64,000 bases of DNA, taken from an uncultured archaeon. GTDB lineage: Archaea > Thermoplasmatota > Penumbrarchaeia > JASLWR01. The first letter of the stretch is position 1; each line of letters starts with the position of its first letter. The stretch spans positions 32,001 through 96,000 of the forward strand of contig CAYFHS010000003.1 of the NCBI GenBank assembly GCA_964342815.1, read 5' to 3'. A program made the position numbers and the translations under genes. This document shows positions 1 to 64,000 of this stretch, one piece after another. The notes beneath the pieces were generated by a model. It saw only the letters and a program-made list of their open reading frames with translations. It did no database searches and had not been told where the DNA came from.

Positions 1-32
1 ACCGGAATTAATTACGATTAACTTTTAAACTT

Positions 33-755
33 ATGGAAGGAACGAGCATGGACGCCGGTAGTGTGATCCAATATATCTTATCGGGTAATAATGAATTCGT
101 CGAGTCACGCTGCGGGGATTATTTCCTTCAGCACATGAATGGACAAAATCCTTTCATCACGCTCATTAGCTGTTCGGATTCCAGGGTGCAGCCAAGCGTC
201 CTACTTCCCGATGCCGTGGACAAAATATTCGCCATTGAAAACATCGGTAACCAGATATCCACGGCAGAAGGGTCTGTCGATTACGGCATATATCATCTCA
301 AAACCCCCGTACTGCTTGTACTTGGTCATTCCGACTGCGGGGCGGTAAAAGCAGTTATGGCGGGATACGGGGAAGAACCGAGGCCGATAAAGGACGAACT
401 TGACCGCCTGAAGCAGGCCATTTCACTTGTGAGGTCACCACCTGACAAGTTAGGCGAGCCATCAGGGTCGCCTTTACCAACGGATATGGAAAGCTATCCC
501 CGAAAGATGCTTCTGAACAATATTATTAAGAACGTGGACTACCAGGTTGGAGTCGGAATTGAAAAATACGGCGAGCTCGTGCGCGACGGAAGCCTGACGG
601 TAGTGGGGGCGTTCTACGATTTCAGGAACGAACTTGGTGAAGGATACGGGCGGTTGATCATCATCAATGTCAACGGAGAGACCGATAGCAGCAAGATCGA
701 AAGCTCACCGGTGTTTGCCGATCCGGAAAATGATCTCATTTTCCAAGTAGTCTGA
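33..755 (+). CDS. beta-class carbonic anhydrase
   Basis: Zn-binding motifs CSDSR and HSDCGAV, plus IENIGNQ and GSVDYG segments typical of beta-CA. The start may be the ATG at 48. Confidence 0.92.
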   Translation: MEGTSMDAGSVIQYILSGNNEFVESRCGDYFLQHMNGQNPFITLISCSDSRVQPSVLLPDAVDKIFAIENIGNQISTAEGSVDYGIYHLKTPVLLVLGHSDCGAVKAVMAGYGEEPRPIKDELDRLKQAISLVRSPPDKLGEPSGSPLPTDMESYPRKMLLNNIIKNVDYQVGVGIEKYGELVRDGSLTVVGAFYDFRNELGEGYGRLIIINVNGETDSSKIESSPVFADPENDLIFQVV

Positions 756-790
756 TGAATTAATAATTAAAAAAGGATGCGAGATGCACA

Positions 791-1210
791 ATGAACCTTG
801 TTGAGACCGAGAACGCGCCCCAATGCAAGATAGAAACGGCGGTGGAATACGCCAGGAAAAGAAAGAGGCTGCATCGGAACTGCGAGCGCTGTTATTTCAT
901 ACACATTTATCTGGATCGAAATAATCGGAGCATCCGAGAGCTGAAAAGATTTCTCGGCGAAAGAAATTTCAAGGCCGATTTTTCGCACAAACCCATTGTT
1001 TCTATCAGGTGCGACGAGCTGGAGCTGGACGAGCTGTACAACGAGTATCTTCTGTGCACTGAAGAACCCTACTCGGTACACTGCAAGATAATATGGAAAG
1101 TGGCCTGTCCCCGCCTGAGAAAGGAATGTCCGAGACTGTTCAGGTCACAACAGGATCTATCCTACGAGACTGAAACGGGATCGGTTGCACAGCTGGAAGA
1201 ATTTTTGTAG
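791..1210 (+). CDS. hypothetical Cys-rich protein (139 aa)
   Basis: ATG-started ORF 35 nt after the carbonic anhydrase on the same strand, filling the gap before the convergent giant gene. Contains CERC and several other Cys. No family recognised. Confidence 0.6.
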   Translation: MNLVETENAPQCKIETAVEYARKRKRLHRNCERCYFIHIYLDRNNRSIRELKRFLGERNFKADFSHKPIVSIRCDELELDELYNEYLLCTEEPYSVHCKIIWKVACPRLRKECPRLFRSQQDLSYETETGSVAQLEEFL

Positions 1211-1289
1211 TAAATATCATAGAATTCAACAATAAGATTGCATTTCACCAATGGAAATCAGCATATCGACTTGGGACTATTTCCACGCC

Positions 1290-4200
1290 CTACAAACTCT
1301 TAATAACCGCCTTCGATTTACAGTACGGGCATACCGCCACCGCCGGGGTTTTGGCGATCTTTGCCACATAGCTTTTAGAGCATTTCGGGCAGGTAAGTTT
1401 TACCTTCTTGGGTTTCGGGGCCTCCTCCGCTGCCGGCTCGGGAGCTGGTTCTTCCGGGGCCTCCGGCGCTATCTCTTCCGCGTCCTCGAGACCCTCCTTC
1501 AGCTCGGTGGCCATCTTGATGGCCTTTTCGAACTGACCCTTCTTGTACAGTTTCGTCGCATCTGATAGAAGTCCCTGAGCCGTCTTCACGATCCCTGGAT
1601 CGATCTTGTCCTTTCTGTCGTTGAAGGTAAACACCGCGTCCTCGAGAACCATCTTCGCTATGGACATGCGCCGCACGTTGATCTTCTTCTTCATTTTCTT
1701 CATCAAGCCTTCAAGAAGCGCCTTCGCATCCTCGAACTCCTCGTTTTCCACCATGCCCCCCACCTTCTGAAGCTCTTCGAGCTCTGCAGCCACGTCCGCT
1801 GCGATTCCCTCTGCAGTTTCCCCGTATTTGATTGCTTCCTGTTGCAGCTCGTCCACCTCGTCCCGGATCTTCATCTTGGCCTTCAGATCGTCTATGGTCC
1901 CTTTGAACAGTTCGTGTTTCTCTTCCATCAGGTCGAATTCTTCGGCATGGAAATGGTCCCGGATCTCGTCCACCGCATTGACTATCATTTCTTTGTACTG
2001 ATCGCTGAACAGATCATTCGACTCCAGTTCATCCAGGAAATCCTCCAGTTCATCCAGCAGGTCCCGGAGAACATCCTTTCTCCTATGGCCCCATATGGCG
2101 CGAACGCTAACCCTCAAGCGGCTGCTTTTATCGTGGGCACTTACGTAATCTTCGTCATCCATGGCATTCAATATCTCCGAGAACAGTTCCTCCTCTTCGT
2201 TCACCTCGACTCCCTTCTCCCGCAGCCGATCCATTATCCGATCGATCTCCTTGATGTTCTCCTTGGCCTCTGGTTTTATCTTGTCCTCGAAAAGACTGCT
2301 TACGAAAGCTTCCAGCTCCTTCATGGTAGCCTCCAATTCGTCCATGGATTCATCCTCGAGCTGTTCTTTGGCAGCCGTAACCAGCTCGGTACCGGTGGAA
2401 ACATCGATATCAAGTTTAGTAATGGATGAAAGCTGCGTTTCCATGTCGTTGATCCCTATGGTGTGCTTTTCGATTGCCCACTGTTTTTCGTATTCACCCT
2501 TCATATCGTAGTACGCCTCGATCTTGCGCTCCATCTCTTCGGCGTCTCCTTCCGTGCTTGCGTTCAGTGCTTCGTCCAGAAGCGATTCCAGCTCATCGTA
2601 ATCACCAATGGCGGTCATCTTGTACTCGTTGAAATCCGCAAAGGCCAGCTCCAGCTTCGAGGTGGCCTTTTCTTTTTTCTGGATGCCTATCTTCTCCTCT
2701 ATAGCAGCTCTGAGGGGTTCTATCAGTTTCATAGCACCGAGATACCGGCCCTCCTGATTCAGCGTCTCAATGGAAATGAGGCTCATGGATTCATCCTCCA
2801 TATCCGCCCCTTCCTCCTCTGCTGCCTCGATAAGCCCGGACATCTCACGAATGTGCTGGGGAATTACCTCGATGAGCTTTACCTCGATCTGCTCTTTCAC
2901 CTGGGCGTTGAGCTTCTCCGTAAGCTCCATGGCATCTGCAAGACGCCTGCTCTCCAAATAACGCTCGGCCCGGCTTATCCCGTCTTCCATGACGCCTATG
3001 TCGATGCCCAGTTCACCGCAGTCCACCATCAGCATCTCAGTGTTCCGCAGCATTATCCGTATTTTCCCCTCATCCACACCCTCCCGCTTTTCCCGAGCCG
3101 ATCCTATTGCCCTCTTCGCAAGATCGTCCGCTATGACGTAATTTCCATCCTGGAAAGCCGAGATGGCCTTGAAAATATAGGCTTCGATCTCGAATATGTC
3201 GAATCCCATCTCTTTGGTCGACTCCAGTTCCTCTTTCGCCCTGGTGATATTGGCTTCCACTTCCCCAATGGCCCTATTTTCCCGGTTCTCATCCAGCAAG
3301 GTCTGGATCTCGCCCAGCAGTACCATGCACCCCTCGGGATTCCCTGCGGCCAGATTGTCTTTTGCCCTTCCCATCAATTCCTCGAAAGCTGACATGTCCT
3401 CTATGATTTCCCGGTTCTCTTTCACAACCTGCTCTGTTTCCGATAGAAGGCCCTGCGCCTTTTCCATTAGCAGTTCCCCCACCGTCCCGATCAGACTCTC
3501 ATGCACTTCGAGAAGCGTGGTTATGGCTCCCTCGAGGTCCCCTTCTTCCTTGCGGGTCACAGCTTCCTCGTAACCTTTTTCCTCCTCGCTTACCTCGATT
3601 CCGTTCTCCTTTCCGCGAGCGATGAGATCCCCCGCCTCTTTTACCAGAGACCGGAACTCGTCTTCCAGCTTGATCTTTGCCATCAGCCCCTCGAGTATCT
3701 CCCGGAGATCCCCGAGCTTATCCTCCGCCACCAGGAACTCTCCGCTGTCGAAAAGCTCATGGACCTCTGCCACCTTGCCCCTGATATCCGCCTTGTATTC
3801 CTCTGAGAGATACGGTTTGGTATCCAAAACGCCTATGAACGAGTCGAACTCCTTCAACTGTGAACCGACCCGGGTCTCCGCTCTTGATAGCTTTACTGTG
3901 CGAACCATTTCTTCCATCCGGTTAACTGTAACTACTGTCTCATTGTATTTCCCCTCGTCGAAATGAGCCTGGGCTTTTATCATGTCACCCTCCAGTTCCT
4001 CTGTGTCCATCCCCGCCTCCTCTGCCTCGGCAATGAAATCCATGGCTCTGGTCAGTCTTTCCGTTGCAAGCTCCATGAGGTCTTCCTGCTCAAGTGCAAG
4101 GATCATGGACCTTGCTTCCTCCACGTGCTCGATGCAGCTTATGAACTCCCCTTTCCCGTTCTCCTCCACAGCCTTCTCTACCAGTTCCGCAACCCCGCCG

Positions 4201-7200
4201 AGTTCAAGTGGTCCACCGCTCTTTTCCTCCATAGCCGCTCGGATCTCTTCAAGAGCTATCCGAGCATTTTCCTCAAGTGAGTTCTGCCACACTTCAGTCA
4301 GGAGACTTCTGGCCTTCTCCGCCAGTTCCATAGATTTCTCGAATTTCTTCCTCTTTAGGAGGGCTCTTGCCTCGAAAGCGAGCTTCCTGCTGTCTCGAAT
4401 ATCCAATTTTTTCTGTGAGGCCTGCCGGACGATCCGGTCCACGTCTGCAAGGACGCTTCCGATCCCGGTCTTAAAGAATTCCTGACGTTTTTGCCCCAGA
4501 CGCTCTTCCACCCTCAGCATCAACTGGATACCTTTTACGTAGTTCTCTTCTTTAAGTGCAACCAGTACCTTCCTGAACAGCGTTTCTTCCTCGGTCAGGT
4601 CCACTTCTCTTTCTTTCAGGTATTTGAAGGATATTTTCAGGCTTGTGATGTGCTGTTTCGCGATATCTTTCGCAGGTGCTTTTCCAGCATCATTTATGAT
4701 CTCCAGGACCTGGTTCCGGAGTTCTCTCGCCGGCTCGAGCTGCCCCTCGCCAATGTTCTCTTTGATACTGTTGACCAGTTCCTCGGCAACCGCCAGAACG
4801 ATACCTATCTCATTGAAGGCCATAAGCTCTTTCGCAAGCCGTTCGACCTCCTTCGGATAGGCATCAATAAGTACGTTGGAGTACTTTTCCTCGGCCGTAA
4901 AGAACTCTTCAAGGAAACTTTCAGCACTCTCGAAGTCGCTGGAGTCCGAGGCAGCCGTTGCCGATGACAACAGGTCCTTAAGCTCGGTTATATCCATATC
5001 CAATCCCGGCATCTCCAGGATCTCCTTCTCCAGAACCGTCACCTTGTCCATAGCCCGGACCAACCTGTCTCCGCCCGCTCTCCTTCGGTAAAGATGTATC
5101 TTGTTAGCCAAGGAGGTTTCAATACCTTTCACCGTGCTCATGGCCTCATAATATTTTCCCAAATCCTTCAGTCGTTCAACTCGGGCAAGGACGGATGTGT
5201 CCTCCCGGATGTCAAGATTCAGTTCACGCGCCGTATCCATGAGGGGAGAAAGTTTTACCATTTCAGCCCGGATATCACTCTTCAATCTAGCATTCAGAGA
5301 CTGTCGTACCGTACCCTGCGTTTCTTTGGCCACCTCTCGGGCCTCCCTGAACCGACCCTGGCCGAAATGCTCTTCCATTTCCCCCAGCGCTTGCCGGGCG
5401 AAGGACACTTCCAGATCCAGTTTCTCAGCTTCTTCCACCATGGCTCGTACGTTTTCTATCTCCGCCGACGCATTATTTCTGGAATACTCATTCTGGGCGG
5501 TAAGAAGGGCAGATTTCGCTTCTCCAGCATACTTTGCCGATCTTTCAAAATTGCCTTTTTCGAGATTTCTTTTTGCATTGGCAACCATGTCCTCCACGGC
5601 AACCATGTCAACCTCCAGTTCCATCTCGTCTATCATGAGTTCCTGTACGACACCGAGGGCGGCGGTGGTGAAATCCCTGTAATGATGCTGCTTGGCCGTT
5701 TGGAACATTTCCTTTGCCTGGCTTGCATGTTCCGCAGCCAACTGGAAATCCCCATTCTCAAAATGATGTTGACCCTCTGCCAGCTTGCTCTCCATCACTG
5801 CAGTGTCAAGACCCAGTTCGCCACCTTCACCCAGAAGCGTTCTGGTCTCTGCTAGCAGTTCGGACACGTCTTCCGTGAAGTGGCGGTCCCTCTGGGCAAT
5901 AAGGCTTTCATGGGCCTTCTTCGTCAGTTGGATGGCGGCTATGAAATCCTGATCCTTTATGGCGCCAACAACGTCCTTTAGCATCTCATCCTCTCGGGAA
6001 GTATCTATCCCATCTGCCTTCATCTCCCCGAAAAGTTTTTTTATTTCCACGATGTGCCGCTTGGCGAGCTCTCGGGCATCCACCGTCTTGGCATGCTTCA
6101 CATAATCTTCCAAATGCGGGATATTTTCCTCTATGGAGGCGATATCGTTTTCTTGAACCCCTTCCATTATTATGGACAGAAGTTCAAGTCCCTTCGATGC
6201 ATCCAGACCCAACTCTCCGAGTTGGATCACACTATCGCTGAGCTCTTCAATCCGGTCCTGGAAATCCTTGACCTTCATCTCTCCCAGATACTGCTCGATC
6301 ACAACATCGAATTGTCTGAGTAAAGCATCGGCAGCATCTAGATTTTTATTTCCCACTGCCTCCTGGCTCGACAGCAGCATCCCCTTCAGGTCACTCAGAT
6401 CCTGACCAAGGGTTTTTTCCAGTTCCTCGAGAGTTGAGATCTTTTCGCTGATCTTGCGGGTTGTAGCCTCTTCCTGCATATTCTCGATCTCTTCGAGTAC
6501 GGACATCTTAAGTTTTATTAGAGTCGAAACAGCCTCAGTATAGTTGCCCGCTTTTTTCAATTCCTCGATGCCAGCTAGCTGGTTCCTTTCGTTGTCGGTG
6601 TCAGCTCCCGTTTCTTGGAACTGTGCCAGAATTCCTGAAAACTCTTCATATTCCGCCTCATAACTTACCTGTAATTTCGTGTTTATCTTTTCGGTCAGTT
6701 CCGATCTGGAAGCAATGGCGAGCGCATAGCTCACCTCCAGCTCGCCCTCCTTCAGTGATTCCTGCGCCATGGCGATCTTTTCCTCGATGGGACCAAGGTC
6801 CAGGCCCATCTCCGAACTTTCACCCATCATATTCCAAACAGCAGATATTAGAGCGGAAGTATCCCTCTTCAGATATTTTTCTTCGGCTTCGGAAAGTAAT
6901 TTAGCAGCCTCTTCGGCATCGTTAAAGGCTTCTTCAAAAGAACCTTCTTCGAAGCTTGTCTGGGCATTTATCAATATTTCTTCTGCTGAACTGAGTTCCA
7001 GACCGAGCTCTCCGCACCTGGTGTGAACAATCTTCGCTGTCTCGATAGCTTTTGCGGCTCGTTCTCTCAACGAATCCCCACGGCTTCGTGAAATTTCTCC
7101 TGCAACTTCCTCTATCAGGACATAAGCTTCTCTTATCATTGAATCGTTAAAGAGTGAAGTGGCATTCGCGAACTTCTCTTCCACAACCGCAGTTGGGACT

Positions 7201-10200
7201 CCCAGAGATTTCAGATCAAACAGCATTCTCTCCGCAAGCTCCGCAGTTGCCAGGTATTTCTCGCGGAAATGTTCGTCAAATACTGCATCAAGATTCACTT
7301 TTGCCTCTTTTGCCAGGTTTGAAGCCTCTTCCAGTTTCCCCTCACTAAGCTCCGCGTGTGCGTTCCCGACAATGTCCTCCACCGCCGCGACATCCAGACC
7401 CAATTCCTTTGCCTCTGCAAGGCGGTTTGCTGTGTCCTCCAGCAGAAGGTCGGCGTTGCTCTCCAAGTGCTTCTTTCTGGAATCGGACAATCTCTTCTTG
7501 ACCTGTACGGCAGCGTGGCAGGCGGACACGAAATCCCTTGCTTTCACGGCGCCCAGTACTTCGCTGAAAATCTCACCGTTGGACTCCATCTCCACTCCCA
7601 GTCCTTTGACCTCAACGAGAAGGGTTTTGGCTTCTCCGAGATGTACCTTTGCTATTTCCTTGGCCTGGACATTTGCCGCGGATTCCTTGAAGTCGCCAAG
7701 TCGCGATATGATATCCTCCATAATGCCAAAGCGGTTTTCCGAGATGCTCGACCTTGCCTCGGAGATCATGCCAATCCCCGGGGAAATATCAAGACCCACT
7801 TCCCGGTAGCTTTCGAAGATCTCCTGAAATCCGTCCAGTTCATCCTGATATTTGCGTGCCAGCAGTATGTTGCTTTGATCCTCTCTCATATGGGAGAAAG
7901 AATCGAGATGCTCCTCGAGAGCCGCATGATCCTCGGCCGTTATCGCCTCTCTCGCCTTAATGAGATGGGCCCCAAGAGCCTCGGATTCATCCCCCGTCAT
8001 CTCCTGGAACTGTTTGAAAGCCAATTCCGCTTCTGATAGCTTTTGAGCATTCTTGAGTCCCATACCTTCCTTATGTTTGTTTGAAAGTGATATACCGACC
8101 GCTCCCACCAGCTCTACCGCCTCTCCATACCGCCCCTCTTCTCTGAGAACTGACACGGGTCCCAATCGTTCCAGTTCATCTCGGACCTCCATCCCGAATT
8201 CCATTGATCTTTGTACTATTTGGTTTACTTCATCTGTCTTCTCTGCAAGGATGTCTTCCCATCTCAGACGTATTCTCTCTCGTACAAGAGCGACTGCTCT
8301 ACCTACAATATCATGAGACTCCCCGTAATTCTCCTCCACAAGAAGATTGCGGCCGGTCTCCATCATACTGAGCACGTCGTCCAGATCGATCCCGCCCATT
8401 TCTTCGGCCTCGTGAATTAGTTTGTCCAATTCCGCGAGAGTACTGTGCGCTCGCTCTTCATAGTATGCATCGAGAGCAGCGGATACCACCTTTCGGCTTT
8501 CGAGGAGAAGCTCACAACCTGTCAGGAAGTCACTGTTCTTGATGGAAATAACTGCCTGACGGAAGGTCCCCTCCACATCTCCCGCTTCCACCCCCGATTC
8601 CTTCATATCGGTCATCAATTTCTTTGTCTCGGCAAAAAGTGTTCGAGCCATCTCTTTCGCACCCTCGCCCCTCGCCTCATCCAGCAGTTTTTCCACCACT
8701 GCCAAACCTTCGCCGGTTCGCCCCAGGTTCTCCGAAGAGATGTCATTTCTTATTCCGGCGATGAATTCTGCAGCCTCGGTCAGCTCGATACCAACTGAAG
8801 CCAGCCGTGTCATATCTTCCTCAAGCACTATGAGCCTGCTGCTGTATGAGTCGCTCATGTACTCCCTCTTGGAGGATTCCAGGTCGGCATGGAACGATTC
8901 AAGTATGGAGTTTACTGCGGTGTGATCGCTTTCTAGAAGTGCTTTTGATGCTGTTTCCAGGTGTCCATGAAGTTCTTCGTAAACCTTCCCGGTCATTTCT
9001 TCCAGGTCAGCCAGTGACCGGGCCGAAACATCGATCTTTTCGAGGTTGTCTGTGCGGTTCATGTCTTCGGTCTTTTCCAGCAGGGAACGCTTTACTTCAC
9101 CAATGATTCCAAGGGCCTCCTGGAATTTCCACCCGTCCTTAAGGGCTTCGATCTCGGATATTCTGGAGGACTCTTCATCAATATCTATGGACATGGCCCG
9201 TACCTCTTCCAACACCGGCTCCAGTAAAGTGAGTTCGGACACCACGGTCTCCCACCGTTTCTTTCCTATCCTTACCCCCAGCTCGTCAATTATGAGCATG
9301 GAGTTTTCTAGGGCTGCATCGAACAGGCCCTCGTCATATGCGGCTCTTGCCTCCGATTCGGATGGTTGAAGATCGGAAACGTCGATTTCCAGTTCAATGG
9401 CTTCGGACATGCTTGCATGGAGATCTTTGATAGCCCGAGATGACTGTTCGGTGTGATATTTCGTCTCTGCCGCATTTAGTTTTGATTTTATATTGATAAG
9501 AATACGGCAGGCATCGGTGAATCTCTCCTCAACCACGTGGGTCCGCACCTCGCGGAAAAGAGCTTTCTCCTCCTGGAGATCGACTCCATGATCGCCCAGG
9601 TATGAGAATAATTTCATAGCCTCCCCTGCGTGTTTCTTGGCGAGTTTTCTTGCAGTAACGGTCCTTCCCTCGTGAACGATGCTTTCAAGTTTCCCAAGAA
9701 TTGTTTCCGCAGCTTCAAATCTCTGGAAGTTCAGTTCCGAGCCAACATTTGCGAGGAGTTCTTCGGTTGCGGTAACATCGATGCCTGCATCACCAAGTGC
9801 GGTGACTTCGCCCGTAAGCATATCAAGGCGTTGGTAATAGGCGGAAAGAGCAGCTTTTCTTTTGCTCTCCTTTAATAACTCTTCGAATTCGTCTATTTTG
9901 CTGTCAACCGCTACGTGATCTCCCACCTCAATTGCCTCGCGGGCGGCATTGAGGGCAGCCTCCATACCAGGATGCTCCTCACTCGTCTCGCTGGTGTGTT
10001 CATCCAATTTCGCCATTGCGTCGGATAGTCTTCGAGAATTAATCTCACTCCTGCTAAGGTCTATTTTCTCCGTGATAGATTCCCTGATCTCCCGGCCCAA
10101 AGTTATTATCTCATTGTAAGCGCCGTCGTTCCTCAGCTGGTTCATACGTGCAAACCGACCCTCATGTTCGCCAACGTCCACTGAGTACTTCCCGGCCTCC

Positions 10201-13200
10201 CTCATCAAGCTCTCGATTGCGGCGATCTCGGAATCAGCTCCCTCCAGTTCTTTCCCCCCAATCATTTCAACAAGGGTTTCCCTGGCCTGATCGATGAGTT
10301 CCTGTGCGCTCTCGTACTCCCCGTCCTCGAAATGGATATTGGCGTATTCCAGCATTGTTTCGATAGAAACAGTATCAAGGCCAAGCTCCACAGATTTTTC
10401 CATCAGCTTTCTTGCGGTTTCAAATGAGGTAGTGGTTATCTCCTCTATACGCGTTTTCTTTGTAGACAGGAAAAGGTCGTTGGTCTCACGGGCCATGCGT
10501 TCGGCCTCCTCCAGATTTCCTTCATTCACCAGGCCGTAGGCATCGGCTATTTCAACCGCCATGGAAGCGGTGTCGATACCCAGCTCAGCACCTTCCTTCA
10601 GGGCTTCCTCCACACCCTCGATCATAACAAATACACTTTTCTTGCGGTATTCTTCTTTTAGATATTCCGCCCTTTCCACCGTGGTCCGGGCTGTTTCTTC
10701 CGATTTGGGATAGTCTTTCCACTCGTAGAATACCCTCGCTTCACCCAGGGACTTCTCCACAGCTGCTGTTTCTACGTCCAATTTCCGGATCTCTTCAAGT
10801 GAATTTTCCGCAGCCGCCAGTGCTTCCTCGGCCCTTGATCTTTGATATTCCGTTTCCTTTTTCCTCAGCATCTCGGTGGCTCCGTCGGCCATCTTGCAGG
10901 CTTTTACGAAGTCACCCTCCTTGATTTTGGAAAGAACTTCCCCAAAGTGCTTCTTTTCTTCATCCAGTTCGAGATCCAGTTCCGTCAGTTTATCGAAGAG
11001 GCCCTTTGCCGTTGCGATCCTATCTCTCGCGGCATCCTTTGCAGTCACTTTCCGAGCATGCTCGATACCCTGATCTATAAGCACCAGAGTCTCCTCCAGG
11101 ACCTCGAAATCATGACTGGAGATGAGTTGCGATGCCTGCGATACCAGATCGAATATATCGGTCAGTTCGATACCTATCTCAGTTATCGCTGCAATTTCGG
11201 GTTCCCTTGAACGTAGATCAACGCGATAATTATCTGCCCTGCGGTCCCCTTCATATCCCGCCAAGGCCTCGTCAAACATTCCAAGGTGCTCTTTGGCTCC
11301 CTCGTAGTCGTTATCTTCAAGCGACATTGTGGCGTTCTCGATGAAACCTTCAAGATCAGGATAATCCTTTTCGGTAATCTCCATAAAGGCGCCGAGGTTT
11401 TCCTTGGCAGTTATCACAGCCTGCTCTGTCAATTCCCTTGTGCGGCCACGCATGGCTTCGTCCAGAGCAGGCCTTTCATTCCGGAGGAGATCGATGGCTT
11501 TGCGAAGATCCCCCGCTTGCTGACACTCTCCAGCCATGGCCAGGGCGTCTGTTACATTATCCAGAACCAGATCCAATTTACGGGCTGCTTCCAATCCGGA
11601 CTCCATTTGAGCTCTTTCATCATCCAAAATTTCTTTCAGTCTGACATTCAGCATCTCCCGAAGTGCTGCGGCTGTGGCCCGTGAAAGCGTAAATGCCTGA
11701 GGATATAATTTCTCTTCCAGAAATTCCCGGGCCTCCTTGCTGCTTTCAAGAATTTCGTCAAGGGATAGATCCACCTCTCTCGCCTCGATGATGAAATAGT
11801 CCACTTTTTCAAGTTCCGACTCGGTTGCTTCAACATAGTAATTTTTCCGTTTTTCAACAAGCAGTTTTTCCGATCGTTGGGTCAATCCAGCGCCCTTTAC
11901 AAACTCACCCGCTTTGATGTCGGTTATGGCTTCTCTGAACAGCCGGTTCTCTTCTTCCAGGTCCACACCTGTCTCCTTCAGCTCTGCAATCAGCTCTTTT
12001 GCCCGGATGAAATGTTTCTTCGCAAGTTTCTTGGCTTCCACTGAACTTGCTCGATCAATAACGGTTTCTATATCCGACAGTTTGGTCTCGATCCCTTTAA
12101 ACACGAAAGTTTCTGCATTCTCTTTTGCTATCCTTAGTAAATCATGGACATTTTCAAGAGAAAGACCAATGTTCTCGAGCTCACCGACCTCTTTCTCCAT
12201 TTCCTCCAATCTGGCGGCATATCCTTCGGCCATGTGGCGGTTATTGTGTCCTTCCTTCGCCTCCAAGAACTCATCTATGAACCCCTCCATCGCCTCGTAA
12301 TCCTCCCTGTTAAGAGCGGCCCCGGCCGAATCCAGAAGAGAATCCAGGTCCTGGTAGGCTCCACCGGTTTCCTCCTTGAACGATTCTAGTGAATCCATGA
12401 TCTCCCGAAGTTTTTCAGTGTTCAGCTCCCGCCGCCGGTCTCCAACGCTATTTGCAACAGAATCATAGCACTCTTTCAGTACGATGAGAATCTCCGGATA
12501 CCGTTTTTCCGTTCTCAGGTCCATTGTGGCGGAGAGTCGTTCCCTCTCAGCCTTCATATCGACACCAAGGCCAACTCCTTCTTCCATGACCCTTGCAAGC
12601 TCCCCGGTCCGCTCTTCTATGACCGTAAGATATCGTTTCTCCATGGTGCTTTCGAGCGTCGAAATGGTGTCCCCCGCCAGTTCTTCAGCCTCGTCGAATT
12701 TCTCGCTGTCGAAGCTGCTTTTCAGCTGGGCAAGGTTTCTTTCAGGGACGCTTACGTCCATATCCAGTTCTCCAGCCTCGGAGATCAGATTCTGAAGCCG
12801 GTCCATGGAGCCCGTCAACATCTCTTGCTGGAATTCCTTTCGTTTTTCATCATACTCCTGCTTTGCCTGGCCCACCATCAGGAGTGCGTTGTCGAAATCC
12901 TCTTCCTCGAAATGCTCCATTGCCTTTGAATGTATCTTTTCTATTGAAATCACGTCGGTGATACGCTTTCCTGCATCTCCCAGCATTCCCTCCAGGCTCT
13001 GGATGGCCGCCACGGCTTTATTTCTAGAATGATCCTTTTTCACTCCGTCAAGTTTCTCCCGCACCGAACGGGTCAACTGTATACTTTTCAGGAAATCGCG
13101 GGTCTTGATGGCACCAAGTATCTCCCGAAAAACAGCTTCTTCGCTGGTAAGATCGATTCCGAGCCTCTTCAATTTGGTCAGCAGTTTGTTCGTTTCCGTG

Positions 13201-16200
13201 AAGTTGGATTTTGCTATCTGTTTCGCTTTCACAGACTTGGCTTCATCTATGATCCCGTCCAGTTCGTCCATGACCGCCTTGGCATCCTCGAATCTCTCCT
13301 CGTTGATGGCTACTCTTGCGGTCCCGGAAAGCTCGTCGGTATCGGCTAGTTCGATACCCACGTCCCTTATCGCACCCAGCTCTTCTTCTATTCCTCCAAT
13401 TCTCTCGTTATGTACTTTCATGAGATGTGAGATATAGAGCATTTCTCTTGCTTTATCGAATTCCATTAACGAAGGAACCAGGTCAGTGTAGTTCTTTTCA
13501 ACCAGCATTTCTTTGGCTTCGTCAAGCTGGGAATGCAGGTCAGGATAGTTTACCCCAGTTTCAAATTCCAATTCCTCCAGCGCTTCCTTTGCTCCCTCGA
13601 ATCTTTCCTCATTCATTTCAAAGGTTCTCTCTTCGATCTTAACTATGGCTGATGATATTGCATTTTCCAGCAGTGAGATAATTTCTCGGTATCGTTCTTT
13701 CTCCCTCAGCCGGTCCGCTTCCGCAAGACTTACCTTCTCCGCCTCAATATTGGCATCGATCTTCAGTGCTTCCGCGGCAATGCTCTCGAACTTATCCGCT
13801 TTCCCTTCGATAATAACCAGAAGCTCGGTGTTGATGGCGGCCTGAAGCCCTAAACTGCATTCCAAAGCCAAGCCGTGAGCTTCCTCGAATTCCCCATCCT
13901 CGTAACTCTCTCTCACCCTCTCATCCAGCTCGGTAAATGCCGTCACGTTTAGCTCCAGTTCGGCTGCTTCGCCCATGAATTTTTTAATATTGTTCACTGT
14001 CTCTTCGGTACTCCCTCTGTAATACTCTTTGCGGGCTTCAGCCATGGACTCCCCAGCTTCAAGGAACAGCTGACATGCTGAAACGAAATCCCTGCCCTTT
14101 ATTGAAGCGATAGCCTTCTTGAACAATATATCGAACTCCTCCACCACAAGGTCCAATTCCTTCAATTCCCCGAGAACTGACTTTGTTGAGAGGAAATGTT
14201 TTTTCGCCAGGTTTTTGGCACCTACGTTTCTTACCTCCAATAGACCTTCCCGGATACTAGCTATATCATCGATGACCATTTCGAATTCGTATGATTCCAT
14301 ATGTTCTCGGGTCGTACCTACCAATTCCTCCACGGAACTTAGATCCAATCCCAGCTCAGCCAGGGGCGGCACCTCGCCCTCCAGTTCTTCGATCTCACCC
14401 TTATATTTTGTGAAGAGGTATTTTCGATTTTCATCCTCCTTGGTGGTCCGGAACCGTTCAAGTAATTCTTCGAAGACGGTATAGTCCTTTTCTTCCAATG
14501 CTTTCCCCGCGGAGGCTGCCAATTCATCGAGATCAGGATACTCGCCGCCAGTCTCTTCTGAGAAATTTTCCAGAGATTCCATGGTCTCCTCCAGTTTTCC
14601 CGCATTGACCTCTGCAATCTTCAATTCGTACTTTTGCTTGGTGGCACTCCGCAGTTGCCCAACTCTGATAATACAATCCCTGTAACTGCCTTCCGCCCTC
14701 ATATTCTCCACGGAGGTCAATCCATCTTCTTCCTCCCGTATGTCCGTCTCAATTCCACGGGCACTATCCATTTCTTCCTCAAGCCCTGTGATCTCGTCAT
14801 TAAGACGTGTGATCTGTTCCCCGTCGATTTCTCTCCGGAGTTCTCGCATTGAGTTCTCGCTCAGCTCTTGAGCCTCCTGAAACTCTTTCTGATCGTATAA
14901 TGAACGTATATTTCTAAGATCGTCCTTTACAGCGGAAATATCCACCTCGAACTCGGAGGCTTCTCCGATCATTGTTTTCAGTTTTTTGAGTACTGCGTCG
15001 GTGTTCTCCTTGAAATGCGCTTGCCGCAGCAGATGATAATCCTTTCGTCCCTGTTCCGCCATGTCTATTGCCCGCTCGTAATGTCCTTCGTCAAAAAGGG
15101 AGGCGGTAAGGCCACGGGTTTCCTGTATCTTTCCAGTGTCCAGTCCCAGTTCGTTCCCTTCTACCAACACCTCATCGAGCTGGGCAAGGCTCCTCTGCCC
15201 TTTCTCCATGAAATGATCCCTTCGCTGGGCAGAGTATTTCTCCTCGGCCTCCCGCGTAAGTTCCATCACCCTTTCATGATCTCCCTCCTGGAAGTATGAT
15301 TCGGCATCGGCGATCAAGGTCTCAACGTCTTGCATATCCAGTTCAAGTTCATACCCCTCTTTTGTTTTATCCCGGACCTTCTCAAGAGCATCCTCGGCCC
15401 TCTTTTTCCAGTACGCCGTCCTCCTTTCCTTGAAATCCGAACGAGCGGCATCCACTGATTGAATTGATTTCTCATAATCGGCCTCGTCGTATTCATCCTC
15501 GGCCCTTTCAAGACATTCATGGATGAACTCCAGGTCCAGGTCCACCCCTTCTATCACCATGTCCTTTGACCACTCCAGCTCCTCCTCCGCCCTCTCCTTG
15601 TAATATTGCTCCCGGGCATTCTCGGCCATCTCCACAGCCTGCCTCGTCAGGCGGCAGGCGGTAACGAAGTCCTTGGATTTGATGGCTGCAATAGCACGCT
15701 GGAAGGCTTTGTTCTCTTCTTCCAACTTAAGCTCTTTCCCCTTCAGTTCCGTTAGAAGTTTCTTTGTTTTAATAAAATGATTTTTGGCAAGTTCTTTCGC
15801 CTGCTCCGTTTTAGCGTTCTCTATTTGCTCTTCGATCTTTTCGAGGGTTGCCTCGGTTTCCGTAAAATCGAAATTATCAACGTTCTCTTTCACTGTTTCA
15901 AGGAGTTCAATTGCGGGCGTAAGGGTCAGCCCCAATTCTTTAAGTTCTTCCGACTCGCGAAGGAGCTCTTTAGCCTTCTTATCGTATCTATCCGCCAGAT
16001 ATTGCTGGTAATGATCAGCCTTGGCTTTACGGAATTCCTGGATAATGGAATCCTGGCTGCTGTAATCCACCTCGTTGAAAGCATTTTCCGCCGATTCGAG
16101 GAATTCCCACAGATCGTCGTAATTCATATCGGTCTCTTCCTCAAGAGCTTCAAGTTCCTCCCGGACCTTTCCCACTTTTTCGGAATTGATCTCTTTCATT

Positions 16201-19200
16201 TTTGCAGCAATTTTTTCCTCGATGGATTTCATGCTGTGGTCCAATAAATCGATAATGTCGTTGTATTTCTTTTGCTGCTTCAGTTCTTCCACATTCTGAA
16301 GTCCCTGGCGCTCGGGCACGACATCCACATCCAAACCAAGGGCTTCGTCCATTATTTTTGCCAAAACCTCGGCTTTCTTTCCTATGTTCTCCAGTAATTT
16401 TTCCTCAATTGAAGCTGCAAGATCTGAGTTGGCGCCCTCTGATTTTTCCAGCATATCCTCATAACTCTCCTCGTCATAATCCCGCTTCATTTCGCTCAGG
16501 ATATCCTGGAACTCATCCACATCTATCCACAGCTCGCCGGCCTGGGTCAACATCGATTTCATCAATTCCATGGATTTTGAAGCCTTTTCCCGGAAATATT
16601 CACACCTATCTTTCGCGTAGCTTGATCGTGCCTCTTCGATCAGCTTGAAAGCTTCCTCGTAATCCTCTTCTTCGTAACACTTCATGGCCTCTTCATGAAG
16701 TTCTTCCACCCTGGTCACGTCGATTTCCAATTCACGGCCTTCGTCCATGGAAGCCTCAACGTTCCCAATGATCTGTGAGGATTTTTCCCGGTAATGATCG
16801 CGTTTGGCATTCAATAAACCCGCTCTTGCTTCCAGAGTAAGTCGAATACCAGTCACATAATCTCGGTTTCTTACCGCCACCAGTACTTCCTTGAAGATCT
16901 TGTTCTCTCTTTTCACGTCCACTGCCAGTTTTTTCATTTCAGTGAAAAGTTTGTTTGTGACACCTATGACCTCTTTGGCCCGCATCTTTGCCTTTACGTC
17001 CCTTGCTTCTGTGATCTCATGTTCCAGTTCGGTCAATCCTTCCGTTACAGCGTTGAAATCACGGTCCTCTATGCTTTCCCGAACTTCACTTGATATCCCT
17101 GCGGTCTTCATGTCCACCCCGAGTTTTGAAAGGTCTTCCGCAACAGCATCCAGCTCATCGATCTTTGCTGTATATTTCCCCACCAGATAAACGGCATTGT
17201 GTTCAGTCCTTGCATCCGCGAACTCCGCCAGAATAGCATCCAGTTCGTCGTATTCAATGCCTTCAAGCGCTTTTCGGGCTTCATCCAGCATCCCCCGCAG
17301 ATCCCCATAGTCATTCCCGGTTTCTTCTTTCAGCTCATCAAGTTCGGCCGCAGCATCATCCAGCTTATCGGAATTTATTTCAGCGAGGCGCGCAGCAATC
17401 TGTTGTTCCGCCAGAACCCTGATGTCCACGATCTGCTCCAGAGCCTTTCGATATTCTCTTTCGTCCCTTAATTCATCAACTGCCGACAGCCTTGCGATTC
17501 CTTCGGTCATGTCCGCCCCCAGTCCCTTACCTTTGTTTATAAGGGAGCTCAGAGCATCTTTACCCTGCGATATAAGCTCCAGGTATCTGTTTGTTATCTT
17601 ATCCGTGAGATCCACCATAATTTTCTCAGCCATTTTCCACGATTTAAGGTATTTTCCCTGGTCGAAGAATTCGTTAGCCTCGTTAATTTCCTCTTCCAGC
17701 TCGGAAAAATCGATAGCGAGACCGGCTTCCACCTCCATTAGATTCTCCACCTCATCCATGGTCCTGGTTGCATTCTCTTTCTCGTAGGCTTTCCTACCTT
17801 CCTCGGCCTTTTCCTTTGCCGCATTCATGGAGTTGTTGGCGTTTTCCAGCTCGCCCTTTTCGGTGAAGTACTTCGATTTGTAGAACAATCCCTCGGCCTT
17901 CGATGTATCTATATCCAGTTTCTCGTTTTCAGAGATGTATTCCCAGAGCCGGTCGAGAGCCGCTTCCAGTTCTTCCCGGTGTGACTTCTCCCTGCTGAGC
18001 TCCATGGAACTCATCAGGTCTTCAGAAAGCGATTGGGCCTCATCGAATTTTCTTCCGTCAATCAGCTCCTGGATCTCGGAAATACGGGTTTCCACCATAT
18101 CCTTGTCTCTCAGGGTTTCACGATAGATCTCGAAGGTCTCGCCGGCTTTCTCAAACGAGGTAACTGCCTTTTTCTCATTCAATTCCTCGATCTTTTCCAA
18201 AAGGTAGCTCCGGGTGTCCTCCAGAAGTGCGAAGAGCTCCTGGTACTTCCCTTCGCCGAGCAGCTCACCCGCCTCATTCATGTCCTTTTCATCATCCTCA
18301 ACATCTATATCCAGCCCCCTAGCCTCTTCTAACAGTTTTTCCAGCTCGGTCATCTTTGAGCGGGCATCCTTTGTCTTTTCAATGTCCAGTTTTGTGTTAT
18401 TTTCCAGTTCTTTGAATTCATCGATCAGTTTAAGAAATTCATCGGTTTTCCTCGCTTCCAGTGCCTCTTCGGCGTCCTCAAGCACCCTTCCCATATCCTT
18501 TGCGTACAGATCTGGAAAATCATCTAATTGACGGAGGCTTTCGATAAATTCCCTGGCCTTTTTAATTGTTAAAGAATGTTCCTCGCTCTGGCGCTCCAGC
18601 CGTAATTTTTCACAAAGATCACGTACCTCTGATGAGATGCTTGTGCCCTTTATGAAGTCACCCTGCCTCATTGCCCTCCTTGCCTGTCTAAGAAGCTGCC
18701 TGCTATCTGTTACATCAATATTCAGTACCAGGGTTTCTTCGACAATCTCCTCTGCCTGACCGAAATTTTCCCATGCCAGATCTCGAATCTTCACCCGTCG
18801 TATGTCTTTCATGATATCACTAAGGCGTGCCAAACCTTCCTTCGCATCGTCCAAACGCTTTTCTGTTAACGCCTCATCCACTTCCTCCAAAATCTTCCTT
18901 GGAACCGAAACGTCCAGCCCCACTCCTTCGAACTCATCCAACTGGCTCTCAAACTCGTTTATCTCGCTAGAATACTTTTTCTGAGATAGACTCCTAACAA
19001 ATCTCTCTTTGCTGGTGTGAAAATCTTCCAGTATCTTTGTAAAACCCTTTCTATTTCCTTTGGCTAATGCTTTATCCGCTTTCTCCATGAGCGTGTTTAA
19101 GTCATCCGACTCGAGCCCCGCGGTCTTCTCAAGATTCTCCAATCCTTCACGAGCGTTATCTAGAGCCCTTTGATCATTCTTTTTCTCGATGGAGGAAATT

Positions 19201-22200
19201 GCTTCCAGTAGAACTTTGGTGGCTTCTTCGTATCTTCCTTCCTCCTTCATCTTTCTGAGGCCGGATAAGATCCTGGAATCGTTCCTTGTGTCCACCCCAA
19301 GTTTTTCGGCTCCTTTTAGAAGCGTAATCACCTTTTTTCCCTGCAATTCCATCTTCTCCTTGAAGGTGGAATCTATAAGAATAGTGAGTGCTTCTTTCGT
19401 TTTACCGGCAATGGTGGAGGCTCTATCAAATTCACCGTTTTTGTAGGCTTCTTCTGCTTGTTCCATTATGAGCTTATGTTCATCCACCTCCAGCCATAGT
19501 CCCACGGCCTTTTCCATCAACCCCGTTGTTCCTTTCAACAATACGAAAACCTCTGCTTTCCTGAATTCGTCTTTGGCTCTTGCCAGTATTACACTTATCT
19601 CTTCCTGTCTTGCCTCTTCCGCAAAACCCTCCGCTTCCGAAATCAGGCTTTCCAGGACATCTGTTGGAAGATCATTGCTTTCCGCCTCACCCTTAATGGC
19701 TCTTATTTCGTCCACGAGCACTGCTGCTGCGCTTTTATCGAGAGCCATTCTGCTCTTCATAGCGCCATCCAGGGCCATTGTGGCGTATTTTTTCCCATTT
19801 TCGTAGTCCCGTTTCTCCAGATAATAGGTTGCCTTGTAATATATCGCTTCCACCCGTGCCGTGTCACCATCCAGTTCCTGGGTCTCTTGAATGAGCTTGT
19901 CCGAACTGCGCAACAATTCCCTAATCTCCTGCTCCCACTGCTCCAATCTCGTTCCCTCGATCTCTTTGAGAATACTTTGTGACAGTTCCAAGGATTTTTC
20001 GTATTCCTCGGCATCCAGATCTTGCTGTGCTCGGTCAAGTTGTGAAGCTATCAAGCTGTGGTCTTCCAGGATATCCCTGTACTCTTCGAACCTCTCCGTA
20101 GCATCATGGAGCAATGCCCTGCATTCATCACGCTGACGGAGGTCGAGCTTGCTCAACATTGACTCGTAAACTTCTTTCAGAAGCGGGATAGTCTCATCAA
20201 GCTCATAATTGTTCAGTAATTCGTCGATATCGTCCAGAATATCGTTCTCGGCCTCGATATCTATTGATAATTCTGACGCACTTTGTGTAAGGTCATTTAC
20301 TTTTTCCATTAACACAACGATCTCGCCGGCCTTTTTCTTCTCACCTACCATTTCCTCTTCGGCATCGGTCAGTTCACTCAAAGATCTCTGGGCTTCATCA
20401 AGCTCGTTTGATTCCAGGCTGGTTTCAACCGTTTCCATTATACTTTTTAATTCATTCACTCTTTCCGGTGCAATATGGGGATGGTCCTTTATAATTTGGA
20501 ACAGGTCTTTGGCTTCCTTTAGCCTGGTTCCAACCTCTTTTGCAGTATAGCGCTTGTCCTTTTTCAACAATAATTTTCTGCTCTTTATGGCAAGTTTGCA
20601 AGCTTTCAGGTAATCATCGCCCTTAATGGCATGAACAATCTCATTGAAGAGTTCCTTGTCCGTATCCAGTTCGGTTCCCCGCTCTATCAATCTCTTGAAC
20701 AACATATTGATCTCTTTTACTATCAGTCCAGTCCTCTTTTTAACCCGTTTAGTAATAATATCTCCGTATAGCGGTTCCAGTTCCGATAATGTTTCTTCCA
20801 GATCATCGAAAAGTTCTTCCGAAAGGAGCGTTTCCGCTTTCTCAATCAGGGGGACTGCATCATTGAGGTCGATTCCGAGAGAATTGAGGGATTCCACCCC
20901 ATTTTTTAGTTTTTGGACCTTCGCCGTATAATTTTCCCTTTTATAGTCGGCATCGTAACCGCCTTTTATCCGGTAAAAATCATTGAGTATACTGCCCATT
21001 TTGTCGTAATCCCCGTCATCCAGGGCCGAAGATACCATGTCCAGAAGTCCCCCTAGATCTTCAAACTGCCTTCCTGTCGCTTTCTCGAGAGCCAACAGCT
21101 CATCCTCTGCCTTTTCGAGCAGCTTTTCATTTGCCGAAACTTCGTGGTCTTCCAACTTCTTTTCAAGAGTTCTTTTTAATTCCTTCATAATTTCTATCGC
21201 TTCATCATACTCCTTCGCATCCCTCAGCTTCTCTATCTCATACATCCCTTTCATTTCATCGGAAATGTCCATCTTCATCTCACGGGCTTTCTCAGACAGG
21301 GCTGCTAGTTCATCGTATCTGAATTGATATATTTCCATTTGTTTTTCATTTAGCATCCTGGCAAGTCCAGTCCTGGCCTCCAAGGACAGTTCCTTTGCAC
21401 CAACGTAATCCCCATCTGCAAAAAGGCTTTTAGCCTTGTCCGCTTTTTCTGGAAAATCACCAGTATCAAGCCACAATTCCGTGGCCTTGGACTGTAGTAC
21501 TTTCACATCGTCGAGTAGCTTTGAGACTATCTTCTTCCGAGCTCCAGTTCTTAAATCGACCAATCCCCTTTCCACTTCCTGGGCCAAACGATAAGCTTCG
21601 AGATTATCGCTGGTGGCGAAAGCTTCCCTGGCTTTCTCCATGGTGACTTCAAGTTCCTCCACATCGATTCCCTTTTCCTTCATCCGTTCCAGGAGGTTTC
21701 CGCTGGTTTCCATTTGATCTGTGGCCAATTTTCCTGCCCGGTCCCCCTTTGCTTCACTGATAACTGCATCCAGTTCGGCGATACTGGCATCCACCCGCTC
21801 AAAATCTTTCGCGGATATGCTCTTTCTAGCTTCGGATATGACTTCTCCCACGTCGGTGAGATCAATGTTCATTTGGGTTATTGCGTCAATTTCCGATTCC
21901 CTTTGTTCCAGGTCCCGATCGTATTTGGCGATCCGTAACTCAAGCTTTTGCTGGTCCCAGGCTTCATTGAAACGGTCCAGATTTGATTCCACTTCATCAT
22001 AATCTTCTTTTTCCAGAGCATCAAAGGCCAAGTCACGGAACTCCTGCATGTCCGGGAAGGCCATCCGGGCCTCCTTTTGAAAAAGCGTGAGTTCTCTTGA
22101 TGCCCTGCGCAGCCTCTGAGTACAGTTCCTTCTCCTCCGTATCCTCATCCCTTCATTGAGAGATTTCTTATGCTTCTTTATTGTGTTGATGGCTGCGATA

Positions 22201-23123
22201 TATCCTTCAGTCCGGATCAGCTCGTCAATGCGTGAAGCGGCCTTTCGTTCCTTATCCACTCCAACCCCCATCTCCCGGGCCTTTTCAGTAAGGGTGATGA
22301 ATTCCTGAAGTTCCGAATTTAAAAGCTCCGCGTTCTTTCGATCCCGGGCCTCTTTGAGAATCGTTTCCAAGCTTCCCGCCTTTTCCAGAAACTCCTTGAA
22401 TTCTTCACTTTCATAGTGCACCCCAAGGGCGGTGAAGCGGGTCTCGATATCATCTGTTACGAGACCAAGAACCCTTGTCTCCTCCAGGGATTTCTCTATA
22501 CTGGAGAGCTTTAAAGCGGCCTTGTTCTTTAAAAATTCTTTCTGTTTGCTGCGGACAATTTTCAATGTGGAATGACTTAATTCCAGTGCTTCTTCATATT
22601 CCTGCTTCTCAAGCTGTTTGCGTGTTTTTTCGATAATGGAGACTGTGACCGAAACGTCCATCCCCATCTCGCGATTCTCATCCACCAGTTTCTCAGTCTC
22701 ATCCAGTAGGTCACCCACCTCTGAAGAGTATCGTTCGTGTCTGATTTCATGGATCCGATCCATCACTTCGAAGGACTCGTCCAGTGAAGATTCATATTTT
22801 TTCTCACCCAACAATGACTTTGCTTCAGCAATATGTTCTTCAATGATGGCAATGTCCTCAATGATCTTTCTGTTATCCTTCAAGTATTCCTTGGCTTCAT
22901 CGAGTTTGTTTTCAGCTTTCACCATAAGCCTGGCATCTAGGTTATCCAGGGCATCGGCCCATTTTCCAAATTTTGTATTGCCCGAAGCCAAGATCTCTTG
23001 TATCTTGGTCGCGATCTGATCTCGGGTCAGCCATTGGTCATCGATCTGAATGGTCTCTTTACGCCTCTTTGGTGGAGAGCGCGATCTATTTTTTTTCTCG
23101 TTTCCATCGGTCATGGTCAACAC
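1290..23123 (-). CDS. giant (7277 aa) acidic alpha-helical repeat protein with C-terminal zinc ribbon; predicted cytoplasmic
   Basis: 21.8-kb uninterrupted ORF. E/K/L/A-rich amphipathic helical repeats with recurring ELG-x-D turns. No signal peptide or TM segment. Ends in a PEPA-rich linker and CPKC-x16-CPYC. Start is GTG 23123 or ATG 23114. Confidence 0.95.
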   Translation of the reverse strand: MLTMTDGNEKKNRSRSPPKRRKETIQIDDQWLTRDQIATKIQEILASGNTKFGKWADALDNLDARLMVKAENKLDEAKEYLKDNRKIIEDIAIIEEHIAEAKSLLGEKKYESSLDESFEVMDRIHEIRHERYSSEVGDLLDETEKLVDENREMGMDVSVTVSIIEKTRKQLEKQEYEEALELSHSTLKIVRSKQKEFLKNKAALKLSSIEKSLEETRVLGLVTDDIETRFTALGVHYESEEFKEFLEKAGSLETILKEARDRKNAELLNSELQEFITLTEKAREMGVGVDKERKAASRIDELIRTEGYIAAINTIKKHKKSLNEGMRIRRRRNCTQRLRRASRELTLFQKEARMAFPDMQEFRDLAFDALEKEDYDEVESNLDRFNEAWDQQKLELRIAKYDRDLEQRESEIDAITQMNIDLTDVGEVISEARKSISAKDFERVDASIAELDAVISEAKGDRAGKLATDQMETSGNLLERMKEKGIDVEELEVTMEKAREAFATSDNLEAYRLAQEVERGLVDLRTGARKKIVSKLLDDVKVLQSKATELWLDTGDFPEKADKAKSLFADGDYVGAKELSLEARTGLARMLNEKQMEIYQFRYDELAALSEKAREMKMDISDEMKGMYEIEKLRDAKEYDEAIEIMKELKRTLEKKLEDHEVSANEKLLEKAEDELLALEKATGRQFEDLGGLLDMVSSALDDGDYDKMGSILNDFYRIKGGYDADYKRENYTAKVQKLKNGVESLNSLGIDLNDAVPLIEKAETLLSEELFDDLEETLSELEPLYGDIITKRVKKRTGLIVKEINMLFKRLIERGTELDTDKELFNEIVHAIKGDDYLKACKLAIKSRKLLLKKDKRYTAKEVGTRLKEAKDLFQIIKDHPHIAPERVNELKSIMETVETSLESNELDEAQRSLSELTDAEEEMVGEKKKAGEIVVLMEKVNDLTQSASELSIDIEAENDILDDIDELLNNYELDETIPLLKEVYESMLSKLDLRQRDECRALLHDATERFEEYRDILEDHSLIASQLDRAQQDLDAEEYEKSLELSQSILKEIEGTRLEQWEQEIRELLRSSDKLIQETQELDGDTARVEAIYYKATYYLEKRDYENGKKYATMALDGAMKSRMALDKSAAAVLVDEIRAIKGEAESNDLPTDVLESLISEAEGFAEEARQEEISVILARAKDEFRKAEVFVLLKGTTGLMEKAVGLWLEVDEHKLIMEQAEEAYKNGEFDRASTIAGKTKEALTILIDSTFKEKMELQGKKVITLLKGAEKLGVDTRNDSRILSGLRKMKEEGRYEEATKVLLEAISSIEKKNDQRALDNAREGLENLEKTAGLESDDLNTLMEKADKALAKGNRKGFTKILEDFHTSKERFVRSLSQKKYSSEINEFESQLDEFEGVGLDVSVPRKILEEVDEALTEKRLDDAKEGLARLSDIMKDIRRVKIRDLAWENFGQAEEIVEETLVLNIDVTDSRQLLRQARRAMRQGDFIKGTSISSEVRDLCEKLRLERQSEEHSLTIKKAREFIESLRQLDDFPDLYAKDMGRVLEDAEEALEARKTDEFLKLIDEFKELENNTKLDIEKTKDARSKMTELEKLLEEARGLDIDVEDDEKDMNEAGELLGEGKYQELFALLEDTRSYLLEKIEELNEKKAVTSFEKAGETFEIYRETLRDKDMVETRISEIQELIDGRKFDEAQSLSEDLMSSMELSREKSHREELEAALDRLWEYISENEKLDIDTSKAEGLFYKSKYFTEKGELENANNSMNAAKEKAEEGRKAYEKENATRTMDEVENLMEVEAGLAIDFSELEEEINEANEFFDQGKYLKSWKMAEKIMVDLTDKITNRYLELISQGKDALSSLINKGKGLGADMTEGIARLSAVDELRDEREYRKALEQIVDIRVLAEQQIAARLAEINSDKLDDAAAELDELKEETGNDYGDLRGMLDEARKALEGIEYDELDAILAEFADARTEHNAVYLVGKYTAKIDELDAVAEDLSKLGVDMKTAGISSEVRESIEDRDFNAVTEGLTELEHEITEARDVKAKMRAKEVIGVTNKLFTEMKKLAVDVKRENKIFKEVLVAVRNRDYVTGIRLTLEARAGLLNAKRDHYREKSSQIIGNVEASMDEGRELEIDVTRVEELHEEAMKCYEEEDYEEAFKLIEEARSSYAKDRCEYFREKASKSMELMKSMLTQAGELWIDVDEFQDILSEMKRDYDEESYEDMLEKSEGANSDLAASIEEKLLENIGKKAEVLAKIMDEALGLDVDVVPERQGLQNVEELKQQKKYNDIIDLLDHSMKSIEEKIAAKMKEINSEKVGKVREELEALEEETDMNYDDLWEFLESAENAFNEVDYSSQDSIIQEFRKAKADHYQQYLADRYDKKAKELLRESEELKELGLTLTPAIELLETVKENVDNFDFTETEATLEKIEEQIENAKTEQAKELAKNHFIKTKKLLTELKGKELKLEEENKAFQRAIAAIKSKDFVTACRLTRQAVEMAENAREQYYKERAEEELEWSKDMVIEGVDLDLEFIHECLERAEDEYDEADYEKSIQSVDAARSDFKERRTAYWKKRAEDALEKVRDKTKEGYELELDMQDVETLIADAESYFQEGDHERVMELTREAEEKYSAQRRDHFMEKGQRSLAQLDEVLVEGNELGLDTGKIQETRGLTASLFDEGHYERAIDMAEQGRKDYHLLRQAHFKENTDAVLKKLKTMIGEASEFEVDISAVKDDLRNIRSLYDQKEFQEAQELSENSMRELRREIDGEQITRLNDEITGLEEEMDSARGIETDIREEEDGLTSVENMRAEGSYRDCIIRVGQLRSATKQKYELKIAEVNAGKLEETMESLENFSEETGGEYPDLDELAASAGKALEEKDYTVFEELLERFRTTKEDENRKYLFTKYKGEIEELEGEVPPLAELGLDLSSVEELVGTTREHMESYEFEMVIDDIASIREGLLEVRNVGAKNLAKKHFLSTKSVLGELKELDLVVEEFDILFKKAIASIKGRDFVSACQLFLEAGESMAEARKEYYRGSTEETVNNIKKFMGEAAELELNVTAFTELDERVRESYEDGEFEEAHGLALECSLGLQAAINTELLVIIEGKADKFESIAAEALKIDANIEAEKVSLAEADRLREKERYREIISLLENAISSAIVKIEERTFEMNEERFEGAKEALEELEFETGVNYPDLHSQLDEAKEMLVEKNYTDLVPSLMEFDKAREMLYISHLMKVHNERIGGIEEELGAIRDVGIELADTDELSGTARVAINEERFEDAKAVMDELDGIIDEAKSVKAKQIAKSNFTETNKLLTKLKRLGIDLTSEEAVFREILGAIKTRDFLKSIQLTRSVREKLDGVKKDHSRNKAVAAIQSLEGMLGDAGKRITDVISIEKIHSKAMEHFEEEDFDNALLMVGQAKQEYDEKRKEFQQEMLTGSMDRLQNLISEAGELDMDVSVPERNLAQLKSSFDSEKFDEAEELAGDTISTLESTMEKRYLTVIEERTGELARVMEEGVGLGVDMKAERERLSATMDLRTEKRYPEILIVLKECYDSVANSVGDRRRELNTEKLREIMDSLESFKEETGGAYQDLDSLLDSAGAALNREDYEAMEGFIDEFLEAKEGHNNRHMAEGYAARLEEMEKEVGELENIGLSLENVHDLLRIAKENAETFVFKGIETKLSDIETVIDRASSVEAKKLAKKHFIRAKELIAELKETGVDLEEENRLFREAITDIKAGEFVKGAGLTQRSEKLLVEKRKNYYVEATESELEKVDYFIIEAREVDLSLDEILESSKEAREFLEEKLYPQAFTLSRATAAALREMLNVRLKEILDDERAQMESGLEAARKLDLVLDNVTDALAMAGECQQAGDLRKAIDLLRNERPALDEAMRGRTRELTEQAVITAKENLGAFMEITEKDYPDLEGFIENATMSLEDNDYEGAKEHLGMFDEALAGYEGDRRADNYRVDLRSREPEIAAITEIGIELTDIFDLVSQASQLISSHDFEVLEETLVLIDQGIEHARKVTAKDAARDRIATAKGLFDKLTELDLELDEEKKHFGEVLSKIKEGDFVKACKMADGATEMLRKKETEYQRSRAEEALAAAENSLEEIRKLDVETAAVEKSLGEARVFYEWKDYPKSEETARTTVERAEYLKEEYRKKSVFVMIEGVEEALKEGAELGIDTASMAVEIADAYGLVNEGNLEEAERMARETNDLFLSTKKTRIEEITTTSFETARKLMEKSVELGLDTVSIETMLEYANIHFEDGEYESAQELIDQARETLVEMIGGKELEGADSEIAAIESLMREAGKYSVDVGEHEGRFARMNQLRNDGAYNEIITLGREIRESITEKIDLSRSEINSRRLSDAMAKLDEHTSETSEEHPGMEAALNAAREAIEVGDHVAVDSKIDEFEELLKESKRKAALSAYYQRLDMLTGEVTALGDAGIDVTATEELLANVGSELNFQRFEAAETILGKLESIVHEGRTVTARKLAKKHAGEAMKLFSYLGDHGVDLQEEKALFREVRTHVVEERFTDACRILINIKSKLNAAETKYHTEQSSRAIKDLHASMSEAIELEIDVSDLQPSESEARAAYDEGLFDAALENSMLIIDELGVRIGKKRWETVVSELTLLEPVLEEVRAMSIDIDEESSRISEIEALKDGWKFQEALGIIGEVKRSLLEKTEDMNRTDNLEKIDVSARSLADLEEMTGKVYEELHGHLETASKALLESDHTAVNSILESFHADLESSKREYMSDSYSSRLIVLEEDMTRLASVGIELTEAAEFIAGIRNDISSENLGRTGEGLAVVEKLLDEARGEGAKEMARTLFAETKKLMTDMKESGVEAGDVEGTFRQAVISIKNSDFLTGCELLLESRKVVSAALDAYYEERAHSTLAELDKLIHEAEEMGGIDLDDVLSMMETGRNLLVEENYGESHDIVGRAVALVRERIRLRWEDILAEKTDEVNQIVQRSMEFGMEVRDELERLGPVSVLREEGRYGEAVELVGAVGISLSNKHKEGMGLKNAQKLSEAELAFKQFQEMTGDESEALGAHLIKAREAITAEDHAALEEHLDSFSHMREDQSNILLARKYQDELDGFQEIFESYREVGLDISPGIGMISEARSSISENRFGIMEDIISRLGDFKESAANVQAKEIAKVHLGEAKTLLVEVKGLGVEMESNGEIFSEVLGAVKARDFVSACHAAVQVKKRLSDSRKKHLESNADLLLEDTANRLAEAKELGLDVAAVEDIVGNAHAELSEGKLEEASNLAKEAKVNLDAVFDEHFREKYLATAELAERMLFDLKSLGVPTAVVEEKFANATSLFNDSMIREAYVLIEEVAGEISRSRGDSLRERAAKAIETAKIVHTRCGELGLELSSAEEILINAQTSFEEGSFEEAFNDAEEAAKLLSEAEEKYLKRDTSALISAVWNMMGESSEMGLDLGPIEEKIAMAQESLKEGELEVSYALAIASRSELTEKINTKLQVSYEAEYEEFSGILAQFQETGADTDNERNQLAGIEELKKAGNYTEAVSTLIKLKMSVLEEIENMQEEATTRKISEKISTLEELEKTLGQDLSDLKGMLLSSQEAVGNKNLDAADALLRQFDVVIEQYLGEMKVKDFQDRIEELSDSVIQLGELGLDASKGLELLSIIMEGVQENDIASIEENIPHLEDYVKHAKTVDARELAKRHIVEIKKLFGEMKADGIDTSREDEMLKDVVGAIKDQDFIAAIQLTKKAHESLIAQRDRHFTEDVSELLAETRTLLGEGGELGLDTAVMESKLAEGQHHFENGDFQLAAEHASQAKEMFQTAKQHHYRDFTTAALGVVQELMIDEMELEVDMVAVEDMVANAKRNLEKGNFERSAKYAGEAKSALLTAQNEYSRNNASAEIENVRAMVEEAEKLDLEVSFARQALGEMEEHFGQGRFREAREVAKETQGTVRQSLNARLKSDIRAEMVKLSPLMDTARELNLDIREDTSVLARVERLKDLGKYYEAMSTVKGIETSLANKIHLYRRRAGGDRLVRAMDKVTVLEKEILEMPGLDMDITELKDLLSSATAASDSSDFESAESFLEEFFTAEEKYSNVLIDAYPKEVERLAKELMAFNEIGIVLAVAEELVNSIKENIGEGQLEPARELRNQVLEIINDAGKAPAKDIAKQHITSLKISFKYLKEREVDLTEEETLFRKVLVALKEENYVKGIQLMLRVEERLGQKRQEFFKTGIGSVLADVDRIVRQASQKKLDIRDSRKLAFEARALLKRKKFEKSMELAEKARSLLTEVWQNSLEENARIALEEIRAAMEEKSGGPLELGGVAELVEKAVEENGKGEFISCIEHVEEARSMILALEQEDLMELATERLTRAMDFIAEAEEAGMDTEELEGDMIKAQAHFDEGKYNETVVTVNRMEEMVRTVKLSRAETRVGSQLKEFDSFIGVLDTKPYLSEEYKADIRGKVAEVHELFDSGEFLVAEDKLGDLREILEGLMAKIKLEDEFRSLVKEAGDLIARGKENGIEVSEEEKGYEEAVTRKEEGDLEGAITTLLEVHESLIGTVGELLMEKAQGLLSETEQVVKENREIIEDMSAFEELMGRAKDNLAAGNPEGCMVLLGEIQTLLDENRENRAIGEVEANITRAKEELESTKEMGFDIFEIEAYIFKAISAFQDGNYVIADDLAKRAIGSAREKREGVDEGKIRIMLRNTEMLMVDCGELGIDIGVMEDGISRAERYLESRRLADAMELTEKLNAQVKEQIEVKLIEVIPQHIREMSGLIEAAEEEGADMEDESMSLISIETLNQEGRYLGAMKLIEPLRAAIEEKIGIQKKEKATSKLELAFADFNEYKMTAIGDYDELESLLDEALNASTEGDAEEMERKIEAYYDMKGEYEKQWAIEKHTIGINDMETQLSSITKLDIDVSTGTELVTAAKEQLEDESMDELEATMKELEAFVSSLFEDKIKPEAKENIKEIDRIMDRLREKGVEVNEEEELFSEILNAMDDEDYVSAHDKSSRLRVSVRAIWGHRRKDVLRDLLDELEDFLDELESNDLFSDQYKEMIVNAVDEIRDHFHAEEFDLMEEKHELFKGTIDDLKAKMKIRDEVDELQQEAIKYGETAEGIAADVAAELEELQKVGGMVENEEFEDAKALLEGLMKKMKKKINVRRMSIAKMVLEDAVFTFNDRKDKIDPGIVKTAQGLLSDATKLYKKGQFEKAIKMATELKEGLEDAEEIAPEAPEEPAPEPAAEEAPKPKKVKLTCPKCSKSYVAKIAKTPAVAVCPYCKSKAVIKSL
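2265..20732 (-). repeat. 14 copies of a marker module (consensus roughly AKxHF-x-KxLxxELKxxGxDLxEExxxFxxxxxAIKxxDFxxACxL) defining higher-order repeats in the giant ORF
   Basis: Aligned Ala/Thr codons located at 20730, 18774, 16977, 15786, 14205, 13212, 12021, 11028, 9639, 8646, 7650, 6063, 4659 and 2265. The copies are diverged at the DNA level. Confidence 0.9.
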
Positions 23124-23341
23124 TTCGGTCTGTTGGGTGACTTTGAGAGTTATGGGTGGGATTATTATGATGGGTCAGTCACTATTGAATTATTGGCGAG
23201 AAGCTGGAATCCTCATAGTAGTTATAATCTCCTAGAGATTAGCCTACTATCGGGTAATTCTGCTCTATTACCAATATAATATAATAATATGCGGTAGATT
23301 ATTCCAAGATAGATAACAATTTATAACAAAAATCTCTCGAA

Positions 23342-23362
23342 TATATTTTAAATTAAAATATA
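23342..23362. promoter_or_regulatory. perfect 9-bp inverted repeat TATATTTTA-AAT-TAAAATATA in the divergent intergenic region; possible operator
   Basis: Seen directly. The region is AT-rich, so chance occurrence is possible. Confidence 0.3.
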
Positions 23363-23464
23363 ATTGACTGGATTATACCGGCGGAAACACAGCATAAATT
23401 ATAAATATGCCAGATTTGTTAATTTGGATCAATTTTTTCCATGGCAAAAGCGACTTTCAGAACC

Positions 23465-23472
23465 TTAATATA
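23465..23472 (+). promoter_or_regulatory. candidate archaeal TATA box for endA
   Basis: TTAATATA about 31 nt upstream of the endA ATG. Confidence 0.4.
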
Positions 23473-23503
23473 AAGAATTCCACAAAGATCAATCGGTGAA
23501 ATC

Positions 23504-24598
23504 ATGGGCATCCCCGTGGCAAGGATATTCGACAAGTATAGGGCCGTAGTTGATGATAAAGAAGACGGCAACCGGCTTTACGGCAAACATTGTTTTGGTC
23601 AACCCCAGTCCGGCGGAGGCACTATCCTCACACTCATCGAGGCTGCGTACTTGGTGGAACGAAATAAACTTTCAGTTATCATTCACGGCCATCCGGTGGA
23701 TTTTTCTCAATTTATCGATTACATAGTGAGCAGGACCGATACTGATTTCCACCATTATGTAGCCTACCGTGACCTTAAAAATCGGGGATTTATAGTGAAA
23801 TTCACCTCCCCCTTCGATTTTTCCCTATACCCCGGCGGCAGTTCCATTCGGAGAAATCCTTCGAAGAAATACGTTGATGTCTTTTCTGAGCGGCACCGTT
23901 TCATACCGAAAAACATGTATGAAAAAGCAAAGAAAAGCCGTGAATTGAGAAAGATCTATCTCGTACAGGTAGTGGATGAGGAAGGAGATATTACATACTA
24001 TGAAATATCCATAACCGATCCCAGGGGCAATATTCCACACATCTCACCCGGAAATAAAGTAAAAGGAATACTGCTGGGAGGTAGTCTGGTGGTTTTCGAT
24101 AAGGAAAAGCTAAGATCCCTTTTCGAGAGGGAGTTCTTCGGCCAGGTCCGGGAATCATCCCACCAGTTATCACTTGTTGAGGCCGCATTTCTCCTGAAGA
24201 ATAACATTCTCGACATATCAATCAACGATCCCGAGGACTGCAGACGAGAGTTAGAAGGATCAATAAGCTTCGAAGAGTATATGGATTACGGGCAGAAATA
24301 TGAAAGCGATCTCCCGGAAAGATACAGGTTATATGAAGAGCTGAAAGGCCGTGATTTCATCGTGAAGACAGGTTTCAAATATGGGGCCAATTTCAGAGGA
24401 TACGGGGATGACCCGGAAGAGAATCATGCTGAATACCTTTTTCATTTTCTTCCGTCAAAAACAGGGAAGAACTGGCCGGATATCTCGAGAAGCGTAAGAG
24501 TGGCTCACGGTGTCCGAAAGAAAATGATATTCGTCTTCTCGGGGAATAATGAAACGATGAAGTACCTGATGGTTAAAAGGGTGAAACCGAGTTGCTGA
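23504..24598 (+). CDS. endA: tRNA-intron (splicing) endonuclease, two-unit homodimeric alpha2 type
   Basis: Two tandem units (YRDLKNRGFIVK and YEELKGRDFIVKTGFKYGANFRGY). Catalytic Tyr (KYG), His (HAEY) and Lys (RKK) are present. C-terminus KRVKP. Confidence 0.93.
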   Translation: MGIPVARIFDKYRAVVDDKEDGNRLYGKHCFGQPQSGGGTILTLIEAAYLVERNKLSVIIHGHPVDFSQFIDYIVSRTDTDFHHYVAYRDLKNRGFIVKFTSPFDFSLYPGGSSIRRNPSKKYVDVFSERHRFIPKNMYEKAKKSRELRKIYLVQVVDEEGDITYYEISITDPRGNIPHISPGNKVKGILLGGSLVVFDKEKLRSLFEREFFGQVRESSHQLSLVEAAFLLKNNILDISINDPEDCRRELEGSISFEEYMDYGQKYESDLPERYRLYEELKGRDFIVKTGFKYGANFRGYGDDPEENHAEYLFHFLPSKTGKNWPDISRSVRVAHGVRKKMIFVFSGNNETMKYLMVKRVKPSC

Positions 24599-24725
24599 GG
24601 ATAACAGGGTCTCAGATTCTACTTAAATAATTACTTTGCCAGACCGATATATATAAATAATGATATGTGGTGTTAGTGCTTTTGATTTTGGAGATTATCA
24701 ATTACTGGACTTTCCGAGGGTGTTC

Positions 24726-26087
24726 ATGAATATAATCATATCCGGCGCCGGCGAGGTGGGCTACAGCATAGCGGAAACACTTTCCAGAGTGGGGCATGAA
24801 ATAACTGTGATCGAGCCGGACTGTACCGTGGTGGACAACTGCGGTGGACTTGATTCCAGACTTATCTGCGGTAACGGGGCCAAAGCCGAGATAATCGAGA
24901 GCGCTGGTGCCAGGGAGGCCGATTTCTATTTCGGTCTCAGCGCCGATGATGAGGCTAACATGCTGGGTTGCGTAATAGCAAAGTCCATGGGATGCACCAC
25001 GCTCGCAAGAATCAACAGTTTGAAATATATCTCAGATCCCGTCTCGAAAAAGTTTGCTCCCATAGGAATCGACATTGCCATCTCGCCAAAACTGGTCGTG
25101 GCCGATAAGATAGCTAAGATCATCGTGATTCCGGCCCTTGTCAACCGAACATCAATGGCAAAGGGCAAGATGATGCTGGTGGAGGCGAAGGTTCATCCGG
25201 GCTCCCCAATCTGCCATAATGCCATACTGAACACAAAACTTCCAAAGGGTTTGATGATAGGGGCAATATTCCGCGGAGCCCATGTAATAATTCCTGACGG
25301 CAAGACGATAATCAGAAAGGACGACCACCTGGTGATGGTCATAGACTCGCCGGACAAGATGAAAAATATCGAGCGGTTGATGGGGGAAGTTCATGGAAAG
25401 AAGAGAAAACGCATTGAAAGGGTTATGATCGTGGGTGCCAATGACATGGCGATCCACCTCGCCAAACTATTGGAGGAGAAGGACGTTCGGGTAACCCTTA
25501 TTGAGAAACGAAAGGACAAGTGTCTTAAGGCAGCCCAGAAATTGAGAAAAACGGTTGTCATAGAGGGAGAGCCTACCGACAAGAAACTGCTTCTCGAGGA
25601 GGGAATGGAGCAGATGGATGCTGTGGTTGCCATGACCCGCAGCGAGGAGTTCAACATACTCATCGCACTCCTTGCGAAGATTTACGAGATCCCCAAGGTT
25701 ATGTCGCTTCTGTACAGGACCTCGCTTAAACCAATGATGGAAACCGTGGGAATCGATTTTGCGGCGTCCGTCAAACATTTAACCATCGAGGCTGTGTTAA
25801 AAGAGATAGAGCAGCTGGATATACTGCGAACAGTTACTCTTCATGGGGGGGAGCTCATGGTTTTCGAGACAAAGGTGGCCAAACGTTCCCGGGCGGCGGG
25901 TAAAAAGATCAAGGACATCCGTCTTCCCCGCGGCGTGCTCATCGTCGGTATATTCCGCAAGGGTAAAACCCTGATTCCAGGAGGCGACGATCAGGTTTTG
26001 AAGGGAGATCGGGTAATAATATTCTGCTTCCAGGAAATGATGGAACAGATCAACCGGTTGTTCAGGGGAAAGGGATTGATCCTATGA
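24726..26087 (+). CDS. trkA: Trk potassium uptake system, RCK regulatory subunit TrkA
   Basis: MNIIISGAGEVG Rossmann start and two RCK_N/RCK_C pairs. Overlaps trkH by ATGA. ATG 24726 is preferred over the track start at 24660. Confidence 0.93.
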   Translation: MNIIISGAGEVGYSIAETLSRVGHEITVIEPDCTVVDNCGGLDSRLICGNGAKAEIIESAGAREADFYFGLSADDEANMLGCVIAKSMGCTTLARINSLKYISDPVSKKFAPIGIDIAISPKLVVADKIAKIIVIPALVNRTSMAKGKMMLVEAKVHPGSPICHNAILNTKLPKGLMIGAIFRGAHVIIPDGKTIIRKDDHLVMVIDSPDKMKNIERLMGEVHGKKRKRIERVMIVGANDMAIHLAKLLEEKDVRVTLIEKRKDKCLKAAQKLRKTVVIEGEPTDKKLLLEEGMEQMDAVVAMTRSEEFNILIALLAKIYEIPKVMSLLYRTSLKPMMETVGIDFAASVKHLTIEAVLKEIEQLDILRTVTLHGGELMVFETKVAKRSRAAGKKIKDIRLPRGVLIVGIFRKGKTLIPGGDDQVLKGDRVIIFCFQEMMEQINRLFRGKGLIL

Positions 26088-27592
26088 GATGGCGCGTGGT
26101 CATGGGGAACATCGGTACCGTGATAAAATTCTATTCTTTTGCAATGTTCATACCATTACTTGTATCCTTGCTATACTGGGAGGAACCACTGGTAAAGGGT
26201 TTCTATCCAATGAATGCGTTGATATTCCTGTTCCTTATTTTATTCTCCATCACCATCGGATTACTGCTTGAACGCGTGGGCATGCCTTCAGATTTTTCCG
26301 ATACCGAAGCATTAGCCATCGTTTCCCTGAGTTGGCTGGTAATTGCCCTCATAAGCACCCTCCCATTCATCCTCAGCGGTATGATACCCGGTTTCACTAA
26401 CGCCTTCTTTGAATCCATGTCGGGACTTACCACCACCGGTGCAACTATTCTCAAGATACCTTCAGGCACAAATTACCTTGATAATTTCGATCACAGCGTA
26501 ATGTTATGGAGAGCTTTGATCCAATGGCTGGGGGGCATGGGAGTCATCGTCCTTTCCGTGGCAATTCTCGCAAGATTCACACGGGGAGGTATTAAGCTTC
26601 TCCGTGCGGAATCTCCGGGGCCCACCCTAAGCAGATTGAAACCCAAGATAACCCACACTGCAAAGGTAATGTGGCTCGTATACTGCGGTTTTTCTCTCGC
26701 CGAGTTCATTATGCTCTACATATGCGGTATGAACGCATATGAAGCACTCTACCATACATTTACCACAATGGCCAGCGGGGGCTTCTCATCGAGAGTGGGT
26801 TCATTGGGAGAGTTTTCCGCCTTGACTCAATGGATAATAACCTTCTTCATGATCGTTGCCGGTGTCAATTTCGCCCTGTTGTACTATTCGTTCAGGGGTA
26901 AGGTCAGGGATATGCTGAAGGATGCGGAGTTCCGGCTGTATATAGGAGTTTTCCTTGTATCTGCCGCAGTCATTTCAATAAGCATTTACGATGCTCAGAA
27001 AGGTATCCCTAGCGCGGTTCGCCACTCTGCGTTCCAGACCGCTTCCATATTGAGCACCACCGGATACACCACCGTGGACTTTGATGCTTGGCCCGACTTT
27101 GCGCGCATGATACTTCTCGTTCTGATGTTCATTGGAGGTTCAGCCGGTTCTACCGGTGGGGGCATCAAGAACATTAGAATACTGATAATACTGAAGATAA
27201 TGTGGCGAAAATTCAGGAAATTAGGGCGGGAGAGAATGGTTCTACCCATCAAGGTGGCTGGTACGCTGGTTCCCGAAACTCTTCTTGATAACATAACTAC
27301 CTTTTTTTTACTTTACATCCTGCTGTTCGTTGCGGGGACCGGAGTCATAGTTGCCATGGGCCTGGACCTCGTGTCAGGTGCATCTGCCGTAGCTGCGTCC
27401 CTTGGAAATGTCGGGCCCGGTTTGGGAACTGTCGGACCTGTGAAAAACTATGCTTTCATATCCAGCGGAGGCAAGATATTACTGGCTGTATTGATGTGGG
27501 TGGGCCGCCTGGAAATTTTTACCGTCCTCGCTATATTCAATCCTGGGATATACAAAAGGGAGCCCACTTATAGTATGAGAAGACAAATATGA
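26084..27592 (+). CDS. trkH: Trk potassium uptake membrane subunit TrkH
   Basis: Multi-TM protein with four pore-loop motifs (SGLTTTG, MASGG, LSTTG, LGNVGPG), plus WLGGMG and FIGGSAGSTGGGIK. Confidence 0.95.
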   Translation: MRWRVVMGNIGTVIKFYSFAMFIPLLVSLLYWEEPLVKGFYPMNALIFLFLILFSITIGLLLERVGMPSDFSDTEALAIVSLSWLVIALISTLPFILSGMIPGFTNAFFESMSGLTTTGATILKIPSGTNYLDNFDHSVMLWRALIQWLGGMGVIVLSVAILARFTRGGIKLLRAESPGPTLSRLKPKITHTAKVMWLVYCGFSLAEFIMLYICGMNAYEALYHTFTTMASGGFSSRVGSLGEFSALTQWIITFFMIVAGVNFALLYYSFRGKVRDMLKDAEFRLYIGVFLVSAAVISISIYDAQKGIPSAVRHSAFQTASILSTTGYTTVDFDAWPDFARMILLVLMFIGGSAGSTGGGIKNIRILIILKIMWRKFRKLGRERMVLPIKVAGTLVPETLLDNITTFFLLYILLFVAGTGVIVAMGLDLVSGASAVAASLGNVGPGLGTVGPVKNYAFISSGGKILLAVLMWVGRLEIFTVLAIFNPGIYKREPTYSMRRQI

Positions 27593-27737
27593 ACTGAGAA
27601 GGTTGGATAAACACCTGGATCGAAGCCGTTCACACTGCACTGGCCGCTCTGAAGAACTTTTATGCAATAATATTAAATATTTGGTATTCATCTCTATTAG
27701 TACCATTAATAATATAAATTCTATTAGGAAGGGATTC

Positions 27738-30700
27738 ATGTTGAAATTGTATTCGATCGCAGTATTAATCACATTGCTTTTTCCCGGTATGGCGTTATTT
27801 ATAGCAATGGGGATAGAAGCACCTAGCGTGTGGACCGAGAATGGTTTTTCCAGCGGTACCGGGCGTAATGTTTACATCAACCCTCACGACGAGATACGGC
27901 TGGCAACCGTGGAAAAGGAGATCGAAGACGATCTTATGGACTCGAACGATATAAAGATAATTCAAAATCTTTCACACGACACGCAGGAGGGTAAGATCGA
28001 CGTTATCAAGACAGAGACTTTTCACGGCGGAGCGAATTCCGAATACGGTAAAAAGATACGTCCCACTACCGATGGAGGATACATAATTGTGGGGTCCACC
28101 GAATCCGAGGGTTCCGGTAACAGCGATGTCTGGCTCATTAAAACAGATGAAAATGGCGATAGGCTGTGGTCGAAGACCTTCGGTGGAAGCCAGTACGATT
28201 ACGGGAAGGATGTCAGGCAGACGGCTGACGGAGGATATGTGATAACTGGCAATACCTACTCGTACGGGAACGGCGGCCATGATGTTTGGCTTATACGGAC
28301 CGATGGTAACGGTGATCTGCTCTGGGAAGAGACTTATGGCGGCGGTGGAAACGAATACGGGGAAGGAGTTTGCGAAACAACGGACGGCAGTATAATTATC
28401 ACGGGATGCGATTACCACGGCGGGGACGATCCTTGGAGTGAATTATATATCATTAAGACCAATGCCCAGGGTAGTGTGCTATGGAGCAGCACTTATGGAA
28501 ATTGGGGAGACTTCAGTTGGGGCCTTTCGGTTATAGAGACGAAAGACGGACAGTATGCGGTGGTGGGTTTTACTGAATCGTACGGTAATGGTCGTAAAGA
28601 CATTTGGCTGTTAAAGTTCAATCAGAATGGAAACTTTAGATGGCACGGAACATATGGTGGAAGCGGTTTCGAGAGAGGTTTTTCGCTTCAGGAGACCGCT
28701 GACGAAGGTTTGATATTGGTAGGATATACCTCCTCGTATGGAAATGGAGGGAACGATGTCTGGCTCGTAAAAACGGACAAGAACGGCCAGGAGATGTGGA
28801 ACCGGGAGTATGGCGGTGAGAAGGATGATGAGGGTTACAGCGTAAGGGTAACTGCCGATGGAGGTTACATCATATCGGGCGGCACCTGGTCATCCGGGGC
28901 GGGGAACAGAGACGTGTGGATCATCAGGACCGACAATAATGGAATGAAATTATGGGACCGGACCTATGGAGGGGGCAGCACCGATTACAGTGAATCCATT
29001 GGCACGGCAGCCGACGGCGGTTACATGATCCTGGCTACATCATACTCCTTCGGGGCTGGGAAATACGATATCTGGTTGATAAGAACTGATAGCGCGGGGA
29101 CCTGCCAGTTCACCCAGGGGCTTCTTGTATCCACCAATCTTCTCGGATCGAGTGCCGCGTTCCTGGATAAGTTCGAATATTCCTGTTCGATACCCAATGG
29201 AACTCAGCTGCTGGCCAGTTTTTCCCAAGATAATATCACTTGGTATGATAGCGATGGAATTATCCACGGGAAAGACGGACTTACGGATGGAGCGTGGTGG
29301 CTGAATTTATCCGGGTTGAAGTGGAATACTTCTTCATTCTACTACAGAATAGAATTCCGCTCACCGAATTCCGAAAGTCCTGTTCTTAATAGTGTACGTG
29401 TGTTATACGGAGAATTTTATCCTTCGGGAGATTACGAATCGGCATTCTTCGATAACGATGAATATCTCATATCCTGGAAATGGCTCACCTGGACCGAAAC
29501 CCGACCTCCGAGCACACGGCTTGCCTTTCAACTTCGCAGCTCTCCGACCTTGGACGGAATTTCGGCTGAATCGTTTCTGGGACCGGACGGTAGTTCATCT
29601 TCGTACTACACAAACTCAGGAATGGACATCTGGGAAGGACATCATTACCACCGATGGCTGCAGTACAAGGTCTATCTTGAAACCGAAGATTTATCCACAA
29701 GTCCAGTGGTTGCCGATATCATGATCTCCTATAACGTGCTACCCAGGGTGGAAGTTGCAACTCCTGAAGGCGTTCAGAACGGAAATATCGAGATCGATTA
29801 TCTCCTCTATGACGGGGACTCGGATGATATTGACATCATTGTACAGTATCGTATCGGATATTCTTCTTATCGGGAAGCCACCCTCGCAGCCGGGAGCGAA
29901 GGGACCGATGGTCTATTTTCCAAACCTGGAGGTGTGCAGCATTCGTTCATTTGGGACTCATCAAGCGACCTCGGGAAGGTTGATGAGGATAATGTCTTCA
30001 TAAAGATCACTCCATCGGACGAGGAAACCGGCACACCATCCACCACTGTGAGGTTCACCGTGGATAACAAAGCACCGGATTTCATCTCAATCTTCCCAAC
30101 GGATCACGTAAATTCGAGAAAGGTAAAGATTGTGGTGGAGACAGATGAGAATGCTTTGATGAGATGGAGCGAGGCAAATCAGAGCTATGAGCTTATGACA
30201 AACCAGTTCACGGAGGGAGAGGGCGAAACAAGGCATACCGTAACTGTAAATGCCCGGGAGGGGATAAACACTATTTATGTTAGTGCCACGGATTCCTTTG
30301 AAAATTCCCAGACCTACGGAACCCATATCGAATTTACAGTTGATACGAAAGCACCTGAGAACATAACAATATTGATCAACAACGGTAACAAGTATACGAA
30401 TTCAACATGGGTCACCATAACTATTATAGACACCAGAGCGGCCTTGGACGCATACGAGATAAGAATGAGCAATGACCAGGATTTTCCCGATGTCCCTTGG
30501 GATTCCTTCACAAGTACAGACACATCTGACGGTGTGTCAAACTGGACAAGTAGTGACTTGTCAAGCGAGCGCATGTGGAACCTCACTCCCGTAGACGGGC
30601 GCAAAGCGGTATATGTGGAACTGAAAGATGAAGGTGGAAACGTGGCATTATTCCAGGGAAGCATCATACTGGATACCACACCACCCATATTTCTGGTCAC

Positions 30701-31928
30701 AGGTCCCGATACCGAGCAGGACTCATTGATGGTGAATATAACCGTTACCACCAACGAGGAAGCCTTTCTCCGCTGGTCGTCAGTGGATGTCGGTTATTAT
30801 TCTATGACGAATCTATTCGAAAAGGGAGAAGGGACTGCCATCCATTCCACATTGGTCAATGCATCCAACGGAAACAACACTTTGTTCATTTCCGCCTTGG
30901 ATCTTAACGGAAACGCAATGTCGTCGGGGATAGCTCTCAACTTCAGGGTAAACGCCAAGAACGGAGGTGATGGTTCGGGGAAAGGCGATGGAGAAAACCA
31001 GAGTGAGGGGAGTGGAATCAACTGGAAATGCTGGATAATCGTTCTGATAATCCTAAATCTGATACTGTTCATTATTTTGGTCATTAACAGAAGGCGAAAA
31101 AAACTTGCGGAAAAAAAGGATGCCGAGGAACCCCGACGGGTTCGGAAAGAGGCGCTGCTGGCATCGCTTCATGCGGGAGGAACTCCTGCAATTTCGGGAG
31201 GCGATTCCACCGATTTCAGCTACAATGTTCAGGCACCTCCGTCGTATACGGTTGGAAAAACGTACCTTCCACCAGTACAACAGGGTATCCTGCCTCGAGT
31301 CGCTTCCTCATCGGCACCGCAGCCCCCGTCTGCAGCGGAGGTAGAAGCGAGATATGCAGCGCAAGCAGGCCCGAGCGTTTCCGGTGCTACTGCAATCGTA
31401 CCTATCGATAAACCAGCGGTGATCGCAGCAAGTGCTCCTGCCAAGCAGGTCACCGCCCCCCCAAGCCCGCAACCAATGATCGCAGCAAAAACCCCCGAGG
31501 TTCCAAAAGAACTGGAAGACGTGTGGAATTTCGCGAAAACACCCCCCCCGGACACCAAAAAGGTCACGCCCTGGGCAGGGGTGTCAGCCGGGCGGCCCGG
31601 AGAAAGTCCATACGATAAAAGTACCCTAAATGAGAGTGGAAAACGGAAGGAAGCTACCCCGGACCTGAGCTCGCTGCTTTCGGAGCTTAGAAAGGATATC
31701 CCCACCCGCAAATCCCCGGTGGAAAGCCCAAGCCCCGCTGCATCCCCACCAAAAGTCAAAGCAAAGGTCGGAAGATATGCAGACAAGATATCTCACAGTA
31801 TAGATTTCATTCTGGACAAGTACGAAGAGAAGGAAGAAGAAACGGAGGAGAAAAGTAACAAGAAACCGCTGGCGAGCATCCCTATAAGGAGGATAGCCAT
31901 CACAAGGAGGAGAAATACGAAATTTTGA
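27738..31928 (+). CDS. large single-pass cell-surface protein: signal peptide, 7 x ~52-aa Gly/Trp propeller repeats, beta-sandwich/Ig-like domains, TM helix, Pro/Ala-rich cytoplasmic tail
   Basis: Hydrophobic N-terminus MLKLYSIAVLITLLFPG. Seven T[YF]GG...DGGYI..G.T.S.G.G..DVWLIKTD.NG..W repeats (about 28017-29105). TM WIIVLIILNLILFIILVIN followed by RRRKK. Confidence 0.88.
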   Translation: MLKLYSIAVLITLLFPGMALFIAMGIEAPSVWTENGFSSGTGRNVYINPHDEIRLATVEKEIEDDLMDSNDIKIIQNLSHDTQEGKIDVIKTETFHGGANSEYGKKIRPTTDGGYIIVGSTESEGSGNSDVWLIKTDENGDRLWSKTFGGSQYDYGKDVRQTADGGYVITGNTYSYGNGGHDVWLIRTDGNGDLLWEETYGGGGNEYGEGVCETTDGSIIITGCDYHGGDDPWSELYIIKTNAQGSVLWSSTYGNWGDFSWGLSVIETKDGQYAVVGFTESYGNGRKDIWLLKFNQNGNFRWHGTYGGSGFERGFSLQETADEGLILVGYTSSYGNGGNDVWLVKTDKNGQEMWNREYGGEKDDEGYSVRVTADGGYIISGGTWSSGAGNRDVWIIRTDNNGMKLWDRTYGGGSTDYSESIGTAADGGYMILATSYSFGAGKYDIWLIRTDSAGTCQFTQGLLVSTNLLGSSAAFLDKFEYSCSIPNGTQLLASFSQDNITWYDSDGIIHGKDGLTDGAWWLNLSGLKWNTSSFYYRIEFRSPNSESPVLNSVRVLYGEFYPSGDYESAFFDNDEYLISWKWLTWTETRPPSTRLAFQLRSSPTLDGISAESFLGPDGSSSSYYTNSGMDIWEGHHYHRWLQYKVYLETEDLSTSPVVADIMISYNVLPRVEVATPEGVQNGNIEIDYLLYDGDSDDIDIIVQYRIGYSSYREATLAAGSEGTDGLFSKPGGVQHSFIWDSSSDLGKVDEDNVFIKITPSDEETGTPSTTVRFTVDNKAPDFISIFPTDHVNSRKVKIVVETDENALMRWSEANQSYELMTNQFTEGEGETRHTVTVNAREGINTIYVSATDSFENSQTYGTHIEFTVDTKAPENITILINNGNKYTNSTWVTITIIDTRAALDAYEIRMSNDQDFPDVPWDSFTSTDTSDGVSNWTSSDLSSERMWNLTPVDGRKAVYVELKDEGGNVALFQGSIILDTTPPIFLVTGPDTEQDSLMVNITVTTNEEAFLRWSSVDVGYYSMTNLFEKGEGTAIHSTLVNASNGNNTLFISALDLNGNAMSSGIALNFRVNAKNGGDGSGKGDGENQSEGSGINWKCWIIVLIILNLILFIILVINRRRKKLAEKKDAEEPRRVRKEALLASLHAGGTPAISGGDSTDFSYNVQAPPSYTVGKTYLPPVQQGILPRVASSSAPQPPSAAEVEARYAAQAGPSVSGATAIVPIDKPAVIAASAPAKQVTAPPSPQPMIAAKTPEVPKELEDVWNFAKTPPPDTKKVTPWAGVSAGRPGESPYDKSTLNESGKRKEATPDLSSLLSELRKDIPTRKSPVESPSPAASPPKVKAKVGRYADKISHSIDFILDKYEEKEEETEEKSNKKPLASIPIRRIAITRRRNTKF

Positions 31929-32172
31929 TAATATCAGCACGCTCATAGAACTGGTTCCTCAAAGGAAACCCTGGAGCATCTAGTACGGATTTATTAATCC
32001 TGCGCAATCATGGCCAGTGAGCTAAAGTGAGTGGATTTGTTCCCACGGGGATGGTTCCACCTGCTGTAAAATATGATAAATGCTGGTGAAATAAGGTGAA
32101 TCTATATATATCATAAATGGAATTAAACGGCCAATAATGTCTCTAAATATATCTTTATAGGAAGTGGAGTTA

Positions 32173-35100
32173 ATGATTGTATTTGGTAAGAATAGAACTA
32201 TTTCGTGCCTTATTTGCGGAATAATAATGTTAATTGCAGCGTTTTCGGGAATGGTAAATGCCGAATCCCCGGAAGACGAGATACGGATGGAAGTAAAAAT
32301 TGATATTGACTCCCATCATGCCCTCAAGAACGAAAATATGATGAGCTTATCGGGATTGAAGAACTCAGTTCCCAATGGAATGGGGGACCTTGATCCCCTG
32401 GCTCCCCTTGCGCGCGGTAGAGGAGGGTGGTCCATTGCCGAGAAATGGAACAACAAAACACTATTGAATAATACCATTTTCGATATTGCCACCGGCGACC
32501 TTAACGGCGATGGATACGCGGATCTGGCCGTTGTGGGCGAGAATCATACCATTGCAACCTATCACAACAATCATTCATTCGGTTTCAGAAAACATTTCGT
32601 GGACATAGACAATAACAAGAACTACAGCCGTGTGGCGCTCGGTGACGTCGATAATGACGGAGACCTAGATATGATGACGGCAACCTGGCCGAATCCGGTG
32701 CAAAACCCCACTTCCCTGGACCTTTATCTGTATGAGAACAAGGGAGCCGGGAATTTCATCGGTGGAGGCGGAGTCCACAAAGTGGATGTGGGAGCTGCGG
32801 CGACATACGGATTTCTATTTACAATAACCTTAAGGTCCGGAGATTTCAACAACGACGGAAAAGCGGACTTCGTCCTGGGTATAAGCCATAACCATCCGAA
32901 CCACGTTGGTGACGGTAATCCCGCCAGAGCAACTATCTTTTTCCTTTTGAACAACGGTGCCGGCGGATATGCGTCAACCTCAACAACGATTGATACTTCT
33001 AACAATCAATGGGGCGTGCTCTGGATTGCTGCCATCCAGGCAAAAGAAGCCACCGGCGATAATTTCGACGACGTTGTGTTGAGCATTTACGGCTATAACG
33101 AATATCAGGTAAGTTATTATCCGGGCGAGATAAGGGTCTACAAAGGGGGCGCACAGGGAATAGTACTTCCCAATGCCCACTGGAGCTACCAGTACAACCA
33201 AAACGATGAATGGACCTTCACGGTTGACGTGGGCGAGTTCACCGGTGACGGTAATCCCGATATATTGATATCCACCGATGCAGAGAACCAAAACGGAGAC
33301 TGGGTTGACGGGAAAGTTTGGCTTGCCACGGGGCAGGGGGCTCAGGGATATGTAAACCCGGTTGCAAAGTTCACGGTACAGGGTCAAGGAACCGGTTTTT
33401 CTATGAACGTATACAATTTCGACGATGAAGACAGGGACGATTTCGTTCTGGGATACAGCTGGGACACGAACGCGGATGACATCATCGATCGATGGGAGTT
33501 GAGGATATACACCATAAACAATCAGGGAGCTTTCGCCCTGAAATGGTCCGACAACACAGGCCCGCAGGGTACCCTCAAAGGCAAGGTCGGTCGTATCTGG
33601 GCAGACGATTTCGACAACAGCGGTGCGGGAGATGTCCTCTATTCCGGGGAAGACCTGCGACTGCTTGACGTGAGAACCGGGTACGAGCCGGATAATATCC
33701 CTCCGGCTGCCATAATCGACCTCGGCGTTGCTCAACCTCAGGGCATGCAAAGCGATACGGTCCGGCTTGCGTGGAGCGCTCCGGGGGACGATGATAAAAC
33801 CGGGGGCCCGCCGGCATATTACATTGTCCATTATGCGGATTTCGCAATCAATATTGGTAACTTCAATACTACCACCAATGCATCAAATGCACCAAAACCC
33901 GCAGGCCCCGGCAACACCGAAACTTTCCAGATAGATAAACTCGAATCCTCAACTACTTACTATTTCGCCGTTCGCACTGTGGACGACGCCGGGAACTGGG
34001 CACCATTATCCAACGTGGTAAGCTTCGGGATACCTGATTTTGTGGTGCCGGACGGCATAAACGATCTGGCAGCTTCGTTCATTTCCGAAGACGGGGAGAT
34101 AGAACTTAGCTGGACCGCTCCGGGGGATGACGGAGATACCGGTACGGTGAACTCCTATCTCGTTGGATTTTCTGATACAAACATCGTAGACTTCGAAACA
34201 GTTACAAAGATAACCGCCGGGCTGCCGACACCACAGGCAGCAGGTGCTGCCGAGTCAATGAGGATCGATATCAACAGCACTGCGGGTCTGGATTTCGACG
34301 AGACAAACTATTATGCCGTGATAGCCAAGGACGAAGCGGATAACGAGGGAGAACTCTCCAACGTGGTTTCGGTCAAGCTTCCGGACATCACATCTCCAGA
34401 CGCGGCCTCTCTTTCTGCGGTACCCGGCGACAACGACGGAGAGATCAAAATAATCTGGCAGGCCACAGGGGACGACGGTACCGATGGGAAAGCGGATTCC
34501 TACGAGATGCGTTATTCCTCCACGGTTTTCACCGCCGACGCTTATGACAGCGCTGCCTTGGTCACCGGGCTGCCGGCTCCCGGCAATACCGGAACTTCGG
34601 AAGAGTTCGTAATGACGGGGCTGGATGGTGGGACCACCTATTATTTCGCTTTGAAGGTTTTCGACGACGCCCTGAACCCTTCGGCCGTGTCCAACGTGGT
34701 TTCCGCAGTGGCAACGGACGCCACGGCACCAGACAAGATAAGCGGTATAGAACTCGCAGATACCCTCGATGACAACGGCGGATCCCTGACCGTGACCTGG
34801 ACCATATCCGCTGCCCCCGATTTTGAGAGTTACAGGATATACGTTTCAAAGTCCGAAATCATAACACCCGACCAGGATGACATGATCCATGAGATCGATG
34901 ACATAAATACCAGTATATACAATTTCACCAAGGTGGACGGAAAAAAGCTTGTTGACGGAACCGAGTACTATGTGGGGATAACGGCAGTGGATACAACGGG
35001 TAACGAGGGAGTTCCGGGTACGGGTGCCAAAGCCAGCCCGAAGGATGACCTAGAACCCAAGATCCTCTATTTCCAGCCTTCGAAGAGCTCCTTGAAACTT

Positions 35101-36492
35101 GAGGCCGACAGCGAGCAAACTTTCAACATCACCGCAGAATTCTTTGACGATGAAACACGGAAAATACAGTGGTACGAAGACGATGACAAAATAAGGCAGC
35201 AAACTAAAAGTATTCTAATATACGAGGTTCCCTCGGAGATAGGGGATACCTTTAGCATAAAGGTGGAACTGGACGACGGTACCAGCAAGGCGGAGCACAG
35301 CTGGGACATTGAGGTGGTGGACGCTGGTCAGGGGGATGTAGGTGACGATGACGACACCGAAGATGATGACACTGAAGATGATGATGCAACTGGAGATGAC
35401 GACACCGAGGACGATGATACGGCCGGGGACGACGATACCACCGGAGATGATGATAACGATGATGATGACGGAACCGATTTCTGGACCGATAAGATCGATA
35501 TTGACGGCGACGGTCTGGACGACCGATGGGAGAAATTCTATTTCGGCGATACGGACTCTCAGGGTCGAACTGGAAATCCCGACAAGGATAAATACAACAA
35601 TGTTCAGGAATATCTGAAGAAAACCGATCCCACCAAGAATGACGATCCGCGAGCAGGCGACCCCACTGCGAACACTGGTGAAATAAGCAGCGTAAAAGAC
35701 GATAACAACTGGTTGTGGATTGCCATCGGATCAGGCATATTCTTACTGATTTTGGTGATTGTGGTCCTCCTTCTGATCATCTCGAGAAGATCCAAAAGAA
35801 GAAGAGAGGAAGAGGACGTGGTGCCAACACCTGTGGAAATACCCCAAAAGGACCTGGAGGCGGAGGAACTGTACGGACGGGTCACGCCATCCGAAGACGG
35901 TCCAACCGTGACCATCTCGTCCATGGAGGAAGACGCAGGAGACGAGGAAAGTATAGAGGTGGATCGGGATGCAATGGAATCTTTCTTTTCCGCGGTGGAC
36001 GATTCCGAGCAGCCAGCCCTTCTTCCATCGGCGGGGCCATTCGAGGGGACCTTGGGACCAGGACTATTTGCCAGCATGAATGAGGAAAATGAAGAGGAAT
36101 CCTTGAAGGACCTCACCCGTGACATCCTTGCGGAAAAGACTCCGAAAGAAGAGAAATCCCTTTCACTGGATTCACTTTTCTCACCTATTATGGATGCCGA
36201 TGGGGAGGACGAGGAAGAATTGATAAGCGAACTGGCTCCCATGGAATCCGAGGGATTCGGAGACAAGTTCCTTGATGATCTTCTCACACTGGTTCCCTTC
36301 GAAGATGAAGATATGAAGACCATTGAGCCAGAGCAAGAAACCGCCGGGATCGACGAGACCTCCACGGAAAGCGAAGAAGTTCCCCTGGAAGTTGCATGCT
36401 ACAACTGCAATAACAGTATACCGATCTACACGGATGAAAGACCGTTGATAATCACCTGTTCCGAATGCGGCGCGCAGGGCGAGATCGAATAG
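32173..36492 (+). CDS. large single-pass cell-surface protein: signal peptide, 7 FG-GAP-like repeats, 4 FN3 domains, acidic linker, TSP3-like motif, TM, acidic tail, C-terminal zinc ribbon
   Basis: GGAG precedes ATG 32173. GD[LVF]N/DxDGxxD repeats. FN3-like W-x-APGDD...YYFAV..D.AGN...SN units. TM WLWIAIGSGIFLLILVIVVLLLII followed by SRRSKRRR. Ends CYNC-x16-CSEC. Confidence 0.9.
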   Translation: MIVFGKNRTISCLICGIIMLIAAFSGMVNAESPEDEIRMEVKIDIDSHHALKNENMMSLSGLKNSVPNGMGDLDPLAPLARGRGGWSIAEKWNNKTLLNNTIFDIATGDLNGDGYADLAVVGENHTIATYHNNHSFGFRKHFVDIDNNKNYSRVALGDVDNDGDLDMMTATWPNPVQNPTSLDLYLYENKGAGNFIGGGGVHKVDVGAAATYGFLFTITLRSGDFNNDGKADFVLGISHNHPNHVGDGNPARATIFFLLNNGAGGYASTSTTIDTSNNQWGVLWIAAIQAKEATGDNFDDVVLSIYGYNEYQVSYYPGEIRVYKGGAQGIVLPNAHWSYQYNQNDEWTFTVDVGEFTGDGNPDILISTDAENQNGDWVDGKVWLATGQGAQGYVNPVAKFTVQGQGTGFSMNVYNFDDEDRDDFVLGYSWDTNADDIIDRWELRIYTINNQGAFALKWSDNTGPQGTLKGKVGRIWADDFDNSGAGDVLYSGEDLRLLDVRTGYEPDNIPPAAIIDLGVAQPQGMQSDTVRLAWSAPGDDDKTGGPPAYYIVHYADFAINIGNFNTTTNASNAPKPAGPGNTETFQIDKLESSTTYYFAVRTVDDAGNWAPLSNVVSFGIPDFVVPDGINDLAASFISEDGEIELSWTAPGDDGDTGTVNSYLVGFSDTNIVDFETVTKITAGLPTPQAAGAAESMRIDINSTAGLDFDETNYYAVIAKDEADNEGELSNVVSVKLPDITSPDAASLSAVPGDNDGEIKIIWQATGDDGTDGKADSYEMRYSSTVFTADAYDSAALVTGLPAPGNTGTSEEFVMTGLDGGTTYYFALKVFDDALNPSAVSNVVSAVATDATAPDKISGIELADTLDDNGGSLTVTWTISAAPDFESYRIYVSKSEIITPDQDDMIHEIDDINTSIYNFTKVDGKKLVDGTEYYVGITAVDTTGNEGVPGTGAKASPKDDLEPKILYFQPSKSSLKLEADSEQTFNITAEFFDDETRKIQWYEDDDKIRQQTKSILIYEVPSEIGDTFSIKVELDDGTSKAEHSWDIEVVDAGQGDVGDDDDTEDDDTEDDDATGDDDTEDDDTAGDDDTTGDDDNDDDDGTDFWTDKIDIDGDGLDDRWEKFYFGDTDSQGRTGNPDKDKYNNVQEYLKKTDPTKNDDPRAGDPTANTGEISSVKDDNNWLWIAIGSGIFLLILVIVVLLLIISRRSKRRREEEDVVPTPVEIPQKDLEAEELYGRVTPSEDGPTVTISSMEEDAGDEESIEVDRDAMESFFSAVDDSEQPALLPSAGPFEGTLGPGLFASMNEENEEESLKDLTRDILAEKTPKEEKSLSLDSLFSPIMDADGEDEEELISELAPMESEGFGDKFLDDLLTLVPFEDEDMKTIEPEQETAGIDETSTESEEVPLEVACYNCNNSIPIYTDERPLIITCSECGAQGEIE
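35341..35472 (+). repeat. low-complexity acidic DDD[TA] peptide repeat (GDDDDTEDDDTEDDDATGDDDTEDDDTAGDDDTTGDDDNDDDDG)
   Basis: Seen directly. Synonymous codons differ between units. Confidence 0.9.
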
Positions 36493-36508
36493 TCCCGTAA
36501 AGACGGGA
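36493..36508 (+). terminator. short hairpin TCCCGT-AAAG-ACGGGA immediately after the stop codon; possible terminator or 3' stability element
   Basis: Perfect 6-bp stem. No clear U-tract follows. Confidence 0.25.
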
Positions 36509-36703
36509 ACAAAGTGACCGTCTTCTTGGTAAAGACGTGCCCGCTTTGCTCCGCAACACTCAAGTGTTGCTGCACCCTCGGCAAGTATGCCTACGGGTGC
36601 CAGAATGGGTCGGCTTTACACGGCAATAAAAACTGATTCCGCGCCCGGAAATCCGGTTTGCCGCTAGTAAAAAGGAGGAGATCCCATCTCTCTCGAAGAT
36701 GAA

Positions 36704-37399
36704 ATGAAACAGAGTATCGTGATGTCCCTGGGGGGCTCGATAATAGTCCCTACCGACGGGAAGCTGGATCTTATAAAACGGATCGCAAGACTGCTTGGGA
36801 CCTACTGCGAGTCATACCGTTTCTTTCTGGTGGTGGGAGGCGGCAGGACGGCAAGGGAATATATCGGTTATGCCCGGGAGCTGGGCGGCGACGAATCGTA
36901 TCTCGATGAGCTGGGGATAGCGGTCACAAGACTGAACGCAATGCTGATGATAACCGCCATGGGGGAAAAGGCGGCGCCGGTTGTTGCGGAGAGCTATGAC
37001 CAGGCTCTTCAGCTGGGGAGAAACTACAGTATAGTGATCATGGGGGGAACCCATCCGGGGCATACCACCGACGCCGTGGGGGCCATGCTCTGCGAGAGGT
37101 GTAAAGGTAAAATTTTCATAAACGCCACCACCGTTGACGGAATATATGACAAGGATCCCGCTGAGTTCCCGGAGGCCGAGAGATTCCATGAGATAGATAC
37201 GAGAGAGCTGTTGAACCTCATAATGGGGACTTCTGCGAAGGCGGGTCCGAACGTGGTAATGGACCCTGTTTCGGTACGGATACTTGCCCGTTCGAGAATA
37301 GAGGGAATAGTGGTGGACGGAAGGAACACCCGCGAGCTGGAAAAGGCCATACTTGGTGAGAATTTCGTGGGTACAAGGATAATACCTAAAGATGAATGA
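36704..37399 (+). CDS. pyrH: UMP kinase, archaeal type
   Basis: MSLGGS, VVGGGRTAREYI, LDELGIAVTRLNA, MGGTHPGHTTDAVGA and ATTVDGIYDKDP motifs. Confidence 0.95.
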   Translation: MKQSIVMSLGGSIIVPTDGKLDLIKRIARLLGTYCESYRFFLVVGGGRTAREYIGYARELGGDESYLDELGIAVTRLNAMLMITAMGEKAAPVVAESYDQALQLGRNYSIVIMGGTHPGHTTDAVGAMLCERCKGKIFINATTVDGIYDKDPAEFPEAERFHEIDTRELLNLIMGTSAKAGPNVVMDPVSVRILARSRIEGIVVDGRNTRELEKAILGENFVGTRIIPKDE

Positions 37400-37415
37400 G
37401 GAGAGGGGAAATATC

Positions 37416-37727
37416 ATGCCAAGCCGAAAAAAAAGTTCGATAGATGACATACTTAAGGACGAAAGCGCCATAATCAAGGACATGGTGGAAAAGAAAAAGG
37501 GGAAAAAGAAGCACAAAGATAACAAAAAGAAGGACAAGGGTACGAGAATAATACAGCACAAACACTGCATTGTATGTTTCAAGGCCATAGGGCTTGGCCG
37601 GGATTACTGCTCCGACGAGTGCAAGGAGATACATGTCGCAAAGATAAAGAGGCAGAAGAGAATGATGTATATCATGTACGGCGTTCTAGCCGTGGTTTTC
37701 GTTCTTGTGGTCCTTACGAATCGTTAG
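37416..37727 (+). CDS. DUF2116-like Zn-finger membrane protein
   Basis: HKHCIVCFKAI...YCSDEC motif followed by a C-terminal TM helix. Basic N-terminus. Confidence 0.8.
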   Translation: MPSRKKSSIDDILKDESAIIKDMVEKKKGKKKHKDNKKKDKGTRIIQHKHCIVCFKAIGLGRDYCSDECKEIHVAKIKRQKRMMYIMYGVLAVVFVLVVLTNR

Positions 37728-37822
37728 ATCGTCATCAACAATTGATCCATCCTAAGCTTTTTTTTTCACGAGTGGTAGTATTTTCTCTATTACGGGTGAG
37801 AAGGTTGAAGGTAAGAAGCGAG

Positions 37823-38275
37823 ATGGAATCCCGCCATGGCCGAACCTGTGTAGGCGGTACCTTCGATATTCTGCACGACGGACACAGGGAACTTCTGGGG
37901 AAGGCGGCGGAAGCAGGTCAGAATGAAATTCTTCTCGTTGGTATAAGTTCGGATGAGCTTGCATCTTCAGGCCGCTCTCGAAAGGTCCGTTCGTTCCAGG
38001 AGAGAGCGGATACGGTAGGCTCGTATCTTAAAAGCCTGGGATGTCGTTACGAAATTGTGGAACTACATGATTTTTCCGGTCCTGCTGGCTTTGAAGCAAG
38101 ATTAGATACTATCGTTGTATCGTCGGAAACCCGAAAGAACGCCGAGAGGATCAACATAATTCGGAAGGAAAATGGGCTCAAGTCCTTAAGGATAATATGC
38201 ATAGATATGCTCCTCGGGGACGATGGTGTTGTGCTGAGTTCTACTATGATTGCGGAAAGCGGTACCGAACAGTAA
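37823..38275 (+). CDS. coaD: phosphopantetheine adenylyltransferase, archaeal type
   Basis: VGGTFDILHDGH (HxGH nucleotidyltransferase motif), G-x-SSDE, IVVSSET, INxxRxxNGL and LSST. The start is the internal ATG of track ORF 37574-38275. Confidence 0.9.
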   Translation: MESRHGRTCVGGTFDILHDGHRELLGKAAEAGQNEILLVGISSDELASSGRSRKVRSFQERADTVGSYLKSLGCRYEIVELHDFSGPAGFEARLDTIVVSSETRKNAERINIIRKENGLKSLRIICIDMLLGDDGVVLSSTMIAESGTEQ

Positions 38276-38389
38276 GTTTATAAGCAAGATTTTTTAGTAA
38301 TTCCAGATGAAGAATTTAGAGAAGTAAAGTGATCGAATGTCATTATGATCTGATATTTTCTTACACTTTGTGCCAGAAATAATAAATAG

Positions 38390-38412
38390 TTACAAAACGT
38401 TATGTTTTATAA
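38390..38412. promoter_or_regulatory. imperfect inverted repeat TTACAAAAC-GTTAT-GTTTTATAA overlapping a TATA-like TTTTATAA; candidate TA promoter/operator
   Basis: 8 of 9 bp match between arms, about 70 nt upstream of the antitoxin start. Confidence 0.35.
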
Positions 38413-38484
38413 TGAAGCGTAATCGACCCTTTGAGATCACGATTACACACACATTGACAATATGAAACATAACGGGTGAACACA

Positions 38485-38718
38485 ATGGTCCAGGCAGTTA
38501 TCAATCTGAATGAGCACGAGAACAGGGTCATCAATATAGTAAAGGGCAAGTTTGGCTACAGGAATAAATCAGAGGCCATAAATCATATCATTCACGAATT
38601 CGAGACGGAATTGCTCGAACCCGAGCTTCGCCCGGAGTACATCGATAAAATGAAGGAGCGAGAGAAGGAGCCCACTGTAAGGGTTAAGAACTTCAGAAAA
38701 CATTTCGGGTTGGAATAA
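38485..38718 (+). CDS. antitoxin, DUF2683-like ribbon-helix-helix protein
   Basis: MVQAVINL...NRVINIVKGKFG..NKSEAIN...LLEPELRPEYI pattern. GGGTGA Shine-Dalgarno upstream. TAATG overlap with the toxin gene. Confidence 0.8.
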   Translation: MVQAVINLNEHENRVINIVKGKFGYRNKSEAINHIIHEFETELLEPELRPEYIDKMKEREKEPTVRVKNFRKHFGLE

Positions 38719-38984
38719 TGTACGAGGTTTTATACAGAAAATCCGTCGAGAAGGTTTTCTTCAAGATAGCCCGGAAGAACAGAAAACAGCTGGAGATAAT
38801 TTATCGAAAGATAGAGAAGATTCAGCAAAATCCGCATCATTACAAGAATCTCAGAAGACCGCTTCAACACCTTAAACGTGTTCATATTGACAGAAGCTTC
38901 GTACTGGTTTTTTCGGTTGACGAACTCAATATGACGGTTGTGATCGAGGACTATGATCATCATGATAACATTTACAATAAATAG
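38718..38984 (+). CDS. type II toxin, RelE/ParE (YafQ-like) family
   Basis: 88 aa, basic. NPHHYKNLRRPLQHLKRVHIDRSFVLVF...DYDHHDNIY pattern. Translationally coupled to the antitoxin. Confidence 0.85.
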   Translation: MYEVLYRKSVEKVFFKIARKNRKQLEIIYRKIEKIQQNPHHYKNLRRPLQHLKRVHIDRSFVLVFSVDELNMTVVIEDYDHHDNIYNK

Positions 38985-39004
38985 AAATTGATCAACTACT
39001 TAGT

Positions 39005-39565
39005 TCACTTTTCTCCATCCAAACTCCCCCAGTACTCCTTCATCTTCCTCTTGGTCAGGCTCCCGCCTCCCTCACCCCTTTTCACTCTCGCTATCGGAAG
39101 GGCCCGATGAAGCATCTTGTGATGTTCCGCGCACAATGAAATGCAGTTTCCCGGCTCGAACTCCGCGCCGCCCAGATATATGGGAACAACGTGATGAACG
39201 TCCTTGGCCTTTCGATGGTTTCCGCGCTTCAGGCATTCCTGGCATTCGTAGCCGTCACGGTCTAAAACGATCTTTTTCAAGCGGTCCCACGTGACCTTCT
39301 CCCTGAAGCTCATTGCAGGTGGTTCGTTTACGTATCTATTGCAGCACTGGTCACTGCAGAACTTGACCTGCCCCTTGGGGAGCTGATGCCCGCAGCAAGC
39401 GCAGTGTCCCTTACGGTACTCGGGGTAGCGTTTCCCCTGGATTTTATGCTCCACAGTACCAGTAGTACTTCTTAGTGCCATTTGGGTATCGTCCCTTATT
39501 AGCAATTCTATAGGCCCTGACCCGGACACATGCCAGCCCTCGGCCGATGCAGGGTCATGATTCAA
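39005..39565 (-). CDS. HNH endonuclease with N-terminal Cys4 zinc finger
   Basis: CACCG...FCSDQC finger, then VLDRDGYECQEC...DVHHVVPIYLGG...NCISLCAEHHKMLH. Start uncertain: TTG 39565 or ATG 39481. Confidence 0.85.
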   Translation of the reverse strand: MNHDPASAEGWHVSGSGPIELLIRDDTQMALRSTTGTVEHKIQGKRYPEYRKGHCACCGHQLPKGQVKFCSDQCCNRYVNEPPAMSFREKVTWDRLKKIVLDRDGYECQECLKRGNHRKAKDVHHVVPIYLGGAEFEPGNCISLCAEHHKMLHRALPIARVKRGEGGGSLTKRKMKEYWGSLDGEK

Positions 39566-40991
39566 ATATGTTCTCCAACACGATCCCGTCGATATCTGAA
39601 TCGGGTTTTATGCTGAAAATCGATAAAACAGTTGGAGCAATATCGTAAATGCTCGCGTCGATCTTGAAAGCTCTCTTGATCCCGGCTCCGTATGCAAGGA
39701 AAATGCCATTCCTGTGATGGGTTGCCACCCACTTATCATTTTTGGATGTGTAATCGATATGTTTGGATCGATCAAGGGATACCTGACCTCTAAGGGAATA
39801 AGTATCGGACCAGATTAACAGATCAGGCGCTTTTTCGGTATGATCCCCCCAATATTCCGAGGTTTTTTTATTCATATCGAGAAAACGGACCCCCATATTA
39901 TCCTTAAGTCGGTTCATTTCTTCATATAATTTCCCAATCATCTCCTTGTCTCTGACATAAACTCCGCCCTCCACGAAAAAAGCCTTTGATTCCCCAATGT
40001 TCGCCACCGCTCCAATTCCCTGGTCCGAAATCATTTTTTTGTCAGTTGGTAGCGTTTTTCCAATTTTTCTTTGGAACTCGGGCGAAAATATTTTTCTGCC
40101 AAGCGATAAAAGACCGAATTTCTTCATGAGCCGGTAAATCCTGGATCTTGTTATCCCGAACCTACTCATCATTTTAAGGAATTTAAATCTGGGATGTAAC
40201 TTGAGATACCCCTTTTTTCGCAGCCATTCGTTCACGTAGAAAGCTCCTTTCATCTTGTGGAATCCATGATCGGAGCACATGAAAAGAACAGTATTTTCGT
40301 CATGGTCGATCTTTTTCACAATTTTTTCTAGTCTCTTATCGATATGCTTCCACAAATCCTTCAATCCCTTTGTTCCCCAGAGGAAATGCTGAGCGGTATC
40401 GGTTTCGAATATGACCGAGCATACCATATCGTAATCTTCACAAAGAATATCATCCAACAGATCAAATTTGGATTTTACGCTCTCCATGAGTATTTTGATG
40501 TCCCTGTTCTCAGACATCAGGAACTCCTCCGGGAACGGATCGTAGTTATATTTCTTTCTCAATGTCTTCTCGAGCTCTCTGGGATACGTGTAATTATGGC
40601 CCACGGAGAACGGTCCGGAGACCATGATGCCGTTGACCTTCTTGGGAGGGTAAGTTATCGGGACCCCTATTACTGCGACTTTCTTGTCTTCATTAGACAA
40701 ATAATCCCACATCTCGCGGTTGTCTTTCACGGATTTAGCGTTACACGGTCTCAATTTTCCGTTCTCCAACTGGATGTGACCGAACAAACCCAGTTTCCCT
40801 GGATTCTTTCCTGTTGAAAATGATTTCCAGGCGGGGAAGGTAACAGGTGGCAGGGTGCTCTTCAGTTTGCCCCAAGCTCCATTTTTGAAAAGTTTTTTAA
40901 ATGTCGGCAGGTCCCCCTTTTCCGCCCAAGGTCTTATTAAATCCCATGTCGCACCGTCAAATCCGATGACAACTACCTTCACTTTGTCCAT
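39555..40991 (-). CDS. alkaline phosphatase superfamily protein (type I phosphodiesterase/nucleotide pyrophosphatase-like)
   Basis: VVIGFDGA, PPVTFPAW nucleophile segment, TGKNPGK, DTAQH, SDHG and C-terminal H..NGIF...DIAPT. Confidence 0.9.
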   Translation of the reverse strand: MDKVKVVVIGFDGATWDLIRPWAEKGDLPTFKKLFKNGAWGKLKSTLPPVTFPAWKSFSTGKNPGKLGLFGHIQLENGKLRPCNAKSVKDNREMWDYLSNEDKKVAVIGVPITYPPKKVNGIMVSGPFSVGHNYTYPRELEKTLRKKYNYDPFPEEFLMSENRDIKILMESVKSKFDLLDDILCEDYDMVCSVIFETDTAQHFLWGTKGLKDLWKHIDKRLEKIVKKIDHDENTVLFMCSDHGFHKMKGAFYVNEWLRKKGYLKLHPRFKFLKMMSRFGITRSRIYRLMKKFGLLSLGRKIFSPEFQRKIGKTLPTDKKMISDQGIGAVANIGESKAFFVEGGVYVRDKEMIGKLYEEMNRLKDNMGVRFLDMNKKTSEYWGDHTEKAPDLLIWSDTYSLRGQVSLDRSKHIDYTSKNDKWVATHHRNGIFLAYGAGIKRAFKIDASIYDIAPTVLSIFSIKPDSDIDGIVLENIFES

Positions 40992-41220
40992 AATTGCACC
41001 GTTTTTTACTGGTGGGAGCTATACTGAGAATTAGATCAAGGAATTGATTCCGGAAGTATTTCCAACAATAAATAAATAGTGTTTTCAATCCCCATGGGGA
41101 GTATAATAACTAATTGTTCTACCTCTGAAAATAACAGTTTCACACAATCGAAAAGAAAAATTTTTCATAATAAAGATAATTCCGGGTATAAATTCACCTT
41201 AATCAACCGGGGAAATTCGA

Positions 41221-43074
41221 ATGACTGCTAAGAAAAAAAATGCGAAGGAAACTGGAGAACTGTCCATCGAAACGGAAAATCTATTCCCGATAATAAAAAA
41301 ATGGCTGTATTCGGAAAAGGACATCTTTTTACGTGAGCTGGTGGCGAACTCTCTTGACGCCATTACAAAACTGCAGAAGATAATCAGCTTCGGGGATTAT
41401 TCCGGTTCCATCGATCCGTTGATAAGGATAACGGTGGACACGGAAAAGGGAACTCTCACAGTGAGCGACAACGGTCTTGGAATGAGCCGTGAGGAGATCG
41501 GGAAATACATCAACCAGATCGCCTTCTCCGGTATCGAGGATTTTGTAAAAAAATATCAGGAAAAGGACGAGAAGGACCAGATCATAGGATTTTTCGGGGT
41601 GGGTTTCTATTCGTCGTTCATGGTATCGGACAAAGTGGAGATAATCAGCAGGTCGTATCAGGAAGGCACCACGGCAGTAAAATGGAGCTGCGAGGGCACC
41701 ACTAAATACTCCATGGAACCAGCGGAGCGCGAGGAGGTTGGCACCGACGTGATACTCTACCTCGACGAGGAAAACAAGGATTACCTCAAAAAATACGAGA
41801 TCAAGAAGATAATATCGACCCACTGCCAGTTCCTGCCCGTGCCCATTGAGTTCGGAGACGAAAAGATCAACGATCCCGACCCATTGTGGAACAAATCGCC
41901 CTCCGAGGTAAGCGAAGATGACTATAAAAAATTCTACAGGGACCTTTACGGTACTTTCGAGGAACCGTTGTTCTGGATACATCTGAACGTGGATTACCCC
42001 TTTGAGCTGAAAGGAATTCTATATTTTCCGAAACTGAAACGCGAGATGGAAGCGCCCGGCCAGCAGATCCGTATCTACTGCAATCAGATGTTCGTGACAG
42101 ATCACTCGAAGGAACTGGTTCCAGAGTTTCTGACCCTTCTGCAGGGTGCGGTGGATTCTCCGGACATTCCTCTCAATATTTCCCGGTCAATGCTCCAGCG
42201 CAATCCCACGGTCATGAAGATCGGACGGCTGATCGTACGTGAGGTTGCTGGAAAGATCAACTCCATGTACAAGGACGAACGGGGAAGACTGGAGACAATA
42301 TGGCCTGACGTGAATTCGATACTGAAATACGGTACTCTGCAGGACAATAACTTCTACGAAAAGATCAAGGATTCCATCATCTATCTGAGCAGCTCCGGGG
42401 GTTACATAACTCTACCCGAGTATCTGGAACGAAATAAAGGGAAGAACGAGAATACCGTTCTGTATGCCAGCGATACGGTGAAGCAGGGGACCTATCTCGG
42501 TCTTGTGGAAGAGAACGGGCTCGAGGCGTTGATAATGGATTCTCTGCTAGACGTCCATTTCATTCAATTCCTTGAAAGCCAGGACGGCGAGCTGCACTTT
42601 TTAAGGGTGGATTCGGATATAAGCCGTTTCCTGAAAAAGGACGAAGAAAAGGATGAAGCGAAAGAGGACGAGAAAGGCGGCAAGGATGAAGAAAAGATCG
42701 AAAAAATATTCAAAGAACATATCGACAAAGAGGGAATGCTTATAAAGGCGGAGATGCTGACCAGCGAGAAAGTCCCCGCCATGCTGGTGGTGGAGGAGCA
42801 GATGCGCCGCTACGAGGATATGAGCAAGCTGTTCAAGACGAAAACCATACCATTCCACGCCGGCCATGCTTTGATCATAAATCTCAACAGCCCCATCATA
42901 AAGAATATCCTGAAGCTGTACCGCGGCCGCAAGAAGGACCGGAAGGAAAGGATACAAAGATTATGCGGGAACGTCTATGATCTGGCCCTGCTTTCGCAGG
43001 GAAAATTGAAGGGTGATGAACTTACGGCCTTTATTAAACGGTCGGAAGAAGTGTTGGAGCGCTATGGGTCATAG
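41221..43074 (+). CDS. htpG: molecular chaperone HtpG (Hsp90)
   Basis: GHKL motifs FLRELVANSLDA, DNGLGM, IGFFGVGFYS and GT. Middle domain LKGILYFP and VDSPDIPLNISRSMLQ. Confidence 0.95.
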   Translation: MTAKKKNAKETGELSIETENLFPIIKKWLYSEKDIFLRELVANSLDAITKLQKIISFGDYSGSIDPLIRITVDTEKGTLTVSDNGLGMSREEIGKYINQIAFSGIEDFVKKYQEKDEKDQIIGFFGVGFYSSFMVSDKVEIISRSYQEGTTAVKWSCEGTTKYSMEPAEREEVGTDVILYLDEENKDYLKKYEIKKIISTHCQFLPVPIEFGDEKINDPDPLWNKSPSEVSEDDYKKFYRDLYGTFEEPLFWIHLNVDYPFELKGILYFPKLKREMEAPGQQIRIYCNQMFVTDHSKELVPEFLTLLQGAVDSPDIPLNISRSMLQRNPTVMKIGRLIVREVAGKINSMYKDERGRLETIWPDVNSILKYGTLQDNNFYEKIKDSIIYLSSSGGYITLPEYLERNKGKNENTVLYASDTVKQGTYLGLVEENGLEALIMDSLLDVHFIQFLESQDGELHFLRVDSDISRFLKKDEEKDEAKEDEKGGKDEEKIEKIFKEHIDKEGMLIKAEMLTSEKVPAMLVVEEQMRRYEDMSKLFKTKTIPFHAGHALIINLNSPIIKNILKLYRGRKKDRKERIQRLCGNVYDLALLSQGKLKGDELTAFIKRSEEVLERYGS

Positions 43075-43344
43075 GCACAGAGTCTCAGATATTATGTCAA
43101 AGTATTTGCAAATTTATATATTAATCGATGTTGAAAATTGAAGGCAGGGGATTAAGGCCATGCTACGTAAAAAGGTTGATCTGGAAAATATCCTCGGCAT
43201 TTTCGATGAAGGCGGAAACGCTGTGGAATCCAAGAAGAAGGTTCAACGGGGTTTGAAATGATTTTCGTTGACTCGGATTTCGATAAGGTCGACGGGATCA
43301 ATAGAAAATACGAATAGATATTGCCTACGAGACCTTTGAAAATT

Positions 43345-46014
43345 TCACTTTTTTTCCACGAAAAGCGTGATATCCCGTTCAGGGATGTTTATGGTATCCA
43401 CCCTTTTTCCGCTCAGCGTCATGGCTCTCTCGAAAAGCAGAAAATCCATCGGTATCTCCACGTCTCCCTTTCCGGGGACGTTGACGTAGAATCCGCCACC
43501 GTTGGCTTTCTCCCAAGCTACCAGTGGATCAATCTCCTTTACCGCCTGGAAAATAAATCTTGCGTCCCCCTTGAAGTGAGGACCTATCTTCGAAAAATCG
43601 GGTTTGACACCTACCACCATTTCCTCCATGTCCCCCCTGTCCACAAATTTCACGCCGTCAGCCACCATGGGGGAAAGCATATCTCCAATGGAATCGGTTA
43701 TAGCCGCCCGGTCGGAAATGGAGATCATGACCTCGCCGAGAGCTGTGTTAAGAGGCATTTTCGATTCCGATTTATAGGCTCGGATTGCCGACGTTATCTC
43801 CACTACCAAATTTCCTTTCTTCTCTCCCACATCGTCCTTCAGAATTGGTTTCGGCCACAGGGAGATATGAATGCTCTTGTCTCCCTCTCCGTCCTTGTAG
43901 ATGTCGTGGAAAAGCTCCTCGGTGACATGGACCAGGAACGGTGCGAGTAATTTTATTATTCCCAATCCAACCCGGTACAAAGTGAATAATAGCGCCCGGT
44001 CGTTTCCGGCATATATCCTGTTCTTCACTATCTCGAGATAGTGGTCCGCAAGGCGGTGCCACATGAAATAGACGGTATCCCGTACGGACCTGTCGAACCT
44101 GAACCGGTTCATTTCCTCGGTGCATTCCTCCACCAGTTTCGAATACAGCGAAAGCAGCCATATATCGATAGGATGAAGATCGTTGCGGACCTGTTCCAGG
44201 GTAATGGAAGACGCATCGATCCCGTTATCCCTACCCTTCTCCACAGCTACCGATATCAACTGCTGGATGTTGTACAATTTTCTTGTAATATGCAGTCCGC
44301 GGACAATATCCTGCTGCCTGAAAGCGTTATCCTTCCCCAGGGCGCAGGTAGTGGCATAATATCTCAGGGGTTCGGCCCCGCTTTCATCGAGTATCTTCAG
44401 TGGATTGATGACGTTTCCCTTGGACGCGTGCATTGGCGAGCCGTCCGCAGCCAGTATGAATCCACCCATCATTATGTCCTTCCACGGTATGCTGTCGCAG
44501 AGAAGTTTGCTTCTGAGAATCGTATAAAAAGCCCAGGTTCGAATGATATCGTGTGACTGGGGTCGCAGTGACATGGGGAAGAATTTTTCGAAATTTTCAT
44601 CATCACGGAGCCAGAACGTATTGTAAAGAGGCGTAATGGAAGAATCCATCCATGTATCGAAGACTTCCTCTGAGCCGCGCATTCCGCCGCCGCAGTCACT
44701 GCATTTTTCTCGAGGCGCCTCGTGGATGGTGGGATCGATATAGCAGTTCTCCTCTTCGGGGACATCGATATGCCCGCAGTCCTCGCATTCCCAGGCCGGA
44801 ATAGGTGTTGCGAAGTAGCGCTGCCTCGAAATGACCCAGTCCCAGCTCAGGGAGTTGACCCATTCTTCAAGGCGTATCCGCATGAACTCGGGGAACCATT
44901 TTATCTCGTCCGAGCATTTCAGCACGTCAAGACGAAAGGGCAGGGTCTTCAAAAACCACTGTTTGGACAGCAGAAACTCGATGGGTGTCGAGCAGCGCCA
45001 GCACATTCCCACATTCTGTTCCAGCTCCTCCTGCTTCCATATGGTCCCGGTGGATTTAAGATCCTCGATTATCGCTTTCCTGGCGTCCTCAAGATACATT
45101 CCCTGGTATTTTCCGGCAAGGTCGGTCATGTTCCCATGCTCGTCGATGCCCATTTCCATCTTCAATCCGTAGTTGAAAACCCAGTTAAGATCGTCTTTAT
45201 CCCCTATGGTGCATATCATTACAACACCGGTGCCGAAGTCGGAATCCACCTCATCGTCAAGTTTCACGGGTACTTCCCTGTTGTAGATGGGTGTTATCAG
45301 CGTCTTGCCCCGAAGCTTTTCCGCTCTCGGATCGTCAGGATTCAATGCCACCATCTGGCAAGTACAAAGCAGTTCGGGGCGCGTGGTGGCAATAGCTATC
45401 TTCTCCCCGGTCTCCTTTTCGATAAAATTATAATAGTTCAGTTTGGTGGTTCGGTCTTGATAAACCACTTCCGACTCGGCGAGGGCGGTCCCACAACGGG
45501 GGCACCAATTTACAGGAAACCGGTCCTTGTAGATCAAACCCTTGTTGAACAACCTGATAAAGGATATCTGGGTCAACCTGCGGTAGTACTTGGCGTTTGT
45601 CTGGTAGTACACCGAGGGGTCCATAGACTCTCCAAGTATCTTGAACTGTCGTGTCATCTCATCTATATTGGCCTCTGCGAACTCCTCGCATAGACTGATG
45701 AACTCATGGCGGTCGCAGTCCTTCATCCTGATCCCGTATTTCTTCTCCACGTTAACCTCTATTGGCATACCGTTTACATCGAAACACAGCGGGAACATTA
45801 CATTCTTGCCCAGCATTCTGTGGTATCTTGCCGCGAAATCGATGTGCGTGTAGTGGACCGCATGGCCAATGTGAAGCGGACCTGAAGCATACCGCGGCGG
45901 GTTGTCTATGGAATACGGTTCCCGGTCACTGTCAGGATCGAAGTGATATATTTCCTCTTTCTCCCACCAATCCTGCCATTTCTTCTCGATCTCGATTAGG
46001 TTGAAATCGGTCAT
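43345..46014 (-). CDS. valS: valine--tRNA ligase, archaeal type
   Basis: IDNPPRYASGPLHIGH, FGTGVVMICT, WDWVISRQR, DTWMDSS and SHDIIRTWAFY. The KMSKS position reads PMHAS. ATG 46014 is preferred over the track start at 46080. Confidence 0.95.
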   Translation of the reverse strand: MTDFNLIEIEKKWQDWWEKEEIYHFDPDSDREPYSIDNPPRYASGPLHIGHAVHYTHIDFAARYHRMLGKNVMFPLCFDVNGMPIEVNVEKKYGIRMKDCDRHEFISLCEEFAEANIDEMTRQFKILGESMDPSVYYQTNAKYYRRLTQISFIRLFNKGLIYKDRFPVNWCPRCGTALAESEVVYQDRTTKLNYYNFIEKETGEKIAIATTRPELLCTCQMVALNPDDPRAEKLRGKTLITPIYNREVPVKLDDEVDSDFGTGVVMICTIGDKDDLNWVFNYGLKMEMGIDEHGNMTDLAGKYQGMYLEDARKAIIEDLKSTGTIWKQEELEQNVGMCWRCSTPIEFLLSKQWFLKTLPFRLDVLKCSDEIKWFPEFMRIRLEEWVNSLSWDWVISRQRYFATPIPAWECEDCGHIDVPEEENCYIDPTIHEAPREKCSDCGGGMRGSEEVFDTWMDSSITPLYNTFWLRDDENFEKFFPMSLRPQSHDIIRTWAFYTILRSKLLCDSIPWKDIMMGGFILAADGSPMHASKGNVINPLKILDESGAEPLRYYATTCALGKDNAFRQQDIVRGLHITRKLYNIQQLISVAVEKGRDNGIDASSITLEQVRNDLHPIDIWLLSLYSKLVEECTEEMNRFRFDRSVRDTVYFMWHRLADHYLEIVKNRIYAGNDRALLFTLYRVGLGIIKLLAPFLVHVTEELFHDIYKDGEGDKSIHISLWPKPILKDDVGEKKGNLVVEITSAIRAYKSESKMPLNTALGEVMISISDRAAITDSIGDMLSPMVADGVKFVDRGDMEEMVVGVKPDFSKIGPHFKGDARFIFQAVKEIDPLVAWEKANGGGFYVNVPGKGDVEIPMDFLLFERAMTLSGKRVDTINIPERDITLFVEKK

Positions 46015-46179
46015 TCTTTCCCCTCTGTAACTTTTTATGCTCCGGCAGTTCCTACCAGTATTGAGGGGATAAATATCCATCTCAAACAGCTAATACGTAA
46101 CTTTGCCGAACCTCGATTGTGTGTAAGTCAAACCCCAAATTATTGAATTCGCCTACTTTGATAGCTCTGAAAGTAAAGG

Positions 46180-46254
46180 CGGACGCGAGGGGATTCGAAC
46201 CCCTGACACCTGGCTTAGGAGGCCAGTGCCCTATCCGGGCTAGGCTACGCGCCC
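46180..46254 (-). tRNA. tRNA-Arg (anticodon CCT)
   Basis: Cloverleaf: acceptor GGGCGCG/CGCGTCC, anticodon arm CTGGC-CTCCTAA-GCCAG, T arm AGGGG-TTCGAAT-CCCCT, discriminator G, A20 in the D loop. No intron and no full CCA. Confidence 0.95.
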
Positions 46255-46476
46255 ATTGTGAGCGAATTTTAATGAGTGAACAATGGGCAAGTAGGAAGTG
46301 AACCGTTAGGTTTACCTTCCGAACGCGCTCATTGTGAGTGAGCGAATGCGAATGAACAATGGGCAAGTCAGCCGTGCCATTGGTACGGCGCTACGCGCCC
46401 ATTATGAGTGAGCGAATCGAACGAGTAATGGGCAAGTGAGTTGCATCTTGATGCAACGCTATGCACCCATAATGAA
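46245..46476. repeat. tandem array of ~70-76-nt units, each a conserved hairpin plus a variable-sequence hairpin (3 full units and 1 partial)
   Basis: Units start at 46248, 46324, 46394 and 46462. Conserved core cgcgcYcattRtgag..cgaat..Raatgggcaagt. Confidence 0.85.
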
Positions 46477-46664
46477 GTACATGATACTTTTTTCATTCTT
46501 TAATTAATATGAAATGAGATTAGGGCAATACGAATTATTATATTAAAGTTTTAAGCAATGGTTTTATTGGTGGACTATATTGATTCATCACTGTATTTTT
46601 TTGTCAAATCTGGGAAAATCTATTTTAGACATCCCGTGATATAACCGAAAACGGAGGCTAGATC

Positions 46665-48149
46665 ATGTCAGAACAAACAGAAGAAGTTTTTCAAGCCCTT
46701 GCGGATGTCGCAGCTTTGGGTGAGCCTGAACAGCTATGGAATCACTTTTTGAATATCACAAAAATCCCCCGATGTTCGAAGAACGAGGAAAGGATCAGGG
46801 AGTCCATTGTGAAATTTGCAGGAGCTCTAATGCTCCAGTGTGAGGTGGATGCTGCCGGAAATGTTCTGGTAAAAAAACCTGCTTTCCCCGGAAAGGAGAA
46901 CTCACCGACAGTTATTCTTCAAGGGCATATCGACATGGTATGCGAAAAGAACGACGAAGTACAGCACGATTTCTCGAGTGATCCTCTAAAATTACGCGTC
47001 AAGGGCGATTACCTATATGCCACCGATACAACGCTGGGGGCCGATAATGGTATTGGCGCTGCCGCTATGCTCGCAGTAATGGAGGATACTTCCATTTCAC
47101 ATGGACCCTTGGAATTCCTTTTTACAGTTGATGAAGAGACCGGTCTCACCGGCGCGTTCCAGCTAAAGGAGGAATTTCTCGAAGGGCGCCGAATGCTCAA
47201 TCTCGATACCGAGGAAGAAGGAGCAATTTACGTGGGCTGCGCGGGAGGTGCCGACAGCAAGATATTCTTACCTCTGGAAACCGAACCCACGCCGGAGGGT
47301 ACCGGGATAAAAATCAACGTCACGGGCTTACTAGGCGGTCATTCTGGTGTTGATATACATCTCGGAAGGGCAAACTCCAATGTTCTTCTCGCGAGGAGCT
47401 TGAAGGCTTTATCAAAGCAAATCGATTTTAGACTTGTGGACATAACCGGTGGAACCAAACGCAATGCCATACCGCGTCAATCCTCGGCACTTTTACTTGT
47501 CAAGCCTTCGGAGGACATCGGCTTGCTGGAGCAGGTAGTGGAAAAAACCCTGGAGGGCTTCAGGAACGAATTCACCGTTGAGTCGAACATCGTCGTGGAA
47601 TTAAAAAGAAGCGAGATTCCAATAGAGCGGTGCCTCAATAACACCTCAACTACAAAGGTCATTGACCTTCTAATCTCTCTTCCCAACGGGGTTCAGGCAA
47701 TGTGTCAGGACATACCGGATCTGGTGGAGACCTCCACAAATCTTGCCATAATTACAATACATAACGACCGGTTCACGGTGCAAATGAATTCCAGGTCATC
47801 CGTGGAATCCGCTCTCGAGTGGGCCCTGGATCATATCGAATCAATATCGTGGTTGTCGAGAGCAAGGTTCAAGAAAGGAGGCAGCTACCCCGGCTGGAAA
47901 CCGGATATTTCATCCAGTCTATTGAAAACGTTAAAACAAGTACACAAGGATGTATTGGGTGCCGAACCGGAAATCAAGGCGATACATGCAGGATTGGAAA
48001 CGGGAATAATCGGAGAAAAATTTCCCGGGATGGATATGGTATCTCTGGGACCGCAGATTGAGCACCCGCACTCACCGGAAGAGAGAGTGAAAATATCATC
48101 CACTGCCGATTTCTGGAAGCTTCTCGTGGCCACTCTAGAAAGATTATGA
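46665..48149 (+). CDS. pepD: aminoacyl-histidine dipeptidase (peptidase M20C)
   Basis: LQGHIDMVCEK, TTLGADNGIG, VDEETGLTGA, NLDTEE, GGHSG and IHAGLE motifs. Confidence 0.95.
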   Translation: MSEQTEEVFQALADVAALGEPEQLWNHFLNITKIPRCSKNEERIRESIVKFAGALMLQCEVDAAGNVLVKKPAFPGKENSPTVILQGHIDMVCEKNDEVQHDFSSDPLKLRVKGDYLYATDTTLGADNGIGAAAMLAVMEDTSISHGPLEFLFTVDEETGLTGAFQLKEEFLEGRRMLNLDTEEEGAIYVGCAGGADSKIFLPLETEPTPEGTGIKINVTGLLGGHSGVDIHLGRANSNVLLARSLKALSKQIDFRLVDITGGTKRNAIPRQSSALLLVKPSEDIGLLEQVVEKTLEGFRNEFTVESNIVVELKRSEIPIERCLNNTSTTKVIDLLISLPNGVQAMCQDIPDLVETSTNLAIITIHNDRFTVQMNSRSSVESALEWALDHIESISWLSRARFKKGGSYPGWKPDISSSLLKTLKQVHKDVLGAEPEIKAIHAGLETGIIGEKFPGMDMVSLGPQIEHPHSPEERVKISSTADFWKLLVATLERL

Positions 48150-48156
48150 AAGAGAT

Positions 48157-48456
48157 TCATCTCCACCGTTGATAACGCCTCAAGAGGTTCAGTATAATGT
48201 CCCGGGTTTTCTCATCGAAGAGACCTTCCTCGAACTTGTCGTTTATGTAATCCTTGGCTTCAAAAAGGTTGATCCTCGAACCTTTGGAGAAAAGCGTGGC
48301 TATGAACGAGGGGACTGCCTTGGGGTCCACCTTTCCAGCTTCCAGGGTTTTTCTTAGATCATACTTGAATTCCAATTCCTTTCTGAGATTGAGCATCGGT
48401 TGTTTTTTAGATTTGGGACGCTCGAACTTTTTTTGATACGGGGGTCTTCTGTTCAA
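48157..48456 (-). CDS. hypothetical protein (99 aa)
   Basis: TTG start preceded by a GAGGT Shine-Dalgarno. Protein-like helical composition. 35 nt downstream of the M50-like gene on the same strand. Confidence 0.7.
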   Translation of the reverse strand: MNRRPPYQKKFERPKSKKQPMLNLRKELEFKYDLRKTLEAGKVDPKAVPSFIATLFSKGSRINLFEAKDYINDKFEEGLFDEKTRDIILNLLRRYQRWR

Positions 48457-48491
48457 ATTATAACCTCTTTTTTAAGCGTGGACGTTTCCTG

Positions 48492-49340
48492 TCAGCCTTT
48501 GAGTTTTCCAAGAATTGAAGTGATGATGAGTATAATTATCATTGTGATAAAGGAGAGTATTACACCAACGAAGAGTACGCCGGCTCCCAGCATTATATAT
48601 GCAGAAAAATACTTCATATAATCTGTCTGACCAATTGCAACGAGAACGATATTTATAACTAGAAAGATCAATGCGATGATCCCTGCCCCTTTCCATGCAC
48701 TCTTTAGATCGGGGGGGGAGAGAGACATATGAAGAGAAATGCAGGAAGCCACCAAAAAGAACACCCAGAACTCCCAATGTCCATAAGTACCCCATCCATC
48801 GCTCCAGAATATAACCTCAACGGTGGATTTGATAGTGTCCCAGAGCATGGTAATGTAACCCATGAAAGTTAGGTCCACCCCCGAAGCATGATTGCGAAGG
48901 GCCCCGAAAAAATCCGAACCTCCGGGAAGGAGAAGCCAGATCAACAGGGCGATAATGGTAGAGCCAAGTATGATTGGGCCGGTTCCGATGAAAAGATAGC
49001 CAATGTTATTGTATATGCTGCCCTTGCAGCTGTGTTTGACGTATCCCAGAGTATAGCCACCCGATTCGTCCCTTTCCGGTTTGAATGGTACGAACTCGTG
49101 GATCTTGTGGCCGAAGAGCAGACAGAAAATCGCATGCCCTGTCTCGTGAATCGGCGTTCCAAGCCAACCTGTCGAGAAGATCACAGCTTTGAAACTGAAT
49201 ATTCTCATCAACATCTTGTTGCTCATTTTCTCGAAGAATGCAATCAGAAAACCAACCGCTAAAAGCGGTCCGAAAAGAACGAGCATCTGTGTTATCGTCG
49301 CAATAACGACATTTAGAACGAACTCAAGTATGGCATTCAT
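48492..49340 (-). CDS. membrane metalloprotease-like protein (M50/site-2-protease-like)
   Basis: Multiple TM segments, HETGH (HExxH) next to a TM helix, GTGPII and a downstream LSPPD Asp. Confidence 0.75.
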   Translation of the reverse strand: MNAILEFVLNVVIATITQMLVLFGPLLAVGFLIAFFEKMSNKMLMRIFSFKAVIFSTGWLGTPIHETGHAIFCLLFGHKIHEFVPFKPERDESGGYTLGYVKHSCKGSIYNNIGYLFIGTGPIILGSTIIALLIWLLLPGGSDFFGALRNHASGVDLTFMGYITMLWDTIKSTVEVIFWSDGWGTYGHWEFWVFFLVASCISLHMSLSPPDLKSAWKGAGIIALIFLVINIVLVAIGQTDYMKYFSAYIMLGAGVLFVGVILSFITMIIILIITSILGKLKG

Positions 49341-49658
49341 CTGATCACTTATTAATTTTCACTGCACCTGAGTAAAGAAAATATTCCACTATTCCGACCC
49401 CAGCCGTCAATGACGGTTTATGAACGGATTGATGTTATATATAATTTCTGTGGTAAAGGAACACACGACGGCGACTGTTTTATCATGCTCCATTTGAAAT
49501 GAATCGGAACTATGTTGATAACGCAACGAAGGTGGTATCCTCGGAGGTGTATTTAAAGACAAATCCACCCAAACCCAATTTTAATTCTATTACGAAATAA
49601 TTTATAAGATGAAAACCCTCAATAGCGAAAATATTGGTTTTACACGGAGGTAGAGACA

Positions 49659-49925
49659 ATGGAGCTATGGCTGATAATTGTAATTGTAGTTGTTTTTCTA
49701 TTGCTAGTAGGTATTATCATATGGCTTTTGAAAAGGGGATCGAAAAAACAACCCCAGGAATACGAATGCCCCAAATGCGGTGCGCTGCTGCTTGGCCTTC
49801 AGGATAAATGTCCCAAATGCGGCCACAATTTTATAGAAGAAAAACACATATGCCCTCACTGCAAAAAACCTGTTGCCAAGGATGCATCCATCTGCGACGA
49901 TTGCGGTACCGAATTCCGGTTCTGA
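49659..49925 (+). CDS. small membrane-anchored double zinc-ribbon protein (88 aa)
   Basis: GGAGG upstream. N-terminal TM followed by KRGSKK. Four CxxC pairs: CPKC, CPKC, CPHC, CDDC. Confidence 0.85.
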   Translation: MELWLIIVIVVVFLLLVGIIIWLLKRGSKKQPQEYECPKCGALLLGLQDKCPKCGHNFIEEKHICPHCKKPVAKDASICDDCGTEFRF

Positions 49926-50116
49926 GTATTAGACTACCATATGAAATAAAAATATCCTGGGAAATGCTATTTCCAGGTGTTTCATAGTCTGGAAAATATA
50001 TTTTGACCACAATCGTTTCTCTTATTAAAGAGGACCTACAAGCTTCAGCAAACGCAGACCCTAAACTCATAAAAAATATTGATAATGCCAAAAAATCACT
50101 TTATCCATGACTTCGA

Positions 50117-50212
50117 GCATCTTGATGAGCCAAAGTGAGCTCATCTGACTTGCCGAGGCGTGACTCGGCAAGTGTGAGCGGGGGTGAGGCGCGAGTCAGC
50201 GGAGAAGTCAGG
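50117..50212. other. GC-rich intergenic hairpin cluster (candidate structured element)
   Basis: GATGAGC/GCTCATC stem (50124-50145) and perfect ACTTGCCGAG/CTCGGCAAGT stem (50148-50173). Shares motifs with the 46.3-kb array. Confidence 0.5.
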
Positions 50213-50390
50213 GAGGGGGCTTGGGATGGCACTTTCACCACTTTCAATAATGTTAATATCTGGCCGGCTTACACTCTCCATGGTCGCAAGTCCGTTGGGT
50301 TACTTCGTAAACGAGGCCTGCGCCCTCTACTATTTCTTCGGGAGGTATTCCTCCAGGTGAAATCCACATTTCCAAATGAGGGTGATTCAC

Positions 50391-50405
50391 AAAAAAATTT
50401 ATTAG
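50391..50405 (+). promoter_or_regulatory. BRE/TATA promoter of tRNA-Val
   Basis: A-run followed by TTTATTAG, ending 25 nt before the tRNA 5' end. Confidence 0.6.
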
Positions 50406-50430
50406 TAAAAATCCAATTCAGCCTACACAC

Positions 50431-50504
50431 GGGCCAATGGTCTAGGTGGTTATGATGTTGCCTTCACACGGCAAAGATCGCCGGTTCGAATCCGGCTTGG
50501 CCCA
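50431..50504 (+). tRNA. tRNA-Val (anticodon CAC)
   Basis: Acceptor GGGCCAA/TTGGCCC, anticodon arm TTGCC-TTCACAC-GGCAA, T arm GCCGG-TTCGAAT-CCGGC, discriminator A. Confidence 0.95.
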
Positions 50505-50518
50505 TTCTTTTATTTTTC
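50505..50518 (+). terminator. T-rich archaeal-type terminator after tRNA-Val
   Basis: TTCTTTTATTTTTC directly follows the tRNA. Confidence 0.45.
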
Positions 50519-50572
50519 ATTCCATCGATATGAGTAAGAACGGATCTGGTGTTTTTTATCGAAAACGAACTC

Positions 50573-51280
50573 ATGTCAACAAAGGAAGCTGCATTGTTCA
50601 TCCCAAAAATATACGAGCTTCTACGGGCGAGGTTCGGTCACCGCAACTGGTGGCCCGGCGACACCCGCGACGAGATAATTATAGGCGCGATCCTTACGCA
50701 GAACACGGCATGGACAAACGTGGAAAAGGCAATTAACAATTTACGGGAAGCAAATTGTTTATCCCTAAAAAACCTGGCAGGCATCCCCCGCTCGGAGTTA
50801 GAACAGATGATCCGGCCGTCCGGTTACTTCAGGCAGAAAGCTGAGAGACTGATGAATTTCTCCCGGATATTGTTGGACCATCCCGGCGGTCCGGACGCCT
50901 TTTTTCATCACTCCCAAAGTCTCGATGAAGTACGGGATCGACTTCTAAATATCAACGGCATCGGCCCAGAGACAGCAGATTCCATACTCCTATATGCCGC
51001 CTCCTTCCCATCTTTCGTGATAGATGCATATACTTTTCGAATATTTACGCGGTTGGGCCTCCATACCGGTAAGAAGGACTACCTGAAACTACAGAAACTG
51101 ATCGCCAATAACCTGGATCAGGACATAGACCTCTATGGAGACTGCCATGCGCAACTGGTCGAATTAGGAAAAAGATATTGCTGGAATCAGCAGCCTCAAT
51201 GTAGTTCATGCCCGCTAAATGAATTATGCCCGAAAACAGGAATAAGAATGAAGAAATCAGATCTTCTTTCCACCGCGTAA
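50573..51280 (+). CDS. HhH-GPD endonuclease III-like DNA glycosylase with 4Fe-4S motif
   Basis: GAILTQNTAW.NV..AI, IRPSGYFRQKA, LLNINGIGPETADSILLYA and C-x6-C-x2-C-x5-C. Overlaps the convergent PHP gene by 24 nt. Confidence 0.9.
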   Translation: MSTKEAALFIPKIYELLRARFGHRNWWPGDTRDEIIIGAILTQNTAWTNVEKAINNLREANCLSLKNLAGIPRSELEQMIRPSGYFRQKAERLMNFSRILLDHPGGPDAFFHHSQSLDEVRDRLLNINGIGPETADSILLYAASFPSFVIDAYTFRIFTRLGLHTGKKDYLKLQKLIANNLDQDIDLYGDCHAQLVELGKRYCWNQQPQCSSCPLNELCPKTGIRMKKSDLLSTA

Positions 51281-51922
51281 AAGCCATTTTACAAATATTT
51301 TCAAAACCAGACCGAGCTCCTTGTAATAAGGAAGTGAATGTCCTGCGGGAACAGATCTCTTCTGCCTAATATGCTGTTGTATATCATAAACGCCAAGTGA
51401 TGTTCCTTCGAAAACGGTATAGGCAGCACCGATATCTTTTGGTTTATGGGAATCGGAACCGCCAATAATACCCAGATTTAGCTCGTGCGCCAACTTATTT
51501 GCGCCACGGTTCTTGTGCGGGACGGTTGCACCGTTCAGGGCTTCGATTCCTGAGACATCAAGAGTTCTCACAATCTTGGAACTGATGCCGGAAGGGATAC
51601 GGTCCGGGTGAGCCACCACAGCAAAACCCCCCTGCCTTTTTATCTCCTTTACGATCTCTTTGGGTTCCCGCTCCCGCTCGATCTTCTCTTTAATATTGTA
51701 AGCAAGTATATGGCCGCAAGTGGTGGATATCTCCTCGCCCACGATTACCAGAAAATCCATATCTTTCGAATATTCCTTCGCCTCGAGAGCCCCCTCAATC
51801 TCGTTGTGATCAGTAATGGCTATCCCGGACAATCCCTTTAGTTTTGCAATTTCAACGAATTCACGGGGTTCCCCTTTTCCGTCCAACGAATATTTCGTAT
51901 GCACGTGCATGTCGATTTTCAT
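51257..51922 (-). CDS. PHP domain phosphoesterase
   Basis: IDMHVHT.YS.DG, AITDHN, GEEI...GH, AHP and GGSDSH motifs. Confidence 0.9.
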   Translation of the reverse strand: MKIDMHVHTKYSLDGKGEPREFVEIAKLKGLSGIAITDHNEIEGALEAKEYSKDMDFLVIVGEEISTTCGHILAYNIKEKIEREREPKEIVKEIKRQGGFAVVAHPDRIPSGISSKIVRTLDVSGIEALNGATVPHKNRGANKLAHELNLGIIGGSDSHKPKDIGAAYTVFEGTSLGVYDIQQHIRQKRSVPAGHSLPYYKELGLVLKIFVKWLLRGGKKI

Positions 51923-52002
51923 GGGATCATCTTTGGAAAGCTAACTTAAGTCTATAGACGAGAGCGCTGGCCAACCCTTGACGACGAGTTTTTCCGGAGG
52001 AT

Positions 52003-54048
52003 TCAGTACACACGCGAACCAGCATCAAGCTCTTTCTCCGGAACTACCAGAGAGACTCTCCCTTCACCATCCTCTCCAGCCAGGAGCATGGCCTCTGAAC
52101 GGACTCCGCGTATCTCCGTCGGTTCCAGGTTCACTACCACCACGATATTCTTTCCCACAATATCATCAGCGGAATAATGTTTTTTCAAACCTGCCACCAT
52201 GGTTATCGGCTCATCCTGACCGATATCCACTTTCAATATGAATAGGTTCTTCGAGTCCGGGTGATCCTTTGCTGAAACGATCCTTGCTATTCTCAAGTCC
52301 ATTGCCTTAAAGTGATCGAAGGATATTTTCTTCTTTATTGGAAAGATCTTTTTGCTGAGCTTGTCCTGGGCGCCAGCCAGTTTCTCCTGTTCCAGCACGC
52401 GCTTGAGGTCCAGTTTCTTAAACATGGGCATCGGTTTTTCCACCCTATGGCCCACGGCAATATCTGAATAAACCGACTGCCAGTCCCGTTGGGCCACTTC
52501 ACCGACGTTCCCCAGCATCTTGTAAAGATTCTGAGCGGTAAAAGGCATGAACGGTGCCATCATGAAGGATAGGGAATTGGTCAGATGCAGCATATTATGT
52601 ATAGTGTTCTGGGTGGTGCCCCGGTCCTCCTTTATAGTCTTCCACGGCTCTTTCTTCGTTATATACTCATTCCCCTTTCTTGCCAGAGCCATAAGGGCCT
52701 TCATGGCCTTCTGGAACTTGCACTTGTCTATGTTATCGCCCACTTCATCCCTGGCATTTTCTATTGAATCCTGTAGGTCTCTGTCATCCCCGTCCGGTAT
52801 GTAATCCTCGGTCAATGGTGGAATTTCACCAAAATGCTTCGAGGTCAGGACCAGAACGCGGTGTATCATGTTGCCCAGAGTTGCGATGAGGTCTTCGTTC
52901 ACGGTCCTTACGAAATTCTTCCATGTGAAATCGGTATCCTTGTGCTCCGGCATGTTTATGGTTAGATAATACCTCATGAGATCTGGAGGGTACCTTTCCA
53001 GATAACTAGGTATCCACACTGCGTGGTTTCTGGATTTCGAGAACTGCTCGTTGTTCAACATCAGGTACTGGTTTGAGGGGACGTCATAGGGTAGATTGAT
53101 CTCCGGATCATACCCCGCCAGCATCGCCGGGAAAATTAAAGTATGGAACGGAATATTGTCTTTTGCGAGGAAATAGTATATCCGGGCGTCCCGATCATAC
53201 CAGAAATCCTTCCACATTTCGGGTTTTCCCAGGCTTGCGCACACCTGCTTGGTGCATGACAGATAACCTATAACCGCTTCGAACCAGACGTAAATGCACT
53301 TCTTGTCAAAACCCTCGAGAGGGATTGGCACCCCCCATTTCAGGTCACGGGTGATTGCACGATCCTCCAATCCCTCTTCGAGCCATCCCTTGGTAAGCCC
53401 GATAACCGAGGAGCGCCAGTGTTTTTTCCCTTCCAGCATGTTCCATAACGGCCCCTCTAGATGTGTCAAGCGAAGATAGAACTGCTCGGTCTCTTTTTGC
53501 TTGGGCGTAGTGCCGCAGAGCTTACACCGGGGTTCAACCAGTTCATCAGCATCCAATGTCTTCCCGCACCCGTCACACTGGTCACCCCGTGCGTCAGTGT
53601 AAGAGCAATTCGGACAGGTTCCCTCGATGTAGCGATCCGGCAAGAACCTGTCGCATTTAGGGCAGTACGGAGCAAGCAGCCTGCGTTTGTAGATGTAGTT
53701 CTTCTCATGTAACTTCAGGAAAATATCATGCACAACCTCAAAATGATCCGGATTGTGAGTTTTCGAGAACATATCGTAGGAAATGCCCATCTTCGCCAAG
53801 GATTCGGAATTCAGCGCGTGATATCGATCCGCCACCTCTTCAGGGGTGATCCCTTCTGCTTCGGCGCTAACCGTGATGGGGGTGCCGTGTTGATCGGAGC
53901 CGGAAACCATCAGAACGTTTTCCCCTGCCATTCTTTGATATCGTGCGAATATATCTCCAGGTAAAAAACAGCCTGCAAAATGACCGAGATGAAGCGGCCC
54001 GTTGGCATAGGGCCAGGCAGTACATACAAGAACATTTCTCATTTTCAA
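52003..54048 (-). CDS. metG: methionine--tRNA ligase with C-terminal tRNA-binding domain
   Basis: AWPYANGPLHLGH, zinc knuckles, YVWFEAVIGY, KDNIPFH, QFSKS and a C-terminal OB-fold (DLRIARI...EAMLLA). Confidence 0.96.
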   Translation of the reverse strand: MKMRNVLVCTAWPYANGPLHLGHFAGCFLPGDIFARYQRMAGENVLMVSGSDQHGTPITVSAEAEGITPEEVADRYHALNSESLAKMGISYDMFSKTHNPDHFEVVHDIFLKLHEKNYIYKRRLLAPYCPKCDRFLPDRYIEGTCPNCSYTDARGDQCDGCGKTLDADELVEPRCKLCGTTPKQKETEQFYLRLTHLEGPLWNMLEGKKHWRSSVIGLTKGWLEEGLEDRAITRDLKWGVPIPLEGFDKKCIYVWFEAVIGYLSCTKQVCASLGKPEMWKDFWYDRDARIYYFLAKDNIPFHTLIFPAMLAGYDPEINLPYDVPSNQYLMLNNEQFSKSRNHAVWIPSYLERYPPDLMRYYLTINMPEHKDTDFTWKNFVRTVNEDLIATLGNMIHRVLVLTSKHFGEIPPLTEDYIPDGDDRDLQDSIENARDEVGDNIDKCKFQKAMKALMALARKGNEYITKKEPWKTIKEDRGTTQNTIHNMLHLTNSLSFMMAPFMPFTAQNLYKMLGNVGEVAQRDWQSVYSDIAVGHRVEKPMPMFKKLDLKRVLEQEKLAGAQDKLSKKIFPIKKKISFDHFKAMDLRIARIVSAKDHPDSKNLFILKVDIGQDEPITMVAGLKKHYSADDIVGKNIVVVVNLEPTEIRGVRSEAMLLAGEDGEGRVSLVVPEKELDAGSRVY

Positions 54049-54235
54049 TCACTCCATTTCGGTCCCCTTAATAGTCAAATACTATCGGAGAGAACCATTC
54101 AGCGGGATATATCAATTTCATTAATTAGATTTTCCCCGTTGAGTGAAGGATGCATATAATAGAAATATTTCCCATCGACGAAGAATTTCAATACAAATTC
54201 CCTCAAATGAATAACATCACCGTTTCAGACGAAAT

Positions 54236-57200
54236 TTATTCCGAGAGGTATCCTTTTTCATGGCATACCGGGCATTCTATTATAACTGGTCTCGTGCTGT
54301 CCGTGACCTCATAACCGGTCCCACATGCGTGACATTGTACCCGGGTACCGACATCCCCCGAAGCCGACTCTTCTGTGGATGGAGCTGAGGCATCCGGTAA
54401 TGGAGAATCAGGAGGTGCCGGTGGGGATGAAGGAGGAATGGATGGCAATGGAGAATCGAGAGGCGCCTGAGTTGGTGAAGACAATACCTCCGGGCTTGGT
54501 GATGCAGGGGGTGTTTCTGGTGGGATACCTGAAATTACTTCCGGAGAGGACATTTCTAACGGCGAAACCAGATCGCCGCCCTGAGATGATGGCGCTGGCA
54601 GAGGGGGCTCCCCAGGTATGTCGAACAAGGCATTCAGCGGAGAATCGGGGATTTCAGAGGAGAGAGGATTTAGGGGACCCGGTACGGGTGCCATGGGCAA
54701 CATCGGATCGTTCACGGTATCCGGAAACGGAACCTTGTCCTCCGATGCCGGCGGAAGAGCCAAATGGTTCATGTCCTGCATGCCCTGATCGGTTGAAAAG
54801 GAAGGAAGAAGATACCCCGGCTCATTTGGAGTATATGCGGCTTGTGAGGTGGCAGGCAAAGGGGGAAATGACGGGGCTGAAGGTTGTTGGTTCCAAGGTC
54901 CGCTGGGACCTGATTGAGGTGTGGTTCCGGGAACTATACCGGCGGAAGCCATTGAAGCAGGATACTGCCCGTATGGGGGACTGCGTCCACCGTAAATCCC
55001 TCCGTAACCTGCTGTATCTATCCGGTCGTATCCGCCAGGCGCAGCATTCAAATTCTGGCCCTGAGAGTAAGGGTGAAAGGGTGCTGGAGGAGGCACCTGA
55101 GCCGCTTTTTTCTGTTCCTTTTCCTTTCCTTTTTTCCTGATGGCGACCAGGACTACGACAATTAATAAAATCAATACGATAACTCCAATTATCACAAACA
55201 GCCACCAGTATTGCGCTAGCAAACTATCTTCAGCAACAGAACTAGCCTTCCTATCACTCACCTGCTGATGGTAATCGCCCACCATTTCAGGCGTGGCATC
55301 ACTGGCGTCATTCGGGTCGAGACCGTTTATGGTTTCCCACCAGTCGGGCAGCTCATCCCCATCGCTGTCAGTGGTATCGTCCCATCGCTCTTCGGCTTCT
55401 TTCGCTGTAGGTTTAGCTTTAATCTCAATATCCAGCTTCAGGCTTTCGTTAAAACCATGACCGTCATCCACATAGAGATAAACCTGATATTTTCCCGGCT
55501 GGTCGATGGTCGCCTGGGTACTCATCCCGCTGCCCGTGAAAACTGTCTTTTTGCTGGTCTTGCCCTTTATCTCCCAGTAGTAGCTCAGCTCATCGCCCTC
55601 AAGGTCCTCGGTCCCGGTAGCGTTCAGATGAATTGAGGAGCCTTGTTCGAACATTGAATCATCGGCGGGCCTTTCTATAACCGGAACCGGAGGAGAGTTT
55701 ATTCTTATCTTCGCCGGTTCTGAAAAGGTATAGTCATTACCAACTGCATCCTTGGCACGCCATTTGATATAATTATCACTGCCAGCTTCAAAGCGTACGT
55801 TGATCATCACTTCAATAAGCTCGTTCACCATCGTGTTACCAATAGAAGTCCAGTTGACGAAATATTTGTCCTCGCCACCCCAAGTCGATACTGAGTGCTC
55901 AATGGATTTCCCATCCACTCCACTGCCTTCGATGTCCAAGAAGGTTATCCCGCAAAGAATGCCTCCATCCGCCGCCTCGTCTACCGGGAACAGCTCGTCC
56001 TCTCCGGGGATGATATCTCTGGCTGTAACAGGTGTCTGATCCACTCTGATCGACCGTTTTTCGCTTACTGCAGGTCCGTTTCCCGCAAGATCATTAACAC
56101 GCCATTTCACGGCATTCCCACTACCCTCGTTCACCAGTAGATCCGTCCAGGCACGTACCTTTAGGGCATTATCGTCCGAGTCGGTTTCCAGAACCTCGAA
56201 TTTCATATCATTATCCGTCCACGGGGCAAAGGTGCTTTCGCCGTCTTTCCGCGCCGAGTAAGCGATTGTGCCTATATCCAGACCGTATATATCCTCGCAT
56301 ACGAAACTGGAACCAACCTTCGTCACGTTGAACCATTGATCCGCACCGGGAGAAAGGTCCGAAATAAACGGGTCCGCCGAATCTATATTAAAGAGAAAAT
56401 GAGTTGCGTTGCCCCATTGGTCATATATATCACAGGAAGTGATGTGAAAATACCAAGTGCCATCCGTCAAACCCGCAAACTCACCTGGATATGTTCCGGT
56501 CAGATCGCTGTTTTGGGTGTAAAGGACCTTCGTGGGTTCTGTGAGAGGCGAACTGTCCACCAAGTAGGAATATCCCTTTATTCCGGATATCTCAAACGGC
56601 AGTTCCCAGTTAAAAACGGGCAGCGTACTGTTGTAGTACCTAAGAGGATCGGGGTGTGTCGGGGAGCTAAGGACAATATCTCCCGGTGCCTTGAAGTCTA
56701 GATATATCGAATCGTTATACACATCCGAAATTATTCCCGCATGATCCTTGAACCTAACACCAATGGTCTTTAGACCGTCAAGAGGAGTAAGAGCAATCCG
56801 TTTTCCTGTCTTGTATTCTTCCCAGGGTCCCTCATCTCCCCTATCACTGATTATCTGCATATCGACAACCCCGCTCCCGTTATCCGTGGCATTTATTGAA
56901 AGGTCCACTAGCTTTTCATTTACGGAAAGCACATCCTCTTCTATGGTGATATTACCCACCGGTTTGGTCACGTCGATCATGAACTTTTTCATTACTGAAT
57001 AATTGCTCGCTGCATGGTAGCTGTCCTTGGTGCGCACCCTCCAGTAATAAATTCCATCGCTCAGGGGTTCCTCAATTGTATGTTCGCTAAAAGTAGAGTT
57101 TACGAAGGAAGTGTTATACCGAAGATTTTCGAGGTTCTCATTGTCGTAGATCTCCACCAGATAATCCGATTGTTGATCCCCTTTATCAGGATCGGTAAAG

Positions 57201-58582
57201 TTCCATCTCAGGATCGGCGTACTATTTCCCTGCCATTTACCGGAAGCAGGGGCGTATGGAACGGGATCCGCAATCAGGTCGTATTCGATAATAACCTTGT
57301 CGATATATGGGCTCGTTTCATTGTCATTGGTGGTAAGGGTAGCATTCCAGATCAAGCACGAGCCGCGATTCTTGAAAACGTGATTGGTCCCGTTCTCCAT
57401 GGTCACCCAATTTTTACCATCCACGGTCATATTATACACAATGTCAGTTCCTTGGGGTTTGTGTTCGAACCATGTGATCCTTGCTGCGCCTATGGTGGGT
57501 AATTTCTGGTAAAGCGGTTTCGACTGGAGAAATGATACATAATCAAGGCCGCCGGTACCGCCGAAGTTATAAGCAAGGTTATCGATGGTCCATGTGGTGT
57601 CCGGGTTATTCCCCGCATTCCCGTTTGTCATGATGAGGCTGTTCCCGAAATAATCGTAGTTGAAGCAGGTCAGATAATCGAAACCGTTCATGCAGACATC
57701 GTTGTAATTCTGCACATTTCCGGAGTCTCCATCCAGGCGATGGTTCATATTCCCTGCGGAGTAACCCACCGGATAGAAATAATGTCCCGCCGAAAAACAG
57801 GTCCCCATACTTCTCTGCTGTTCTGGTATGTTCACAGATCGAAGGAGGTTCTCGTTCATATCATAAACCCTCACGGTGTTACCACTGTAAGTGTAGATAT
57901 ACTCTCCATCGGTTGTAAGACCGCACTGGTTACCGCCACCCCAACGCCATGAAGTGGAACCGGCAGCGCTCATTGAGCAAGGAACCTTAGATTTATCCGA
58001 AAGGCGGAGCTTGTCAACAGTATTGGAATTGGAAAAGTACAGGTGGCCGTTCGCATAAATCATCTGGTAATAGCTGTGGGGATTGAAAGGCAGGTTGAAA
58101 CTATCGATGGTATTTCCATTGTTCATGAAGGAATTCAGGGATGCGTAGACGCTAATTTGATTGGATCCTCGCGAGGACCGTACGTAGAATTTCCCATCTT
58201 GACCAACCGCCCTGCCCGTGAACCTGGTAAACCGCCGGGTCCGGTCGGCATTGGAAACGTCCCTGATGTCAGAGCGAGGATTCGAACCTGAGCCAGGTAG
58301 ATAAGCCCTCCCCGTATATGTGTTCACGATGGAAGTAGTATTGGAAACGTCGATGCTGGTGAAGTTGTTAAAATCTTCAATGATCACACTTCCGTATCGG
58401 TTTTTTTCAAAGTCCTTCAAGGGTTCTTTGTTTACCGTTACCGCTGTCGATCCGTTCCCTTTGATGGATGCAGTTTCTTCCATGGAAAGGAAAAAGTTGT
58501 TTGAAAAAAACAGAAGCGCAACTGCAAGTCCAATAACTGAAAGCTTGATTCGGTTACCTTTCGAAGAGTTTATTCCGAACAT
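54236..58582 (-). CDS. large single-pass cell-surface protein: signal peptide, olfactomedin-like propeller, Ig/FN3/PKD-like domains, TSP3-like motif, TM, Pro-rich tail, C-terminal zinc ribbon
   Basis: Hydrophobic N-terminus. P.LRWNF.DPD..D.Q..Y and DG.YYWRVR FN3-like unit. DPEGD-like PKD unit. DSDGDELPDWWE. TM WWLFVIIGVIVLILLIVVVLVAI followed by RKKGKEK. Ends CHAC-x16-CPVC. Confidence 0.9.
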   Translation of the reverse strand: MFGINSSKGNRIKLSVIGLAVALLFFSNNFFLSMEETASIKGNGSTAVTVNKEPLKDFEKNRYGSVIIEDFNNFTSIDVSNTTSIVNTYTGRAYLPGSGSNPRSDIRDVSNADRTRRFTRFTGRAVGQDGKFYVRSSRGSNQISVYASLNSFMNNGNTIDSFNLPFNPHSYYQMIYANGHLYFSNSNTVDKLRLSDKSKVPCSMSAAGSTSWRWGGGNQCGLTTDGEYIYTYSGNTVRVYDMNENLLRSVNIPEQQRSMGTCFSAGHYFYPVGYSAGNMNHRLDGDSGNVQNYNDVCMNGFDYLTCFNYDYFGNSLIMTNGNAGNNPDTTWTIDNLAYNFGGTGGLDYVSFLQSKPLYQKLPTIGAARITWFEHKPQGTDIVYNMTVDGKNWVTMENGTNHVFKNRGSCLIWNATLTTNDNETSPYIDKVIIEYDLIADPVPYAPASGKWQGNSTPILRWNFTDPDKGDQQSDYLVEIYDNENLENLRYNTSFVNSTFSEHTIEEPLSDGIYYWRVRTKDSYHAASNYSVMKKFMIDVTKPVGNITIEEDVLSVNEKLVDLSINATDNGSGVVDMQIISDRGDEGPWEEYKTGKRIALTPLDGLKTIGVRFKDHAGIISDVYNDSIYLDFKAPGDIVLSSPTHPDPLRYYNSTLPVFNWELPFEISGIKGYSYLVDSSPLTEPTKVLYTQNSDLTGTYPGEFAGLTDGTWYFHITSCDIYDQWGNATHFLFNIDSADPFISDLSPGADQWFNVTKVGSSFVCEDIYGLDIGTIAYSARKDGESTFAPWTDNDMKFEVLETDSDDNALKVRAWTDLLVNEGSGNAVKWRVNDLAGNGPAVSEKRSIRVDQTPVTARDIIPGEDELFPVDEAADGGILCGITFLDIEGSGVDGKSIEHSVSTWGGEDKYFVNWTSIGNTMVNELIEVMINVRFEAGSDNYIKWRAKDAVGNDYTFSEPAKIRINSPPVPVIERPADDSMFEQGSSIHLNATGTEDLEGDELSYYWEIKGKTSKKTVFTGSGMSTQATIDQPGKYQVYLYVDDGHGFNESLKLDIEIKAKPTAKEAEERWDDTTDSDGDELPDWWETINGLDPNDASDATPEMVGDYHQQVSDRKASSVAEDSLLAQYWWLFVIIGVIVLILLIVVVLVAIRKKGKEKEQKKAAQVPPPAPFHPYSQGQNLNAAPGGYDRIDTAGYGGIYGGRSPPYGQYPASMASAGIVPGTTPQSGPSGPWNQQPSAPSFPPLPATSQAAYTPNEPGYLLPSFSTDQGMQDMNHLALPPASEDKVPFPDTVNDPMLPMAPVPGPLNPLSSEIPDSPLNALFDIPGEPPLPAPSSQGGDLVSPLEMSSPEVISGIPPETPPASPSPEVLSSPTQAPLDSPLPSIPPSSPPAPPDSPLPDASAPSTEESASGDVGTRVQCHACGTGYEVTDSTRPVIIECPVCHEKGYLSE

Positions 58583-58790
58583 TGATACCGCCTGATAGAT
58601 TTAGATTATAGTTGTTGTAACTTATTATATTTTATTCAATGATTTTATAGAAAAAAACGAAAGGATCGTTAATAATTTGCATATTAGCTTCATCCCATCT
58701 TTGATTATTGTTCGGAAAGCTATTTATCTGAATTTAGTAATAGTAATCCGTTCAAGCATCAATCCAATAATAAGTGTCGAGGCTTAAAGA

Positions 58791-60401
58791 ATGAAGTACG
58801 CCAAGCTATGGAAGACGATGACGATAATTATTTTGCTGGGTTTGCTGCTGATAGTTGGAGGATTCTTCACCAGTGGAATGACTCGCCTAGAGCTGATCGG
58901 TGCGGGAGCAGCATGCATAATTGGGGTCTTGGTGCGACGGACATGGATAAGTTGTGTGATTGGTCTTTTTGCCGGGGGGGTCATTGGATACTTTTTCGAA
59001 GTTACGGACAACAAATCCATTGGAATAGTCATAATGTGTATATCGGTAGGTGTAACGGCGGGAGCGGTCGGAGCAATTATTGGGTATTGGGCCAATAAGA
59101 TAAAGAGCAAAACGGAAAAATCACTTGTGAACTTGCAAAAGGACATTGAGCAAACCCGAAAAGAAGCTCTAAGAAAGATCGAAATTGTTGAAAATACCAT
59201 AAAAAGAACCGGCCCATACCATCGGGATAGCGGGCATTATAATACGGAGATCCGTTATGTACAGGATCAGGTTAAAAACATTCGTTACTACTCCGGAAAC
59301 GCCCGATCCATAGAAGATGCAAACTTTCAATACAGTGAAATAATCAGCTACCTTGACCGGATCATGGAAAAGATCGACCCTTACAGCACCTCTACGGCCT
59401 GGGCCATAGATGAAAAAAAGTATGAGAATCCGTACGGGGAAAACGTTGATAGAAAAAAGGATAAGAGTGAGGAAAACACAGATAAAAAAGAAAAAAAGCC
59501 GAAAGAATTGATTCTTATCAGACCATCGAAAGGCTACATTCCTTCGCTGCGATCCCCAAAGGGCGAAGCCGTGAAACCACGGATATCCCGGGCCCTGCCT
59601 AATTACAGCATAAAAAAGCAAATCGACTCGAACGATTTTGCAGATATTTTCTCGGGAGAATCGGAAGATGGCAAGGATGTAATTATAAAAATCCCCCGAA
59701 TAGAACGGAAGAAAAGCGGAAATATAGGCATAATGGCAGAGTTTTTATCCTATGCAGATCAATGGGACCACCTTAAAGATGATAAAATCGTAAAGATATA
59801 CGGAAGAGATGTGCGTCCGGCGTTCCATATTGTCATGGAAAGAATGGAGGGGGGGGACTTAAAAGCGCTTATGAAAATCCATAAACTTTCACTGGAAGAG
59901 ACGGTCCATATCATGCTTAACGTACTAAAAGGAGTGTGCTCGGCTCACGAGAAGGGCGCGGTACACGGCAATCTGAAACCTACTAATATCCTTTTCCGAA
60001 AAAACGGTGATTTAAAGATAGGGGACTGGGGTTGGGAAGAATTCCAGAAAACGACGAATCCTGGTAGGTTCTGCGCGGATAAATGCATACAGGGATACTG
60101 CGCCCCCGAACATTTGGAACCCAAAGAATTCGGCAAGGTAGATGAGGCTACTGACCAGTTCCAGCTGGGAATTATATTTTACGAAATGCTAACGGGTATT
60201 AAGCCGTTCGTTGATGAGGATAAAGAGCGTACTGCTCATAACATTATTGAGCAAGAAATCGACCCACCCAGCTATTTGAACCATTCAGTACCGGATGAGC
60301 TTGACGAGTTAATATTGAAGGCAGTGGAAAAAAGAAAAGAAACAAGGTGGGGAAGCACGAAGCTTATGTACGATGAACTGAATAAACTCGTGGAGAGCTG
60401 A
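58791..60401 (+). CDS. membrane-anchored Hanks-type Ser/Thr kinase-like protein, probably a pseudokinase
   Basis: About 4 N-terminal TM segments. Kinase motifs VIIK, MERMEGGDL, HGNLKPTNIL, DWG, APE and DQFQLGIIFYEMLTG. Confidence 0.85.
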   Translation: MKYAKLWKTMTIIILLGLLLIVGGFFTSGMTRLELIGAGAACIIGVLVRRTWISCVIGLFAGGVIGYFFEVTDNKSIGIVIMCISVGVTAGAVGAIIGYWANKIKSKTEKSLVNLQKDIEQTRKEALRKIEIVENTIKRTGPYHRDSGHYNTEIRYVQDQVKNIRYYSGNARSIEDANFQYSEIISYLDRIMEKIDPYSTSTAWAIDEKKYENPYGENVDRKKDKSEENTDKKEKKPKELILIRPSKGYIPSLRSPKGEAVKPRISRALPNYSIKKQIDSNDFADIFSGESEDGKDVIIKIPRIERKKSGNIGIMAEFLSYADQWDHLKDDKIVKIYGRDVRPAFHIVMERMEGGDLKALMKIHKLSLEETVHIMLNVLKGVCSAHEKGAVHGNLKPTNILFRKNGDLKIGDWGWEEFQKTTNPGRFCADKCIQGYCAPEHLEPKEFGKVDEATDQFQLGIIFYEMLTGIKPFVDEDKERTAHNIIEQEIDPPSYLNHSVPDELDELILKAVEKRKETRWGSTKLMYDELNKLVES

Positions 60402-60506
60402 CAGGTCACTTTTAAGAATTCGATTCATTTGTGAGAAAAGCTCTTCGACGAAACGCAGGAAAAAAAGCGTGGTTTAAAATCATTATGTTTCGACAGGTGA
60501 TACTGG

Positions 60507-63317
60507 TTGAGCATTAAACTATCCGGCAAGGAGAAGATCCTGCTGTGGCTTTTGAGGTTCGTCCCGAGGAAGGGAGATTACATTCAACCCCTGGAAGTAT
60601 CGCAAAAGGGAATCTCCAAGGGTCTAAACATTCTACAGACCAACGTTTCCAGAGAGCTGTCGTCACTGCGGAAGGAAGGATTAATAGATCGGGAATCGAC
60701 CCATTTCCGGGGGACAAAACGGAAAATGACCGCATACTACCTCAGGCCGGATGGCATGAATGTGACAGGGGAGATCACAAAAAAAGTGAACGAGTCAGTG
60801 GTTTCCTTTCGCCTTAAGGGAAAAATTGAGGAAATGCAGGTCTCGAGGATCAGATCGTTACTCAAGGAAAAAGGAGGGAGGCCGTCGGTTTTTGCTGTTG
60901 CAACATGTTTTGAAAATATGGAAACCGTCATTACCCTGCATGAAATGATGGAAAGAATATCCATCATTCAGCGACCCGTCGAACAGACGAGGGAAGTGAG
61001 GAAAGAACACCGCCGCCACCTGGATGGAATTATCGCCGAGGGCGAATTCATCGGTCGAAAGAATGTTACTGATAATATCAAGGAAATATTGGTTAAACCC
61101 GGTTTCCAGGCGATAGGGATCATGGGTGTCGCCGGAATGGGCAAGAGCGCCCTGGGCCGCGAGGTGATAAAATACGCAAAGGGCGATTTCAATATATTCT
61201 ATTATCGTTTTCGCAGGTGGGATCGTTTCGATTCGCTGGGAGTAGAGGTTCTGGGCTATCTTGGAAAAAAGGGTATGCCGGATGGAGACCGCTTGATCCG
61301 ATCGCTAATTGATTTCTGTTCCGGAAACAACTTATTGATGGTACTTGACGATGTACATTTAGTTAAAGATGACATGTATGATTTCCTCGATGATCTTGTC
61401 GTCTACTCGGACAGGCTTTGCGGAATGAAACTCATTTTACTGTCCAGGAAAAAAGGGCAGATGGAGAGATACACTTCCGCCAAACACGGAGGGAAGACCA
61501 CGGAGATAATACTGGAACCTTTTAAAGCTGCGGAGTGCAGTGAACTGGCCTCCCTCGTCGGTTACGGGGAACGAGGAATGGTGGACCGGGAGACCGCAGA
61601 AAAGATACGGGATGCCACCGGGGGTATCCCGCTTCTTGTGGAACTGCTCCACAGGGAGGAGATCGTGACGGGAAAGATCACCACCAAAGGTACTGGGATG
61701 ATAGAAAAAGAGATATTGAAGAACATGGAAGAAAAAAGTGCCGTAATATTGAAGATGTTCTCGCTCTGCACGCTTCCTGTTGAAAAAGACCTAATGAAGA
61801 ACAGCGAGATATACGTGTCTGAGTTGACGGAGCGGCTTCTTCTCGAGAGAACTACCGAAGGACTATATCAGGTGCACGACCATATCAGGGACGTGATCCG
61901 AAAGGAGTTGGGTTTCAGAGAAAGAAAGAAGCTTACCAAGAGCATAATAGAATACCTCAAGGATGTACTGAAAAGGAGTGCGGAGGGAGATTATCTCCCA
62001 ATCCCCATGAGAGAAGACCTTGAGTTATATTTTCTTGAGTACATTCACCATAACATAGAAATTGGCGAGATCGAAAAGGGTCTAAGAGCCATCAACGAAA
62101 TGCCTGATAGGATAACGGATAGTCCGTTCCAAGAGGTTCTCGGGGAATTTCTTCGCCGCATGGAATTAAAATTGGGCGGGAAAAACGCCGTGATCGAGCT
62201 ATTGCGTACCGAGATGGCTCTCGATAGGGACGATATAGAGGGAGCAAGAGAGCATTACAAAACAGCCAGGGAAGTGCATCAATCGGAGCAGAAGAAGAGA
62301 ATTGGGGGGGATAAAGGAATCTTCTTGACCGATGAAGATCTTCAGCAGGTAGCAGTGCGGATGGAGCTTATCGATAAAGGACCGGGTAAACTGAAATCAA
62401 TGTTGGAAAAGGCAGAACATGACGGCAGTCTTGCAGACAAGGTTCGTATCGGCATGGCCATCGCTTCAGAATTTGCTCGTGCAAATGAAAAACGGAAGGC
62501 CGAGAAATGGCTTATGAAGACCGCTGATACGATTGTCGAGCTTCCGGCTGAAAAGAGGGCGGGATTCCATTTCCAGGCAGGCGTCATATACAACAAGTTA
62601 AATGACATGGAGGAAGCAGAGCGCTCCACCAGGGAAGGATTGAAGACGGTATCGGCCGATGACAGCGGCATGCAGGGATCTCTAAACAAACTGCTGGGTC
62701 AGATCCATTTCCGCAAGGGAAACTACGGTAAGGGCGAGGAAAAGTTCAATCGTGCTAAGATGTTTTTCAGACGGACCGATTCGATTTTCCAGCAGGCCGA
62801 TTCTATGCTATGGGAAGTGAAATCCATACTCGCCCGCTCAGGGATTCTCACGAAAGCAATGACCATCTCCTTCCTTGATAGGGAGCGATCTTCCAGAAAG
62901 ACCCGAAGCGCAATTGACGACTGCATCACCCGGATCAGGGAGGCACTTCTGATACTGGGAGGCAGTACAAGGAAGACAGGAGCGCTGTCGAGGTTGCTGG
63001 GAAGGGAGATTTTCGATGAACGTAACGTGTCGCTCTGGCGGCAGCTCCTGGTTTTACGGGGTTCTCTCGAATGGCTCGGGGCTTACACCGAATTCGCTGC
63101 GGAAACAGCTGGCGACATCATCCTACTGGGGAAAAAAACCAGAAAAACGGATATAGTACTGGAAGGGTCGATAATAAAGGCCAGGATACTTTCGCAGATG
63201 AAACGAAAGAAGGAGGCCCGGAGCATACTAGAAGAACTTATGAGCAAGAAAACGATCCCGGACGGTCCCAAAAGAAACGCTTTGAGTTATACGCTGCGTC
63301 TCATTAAGAAAAAGTAA
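60507..63317 (+). CDS. winged-helix / STAND (NB-ARC-like) P-loop NTPase / TPR-like protein
   Basis: AGGTGA Shine-Dalgarno with TTG start. N-terminal HTH (SQKGIS..L.I.QTNVSREL..L..EGLI), Walker A GVAGMGKS, Walker B LMVLDD, GGIPL motif and C-terminal helical repeats. Confidence 0.85.
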   Translation: MSIKLSGKEKILLWLLRFVPRKGDYIQPLEVSQKGISKGLNILQTNVSRELSSLRKEGLIDRESTHFRGTKRKMTAYYLRPDGMNVTGEITKKVNESVVSFRLKGKIEEMQVSRIRSLLKEKGGRPSVFAVATCFENMETVITLHEMMERISIIQRPVEQTREVRKEHRRHLDGIIAEGEFIGRKNVTDNIKEILVKPGFQAIGIMGVAGMGKSALGREVIKYAKGDFNIFYYRFRRWDRFDSLGVEVLGYLGKKGMPDGDRLIRSLIDFCSGNNLLMVLDDVHLVKDDMYDFLDDLVVYSDRLCGMKLILLSRKKGQMERYTSAKHGGKTTEIILEPFKAAECSELASLVGYGERGMVDRETAEKIRDATGGIPLLVELLHREEIVTGKITTKGTGMIEKEILKNMEEKSAVILKMFSLCTLPVEKDLMKNSEIYVSELTERLLLERTTEGLYQVHDHIRDVIRKELGFRERKKLTKSIIEYLKDVLKRSAEGDYLPIPMREDLELYFLEYIHHNIEIGEIEKGLRAINEMPDRITDSPFQEVLGEFLRRMELKLGGKNAVIELLRTEMALDRDDIEGAREHYKTAREVHQSEQKKRIGGDKGIFLTDEDLQQVAVRMELIDKGPGKLKSMLEKAEHDGSLADKVRIGMAIASEFARANEKRKAEKWLMKTADTIVELPAEKRAGFHFQAGVIYNKLNDMEEAERSTREGLKTVSADDSGMQGSLNKLLGQIHFRKGNYGKGEEKFNRAKMFFRRTDSIFQQADSMLWEVKSILARSGILTKAMTISFLDRERSSRKTRSAIDDCITRIREALLILGGSTRKTGALSRLLGREIFDERNVSLWRQLLVLRGSLEWLGAYTEFAAETAGDIILLGKKTRKTDIVLEGSIIKARILSQMKRKKEARSILEELMSKKTIPDGPKRNALSYTLRLIKKK

Positions 63318-63397
63318 TAACAGGCCAATTATCCAGTAGAATCGCCCAAGTCAATGGGAAGGGGAACTTAAAATAAAATAAAGGGAATTACCACCGC

Positions 63398-64000
63398 ATG
63401 GGCCAGCGAGTCTTTTTAATCTACGGGGCGGGAGCCATGGGAAGTCTCATAGGGGGATTGCTGTCCAAATTCTATACCACATATCTCGTTGCCCGAAAAC
63501 GACATGTCGAAATGATCTCGCAAAAGGGATTGTTGATAGAAGGATTGACCACGGGAACGTTTCAGCCCAAAGCCGTAACCGACCTTAACGCTCTGGGAGA
63601 ACTTCTCGCCGAGGACGAGCAGAAGATCACCCATTGTCTCGTTTTTACAAAATCATATGATACCAGAGAAGCCCTTGTAGAGATATCGCAGCGGAGTGAC
63701 ATAATCGGAAAGGATGTGGTTCTGATATCACTTCAGAACGGTATGGACAACGAGAAGATATTTCAAGAGATAATGCCATCCAATCCCATCATAGGCGGTT
63801 ACACCTGTCACGGCGTCATCCACGACCTCCCCGGTCATATCGTTCACTCTGGGGAAGGTTTCACGGTGATTGGCTCATTTGCGAATATTTCCGACGATCA
63901 GGTGGCTGAGTTCGGCAATTGCCTGGAAACCATAGGGATCACACCCACCAATAAGGAAGACATACGTAATTGGATATTTAAAAAAGTGATAACGAATGCC
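63398..64000 (+). CDS. panE: 2-dehydropantoate 2-reductase (ketopantoate reductase), truncated by the window end
   Basis: Manual translation, absent from the ORF track: MGQRVFLIYGAGAMGSLIGG...VFTKSYDT...SLQNGMDNE. Confidence 0.88.
   Translation, partial: MGQRVFLIYGAGAMGSLIGGLLSKFYTTYLVARKRHVEMISQKGLLIEGLTTGTFQPKAVTDLNALGELLAEDEQKITHCLVFTKSYDTREALVEISQRSDIIGKDVVLISLQNGMDNEKIFQEIMPSNPIIGGYTCHGVIHDLPGHIVHSGEGFTVIGSFANISDDQVAEFGNCLETIGITPTNKEDIRNWIFKKVITNA

Follow-up and report, generated by a model that had tools for sequence, protein, structure and literature searches.

Many large surface proteins of archaea carry PGF-CTERM/archaeosortase signals, which resemble the domain described below in being short, strictly C-terminal and distributed over the whole proteome. 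Signals of this type consist of a motif, a transmembrane (TM) helix and a basic tip, and are cleaved off during export. Small zinc ribbons of the Zn_ribbon_4/5 type are usually N-terminal and have about 19 residues between their two knuckles. In the bacterial proteins ZitP (Caulobacter, PDB 2nb9) and GltJ/AgmX (Myxococcus, PDB 7zok) a single four-cysteine ribbon (Zn_ribbon_4/5, TIGR02098) is found on the cytoplasmic side of a bitopic protein next to a flexible linker, and it functions as a protein docking or switch element. PopZ is bound by ZitP (PMC5182065), while the ribbon of GltJ, with 19 residues between the knuckles according to its cysteine positions, associates with the protein's own linker and also recruits MglB (PMC11135422). 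LysW/ArgW (PF21344; PDB 5k2m_E, 3wwl) is a free protein of about 54 aa with an N-terminal ribbon that docks onto partner enzymes and an acidic tail containing the EDWGE attachment site; its gene sits in clusters for lysine/arginine biosynthesis. In eukaryotes, lysosomal TMEM55B (PDB 8oqh, 9qm9) possesses a cytosolic tandem RING-like/zinc-ribbon domain, i.e. two ribbons fused in one globule N-terminal to the TM helices. It serves several adaptors as a platform by β-strand pairing with a short acidic motif that lies in disordered sequence (PMC12393467). Finally, Tim15/Zim17/Hep1 (PDB 2e2z), a zinc-ribbon protein of the zf-DNL family, is the escort of mitochondrial Hsp70, whose nucleotide-binding domain this family binds. 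Neither a tag of the kind presented here nor an Hsp70 with C-terminal ribbons came up in full-text searches of the literature available, and such an absence is no proof.

The window analyzed here, i.e. the whole stretch of 64,000 nucleotides from an uncultured archaeon of the Thermoplasmatota, encodes three large proteins with similar C-terminal ends. A giant soluble protein of 7,277 aa (1290–23123, minus strand), built from helix-hairpin repeats of about 66 aa and devoid of a TM helix, ends in CPKC-SKSYVAKIAKTPAVAV-CPYC plus 9 aa. Surface protein 2 (32164–36492, plus strand) ends in CYNC-NNSIPIYTDERPLIIT-CSEC plus 7 aa and surface protein 3 (54236–58582, minus strand) in CHAC-GTGYEVTDSTRPVIIE-CPVC plus 8 aa. 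A sequence-only reading had already noticed these motifs and started each of them exactly at its first cysteine codon. Its description agrees with the translations: all three have a spacer of 16 residues (x16) with proline at position 12 (Pro12) followed by aliphatic residues, an acidic or Pro-rich low-complexity linker upstream, and a stop 7–9 residues past the last cysteine. It had also called the three proteins otherwise unrelated, and without their last 45 aa there is indeed no BLAST match among them at 1e-5, with the caveat that surface protein 3 sits in a family of 22 paralogues, all of them tagged. The putative ribbons occupy positions 1293–1412 (minus strand; last 40 aa of the giant, profile match aa 7239–7276), 36370–36489 (plus strand) and 54239–54358 (minus strand) and come in different flavours. 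That of the giant is Lys-rich (net charge +7) with CPxC, whereas those of the surface proteins are neutral or acidic (ERP flavour with −4 in surface protein 2, ERP-type with −3 in surface protein 3) with C[HY]xC. The giant's ribbon is a Lys-substituted version, equal in length, of the flavour present on 12 receptor paralogues, with which it has the positions Y, A, I, PAxV and ...SL in common.

Among the 3,346 ORFs of at least 150 aa in the whole genome the C-terminal pattern occurs in 36, compared with 0 in every one of 20 residue shuffles that served as control. The spacing spectrum of C-terminal CxxC pairs shows a sharp peak at x16, and about 40 proteins of the genome have the small four-cysteine ribbon in common. 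When the profile was rebuilt without each window protein in turn and then searched against that protein, all three were recovered (giant E=7.9e-6, 25.5 bits; surface protein 2 E=7.8e-14; surface protein 3 E=1.4e-11). By these sequence criteria one autonomous zinc-ribbon domain of about 36 residues is present in all three motifs, which belong to one homologous family with the approximate consensus phi-x-CxxC-x11-P-x4-CxxC-G-x-x-G-x-phi. The four cysteines are kept in 18/18 aligned tags; only they and Pro12 are invariant, and two glycines are found in at least 70% of this set.

The AlphaFold model of the giant's tag with the 18 aligned tags comprises four strands at a mean pLDDT of 90.7. It displays the hallmarks of the zinc-ribbon fold, namely four cysteines in two knuckles, β-hairpin turns and a three- to four-stranded sheet, and a single common fold is predicted for the three ribbons. 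As modelled, the tag is a real, independently folding zinc ribbon with one Zn predicted on the four cysteines. With the tags, all Pfam and NCBIfam models stay below their cut-offs, and the ribbon matches are scattered. Zn_ribbon_4 (PF13717) is matched in this way by 13/18 tags (best score 27.4 bits versus a cut-off of 30.3; window tags 10–19 bits), TIGR02098 (MJ0042_CXXC) by 9/18 (best E=8.4e-5) and Anti-TRAP, weakly, by 7/18. We did not assign the tags to Zn_ribbon_4/Zn_ribbon_5 (PF13717/PF13719) or TIGR02098, given a Pfam score under the cut-off and a C-terminal position with x16. The DnaJ cysteine-rich domain and Anti-TRAP need CxxCxGxG, whereas the second knuckle of the tag reads CxxCGxxG and the first is without the Gly pattern. 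Searches with the tag fold returned no row with Foldseek E ≤0.001 or VIA-align Z ≥4; the weak structural matches (Z <4, Foldseek E >0.3) are those expected of any 40-residue ribbon, and a look-up in the ESM Atlas gave generic ribbon clusters only (scores ≤0.86).

Within these limits the known systems can be compared with the tag. The best sequence match among solved structures is LysW (5k2m_E, E=1.9e-6, alignment of 33 residues), which has the identical CxxC-x16-CxxC spacing and a CPxCGA second knuckle and is also one of the top structural neighbours (Z 3.7, rmsd 1.7 Å, 37 residues). In contrast with free LysW, which has no Pro12, the tag forms the C-terminus of proteins that are large and unrelated to each other. 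Membership in LysW/ArgW (PF21344, NF041070) was rejected because, besides x16, this would require a small free protein with a Glu tail, and the PF21344 scores of the tags (11.5–20.0 bits) stay below the cut-off of 27. The ribbons of ZitP and GltJ are likewise structural neighbours (Z 3.8), but they are N-terminal, single, bacterial and have the longer spacer, while the tag is C-terminal with x16 and Pro12, forms arrays of up to 7 and is found also on soluble proteins (Hsp70). TMEM55B is the top VIA-align match (Z 3.9, 35 residues, 31% identity) and resembles the surface proteins in being membrane-bound with a zinc ribbon in the cytosolic part. The tails described here also have a short acidic-hydrophobic motif; no homology is claimed, and the eukaryotic protein differs by its lysosomal location and its fused pair of ribbons. 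Tim15 forms the top Foldseek row (TM 0.75, rmsd 1.9 Å, prob 0.98, E=0.35), which deserves attention because an Hsp70 paralogue is among the most conserved tag carriers. The match is weak and no better than those to other ribbons; zf-DNL (PF05180) does not occur among the first 25 families matched in each list for the tags, and the DNL signature was not seen in their sequences. Compared with PGF-CTERM, the tag is a predicted folded Cys-metal domain that follows the TM helix on the cytoplasmic side and occurs on clearly cytoplasmic proteins too. A signal of this type was rejected, since the single TM helix lies 80–400 aa upstream of a C-terminus formed by a soluble Cys4 domain.

At least 13 unrelated architectures in the genome end in the same ribbon. 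The majority of carriers (28/36) are type-I bitopic surface proteins with disordered cytoplasmic tails of 80–400 aa; the others include a second Hsp70 with two tags, two TPR proteins, a WD40 protein, small RHH-like proteins and the 7,277-residue helical-repeat protein. In carriers that range from 76 to 7,277 aa the ribbon is the last domain with nothing after it, the profile match stops 0–2 residues short of the C-terminus in almost every carrier, and a low-complexity linker (poly-Glu, Pro/Ser/Thr-rich or Arg/Glu-rich) stands ahead of every ribbon. Surface protein 2 consists of a signal segment, an ectodomain with FG-GAP and fn3 (Pfam), one TM helix at about aa 1188–1210, an acidic tail of 205 aa and the ribbon. 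In surface protein 3 the signal segment is followed by an Ig/PKD ectodomain (Pfam), one TM helix at about aa 1128–1150, a Pro/Ser-rich tail of 270 aa and the ribbon. Both show an N-terminal signal-like segment, a basic stretch (RRSKRRR or RKKGKEK) behind the TM helix and N-glycosylation sequons clustered in the ectodomain. From these topology signals we infer that their ribbons lie on the cytoplasmic side, as the sequence-only reading had held.

A worldwide profile search matches 1,380 protein clusters. In the best 150 of these, a copy lies ≤5 aa from the C-terminus in 133, and a TM helix is found upstream of the ribbons in 86 and downstream in 0; x16 occurs in 261/335 copies and Pro12 in 248/261, and tandem arrays reach 7 ribbon copies in relatives. 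The ribbon is present in 40/41 relatives across the class (6–46 matches per genome) and in 164/251 genomes of the phylum, in which some families are free of it (one of them with 0/32). The domain is class-wide in these Thermoplasmatota and extends beyond one genome. Ribbons are not placed at random, they are strongly enriched on type-I membrane proteins (odds ratio 32) and a single fold is predicted for them, so that none of the outcomes named by the sequence-only reading as refuting its idea was observed. The idea of a portable module gains from this extreme C-terminal placement, from the number of architectures and from the retention of the ribbon while orthologue bodies and tails diverge.

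This divergence is well seen in the giant. It contains no hydrophobic segment over its whole 7,277 aa and no Pfam domain; a six-frame search reveals internal repeats, which are also seen in an alignment, and same-family orthologues of about 7,000 aa. The repeats are too diverged for self-BLAST at 1e-10, and none were seen at that setting. A model of the repeat unit (pLDDT 90) has alternating helices of 15 and 43 aa, with no match at all in the PDB. Orthologues of the giant in three relatives end in the same ribbon, and by manual count the identity amounts to 45% and 28% in the body versus about 66% and 40% in the ribbon. In the same-genus orthologue of surface protein 2 the tag is 97% identical versus 77% for the tail, and over 19 compared paralogues the identity is 50% in the tag, 30% in the tail and 35% in the TM helix. 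At the level of sequence the tag is demonstrably more conserved than the tails bearing it. Hsp70 keeps 2–3 ribbon copies throughout the class, and a basic flavour (...KRPxKIECPKCGKKGTLK) recurs almost unchanged on carriers of the Hsp70 and RHH types from different genomes. The tails contain a short acidic-hydrophobic motif, represented by LDDLL 40 aa upstream of the ribbon in surface protein 2 (36271–36285, plus strand) and LNALF 99 aa upstream in surface protein 3 (54623–54637, minus strand). It is found once in 17/28 tails versus 0.9 expected from shuffles, with a pattern that was set after seeing the data.

We consider the ribbon probably to be an intracellular docking tag: its portability is observed directly, and docking we infer. 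To the reading that copies of one ribbon family act as docking knobs on flexible tethers and gather their carriers under the membrane we assign a probability of roughly 0.5. The nearest solved structures (ZitP, GltJ/AgmX, LysW and the cytosolic domain of TMEM55B) are protein-binding ribbons. By analogy with those of ZitP, GltJ and TMEM55B on the cytoplasmic side, such a small knob would gather some of the surface receptors by their tails at a common sub-membrane place together with soluble factors, i.e. a dedicated Hsp70 paralogue, TPR proteins, RHH-like proteins and the giant helical rods. Its ligand would be a protein or a short peptide strand and may differ between the basic and the neutral or acidic flavours. 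The tandem arrays of relatives, with up to 7 copies, would make such binding multivalent.

The sequence-only reading had gone one step further and proposed recruitment to one partner or site. Here the portable module is well supported, but no partner came to light for it. There is no conserved neighbour gene at the carriers; those of the window and the tagged Hsp70 adjoin housekeeping genes (tRNA endonuclease, TrkAH, MetRS, helicase, SAM synthetase), which were dismissed as operon partners. Beyond the four cysteines, one proline and two glycines the ribbon surface varies strongly, with net charges from −5 to +10 among carriers. Such variable exposed residues and charges are not what a single shared partner predicts, and several partners or a non-protein ligand fit as well as one hub. 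Co-folding of the ribbons of the giant and surface protein 3 with two Zn, run without controls, gave a score of 0.08 (mark 0.32), which speaks neither for nor against binding. On contig 2 the TPR-tag gene has a J-domain gene about 1.5 kb further upstream, a proximity that by rough estimate is within chance because the genome has 13 J-domain genes. The giant's N-terminal domain (22806–23078, minus strand), identified by its BLAST match to a 225-aa carrier, has seven members in the genome, of which 3/7 are tag-ended and four are stand-alone proteins of about 95 aa. As general receptor of the tag it was rejected: it is linked to the tag in cis but confined to a subclade of the class (six families and one marginal match), and it is not the universal partner because the tag is class- and phylum-wide.

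Among the rivals an electrostatic tether survives best, unlikely as it is. The mostly basic ribbon would bind anionic membrane lipids or nucleic acid and thereby hold Hsp70, TPR and RHH proteins, as well as receptor tails by their ends, at the inner side of the membrane, on the nucleoid or on RNA. Ribbons are in fact basic worldwide (mean net charge +5.2 on TM proteins, +3.4 on others), the soluble carriers of this genome reach +4 to +10 (giant +7, Hsp70 +10), an RHH-like motif for DNA binding is present in one of the carrier classes, and there is weak likeness in sequence and fold to the ribosomal and RNA-polymerase zinc ribbons eS27, Rpo12, L37ae and bL32; tandem arrays would suit avidity for a surface or polymer. 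Yet the 28 surface-protein ribbons of this genome are neutral or acidic (−4 to +2) and nevertheless the best-conserved part of the tail, and proteins already anchored in the membrane have no need of a lipid anchor.

Quite unlikely is a protective cap, a knob that keeps proteasome/PAN, Lon or other unfoldases from threading the protein in from its C-terminus, or, alternatively, a zinc/redox-sensitive fold switch as in Ruc, described as a zinc-ribbon chaperone of M. tuberculosis (PMC7448276). A cap would account for the match ending 0–2 residues from the stop, for the linker before every ribbon, for the universal conservation of structural residues alone and for the lack of an evident partner gene near the carriers. 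It fails to explain why Hsp70 keeps 2–3 copies class-wide, internal copies of tandem arrays cap nothing, and within a flavour the exposed residues are conserved over paralogues and orthologues far beyond the needs of the fold.

We hold it to be very improbable that ribbons stick to each other, homotypically or with Lys-rich ones (giant, Hsp70, TPR) binding acidic receptor ribbons, so that no separate hub is needed and the disordered linkers are spacers of a membrane-associated network. That soluble carriers of this genome differ from its membrane carriers in the sign of their charge would fit such a scheme, as would the Lys-substituted receptor flavour on the giant and multi-copy arrays on flexible linkers. 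Charge complementarity is true in this genome but was rejected as general rule, since TM proteins elsewhere have basic ribbons; moreover, self-association is not a known role of zinc ribbons. Finally, that three generic zinc knuckle pairs of no common origin or function became alike by convergence is hardly credible: zinc ribbons are very common and dozens of Pfam and NCBIfam ribbon models are weakly matched by the tags, but this rival is already contradicted by the profile matches with their significant leave-one-out E-values, the worldwide set and the shuffles, as x16 with its sharp peak, Pro12, the CxxCGxxG second knuckle and the stop distance recur in 36 proteins versus 0 expected.

The docking reading can be extended, improbably and speculatively, to the x16/Pro12 ribbon as common address tag of an undescribed sub-membrane network, an archaeal counterpart of cortex or focal-adhesion-type platforms. 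In it, rods formed by the giant helical-repeat protein (7,277 aa), which bears another domain at its opposite end, would connect with dozens of receptor tails, each possessing a ribbon and a motif similar to LDDIF. The Hsp70 paralogue, TPR adaptors and RHH regulators would be coupled to these tails as well, and chaperoning and gene regulation would thereby be linked to the cell surface.

Huge surface proteins are encoded by the hundreds in uncultured Thermoplasmatota of the sea and of sediments. One easily recognised cytoplasmic end-domain is common to a subset of their receptors, a lineage-specific Hsp70, TPR proteins and giant helical proteins, and via this ribbon a candidate interaction network can be defined from sequence alone. 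The 36-residue ribbon is a possible pull-down bait, and its profile (x16, Pro12, CxxCGxxG, C-terminal) would annotate more than 1,000 protein clusters that lack an annotation so far. Should Hsp70 be directed to receptor tails by the tag, this would be a prokaryotic case of chaperone targeting by a modular tag and a conceptual parallel to the eukaryotic EEVD/TPR system.

Three proteins of the window end in a four-cysteine motif (the tag). The C-terminus of the 7,277-aa helical-repeat protein (the giant; 1290-23123, minus strand) reads ...KVKLT-CPKC-SKSYVAKIAKTPAVAV-CPYC-KSKAVIKSL, that of surface protein 2 (1,442 aa; 32164-36492, plus strand) ...LEVA-CYNC-NNSIPIYTDERPLIIT-CSEC-GAQGEIE and that of surface protein 3 (1,448 aa; 54236-58582, minus strand) ...TRVQ-CHAC-GTGYEVTDSTRPVIIE-CPVC-HEKGYLSE. 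These translations agree letter for letter with the motif strings of the sequence-only reading, and the features it had listed are present in all three: a spacer of 16 residues, a proline at spacer position 12 (Pro12) followed by aliphatic residues, and a low-complexity linker upstream.

The window spans positions 32001-96000 of contig 3 in a genome of 4.35 Mb on 116 contigs. A scan of six-frame ORFs over this whole genome with the pattern C..C.{16}C..C gave 60 occurrences. In 37 of them a stop codon follows 6-9 residues after the motif and 36 of these have Pro12, whereas not one C-terminal occurrence arose in any of 20 rounds in which the residues of the 3,346 ORFs of at least 150 aa were shuffled. 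Leave-one-out profiles recover each window protein, at E=7.9e-6 for the giant, 7.8e-14 for surface protein 2 and 1.4e-11 for surface protein 3, so that the tag goes beyond random placement; that of the giant is the most divergent of the family, yet clearly within it. Sorted by spacer length, C-terminal CxxC pairs peak sharply at x16 (36); a second peak, at x10 (20), represents a commoner, different ribbon type. This second class (CxxC-x10-CxxC, zinc_ribbon_2/DZR-like) forms the C-terminus of about 30 further proteins, many of them longer than 900 aa and one a paralogue of the giant; examples lie on contigs 1 (298811-303931), 2 (181798-186192), 6 (73562-78394) and 43 (147-5102).

Given 18 aligned tags, AlphaFold2 modelled the 40-residue tag of the giant as a four-strand ribbon (mean pLDDT 90.7). 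Pfam and NCBIfam gave scattered sub-threshold matches alone, including Zn_ribbon_4, LysW, Zn_ribbon_8, HypA, DUF5817, MJ0042_CXXC and eS27. By sequence, the closest solved structure is that of Thermococcus kodakarensis LysW (E=1.9e-6), which shares the x16 spacing, followed by the ribbons of GltJ/AgmX and ZitP. The closest fold neighbours are TMEM55B, ZitP, LysW and Tim15, all with Z below 4, a value that such small domains do not usually exceed. As modelled, the tag is a zinc ribbon that no curated family covers; its hallmarks are the x16 spacing, Pro12, a CxxCGxxG second knuckle and the C-terminal position.

The census of carriers comprises the 36 exact C-terminal matches. After trimming of the last 45 residues, BLAST clustering splits them into a 22-member family (with surface protein 3), a 3-member fn3 group (with surface protein 2) and 11 singletons (with the giant), which bears out the proposed portability between unrelated proteins. 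In 28 carriers the terminal ribbon follows a signal-like segment at the N-terminus, a single TM helix and an 80-400-aa tail rich in Pro/Ser/Thr or Asp/Glu. Among ORFs of at least 300 aa this type-I-like topology is 32-fold enriched in carriers, with a p-value that is too strong because carrier paralogues are non-independent; the expected preference for C-termini and membrane proteins is thus found. Seven carriers have no TM helix, namely the giant, a 727-aa Hsp70, TPR proteins of 564 and 344 aa and small proteins of 209, 225 and 257 aa. The carriers also include membrane proteins whose ectodomains are of WD40, NEW3/CARDB and PKD type, and one protein of 76 aa that has its TM helix at the N-terminus.

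A crude hydrophobicity rule classes about 200 ORFs of at least 900 aa as resembling single-pass surface proteins of type I; for an archaeal genome of 4.35 Mb such a surface proteome is unusually large. The tag is present on only about 13% of these ORFs. Located between surface protein 2 and the giant, a neighbour of 1,441 aa (27603-31928, plus strand) is untagged: a signal-like segment, one late TM helix and a basic tail are present but no ribbon, and no Pfam domain was found in it. Directly beside surface protein 3, a Ser/Thr protein kinase extended at its N-terminus by 270 aa (58791-60401, plus strand) adjoins an HTH + NB-ARC (STAND) + TPR NTPase (60507-63317, plus strand).

The tagged Hsp70 (locus L004, contig 13, 99380-101563) ends in two strongly basic ribbons in tandem; near its N-terminus about 27 positions of the Pfam profile are missing. 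It is an extra copy outside the canonical dnaK-dnaJ pair, which is on contig 2. GrpE is encoded twice in the genome and J-domain proteins 13 times, in two cases within frames of 1,122 and 2,557 aa.

Tail and ribbon of surface proteins 2 and 3 are presumably intracellular since their ectodomains are of extracellular type (FG-GAP, fn3, PKD), basic clusters directly follow the TM helix and N-glycosylation sequons are mostly found before it. The cytoplasmic placement suggested previously gains independent support from the same domain on Hsp70 and from a search of 1.84 billion representative proteins, of which 1,380 match the tag profile at E ≤1e-3: in the best 150 of these, TM helices precede the ribbons in all 86 TM-containing proteins and follow them in none. 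Among the same best 150 a ribbon copy lies at most 5 residues from the C-terminus in 133, copy number ranges from 1 to 7, and the x16 spacer occurs in 261 of 335 copies, 248 of these with Pro12. Marine Verrucomicrobiota MAGs (loci L045, L047-L050) encode bacterial proteins of 389-440 aa with ribbons 33-36% identical to the Hsp70 tag; these are not C-terminal and are probably N-terminal MJ0042-type fingers.

The profile matches 40 of 41 related genomes, with 35-46 matches per genome in the window's own family, 3-26 in other families of the class and 0-18 in other classes of the phylum; the relatives that bear names are Thermoplasmatota/Thermoplasmata MAGs. Of 251 genomes sampled over the phylum, 164 match. 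Nearly every genome of the class has frames of about 720-790 aa that contain two or three ribbons, and those inspected are the Hsp70 fusion. Tagged frames of about 550-570 aa also recur, likened by size alone to the 564-aa TPR carrier, as do frames of about 195 aa, which represent a ribbon-helix-helix-like carrier where they match the profile of the giant's N-terminal domain.

This domain (22806-23078, minus strand; first ~50 residues TIQIDDQWLTRDQIATKIQEILASGN) belongs to a 7-member family (with loci L003, L006 and L029-L032). Four members are stand-alone proteins of about 95 aa whose second half resembles a ribbon-helix-helix DNA-binding motif, and two consist of domain, poly-Glu and zinc-ribbon tag. 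The family is confined to a subclade of the class, a distribution too narrow for a general tag receptor. The giant itself is made up of a ~66-aa unit (a 15-aa and a 43-aa helix; unit model pLDDT 90) repeated about 110 times; its composition is high in Glu, Leu, Ala and Lys, Pro making up 0.8%, and it gave neither a Pfam domain nor a PDB match. Paralogues are found on contigs 35 (3,835-aa frame) and 1 (299-309 kb). Of the three other family genomes searched, two have orthologues of about 7,000 aa, and in the third the gene is split (frames of 2,745 and 3,282 aa).

Giant orthologues within the family, of 7,295 aa (85% identity) and 7,028 aa (45%), and a gene fragment in the related genome G002 (28% over the last 600 aa) all end in the giant's Lys-rich ribbon. 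This ribbon is a Lys-substituted form of CHSCGNxYxAxIxxLPAxVTCxxCQTQGxxESL, the flavour of 12 receptor paralogues; the flavour of surface proteins 2 and 3 is ...ERP.... In this genome ribbons are neutral or acidic on membrane carriers and basic on most soluble ones, a split that does not extend to the worldwide set. Between surface protein 2 and its same-genus orthologue the tag is 97% identical, tail and ectodomain 77%; across 19 paralogues identity is 50% in the tag, 30% in the tail, 35% in the TM helix and 44% in the membrane-proximal ectodomain.

Upstream of the ribbon, an acidic-hydrophobic motif (LDDIF, LNDIF, LEEIF, LDAYL, LDDLL) was detected by a search of the tails in surface protein 2 (36271-36285, plus strand), surface protein 3 (54623-54637, minus strand) and 15 others on other contigs. 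Of 28 receptor tails, 17 contain it exactly once (0.9 expected from shuffled tails), with a pattern defined after data inspection and carriers that are mostly paralogues, and in 16 of the 17 it lies 30-99 residues before the ribbon. It could be a second docking element.

The tag domain is homologous among its carriers and predicted to fold autonomously; it is C-terminal, tethered, portable and under purifying selection, and probably faces the cytoplasm. It would work as a docking knob, a function that is plausible by analogy. The nearest characterised ribbons (ZitP, GltJ, TMEM55B, LysW) are all protein-docking. LysW docks onto its own biosynthetic enzymes. ZitP binds PopZ (PMC5182065), the ZnR of GltJ recruits MglB and also binds to its own linker (PMC11135422), and TMEM55B binds short acidic motifs via strand pairing (PMC12393467). 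The variable ribbon surface would also be compatible with tethering to lipid or nucleic acid, with a role as protective cap or switch, and with pairing of the tags among themselves. Of the docking or sorting module put forward by the sequence-only reading, portability stands, given a conserved tag on many unrelated carriers; recruitment to one partner or site is less well founded, as no conserved gene neighbour was found as ligand candidate around the window carriers and the tagged Hsp70. The tag represents a real zinc-ribbon family, apparently undescribed, that serves as a shared cytoplasmic end-tag.

Follow-up and report, generated by a model that had tools for sequence, protein, structure and literature searches.

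Spectrin and EzrA are cytoplasmic rods without a catalytic domain, in which antiparallel three-helix bundles of about 100-106 aa are joined head to tail, and spectrin-type bundle chains can bend at their junctions. Long strings of small three-helix bundles with shared helices also make up Ebh and BibA, which are secreted, wall-anchored bacterial adhesins. In Ebh, a giant surface protein of S. aureus, two bundle types alternate in a 126-aa super-unit, and the length of the molecule is estimated at about 0.3 micrometre. Nebulin and titin are giant proteins whose simple repeats are grouped into super-repeats thought to space out binding sites at defined intervals along a filament. In this classic molecular ruler idea, the super-repeats are constant (7 or 11 modules) and matched to a periodic partner filament. 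EzrA, which forms a semicircle, has five bundles, and spectrins have 4-20 (PMC4243239).

Here we describe a gene from a marine, uncultured archaeon of the Thermoplasmatota, located in a 64,000-nucleotide stretch of DNA analysed as a whole (the window), whose product looks like an undescribed spectrin-like scaffold. It is predicted to contain 108 bundles of only 66 aa, has no catalytic domain either and carries a zinc-ribbon tail, and it lacks the transmembrane anchor or actin-binding head of EzrA and spectrin rods. It resembles Ebh and BibA in being a giant protein with strings of small bundles and shared helices, but has neither a signal peptide nor a membrane segment, and those adhesins have nothing equivalent to its module of four types with variable spacers. 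Nebulin and titin are unrelated to it in fold, organism and sequence, and its node spacing, unlike their constant super-repeats, is irregular (5-12 units) but conserved. We found no literature on this protein family.

Results

The gene corresponds to a single minus-strand ORF (1290-23123, 7277 codons) that begins with GTG and remains open throughout, whereas the database form of the product starts at an ATG three codons inside this frame. No DNA-level repeats were found in the gene, and its orthologues are complete or nearly so in independent assemblies, with lengths of 7274, 7274, 7400, 7686 and about 7006 aa. The open frame, the lack of DNA-level repeats and the independently assembled orthologues together establish that positions 1290-23114 are one intact, real gene and not an assembly artefact.

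A preliminary description of this locus, made from the sequence alone, had proposed a higher-order repeat in which a marker module recurs at integer multiples of about 66 aa. Autocorrelation of the protein (BLOSUM62) gives its highest peak at lag 66 (z = 28 versus shuffles), with further peaks at 331 (z 21), 132 (18), 397 (16), 463 (14) and 265 (13), and an iterated unit HMM resolves an unbroken chain of 108 tandem units spanning residues 68 to 7221. The proposed periodicity is thus borne out. Most units measure 66 aa (n = 79) or 67 aa (n = 18); the remainder are 70 (n = 3), 59 (n = 2), 65 (n = 2) and, once each, 64, 68, 71 and 73 aa long.

Clustering of the units recovers the four fixed types that had been recognized by eye, together with a generic type present in variable number. 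The specialized units always occur in the order C-D-B-E, where E is the marker, and successive modules are separated by one to eight generic units. Within-type similarity averages 0.186, compared with 0.063 +/- 0.004 in 2000 label permutations (maximum 0.08). Fourteen clear modules were called by unit clustering, type HMMs and unit count (Table 1), and a degenerate fifteenth is an addition to those listed previously. Marker-to-marker distances located by type HMMs are 652, 599, 397, 527, 331, 397, 331, 463, 331, 332, 529, 468 and 798 aa, and both this series and the corresponding unit counts (Table 1) are identical to those first reported. The limits then given for the repeat, 2265 and 20732, fall within the last and first marker units, respectively. 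In a chain of equal modules, distances between nodes are necessarily integer module counts; the recurrent value of 331 aa equals five times 66 plus one because the D unit is 67 aa long.

Table 1. Features of the giant-rod gene, in window coordinates
Feature	Position	Strand	Marker (E) unit	Units after previous E	Remarks
Whole gene	1290..23114	-			7274 aa from ATG plus stop codon; ORF from upstream GTG extends to 23123
N-terminal basic conserved non-repeat motif (residues 4-67)	22923..23114	-			Orthologue alignment; net charge +3
Array of 108 tandem 66/67-aa units (residues 68-7221)	1461..22922	-			Autocorrelation, unit HMM; predicted three-helix bundles
Degenerate first C-D-B-(E) module (residues 266-530)	21534..22328	-			Typed as full C-D-B-E in the orthologues P0005, P0006 and G003
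C-D-B-E module 1 (aa 597-865)	20529..21335	-	20529-20738
C-D-B-E module 2 (aa 1256-1517)	18573..19358	-	18573-18782	10
C-D-B-E module 3 (aa 1849-2112)	16788..17579	-	16788-16985	9
C-D-B-E module 4 (aa 2245-2509)	15597..16391	-	15597-15794	6
C-D-B-E module 5 (aa 2772-3036)	14016..14810	-	14016-14213	8
C-D-B-E module 6 (aa 3103-3367)	13023..13817	-	13023-13220	5	AlphaFold2-modelled
C-D-B-E module 7 (aa 3500-3764)	11832..12626	-	11832-12029	6
C-D-B-E module 8 (aa 3831-4095)	10839..11633	-	10839-11036	5
C-D-B-E module 9 (aa 4294-4558)	9450..10244	-	9450-9647	7
C-D-B-E module 10 (aa 4625-4889)	8457..9251	-	8457-8654	5
C-D-B-E module 11 (aa 4957-5221)	7461..8255	-	7461-7658	5
C-D-B-E module 12 (aa 5486-5750)	5874..6668	-	5874-6071	8
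C-D-B-E module 13 (aa 5949-6218)	4470..5279	-	4470-4667	7
C-D-B-E module 14 (aa 6752-7016)	2076..2870	-	2076-2273	12
Acidic proline-rich flexible linker (aa 7222-7239)	1407..1460	-			Length differs between orthologues
C-terminal basic four-cysteine zinc ribbon, CxxC-x16-CxxC	1293..1406	-			Conserved far better than rod

AlphaFold2 models of residues 3103-3499 (pLDDT 91.6) and 730-1130 (pLDDT 92.5) both display a helix of about 18 residues, a loop, a helix of about 15, a turn and a helix of 40-45 residues. On this high-confidence prediction, every unit is a small bundle of three helices, about 18, 15 and 22 residues long, and the last of these continues unbroken as the first of the next bundle in a junction of the spectrin/EzrA type, with a shorter bundle. 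The phases of hydrophobic residues and of glycine and proline agree with this helix pattern, the latter two clustering at two turns within the bundle. The spectrin repeat measures about 106 aa rather than 66, and the likeness seen in the two AlphaFold2 models is one of continuous-helix junctions.

Single units match solved three-helix bundles with Z scores of 8-11 and rmsd values of 1.4-2.3 A. Over several units, the best structural match is EzrA (4uy3_A, Z 11.8; 4uxv, Z 8.3), and BibA (6poo, Z 9.0 over 236 residues) and EbhA (2dgj_B, Z 7.0 over 223 residues) are also matched; EzrA is likewise the sole named lead from a language-model atlas (0.82). Helical repeats of common arrangement also reach this Z range, and hence these comparisons of predicted models show architecture, not homology. 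No Pfam family was matched above cut-off by the giant protein. Spectrin (PF00435) gave no match at E <= 0.1 with either protein half, was absent at E <= 1 for the first 397-aa segment and was not among the 25 families most shared by 14 segments. EzrA (PF06160) was not matched in Pfam, and no hydrophobic segment like its N-terminal membrane anchor is present. FIVAR and GA domains were not found above threshold, FIMAH appearing only below it (E 0.031, three of 14 segments). The same is true of MIT (PF04212 and relatives), for which only NRBF2_MIT appeared (E 0.023, one of 14 segments), and no MIT chain occurs among the 50 structural matches listed.

The preliminary description further suggested that specialized nodes, possibly binding sites or hinges, are placed at tunable distances by gain or loss of whole units. 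All length differences among orthologues do correspond to integer numbers of units (+6, +10, -2 and -2), as that proposal predicted: P0004 carries a 6-unit tandem duplication whose two copies, node included, are 77% identical, P0006 has gained 10 units, and two 2-unit losses are common to G003 and P0006. Tunability, however, was overstated. P0003 and P0005, at 74% and 43% identity respectively, retain the irregular spacing series unchanged, every module clusters with the one at the equivalent position in the orthologues (support of 93-100% wherever all four are represented), and the gene holds no DNA-level repeat that could drive tuning by slippage. The notion of a modular ruler is thus partly supported, in that spacing is quantized and changes by whole units but is mostly frozen.

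By unit profile and origin, the giant protein belongs to an unnamed Thermoplasmatota family of 66-aa-repeat proteins. An ORF scan of the genome with the unit HMM yielded 104 matches on the frame in the window and 44, 20, 18 and 17 on paralogous frames, and 1180 representatives match the unit profile at E <= 0.001; the two that have a source name are each a "hypothetical protein" of Thermoplasmatota/Thermoplasmata. Paralogues share the C-D-B-E module with other spacer numbers (0 to 8). A 2448-aa paralogue in the same genome (contig C12, 43854-51254) belongs to the same family but is typed as generic units only, compared with the 14-15 modules of the giant protein. At least one C-D-B-E module is present in 22 of 159 typed proteins and generic units alone make up most members of the wider family; in this typing, the higher-order grammar is a trait of a sub-family. 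A paralogue operon on contig C35 ends with an extended basic tail rich in lysine, alanine and proline, such as is common on DNA-binding proteins. Linkage points to no partner gene, as the flanking genes differ from those of G003, with which the locus was compared.

The chain is capped at its N terminus by a conserved motif with the consensus RKRETI...WLTR[DE]QIA..IQEMMAAGNT, and the cysteine spacing of its C-terminal zinc ribbon is the same as in the tails that end two surface proteins of the window. The protein contains no hydrophobic 19-residue segment (maximum Kyte-Doolittle 1.42), its N terminus is charged, and no signal peptide or wall anchor was found. From these features and the shared ribbon spacing, we infer that the giant rod is cytoplasmic.

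The rod has a net charge of -646, and E units average about +1 each (range -5 to +8), against -4 to -9.5 for each of its other bundles. By calculated charge E units are roughly neutral islands along a very acidic rod, a contrast shared by every one of the five orthologues (+0.4 to +1.9 for E against -3 to -9.5 for the other types). Their basic residues, mostly lysine, recur at the non-core positions 4, 11, 18, 32 and 39, phases that are hydrophobic in only 20% of units. E is also the best conserved unit type (Mann-Whitney p = 0.028 in P0003, 0.007 in P0005 and 0.0003 in P0006), by a modest excess (47% versus about 39% identity for other units in P0005). The combination of best conservation and distinct charge fits a binding site, as the preliminary description suggested for the nodes; the basic residues could instead form intramolecular salt bridges.

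Discussion

We propose, with about even confidence, that the product of this gene is a rod-shaped, very acidic scaffold of the cytoplasm, carrying E-centred candidate binding nodes separated by spacer bundles. The higher-order repeat might instead be a fossil of block duplications, in which an ancestral 5-unit block (C-D-B-E-g) and later blocks of 6, 9 and 10 units were copied, such that unit types reflect descent rather than jobs and the whole protein is one uniform spacer or rod. The block-length periods in the autocorrelation (331, 397, 463, 652 and 1255 aa), the copying of a whole block with its node in P0004, the same predicted fold for all units and the prevalence of generic units in the wider family are all consistent with such a history. 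Neutral decay, however, would erase type-specific features, and the type signatures persist in all 14 copies, in the five orthologues and in distant paralogues even though the copies have diverged to 20-30% identity; E units are, moreover, better conserved and retain their opposite charge character. We accordingly regard the fossil as doubtful, with an appreciable minority chance of being correct. It is less probable, and on the whole unlikely, that the basic E nodes and chain ends bind a polyanion directly (chromosomal DNA, RNA or anionic membrane lipids), the rod organizing the nucleoid or the inner membrane face rather than docking proteins. The neutral-to-basic E units with their ladder at seven-residue spacing on an otherwise strongly acidic rod, the basic N-terminal motif and zinc-ribbon tail, and the tail of the C35 paralogue operon point in this direction. 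Yet an E unit has a net charge of only about +1, a rod of -646 would be expected to keep nucleic acid and anionic lipid at a distance, and Pfam detected no known DNA- or lipid-binding domain.

Two further alternatives concern the geometry of the chain. Specialized modules that bend or hinge the rod into a set shape would recall the bending of spectrin-type chains and the EzrA semicircle, and some marker-adjacent units do have odd lengths (70, 67, 59 or 73 aa) and proline-containing loops. In the two models, however, continuous helices of 40-45 residues (pLDDT around 90) span all ten junctions between units, among them C-D, D-B, B-E, E-g and that of the proline-loop unit after E, and clusters of glycine and proline occur solely at the two turns within the bundle. 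The hinges suggested previously find no support here and seem extremely unlikely. We give equally little credence to a superhelical two-helix solenoid of the tetratricopeptide repeat (TPR) type in place of discrete three-helix bundles. The F..G.YEEA motif, spanning the second helix, turn and third helix, resembles the TPR signature, and sub-threshold similarities exist to ANAPC3 (E 4e-4, 21 bits against a cut-off of 27.2), to TPR_12 (E 0.15 in two of 14 segments) and, weakly, to PDB entries for TPR chains of designed or natural origin (E 0.03-3.7). Nevertheless, one period comprises 66 aa and three helices rather than 34-aa pairs, no model of the TPR clan (CL0020) passes the Pfam cut-off, and structure comparison retrieves three-helix bundles and chains of them instead of TPR solenoids.

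Under the scaffold model, the chain would measure roughly 0.3 micrometre, with each bundle adding about 3 nm; this increment is estimated from secondary structure and heptad phase by subtracting a 15-residue return helix from a 44-residue forward helix. The chain would present 14-15 candidate docking nodes about 15-36 nm apart, with generic bundles acting as spacers that fix these distances. Each E-centred node would most likely offer a surface that binds an anionic or acidic partner, with protein tails, nucleic acid and the head groups of lipids as candidates, and the chain would end in the conserved basic N-terminal motif on one side and the conserved basic zinc ribbon on its flexible linker on the other. 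A more specific version, which we consider very unlikely, casts the rod as an archaeal counterpart of a membrane skeleton ruler of the spectrin/nebulin type. It would lie under the membrane, its E nodes docking the acidic cytoplasmic zinc-ribbon tails that belong to about 40 proteins of the genome, among them giant surface receptors encoded next door. If this were true, the rod would keep surface molecules apart at integer multiples of the 3-nm bundle.

The giant gene encodes an array of 66-residue units with an invariant order

The protein encoded by the giant gene has, in its database form, a start codon (ATG) that lies three codons inside the open frame of 7277 codons, giving a length of 7274 aa. 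BLOSUM62 autocorrelation of this protein peaks at a lag of 66 (z 28), followed by lags of 331, 132, 397, 463 and 265 (z 13-21), and an iterated profile delineates 108 tandem units between residues 68 and 7221, with lengths of 66 aa in 79 cases and 67 aa in a further 18. These results confirm the ~66-aa periodicity noted in the preliminary description of this sequence. Clustering together with type-specific profiles resolves four specialised unit types, here designated C, D, B and E, which always occur in the order C-D-B-E with generic units (g) between successive modules. Four fixed unit types had been proposed by eye, and the similarity among units of one type (0.186) exceeds the maximum obtained over 2000 label permutations (0.08). 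The complete unit string reads gggCDB(e)gCDBEggggggCDBEgggggCDBEggCDBEggggCDBEgCDBEggCDBEgCDBEgggCDBEgCDBEgCDBEggggCDBEgggCDBEggggggggCDBEggg, and it includes a 15th, degenerate C-D-B-E module at residues 266-530.

Distances between successive E units are 652, 599, 397, 527, 331, 397, 331, 463, 331, 332, 529, 468 and 798 aa, corresponding to 10, 9, 6, 8, 5, 6, 5, 7, 5, 5, 8, 7 and 12 units, and both series exactly reproduce those previously reported for the marker module. The value of 331 equals 5x66+1 because D units are 67 aa long. A second recurring pair of units occurs four times in the array: a 70-aa unit precedes one of 67 aa, or of 71 aa in the last pair, whose first loop contains proline, as in DHPHIAPERV; three of the four pairs directly follow the C-D-B part of a module.

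Locations of the giant open frame, its recurring unit pairs and related gene clusters in the same genome
Feature	Sequence	Position	Strand
Giant open frame, 7277 codons	window	1290-23123	minus
Recurring unit pair, units 11-12	window	20328-20738	
Recurring unit pair, units 21-22	window	18372-18782	
Recurring unit pair, units 95-96	window	3864-4274	
Recurring unit pair, units 104-105	window	1869-2273	
3835-aa paralogue with C-D-B-E grammar, then 1389-aa family member	contig C35	30243-45868	plus
Three head-to-tail 66-aa-repeat paralogues (1480, 645 and 1707 aa)	contig C1	298814-310315	minus

The protein is strongly acidic (16% Glu and 7% Asp; net charge -646) and lacks any hydrophobic stretch when scanned in 19-residue windows (Kyte-Doolittle means of at most 1.42). 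Its C-terminus comprises an acidic, proline-rich linker followed by a basic CxxC-x16-CxxC zinc ribbon, the cysteine spacing of which matches that in the tails of two surface proteins encoded in the window. Along the gene, G+C content declines steadily from ~0.52 at the 3' end (2001-6000) to ~0.45 at the 5' end (20001-22000), and both GC and AT skews on the plus strand are strongly negative throughout. The 380 bp that separate the gene from a divergent tRNA-splicing endonuclease gene (23124-23503) are very A+T-rich with several TATA-like runs, and this region probably carries the promoters of both genes. Neighbouring genes, the endonuclease gene among them, identify the source as an archaeon.

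The units are predicted to form a chain of three-helix bundles

Two segments were modelled with AlphaFold2: residues 3103-3499 (C-D-B-E-g-g), using an alignment of 13 other in-register segments of the giant protein, and residues 730-1130, which span B-E, a proline-loop unit and generic units (pLDDT 91.6 and 92.5, respectively). Each predicted unit consists of a helix of ~18 residues, a loop, a helix of ~15 residues, a three-residue turn and a helix of 40-45 residues that enters the next unit. This helix pattern indicates that the giant protein is, as modelled, a chain in which successive three-helix bundles are joined through shared, uninterrupted helices. Within the unit, glycine and proline are concentrated at phases 20 and 40, and the hydrophobic residues recur with a heptad-like phase. 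The proline-loop unit after residue 865 is still predicted to fold as a three-helix bundle, with a second helix of 19 residues. From the predicted helix lengths, bundles would be spaced by ~3 nm per unit and the whole chain would extend for ~0.3 micrometre.

Single units superimpose on solved three-helix bundles with Z values of 8-11 and rmsd of 1.4-2.3 A, and the longer modelled stretches match EzrA (Z 11.8 and 8.3), BibA (Z 9.0 over 236 residues) and EbhA (Z 7.0 over 223 residues). Such Z values are within the range that helical repeats reach through a common arrangement, and they show architecture, not ancestry. Foldseek comparison of the model with the PDB returned no match at E <= 0.001, the best hit in a profile search of PDB sequences reached only E 0.0057, and Pfam and NCBIfam searches of the giant protein gave no family above cut-off.

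Node spacing changes by whole units and is conserved among orthologues

Orthologues of the giant protein have lengths of 7274 aa (74% identity), 7274 aa (43%), 7400 aa (72%), 7686 aa (33%) and ~7006 aa (genome G003). The 7400-aa sequence begins mid-unit, which suggests that it is probably cut by the end of its contig. The 74% orthologue derives from ETNP2_MAG_1, a MAG assigned to Thermoplasmatota that originates from oxygen-minimum-zone waters of the eastern tropical North Pacific, and was the sole match in a related-locus search with the giant protein as single query. In a tree of C-D-B-E modules, each module clusters with its positional orthologues, with support of 93-100% wherever the full set of four orthologues is represented, and thus all duplications in the window protein predate these lineages. 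Tandem Repeats Finder and a direct-repeat search detected no DNA-level 198-bp repeat in the giant gene, ruling out recent expansion or an assembly artefact as the source of the array.

Orthologues differ by whole units only. P0004 carries a tandem duplication of six units whose copies are 77% identical, P0006 has ten additional units at the same location, and two losses of two units are common to P0006 and the G003 protein. The preliminary description had envisaged a modular ruler with tunable distances. Its whole-unit mode of gain and loss is borne out; the term tunable goes too far, as the node spacing series is unchanged in the 74% and 43% orthologues. Comparison of orthologues and paralogues thus indicates a spacing that, judged from these sequences, is quantised and evolvable over the long run but fixed within the orthologue group.

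The giant protein belongs to a large family composed mostly of generic units

A profile of the six-unit segment, searched against 1.84 billion proteins, matched 1180 cluster representatives at E <= 0.001, and 196 of these reached E <= 1e-30. Source names were looked up for ten of these representatives and found for two, both Thermoplasmatota hypothetical proteins, in agreement with the atlas result. The shortest family members have a few hundred residues and the longest 7686, and all frames of at least 7000 aa that were found belong to the genome family of the window itself (G000, G001 and G003). Most of the family consists of generic units only, as does a 2448-aa paralogue in the window's own genome. 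Also without C-D-B-E is a relative of ~1765 aa and ~25 units that is widespread in the same class; at loci such as L011 (G015:C43) and L014 (G035:C9) its length stays between 1764 and 1768 aa, across many genomes belonging to a different family of that class. The C-D-B-E module recurs with spacers of 0-8 units in own-genome paralogues, among them the 3835-aa and 1389-aa genes on contig C35 and the three genes on contig C1, and in outside relatives (e.g., P0007 and P0009).

Two paralogous clusters lie outside the window in the same genome. On contig C35, the ATG of the 1389-aa gene overlaps the stop of the 3835-aa gene (TAATG), and the C-terminus of the shorter product is a long basic tail rich in lysine, alanine and proline. 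The three genes on contig C1 share one reading frame, with a lone stop codon (TAG, TAA) between neighbours that has a GAGG/GGAGG motif before it and ATC ATG after it; each gene terminates within a B-type unit, and the final one closes with a zinc ribbon. In the distant relatives P0039, P0072, P0061 and P0048, 66-aa repeats are joined to other domains, including CARDB (E 9e-10), DUF5915 (E 2e-12), a YfdX-like stretch and, slightly under cut-off, a prokaryotic RING finger, and these combinations hint at extracellular or other roles for parts of the family. A tblastn search of the G003 contig with the window's six neighbouring proteins gave no match; the flanking genes are not common to both, and a conserved operon partner is therefore rejected at least for this pair.

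E units as putative docking sites

E units differ from all others in charge, with a mean net charge of ~+1 as against -4 for C, -9.5 for D, -8 for B and -7 for generic units, and this contrast is present in all five orthologues examined. They are also the best conserved type, with 47% versus ~39% for other units in P0005 (Mann-Whitney p 0.007) and 42% versus ~30% in P0006 (p 0.0003); conservation between orthologues is lowest for B units. The conserved basic residues of E, mostly lysine, occupy positions 4, 11, 18, 32 and 39, and thus lie mostly seven apart, at phases that are seldom hydrophobic. The AK..AK.H motif of the marker covers the continuous helix linking B to E.

We consider the chances about even that the giant protein is a cytoplasmic scaffold rod, in which E-centred modules would provide recurrent docking surfaces, generic bundles would act as spacers between them, and the rod would be attached at its ends by a basic motif at the N-terminus and by the zinc ribbon on its flexible linker, both of them conserved. 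Zinc-ribbon tails like the acidic ones of the window's two surface proteins would be attractive candidates for partners of the E nodes; a complex prediction pairing a C-D-B-E module with the zinc-ribbon tail scored 0.00, a value that is uninformative on binding either way. The array might instead be a pure duplication fossil, an explanation to which we assign a distinctly lower, if still appreciable, probability.

Direct binding of a polyanion by the giant protein, for which the regularly placed basic residues of E on an otherwise strongly acidic chain would speak, seems improbable to us. The specialised nodes had also been suggested to be hinges, an idea left without support because every junction is unbroken in both AlphaFold2 models, and we regard it as very improbable. 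We give a TPR-type solenoid just as little credence. The irregular yet conserved spacing of a charged, well-conserved four-bundle module leads to a testable hypothesis, namely that docking sites are held at set distances, and the C-D-B-E module, at ~265 aa, offers a handy pull-down reagent.

Significance

Large cytoskeletal scaffolds are not a known feature of archaea other than the Asgard group. Searches of the literature on Thermoplasmatota for giant proteins and for spectrin-like or cytoskeletal ones turned up no account of the 66-aa-repeat family; the present analysis newly contributes its higher-order C-D-B-E grammar, its pattern of charge and its reading as a bundle chain. Chains of spectrin-like bundles are considered a eukaryotic feature, EzrA being the sole bacterial case (PMC4243239). 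The giant protein, with more than 1000 unannotated relatives, represents a clean natural case of length evolution confined to whole folded units. An uncultured marine lineage of Thermoplasmatota devotes 22 kb to a single bundle chain, the length of which could reach across much of a small cell.

Follow-up and report, generated by a model that had tools for sequence, protein, structure and literature searches.

A strongly diverged olfactomedin-type β-propeller at the head of a predicted stalk protein in an uncultured marine Thermoplasmatota archaeon

We describe, from an uncultured marine member of the Thermoplasmatota, a genuine but strongly diverged five-bladed β-propeller of the olfactomedin (OLF) type, a module that the literature assigns to multicellular animals. 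In structural work on myocilin and related proteins, olfactomedins have been described as "found in multicellular organisms" (PMC6719662, PMC4488277), and no report of an OLF domain from archaea or other prokaryotes surfaced in full-text searches of the literature. The propeller is the head of a large protein encoded in a 64,000-nucleotide stretch of genomic DNA, hereafter the window. We consider it very probable that this head is a diverged, true OLF homolog without the calcium site, most likely serving as a binding or adhesion head on a stalk protein. This supports, as a whole, the reading of an olfactomedin-like domain that an initial annotation had made from the nucleotide sequence. The features of the gene are as follows:

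54236..58582, minus strand: whole gene, 1448 aa without internal stops (ORF list and translation)
58484..58546, minus strand: N-terminal hydrophobic segment, aa 13-33, a putative signal peptide or anchor (from the translation)
58298..58399, minus strand: pre-head segment, aa 62-95, kept in paralogs with unrelated heads
57566..58276, minus strand: OLF-type five-bladed β-propeller head, aa ~103-339 (AF2, Foldseek, VIA, Atlas, hhalign)
57263..57529, minus strand: neck β-sandwich, aa 352-440, common to paralogs with other heads
55283..57232, minus strand: Ig-like/PKD stalk, aa 451-1100, with 15 N-glycosylation sequons (Pfam, sequon count, paralog identity)
55139..55210, minus strand: transmembrane (TM) helix, aa 1125-1148, followed by the basic RKKGKEKEQKK (read from the sequence)
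54746..54811, minus strand: short conserved motif LPSFSTDQGMQDMNHLALPPA in the Pro-rich, putatively cytoplasmic tail, near-identical in paralogs
54239..54340, minus strand: C-terminal zinc ribbon, CxxC-x17-CxxC (weak Pfam zinc-ribbon matches; the ending recurs in the genome)

Judging from sequence features, the protein is predicted to be a single-pass, type I membrane protein with an N-terminal signal, an ectodomain of ~1090 residues, a TM helix, and a cytoplasmic tail. These features are the N-terminal hydrophobic segment, the TM helix with its basic stretch, and the distribution of sequons (22 in the ectodomain versus none in the tail); by the positive-inside rule, the basic stretch after the helix would place the C-terminus in the cytoplasm. 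Within the stalk, aa 453-534 match Pfam Ig_Rha78A_N (26.8 bits, just below the cut-off of 27.4) and aa 967-1047 match Pfam PKD, while the end of the stalk features a TSP3-like D-x-D-G-D motif (aa 1072-1092). A low-confidence AlphaFold2 (AF2) model of residues 55-455 (pLDDT 62, and below 50 in the pre-head segment) shows β-strands in the neck. The propeller would sit at the membrane-distal end, borne on the glycosylated neck and the Ig-like/PKD stalk, an architecture that agrees with the display on a receptor-like stalk proposed in the initial annotation.

The OLF nature of the head is revealed only by profiles and structure; direct searches of Pfam and PDB did not recover it. The Pfam OLF model has no match in the window's protein (P0001) even at E≤10, short of its gathering cut-off of 23.9 bits; a six-frame scan of the genome for OLF did not flag the locus; and a phmmer search of PDB with residues 60-400 returned no OLF domain. 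As the direct hhalign comparison with myocilin is also weak (E=0.007, Prob 5%), the aligned portions of the two being ~24-29% identical, the homology rests on intermediates and on the predicted structure. One set of such intermediates comprises the heads of P0017, P0018, and P0019, which are 37-40% identical to that of the window's protein (blastp E=1e-48 to 1e-53) and score 26.6-33.2 bits on Pfam OLF; three of the 11 head-family members surpass the cut-off of this model, spanning its positions 25-238 of 246. The profile of the head family further aligns with a canonical archaeal OLF domain over 192 columns with 28% identity (hhalign Prob 96.7, E=4e-10), and that of the P0001-type subgroup alone does so with E=5.5e-7. 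The canonical archaeal head in turn scores 143.8-145.6 bits on Pfam OLF and is linked to vertebrate myocilins in a profile search (E=6e-26, 33-35% identity) and in hhalign (E=1.7e-24). When run against PDB, the head-family profile also recovers latrophilin OLF chains (E=0.003-0.008, positions 47-229) in the same register that the initial annotation had given for the animal domain, and this match and the hhalign alignment put the resemblance beyond chance. The segments on which that reading was built, viz., QISVYASLNSFM, FNLP, IYANGHLYF, SNTV, WRWGG, LTTDG, QRSMGTCF, FNYD, and NSL, are indeed present in this order at aa 142-316 (inside 57600-58290). On the profile side of the check that the initial annotation had set, a significant connection to bona fide OLF domains was obtained through intermediates, but no direct match to Pfam OLF. 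Beyond these relatives, the 468-aa protein P0020, encoded on a contig of 2.9 kb, has a head 36% identical to that of the window's protein, and the viral contigs searched yielded no relative. Two candidates from the representative search, P0025 and P0028, proved to be FN3 and WD40 repeat proteins and were set aside as spurious matches.

A template-free AF2 model of the head alone (pLDDT 79.4, pTM 0.83, from an input alignment of only 11 sequences) displays 21 strands in roughly five four-stranded blades, and, in line with the reading of the initial annotation, this OLF-type five-bladed propeller finds its best structural matches exclusively among olfactomedins. In a Foldseek search of PDB, OLF domains take up all of the best ~49 places (E=4e-12 to 3e-9, TM 0.59-0.72); VIA-align against 48,161 chains gives OLF domains Z-scores of 21.3-23.1 (rmsd 2.7-3.2, 223-232 residues aligned), followed by bacterial glutaminyl cyclase as the next fold at Z=15.0; and eight of the 10 rows from the ESM Atlas structure search are eukaryotic PF02191 clusters (TM 0.73-0.78, first other fold 0.57). 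We see little probability in the alternative that a generic five-bladed propeller, such as those of glutaminyl cyclases, YjiK, or NHL proteins, has converged on the OLF shape, with motif matches such as any propeller of similar size would show. Consistent with such convergence, hundreds of propellers match the head model at Z≥8, the Pfam model and the direct myocilin alignment behave as noted above, and a language-model feature search of the ESM Atlas yielded only generic propeller and viral clusters at chance level (scores ≤0.82). However, the OLF chains lie 6-8 Z units over every other fold, the curated OLF cut-off is passed across nearly the whole model by the family members mentioned above, and the motifs are co-linear throughout the hhalign alignment with the canonical domain. 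The glutaminyl cyclases (3mbr, 3nok) and the YjiK C-terminal domain (3qqz) equal the head in blade number and resemble it in size (Z=13-15), but they fall 8 Z units under OLF and show no sequence or profile link.

As an OLF homolog, the head is comparable to the animal PF02191 domains of olfactomedin-1/noelin (6qm3, 4xat, 5amo), latrophilin-1/3 (6ska, 5afb, 4rmk), myocilin (4wxq), and gliomedin (4d77), with which it shares a five-bladed propeller of the same size (Z=21-23, TM 0.65-0.78). It is also co-linear with them in a series of motifs, namely aromatic-x-Y...F(M/I), LP, G-x-LYF, S-x-TV, AG, W-GG, D-x-G-x-(Y/W)-(I/V)-(I/Y)-(Y/T), F-x(3)-G-x(2)-Y-x-V, and Y-(D/N)-x(3,4)-N-x-L, and in the predicted topology it would, like them, lie outside the cell, in a terminal position within a modular protein. 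It differs in its archaeal host, its score below the Pfam threshold, its residues at the calcium and disulfide positions, and its placement: the head is N-terminal on an Ig-like stalk followed by a TM helix and zinc-ribbon tail, whereas an animal OLF domain follows, on the C-terminal side, a coiled coil or a lectin domain. The intradomain disulfide of myocilin is formed by Cys245 and Cys433; the position of the latter is a Gly in the AGH stretch of the head, while the Cys245 region falls outside the alignment. The equivalents of the Asp-Asn-Asp calcium triad are G221, T261, and N308, and the alignments bear out the change of DIDL to QCGL and the loss of acidic calcium ligands that the initial annotation had pointed out; given this Gly/Thr/Asn triad, the internal calcium site has probably been lost. 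The canonical archaeal paralog likewise lacks the triad (Asn/Trp/Ser). An internal Ca2+ site is found in only some OLF domains, with Asp380-Asn428-Asp478 as the triad in myocilin (PMC6719662). The site is no strict requirement for the OLF family.

The top non-OLF structural matches, bacterial glutaminyl cyclases (Z=15.0, 13.3) and GH43-type propellers (Z~11-12), raise the alternative that the head is an enzyme, such as a five-bladed bacterial-type glutaminyl cyclase or glycosidase-like propeller, that would process substrates on the surface or in the environment. Glutaminyl cyclases are enzymes, and OLF domains are not known to have enzymatic activity. This alternative is most improbable, as no sequence or profile similarity to glutaminyl cyclase or glycosidase families was found, OLF domains are the nearest by every measure, and the central metal-site triad is gone.

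The OLF-headed protein is a member of a multigene head-swapping family with at least 19 zinc-ribbon-tailed surface proteins in the genome, in which unrelated heads are combined with common stalks, the shared parts being the pre-head segment, neck, Ig-like stalk, TM helix, tail motif, and CxxC...CxxC ribbon. Its pre-head segment is 43-66% identical to those of P0008, P0009, P0013, and P0014, though the heads are only 16-19% identical; in tblastn searches its neck shows 54-76% identity to nine other loci of the genome and its stalk 56-62% identity to paralogs on contigs C10 and C1. The tail motif, of the form TDQG-x-QD-x-N-x(2)-ALPP, is near-identical in P0009, P0011, P0017, P0027, and the upstream gene of L001, and at least 19 large ORFs in the genome end in the same zinc ribbon. 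Several of these paralogs form tandem arrays (C10:49-79 kb and C1:139-176 kb) that match the window's protein in all of these shared parts but differ in their heads, which include Endostatin/DUF1554, Laminin_G_3, OLF, NIDO-like, and many unassigned domains. The window's gene is instead a singleton outside the arrays, beside genes for MetRS and a membrane kinase-like protein, with a STAND NTPase, a PHP protein, and an HhH-GPD protein also encoded nearby; no operon logic is apparent among these neighbors, and the kinase-like gene recurs next to it in the closest MAG only. The genome holds three old OLF-type heads, one canonical, one barely above the Pfam cut-off, and that of the window, which Pfam misses. 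The canonical paralog (G000:C1:166938-171269; L001, L011) has a homologous head and is built in the same way, from head and stalk to TM helix, Pro-rich tail, and zinc ribbon, differing in its strong Pfam OLF score and in a distinct stalk subfamily ~30% identical to that of the window's protein. The P0017-type sister paralog (G000:C1:335172-339551; L002, L015) is 56-59% identical to the window's protein in neck and stalk, and scores just above the Pfam OLF cut-off, while the window's copy is below it. Genes of the window type and the P0017 type are tandem neighbors in G083, G170, and one MAG contig.

Phyletically, Pfam OLF matches were found in four of 401 Thermoplasmatota genomes, all from one family, and in one of 401 Bacteroidota genomes, where the match above the cut-off is partial (model positions 28-105); none of the 14 control genomes had one. 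Full-length orthologs of the window's protein occur in Thermoplasmatota MAGs with 69-95% identity. The taxonomic family is represented by four genomes from three genera, each of which has one ortholog, and others occur in additional MAGs. The rarity of OLF in the sampled prokaryotes and the 33-35% identity of the canonical copy to vertebrate myocilins could be taken as signs of a recent capture from animals or of eukaryotic contamination in the assembly, but we hold this to be exceedingly unlikely: the contig that carries the gene is 170 kb long and has archaeal genes, MetRS for instance, around it; the head is joined to a stalk and zinc-ribbon tail typical of the family itself; the gene has 1:1 orthologs across those genomes and MAGs; and it is far from myocilin in sequence, all of which speaks for a long residence in the archaeal lineage. 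Concerning the ultimate origin of the fold, we offer as a speculative and rather unlikely scenario that the OLF propeller is not an animal invention but comes from an older prokaryotic set of surface-binding modules, with animal OLF either descending from it or sharing an ancient exchange. Were this so, marine archaea would bear an older module set (OLF, LamG, endostatin/C-type-lectin-like, NIDO, and FG-GAP) on receptor-like stalks, and the archaeal OLF types, three in number and so deeply diverged that they are about 28% identical to one another, would be remnants of an older diversity.

Within the OLF-headed protein, conservation is highest in the head, with identities among orthologs of 94, 83, 73, and 71% as against 81, 79, 47, and 53% in the stalk. 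The head has no sequons versus 5.3 expected (P about 0.003), and nine of the 11 head-family members lack them, whereas the remaining ectodomain has 22 versus 7.6 expected. Given that OLF domains act in binding and adhesion in animal extracellular proteins, we propose by analogy that the propeller, free of glycans, most likely serves as a head for ligand binding or adhesion. The ligand might be a protein, or else a polymer at the surface of particles or of other cells, while the tail motif and zinc ribbon would link the protein to a cytoplasmic partner. The combination of a glycan-free, conserved head, a predicted glycan-rich stalk, and a zinc-ribbon tail points to a putative class of archaeal receptors or adhesins on the cell surface of uncultured marine Thermoplasmatota that has hitherto gone undescribed. 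An archaeal OLF lineage that includes copies missed by standard domain searches also implies that the known sequence space of the fold is larger, and provides natural calcium-free and disulfide-free propellers for work on folding and stability relevant to myocilin glaucoma. Finally, with such a lineage resident in archaea, the origin of this "animal" adhesion module becomes testable.

The olfactomedin (OLF) propeller noted at 57600-58290 of the window, a span corresponding to residues ~98-328 of the protein P0001, forms the head of a stalked surface protein from an archaeon and, in both fold and homology, is very probably a genuine, strongly diverged member of its class. The initial annotation had proposed an olfactomedin-like domain in this span, and all the sequence strings it quoted are found in the ORF translation of that span, in the order stated. 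P0001 is organized as follows:

54236-58582, minus strand: stalk-protein gene P0001, a single long ORF (1448 aa)
Residues 13-33: N-terminal hydrophobic segment
Residues 62-95: short pre-head segment
Residues ~103-339: head
Residues ~352-440: neck
Residues 453-534: Ig_Rha78A_N domain of the Ig-like/PKD stalk (Pfam, 26.8 bits, slightly below the 27.4-bit cut-off)
Residues 967-1047: PKD domain of the same stalk (Pfam)
Between the stalk PKD domain and the TM helix: TSP3-like D-x-D-G-D motif
Residues 1125-1148: single TM helix, directly followed by a basic stretch
After the TM helix and basic stretch: Pro-rich tail of ~265 residues
54746-54811, minus strand: short conserved linear motif of the Pro-rich cytoplasmic tail, which is otherwise disordered
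C-terminal end: zinc ribbon (CxxC-x17-CxxC)

The HMMER comparison with the Pfam OLF model (PF02191) that had been suggested as a check returned no match for P0001, even at E<=10, and a phmmer search of the PDB with the head likewise yielded none. Homolog searches recovered full-length orthologs (69-95% identity) in Thermoplasmatota MAGs, and among 1.8 billion cluster representatives scanned, only a small head family emerged, comprising the sister type P0017/P0018/P0019 (40-44% identity), P0007 (48%), and P0020 (36%). Eleven heads were aligned (alignment A1) as the basis of a family profile and an AlphaFold2 model. The A1 profile matched the OLF chains of latrophilin-1/3 in the PDB (E 0.003-0.008, positions 47-229), in the same register as the OLF consensus given in the initial annotation. 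Three of the 11 members, P0017, P0018, and P0019, pass the Pfam OLF cut-off of 23.9 bits (26.6, 28.3, and 33.2 bits), covering model positions 25-238 of 246. A six-frame PF02191 scan of the window's own genome (G000) detected two loci, both outside the window:

G000 C1:170376-171011: canonical OLF head within a 1444-aa ORF (145.6 bits)
G000 C1:338598-339161: head of a P0017-type paralog (29.8 bits)

In hhalign comparisons, A1 is linked to the canonical archaeal heads (Prob 96.7, E 4e-10, 192 columns, 28% identity), as is the P0001-type subgroup alone (E 5.5e-7); the canonical heads are in turn linked to vertebrate myocilins (profile search E 6e-26, 33-35% identity; hhalign E 1.7e-24). The direct hhalign match of A1 to myocilin is weak (E 0.007), yet its register is unchanged.

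The template-free AlphaFold2 model computed on A1 (pLDDT 79.4, pTM 0.83) has 21 strands, approximating five four-stranded blades. Olfactomedin domains (olfactomedin-1, myocilin, latrophilin, gliomedin) account for all of the best ~49 PDB entries in a Foldseek search with this model (E 4e-12 to 3e-9, TM 0.59-0.72). In VIA-align searches of 48,161 representative chains, the highest Z-scores, 21.3-23.1, go to OLF chains (rmsd 2.7-3.2, 223-232 residues aligned), followed by the non-OLF folds of bacterial glutaminyl cyclase (15.0), YjiK (14.4), and NHL/Kelch propellers (~12-13). A shape search of the ESM Atlas returned eukaryotic PF02191 clusters in eight of 10 rows (TM 0.73-0.78), with YncE as the first clearly different fold (TM 0.57). 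Row 6 of that search is a bacterial (Pseudomonadota) Cadherin_4/Big_9 cluster (TM 0.75), a hint, at the level of predicted shape, that bacteria may have OLF-like propellers without annotation. The combination named beforehand as telling against olfactomedin, namely no significant profile match and a different type of fold, was not what we found: given the profile links and a model with an OLF-type five-bladed propeller, the olfactomedin interpretation stands.

Transfer of the myocilin calcium-site positions Asp380/Asn428/Asp478 through the hhalign alignments places Asn/Trp/Ser in the canonical archaeal OLF, Gly/Thr/Ser in the P0017-type head, and Gly221/Thr261/Asn308 in P0001; the substitution earlier described as DIDL becoming QCGL is borne out by the head alignments. 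The P0001 propeller is accordingly predicted from sequence to be without a calcium site. This loss is no argument against the OLF fold, since calcium is bound by only part of the animal OLF domains and engineered variants of the triad still fold (PMC6719662; PDB entries 6ou0-3, 6pkd-f, themselves among the Foldseek matches).

A survey of 37 genomes from the class located A1-type heads in every one of the four that belong to the window's family, with a single P0001-type and a single P0017-type copy per genome (adjoining in tandem in two genera), and in one genome of another family. Of 401 genomes from the phylum, four match PF02191, each a member of the window's family, and none of 14 control genomes does so at cut-off; 401 Bacteroidota genomes gave just two marginal, partial matches, one slightly over cut-off. 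The named records that hold close relatives are marine MAGs (e.g., ETNP2_MAG_1 and isolates from SRP077602); viral contigs yielded no relative. In the archaeal P0007, a head of 46-48% identity sits on another kind of stalk (Big_7 over cut-off) with weak cadherin-like Ig matches (compare the Cadherin_4/Big_9 cluster). P0020 (468 aa; Logan SRR15144438, 2.9-kb contig) has an A1-type head at 36% identity and no Pfam match; its Ala-rich C-terminal repeats look dockerin-like, and it may be of bacterial origin.

Heads are swapped within the family to which P0001 belongs, and its members share a conserved cytoplasmic motif and a zinc ribbon. By tblastn and ORF listing, the 4.35-Mb G000 encodes at least 19 large single-pass proteins with the same zinc-ribbon ending, including tandem arrays of seven genes (C10:49-79 kb; neck and stalk 54-76% identical to P0001) and eight genes (C1:139-176 kb, including the canonical OLF head). 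Their heads differ, viz., Endostatin/DUF1554, Laminin_G_3, OLF, and weak NIDO and PQQ_2 matches, with many lacking a Pfam match; A1-type heads are confined to the window and C1:338.5 kb. Heads at C10:66229-70386, C1:139521-143852, and C2:313784-318088 (L009, L010, L014) include Endostatin/DUF1554 (69 bits), Laminin_G_3 (73 bits), and weak NIDO, domains familiar above all from proteins of the animal extracellular matrix. Two C10 array genes (C10:70585-78706) are shortened, their ORFs encoding 971 and 1173 aa, with a neck match broken across frames near 78536-78551, and could be pseudogenes or assembly errors. The ribbon tags very different surface proteins, as it also ends a giant 7277-aa ORF in the window (1290-23123, minus strand; LTCPKC...VCPYC). 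Two further single-pass surface proteins of ~1440 aa each lie at 27603-31928 and 32164-36492 (both plus strand): one carries some ten propeller-type repeats of ~48 aa in tandem and ends in a basic C-terminus without a ribbon; in the other, an FG-GAP-like head is combined with FN3-like repeats, an acidic tail, and the zinc ribbon.

Divergently transcribed from the P0001 gene is a membrane protein with a Pkinase domain (58791-60401, plus strand; 113 bits). Outside this genome the two genes are paired only in the closest MAG (L016, 70% identity), which provides no evidence for a functional link. Adjoining the kinase-like gene is one for a 936-aa STAND-type protein with HTH, NB-ARC/AAA, and TPR modules (60507-63317, plus strand).

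[quoted passage not shown] Public precomputed Pfam annotation already labels the canonical archaeal proteins with PF02191, so databases reveal the canonical copies alone.

Ortholog identity is highest in the head (94/83/73/71% vs 81/79/47/53% in the stalk and 23-55% in the tail). The head contains 31 Asn and no N-x-S/T sequon (5.3 expected by shuffling, P about 0.003), vs 22 in the remaining ectodomain (7.6 expected) and none in the tail. Nine of the 11 family heads are sequon-free, the members being related and not independent trials, and the pattern is still present at 37-40% identity. A tip that is conserved and bare, set on a stalk rich in glycans, would have the look of a binding head, and we consider this function probable for the P0001 propeller. 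An outward-facing ectodomain is suggested by the N-terminus of the protein, which is signal-like, by the positive-inside rule, and by the sequons. Animal OLF domains bind macromolecules, latrophilin engaging FLRT and teneurin, and noelin the AMPA-receptor N-terminal domains (titles of PDB 6jbu, 6ska, 9nr6); the propeller at the N-terminal end of this long modular protein would probably do likewise. Different stalk subfamilies and genera share the tail motif, (L)P-x-F-x-T-(D/E)-Q-G-x-Q-D-(L/M)-N-x-(L/M)-ALPP, which may be a docking site; the tail may couple binding to a cytoplasmic partner.
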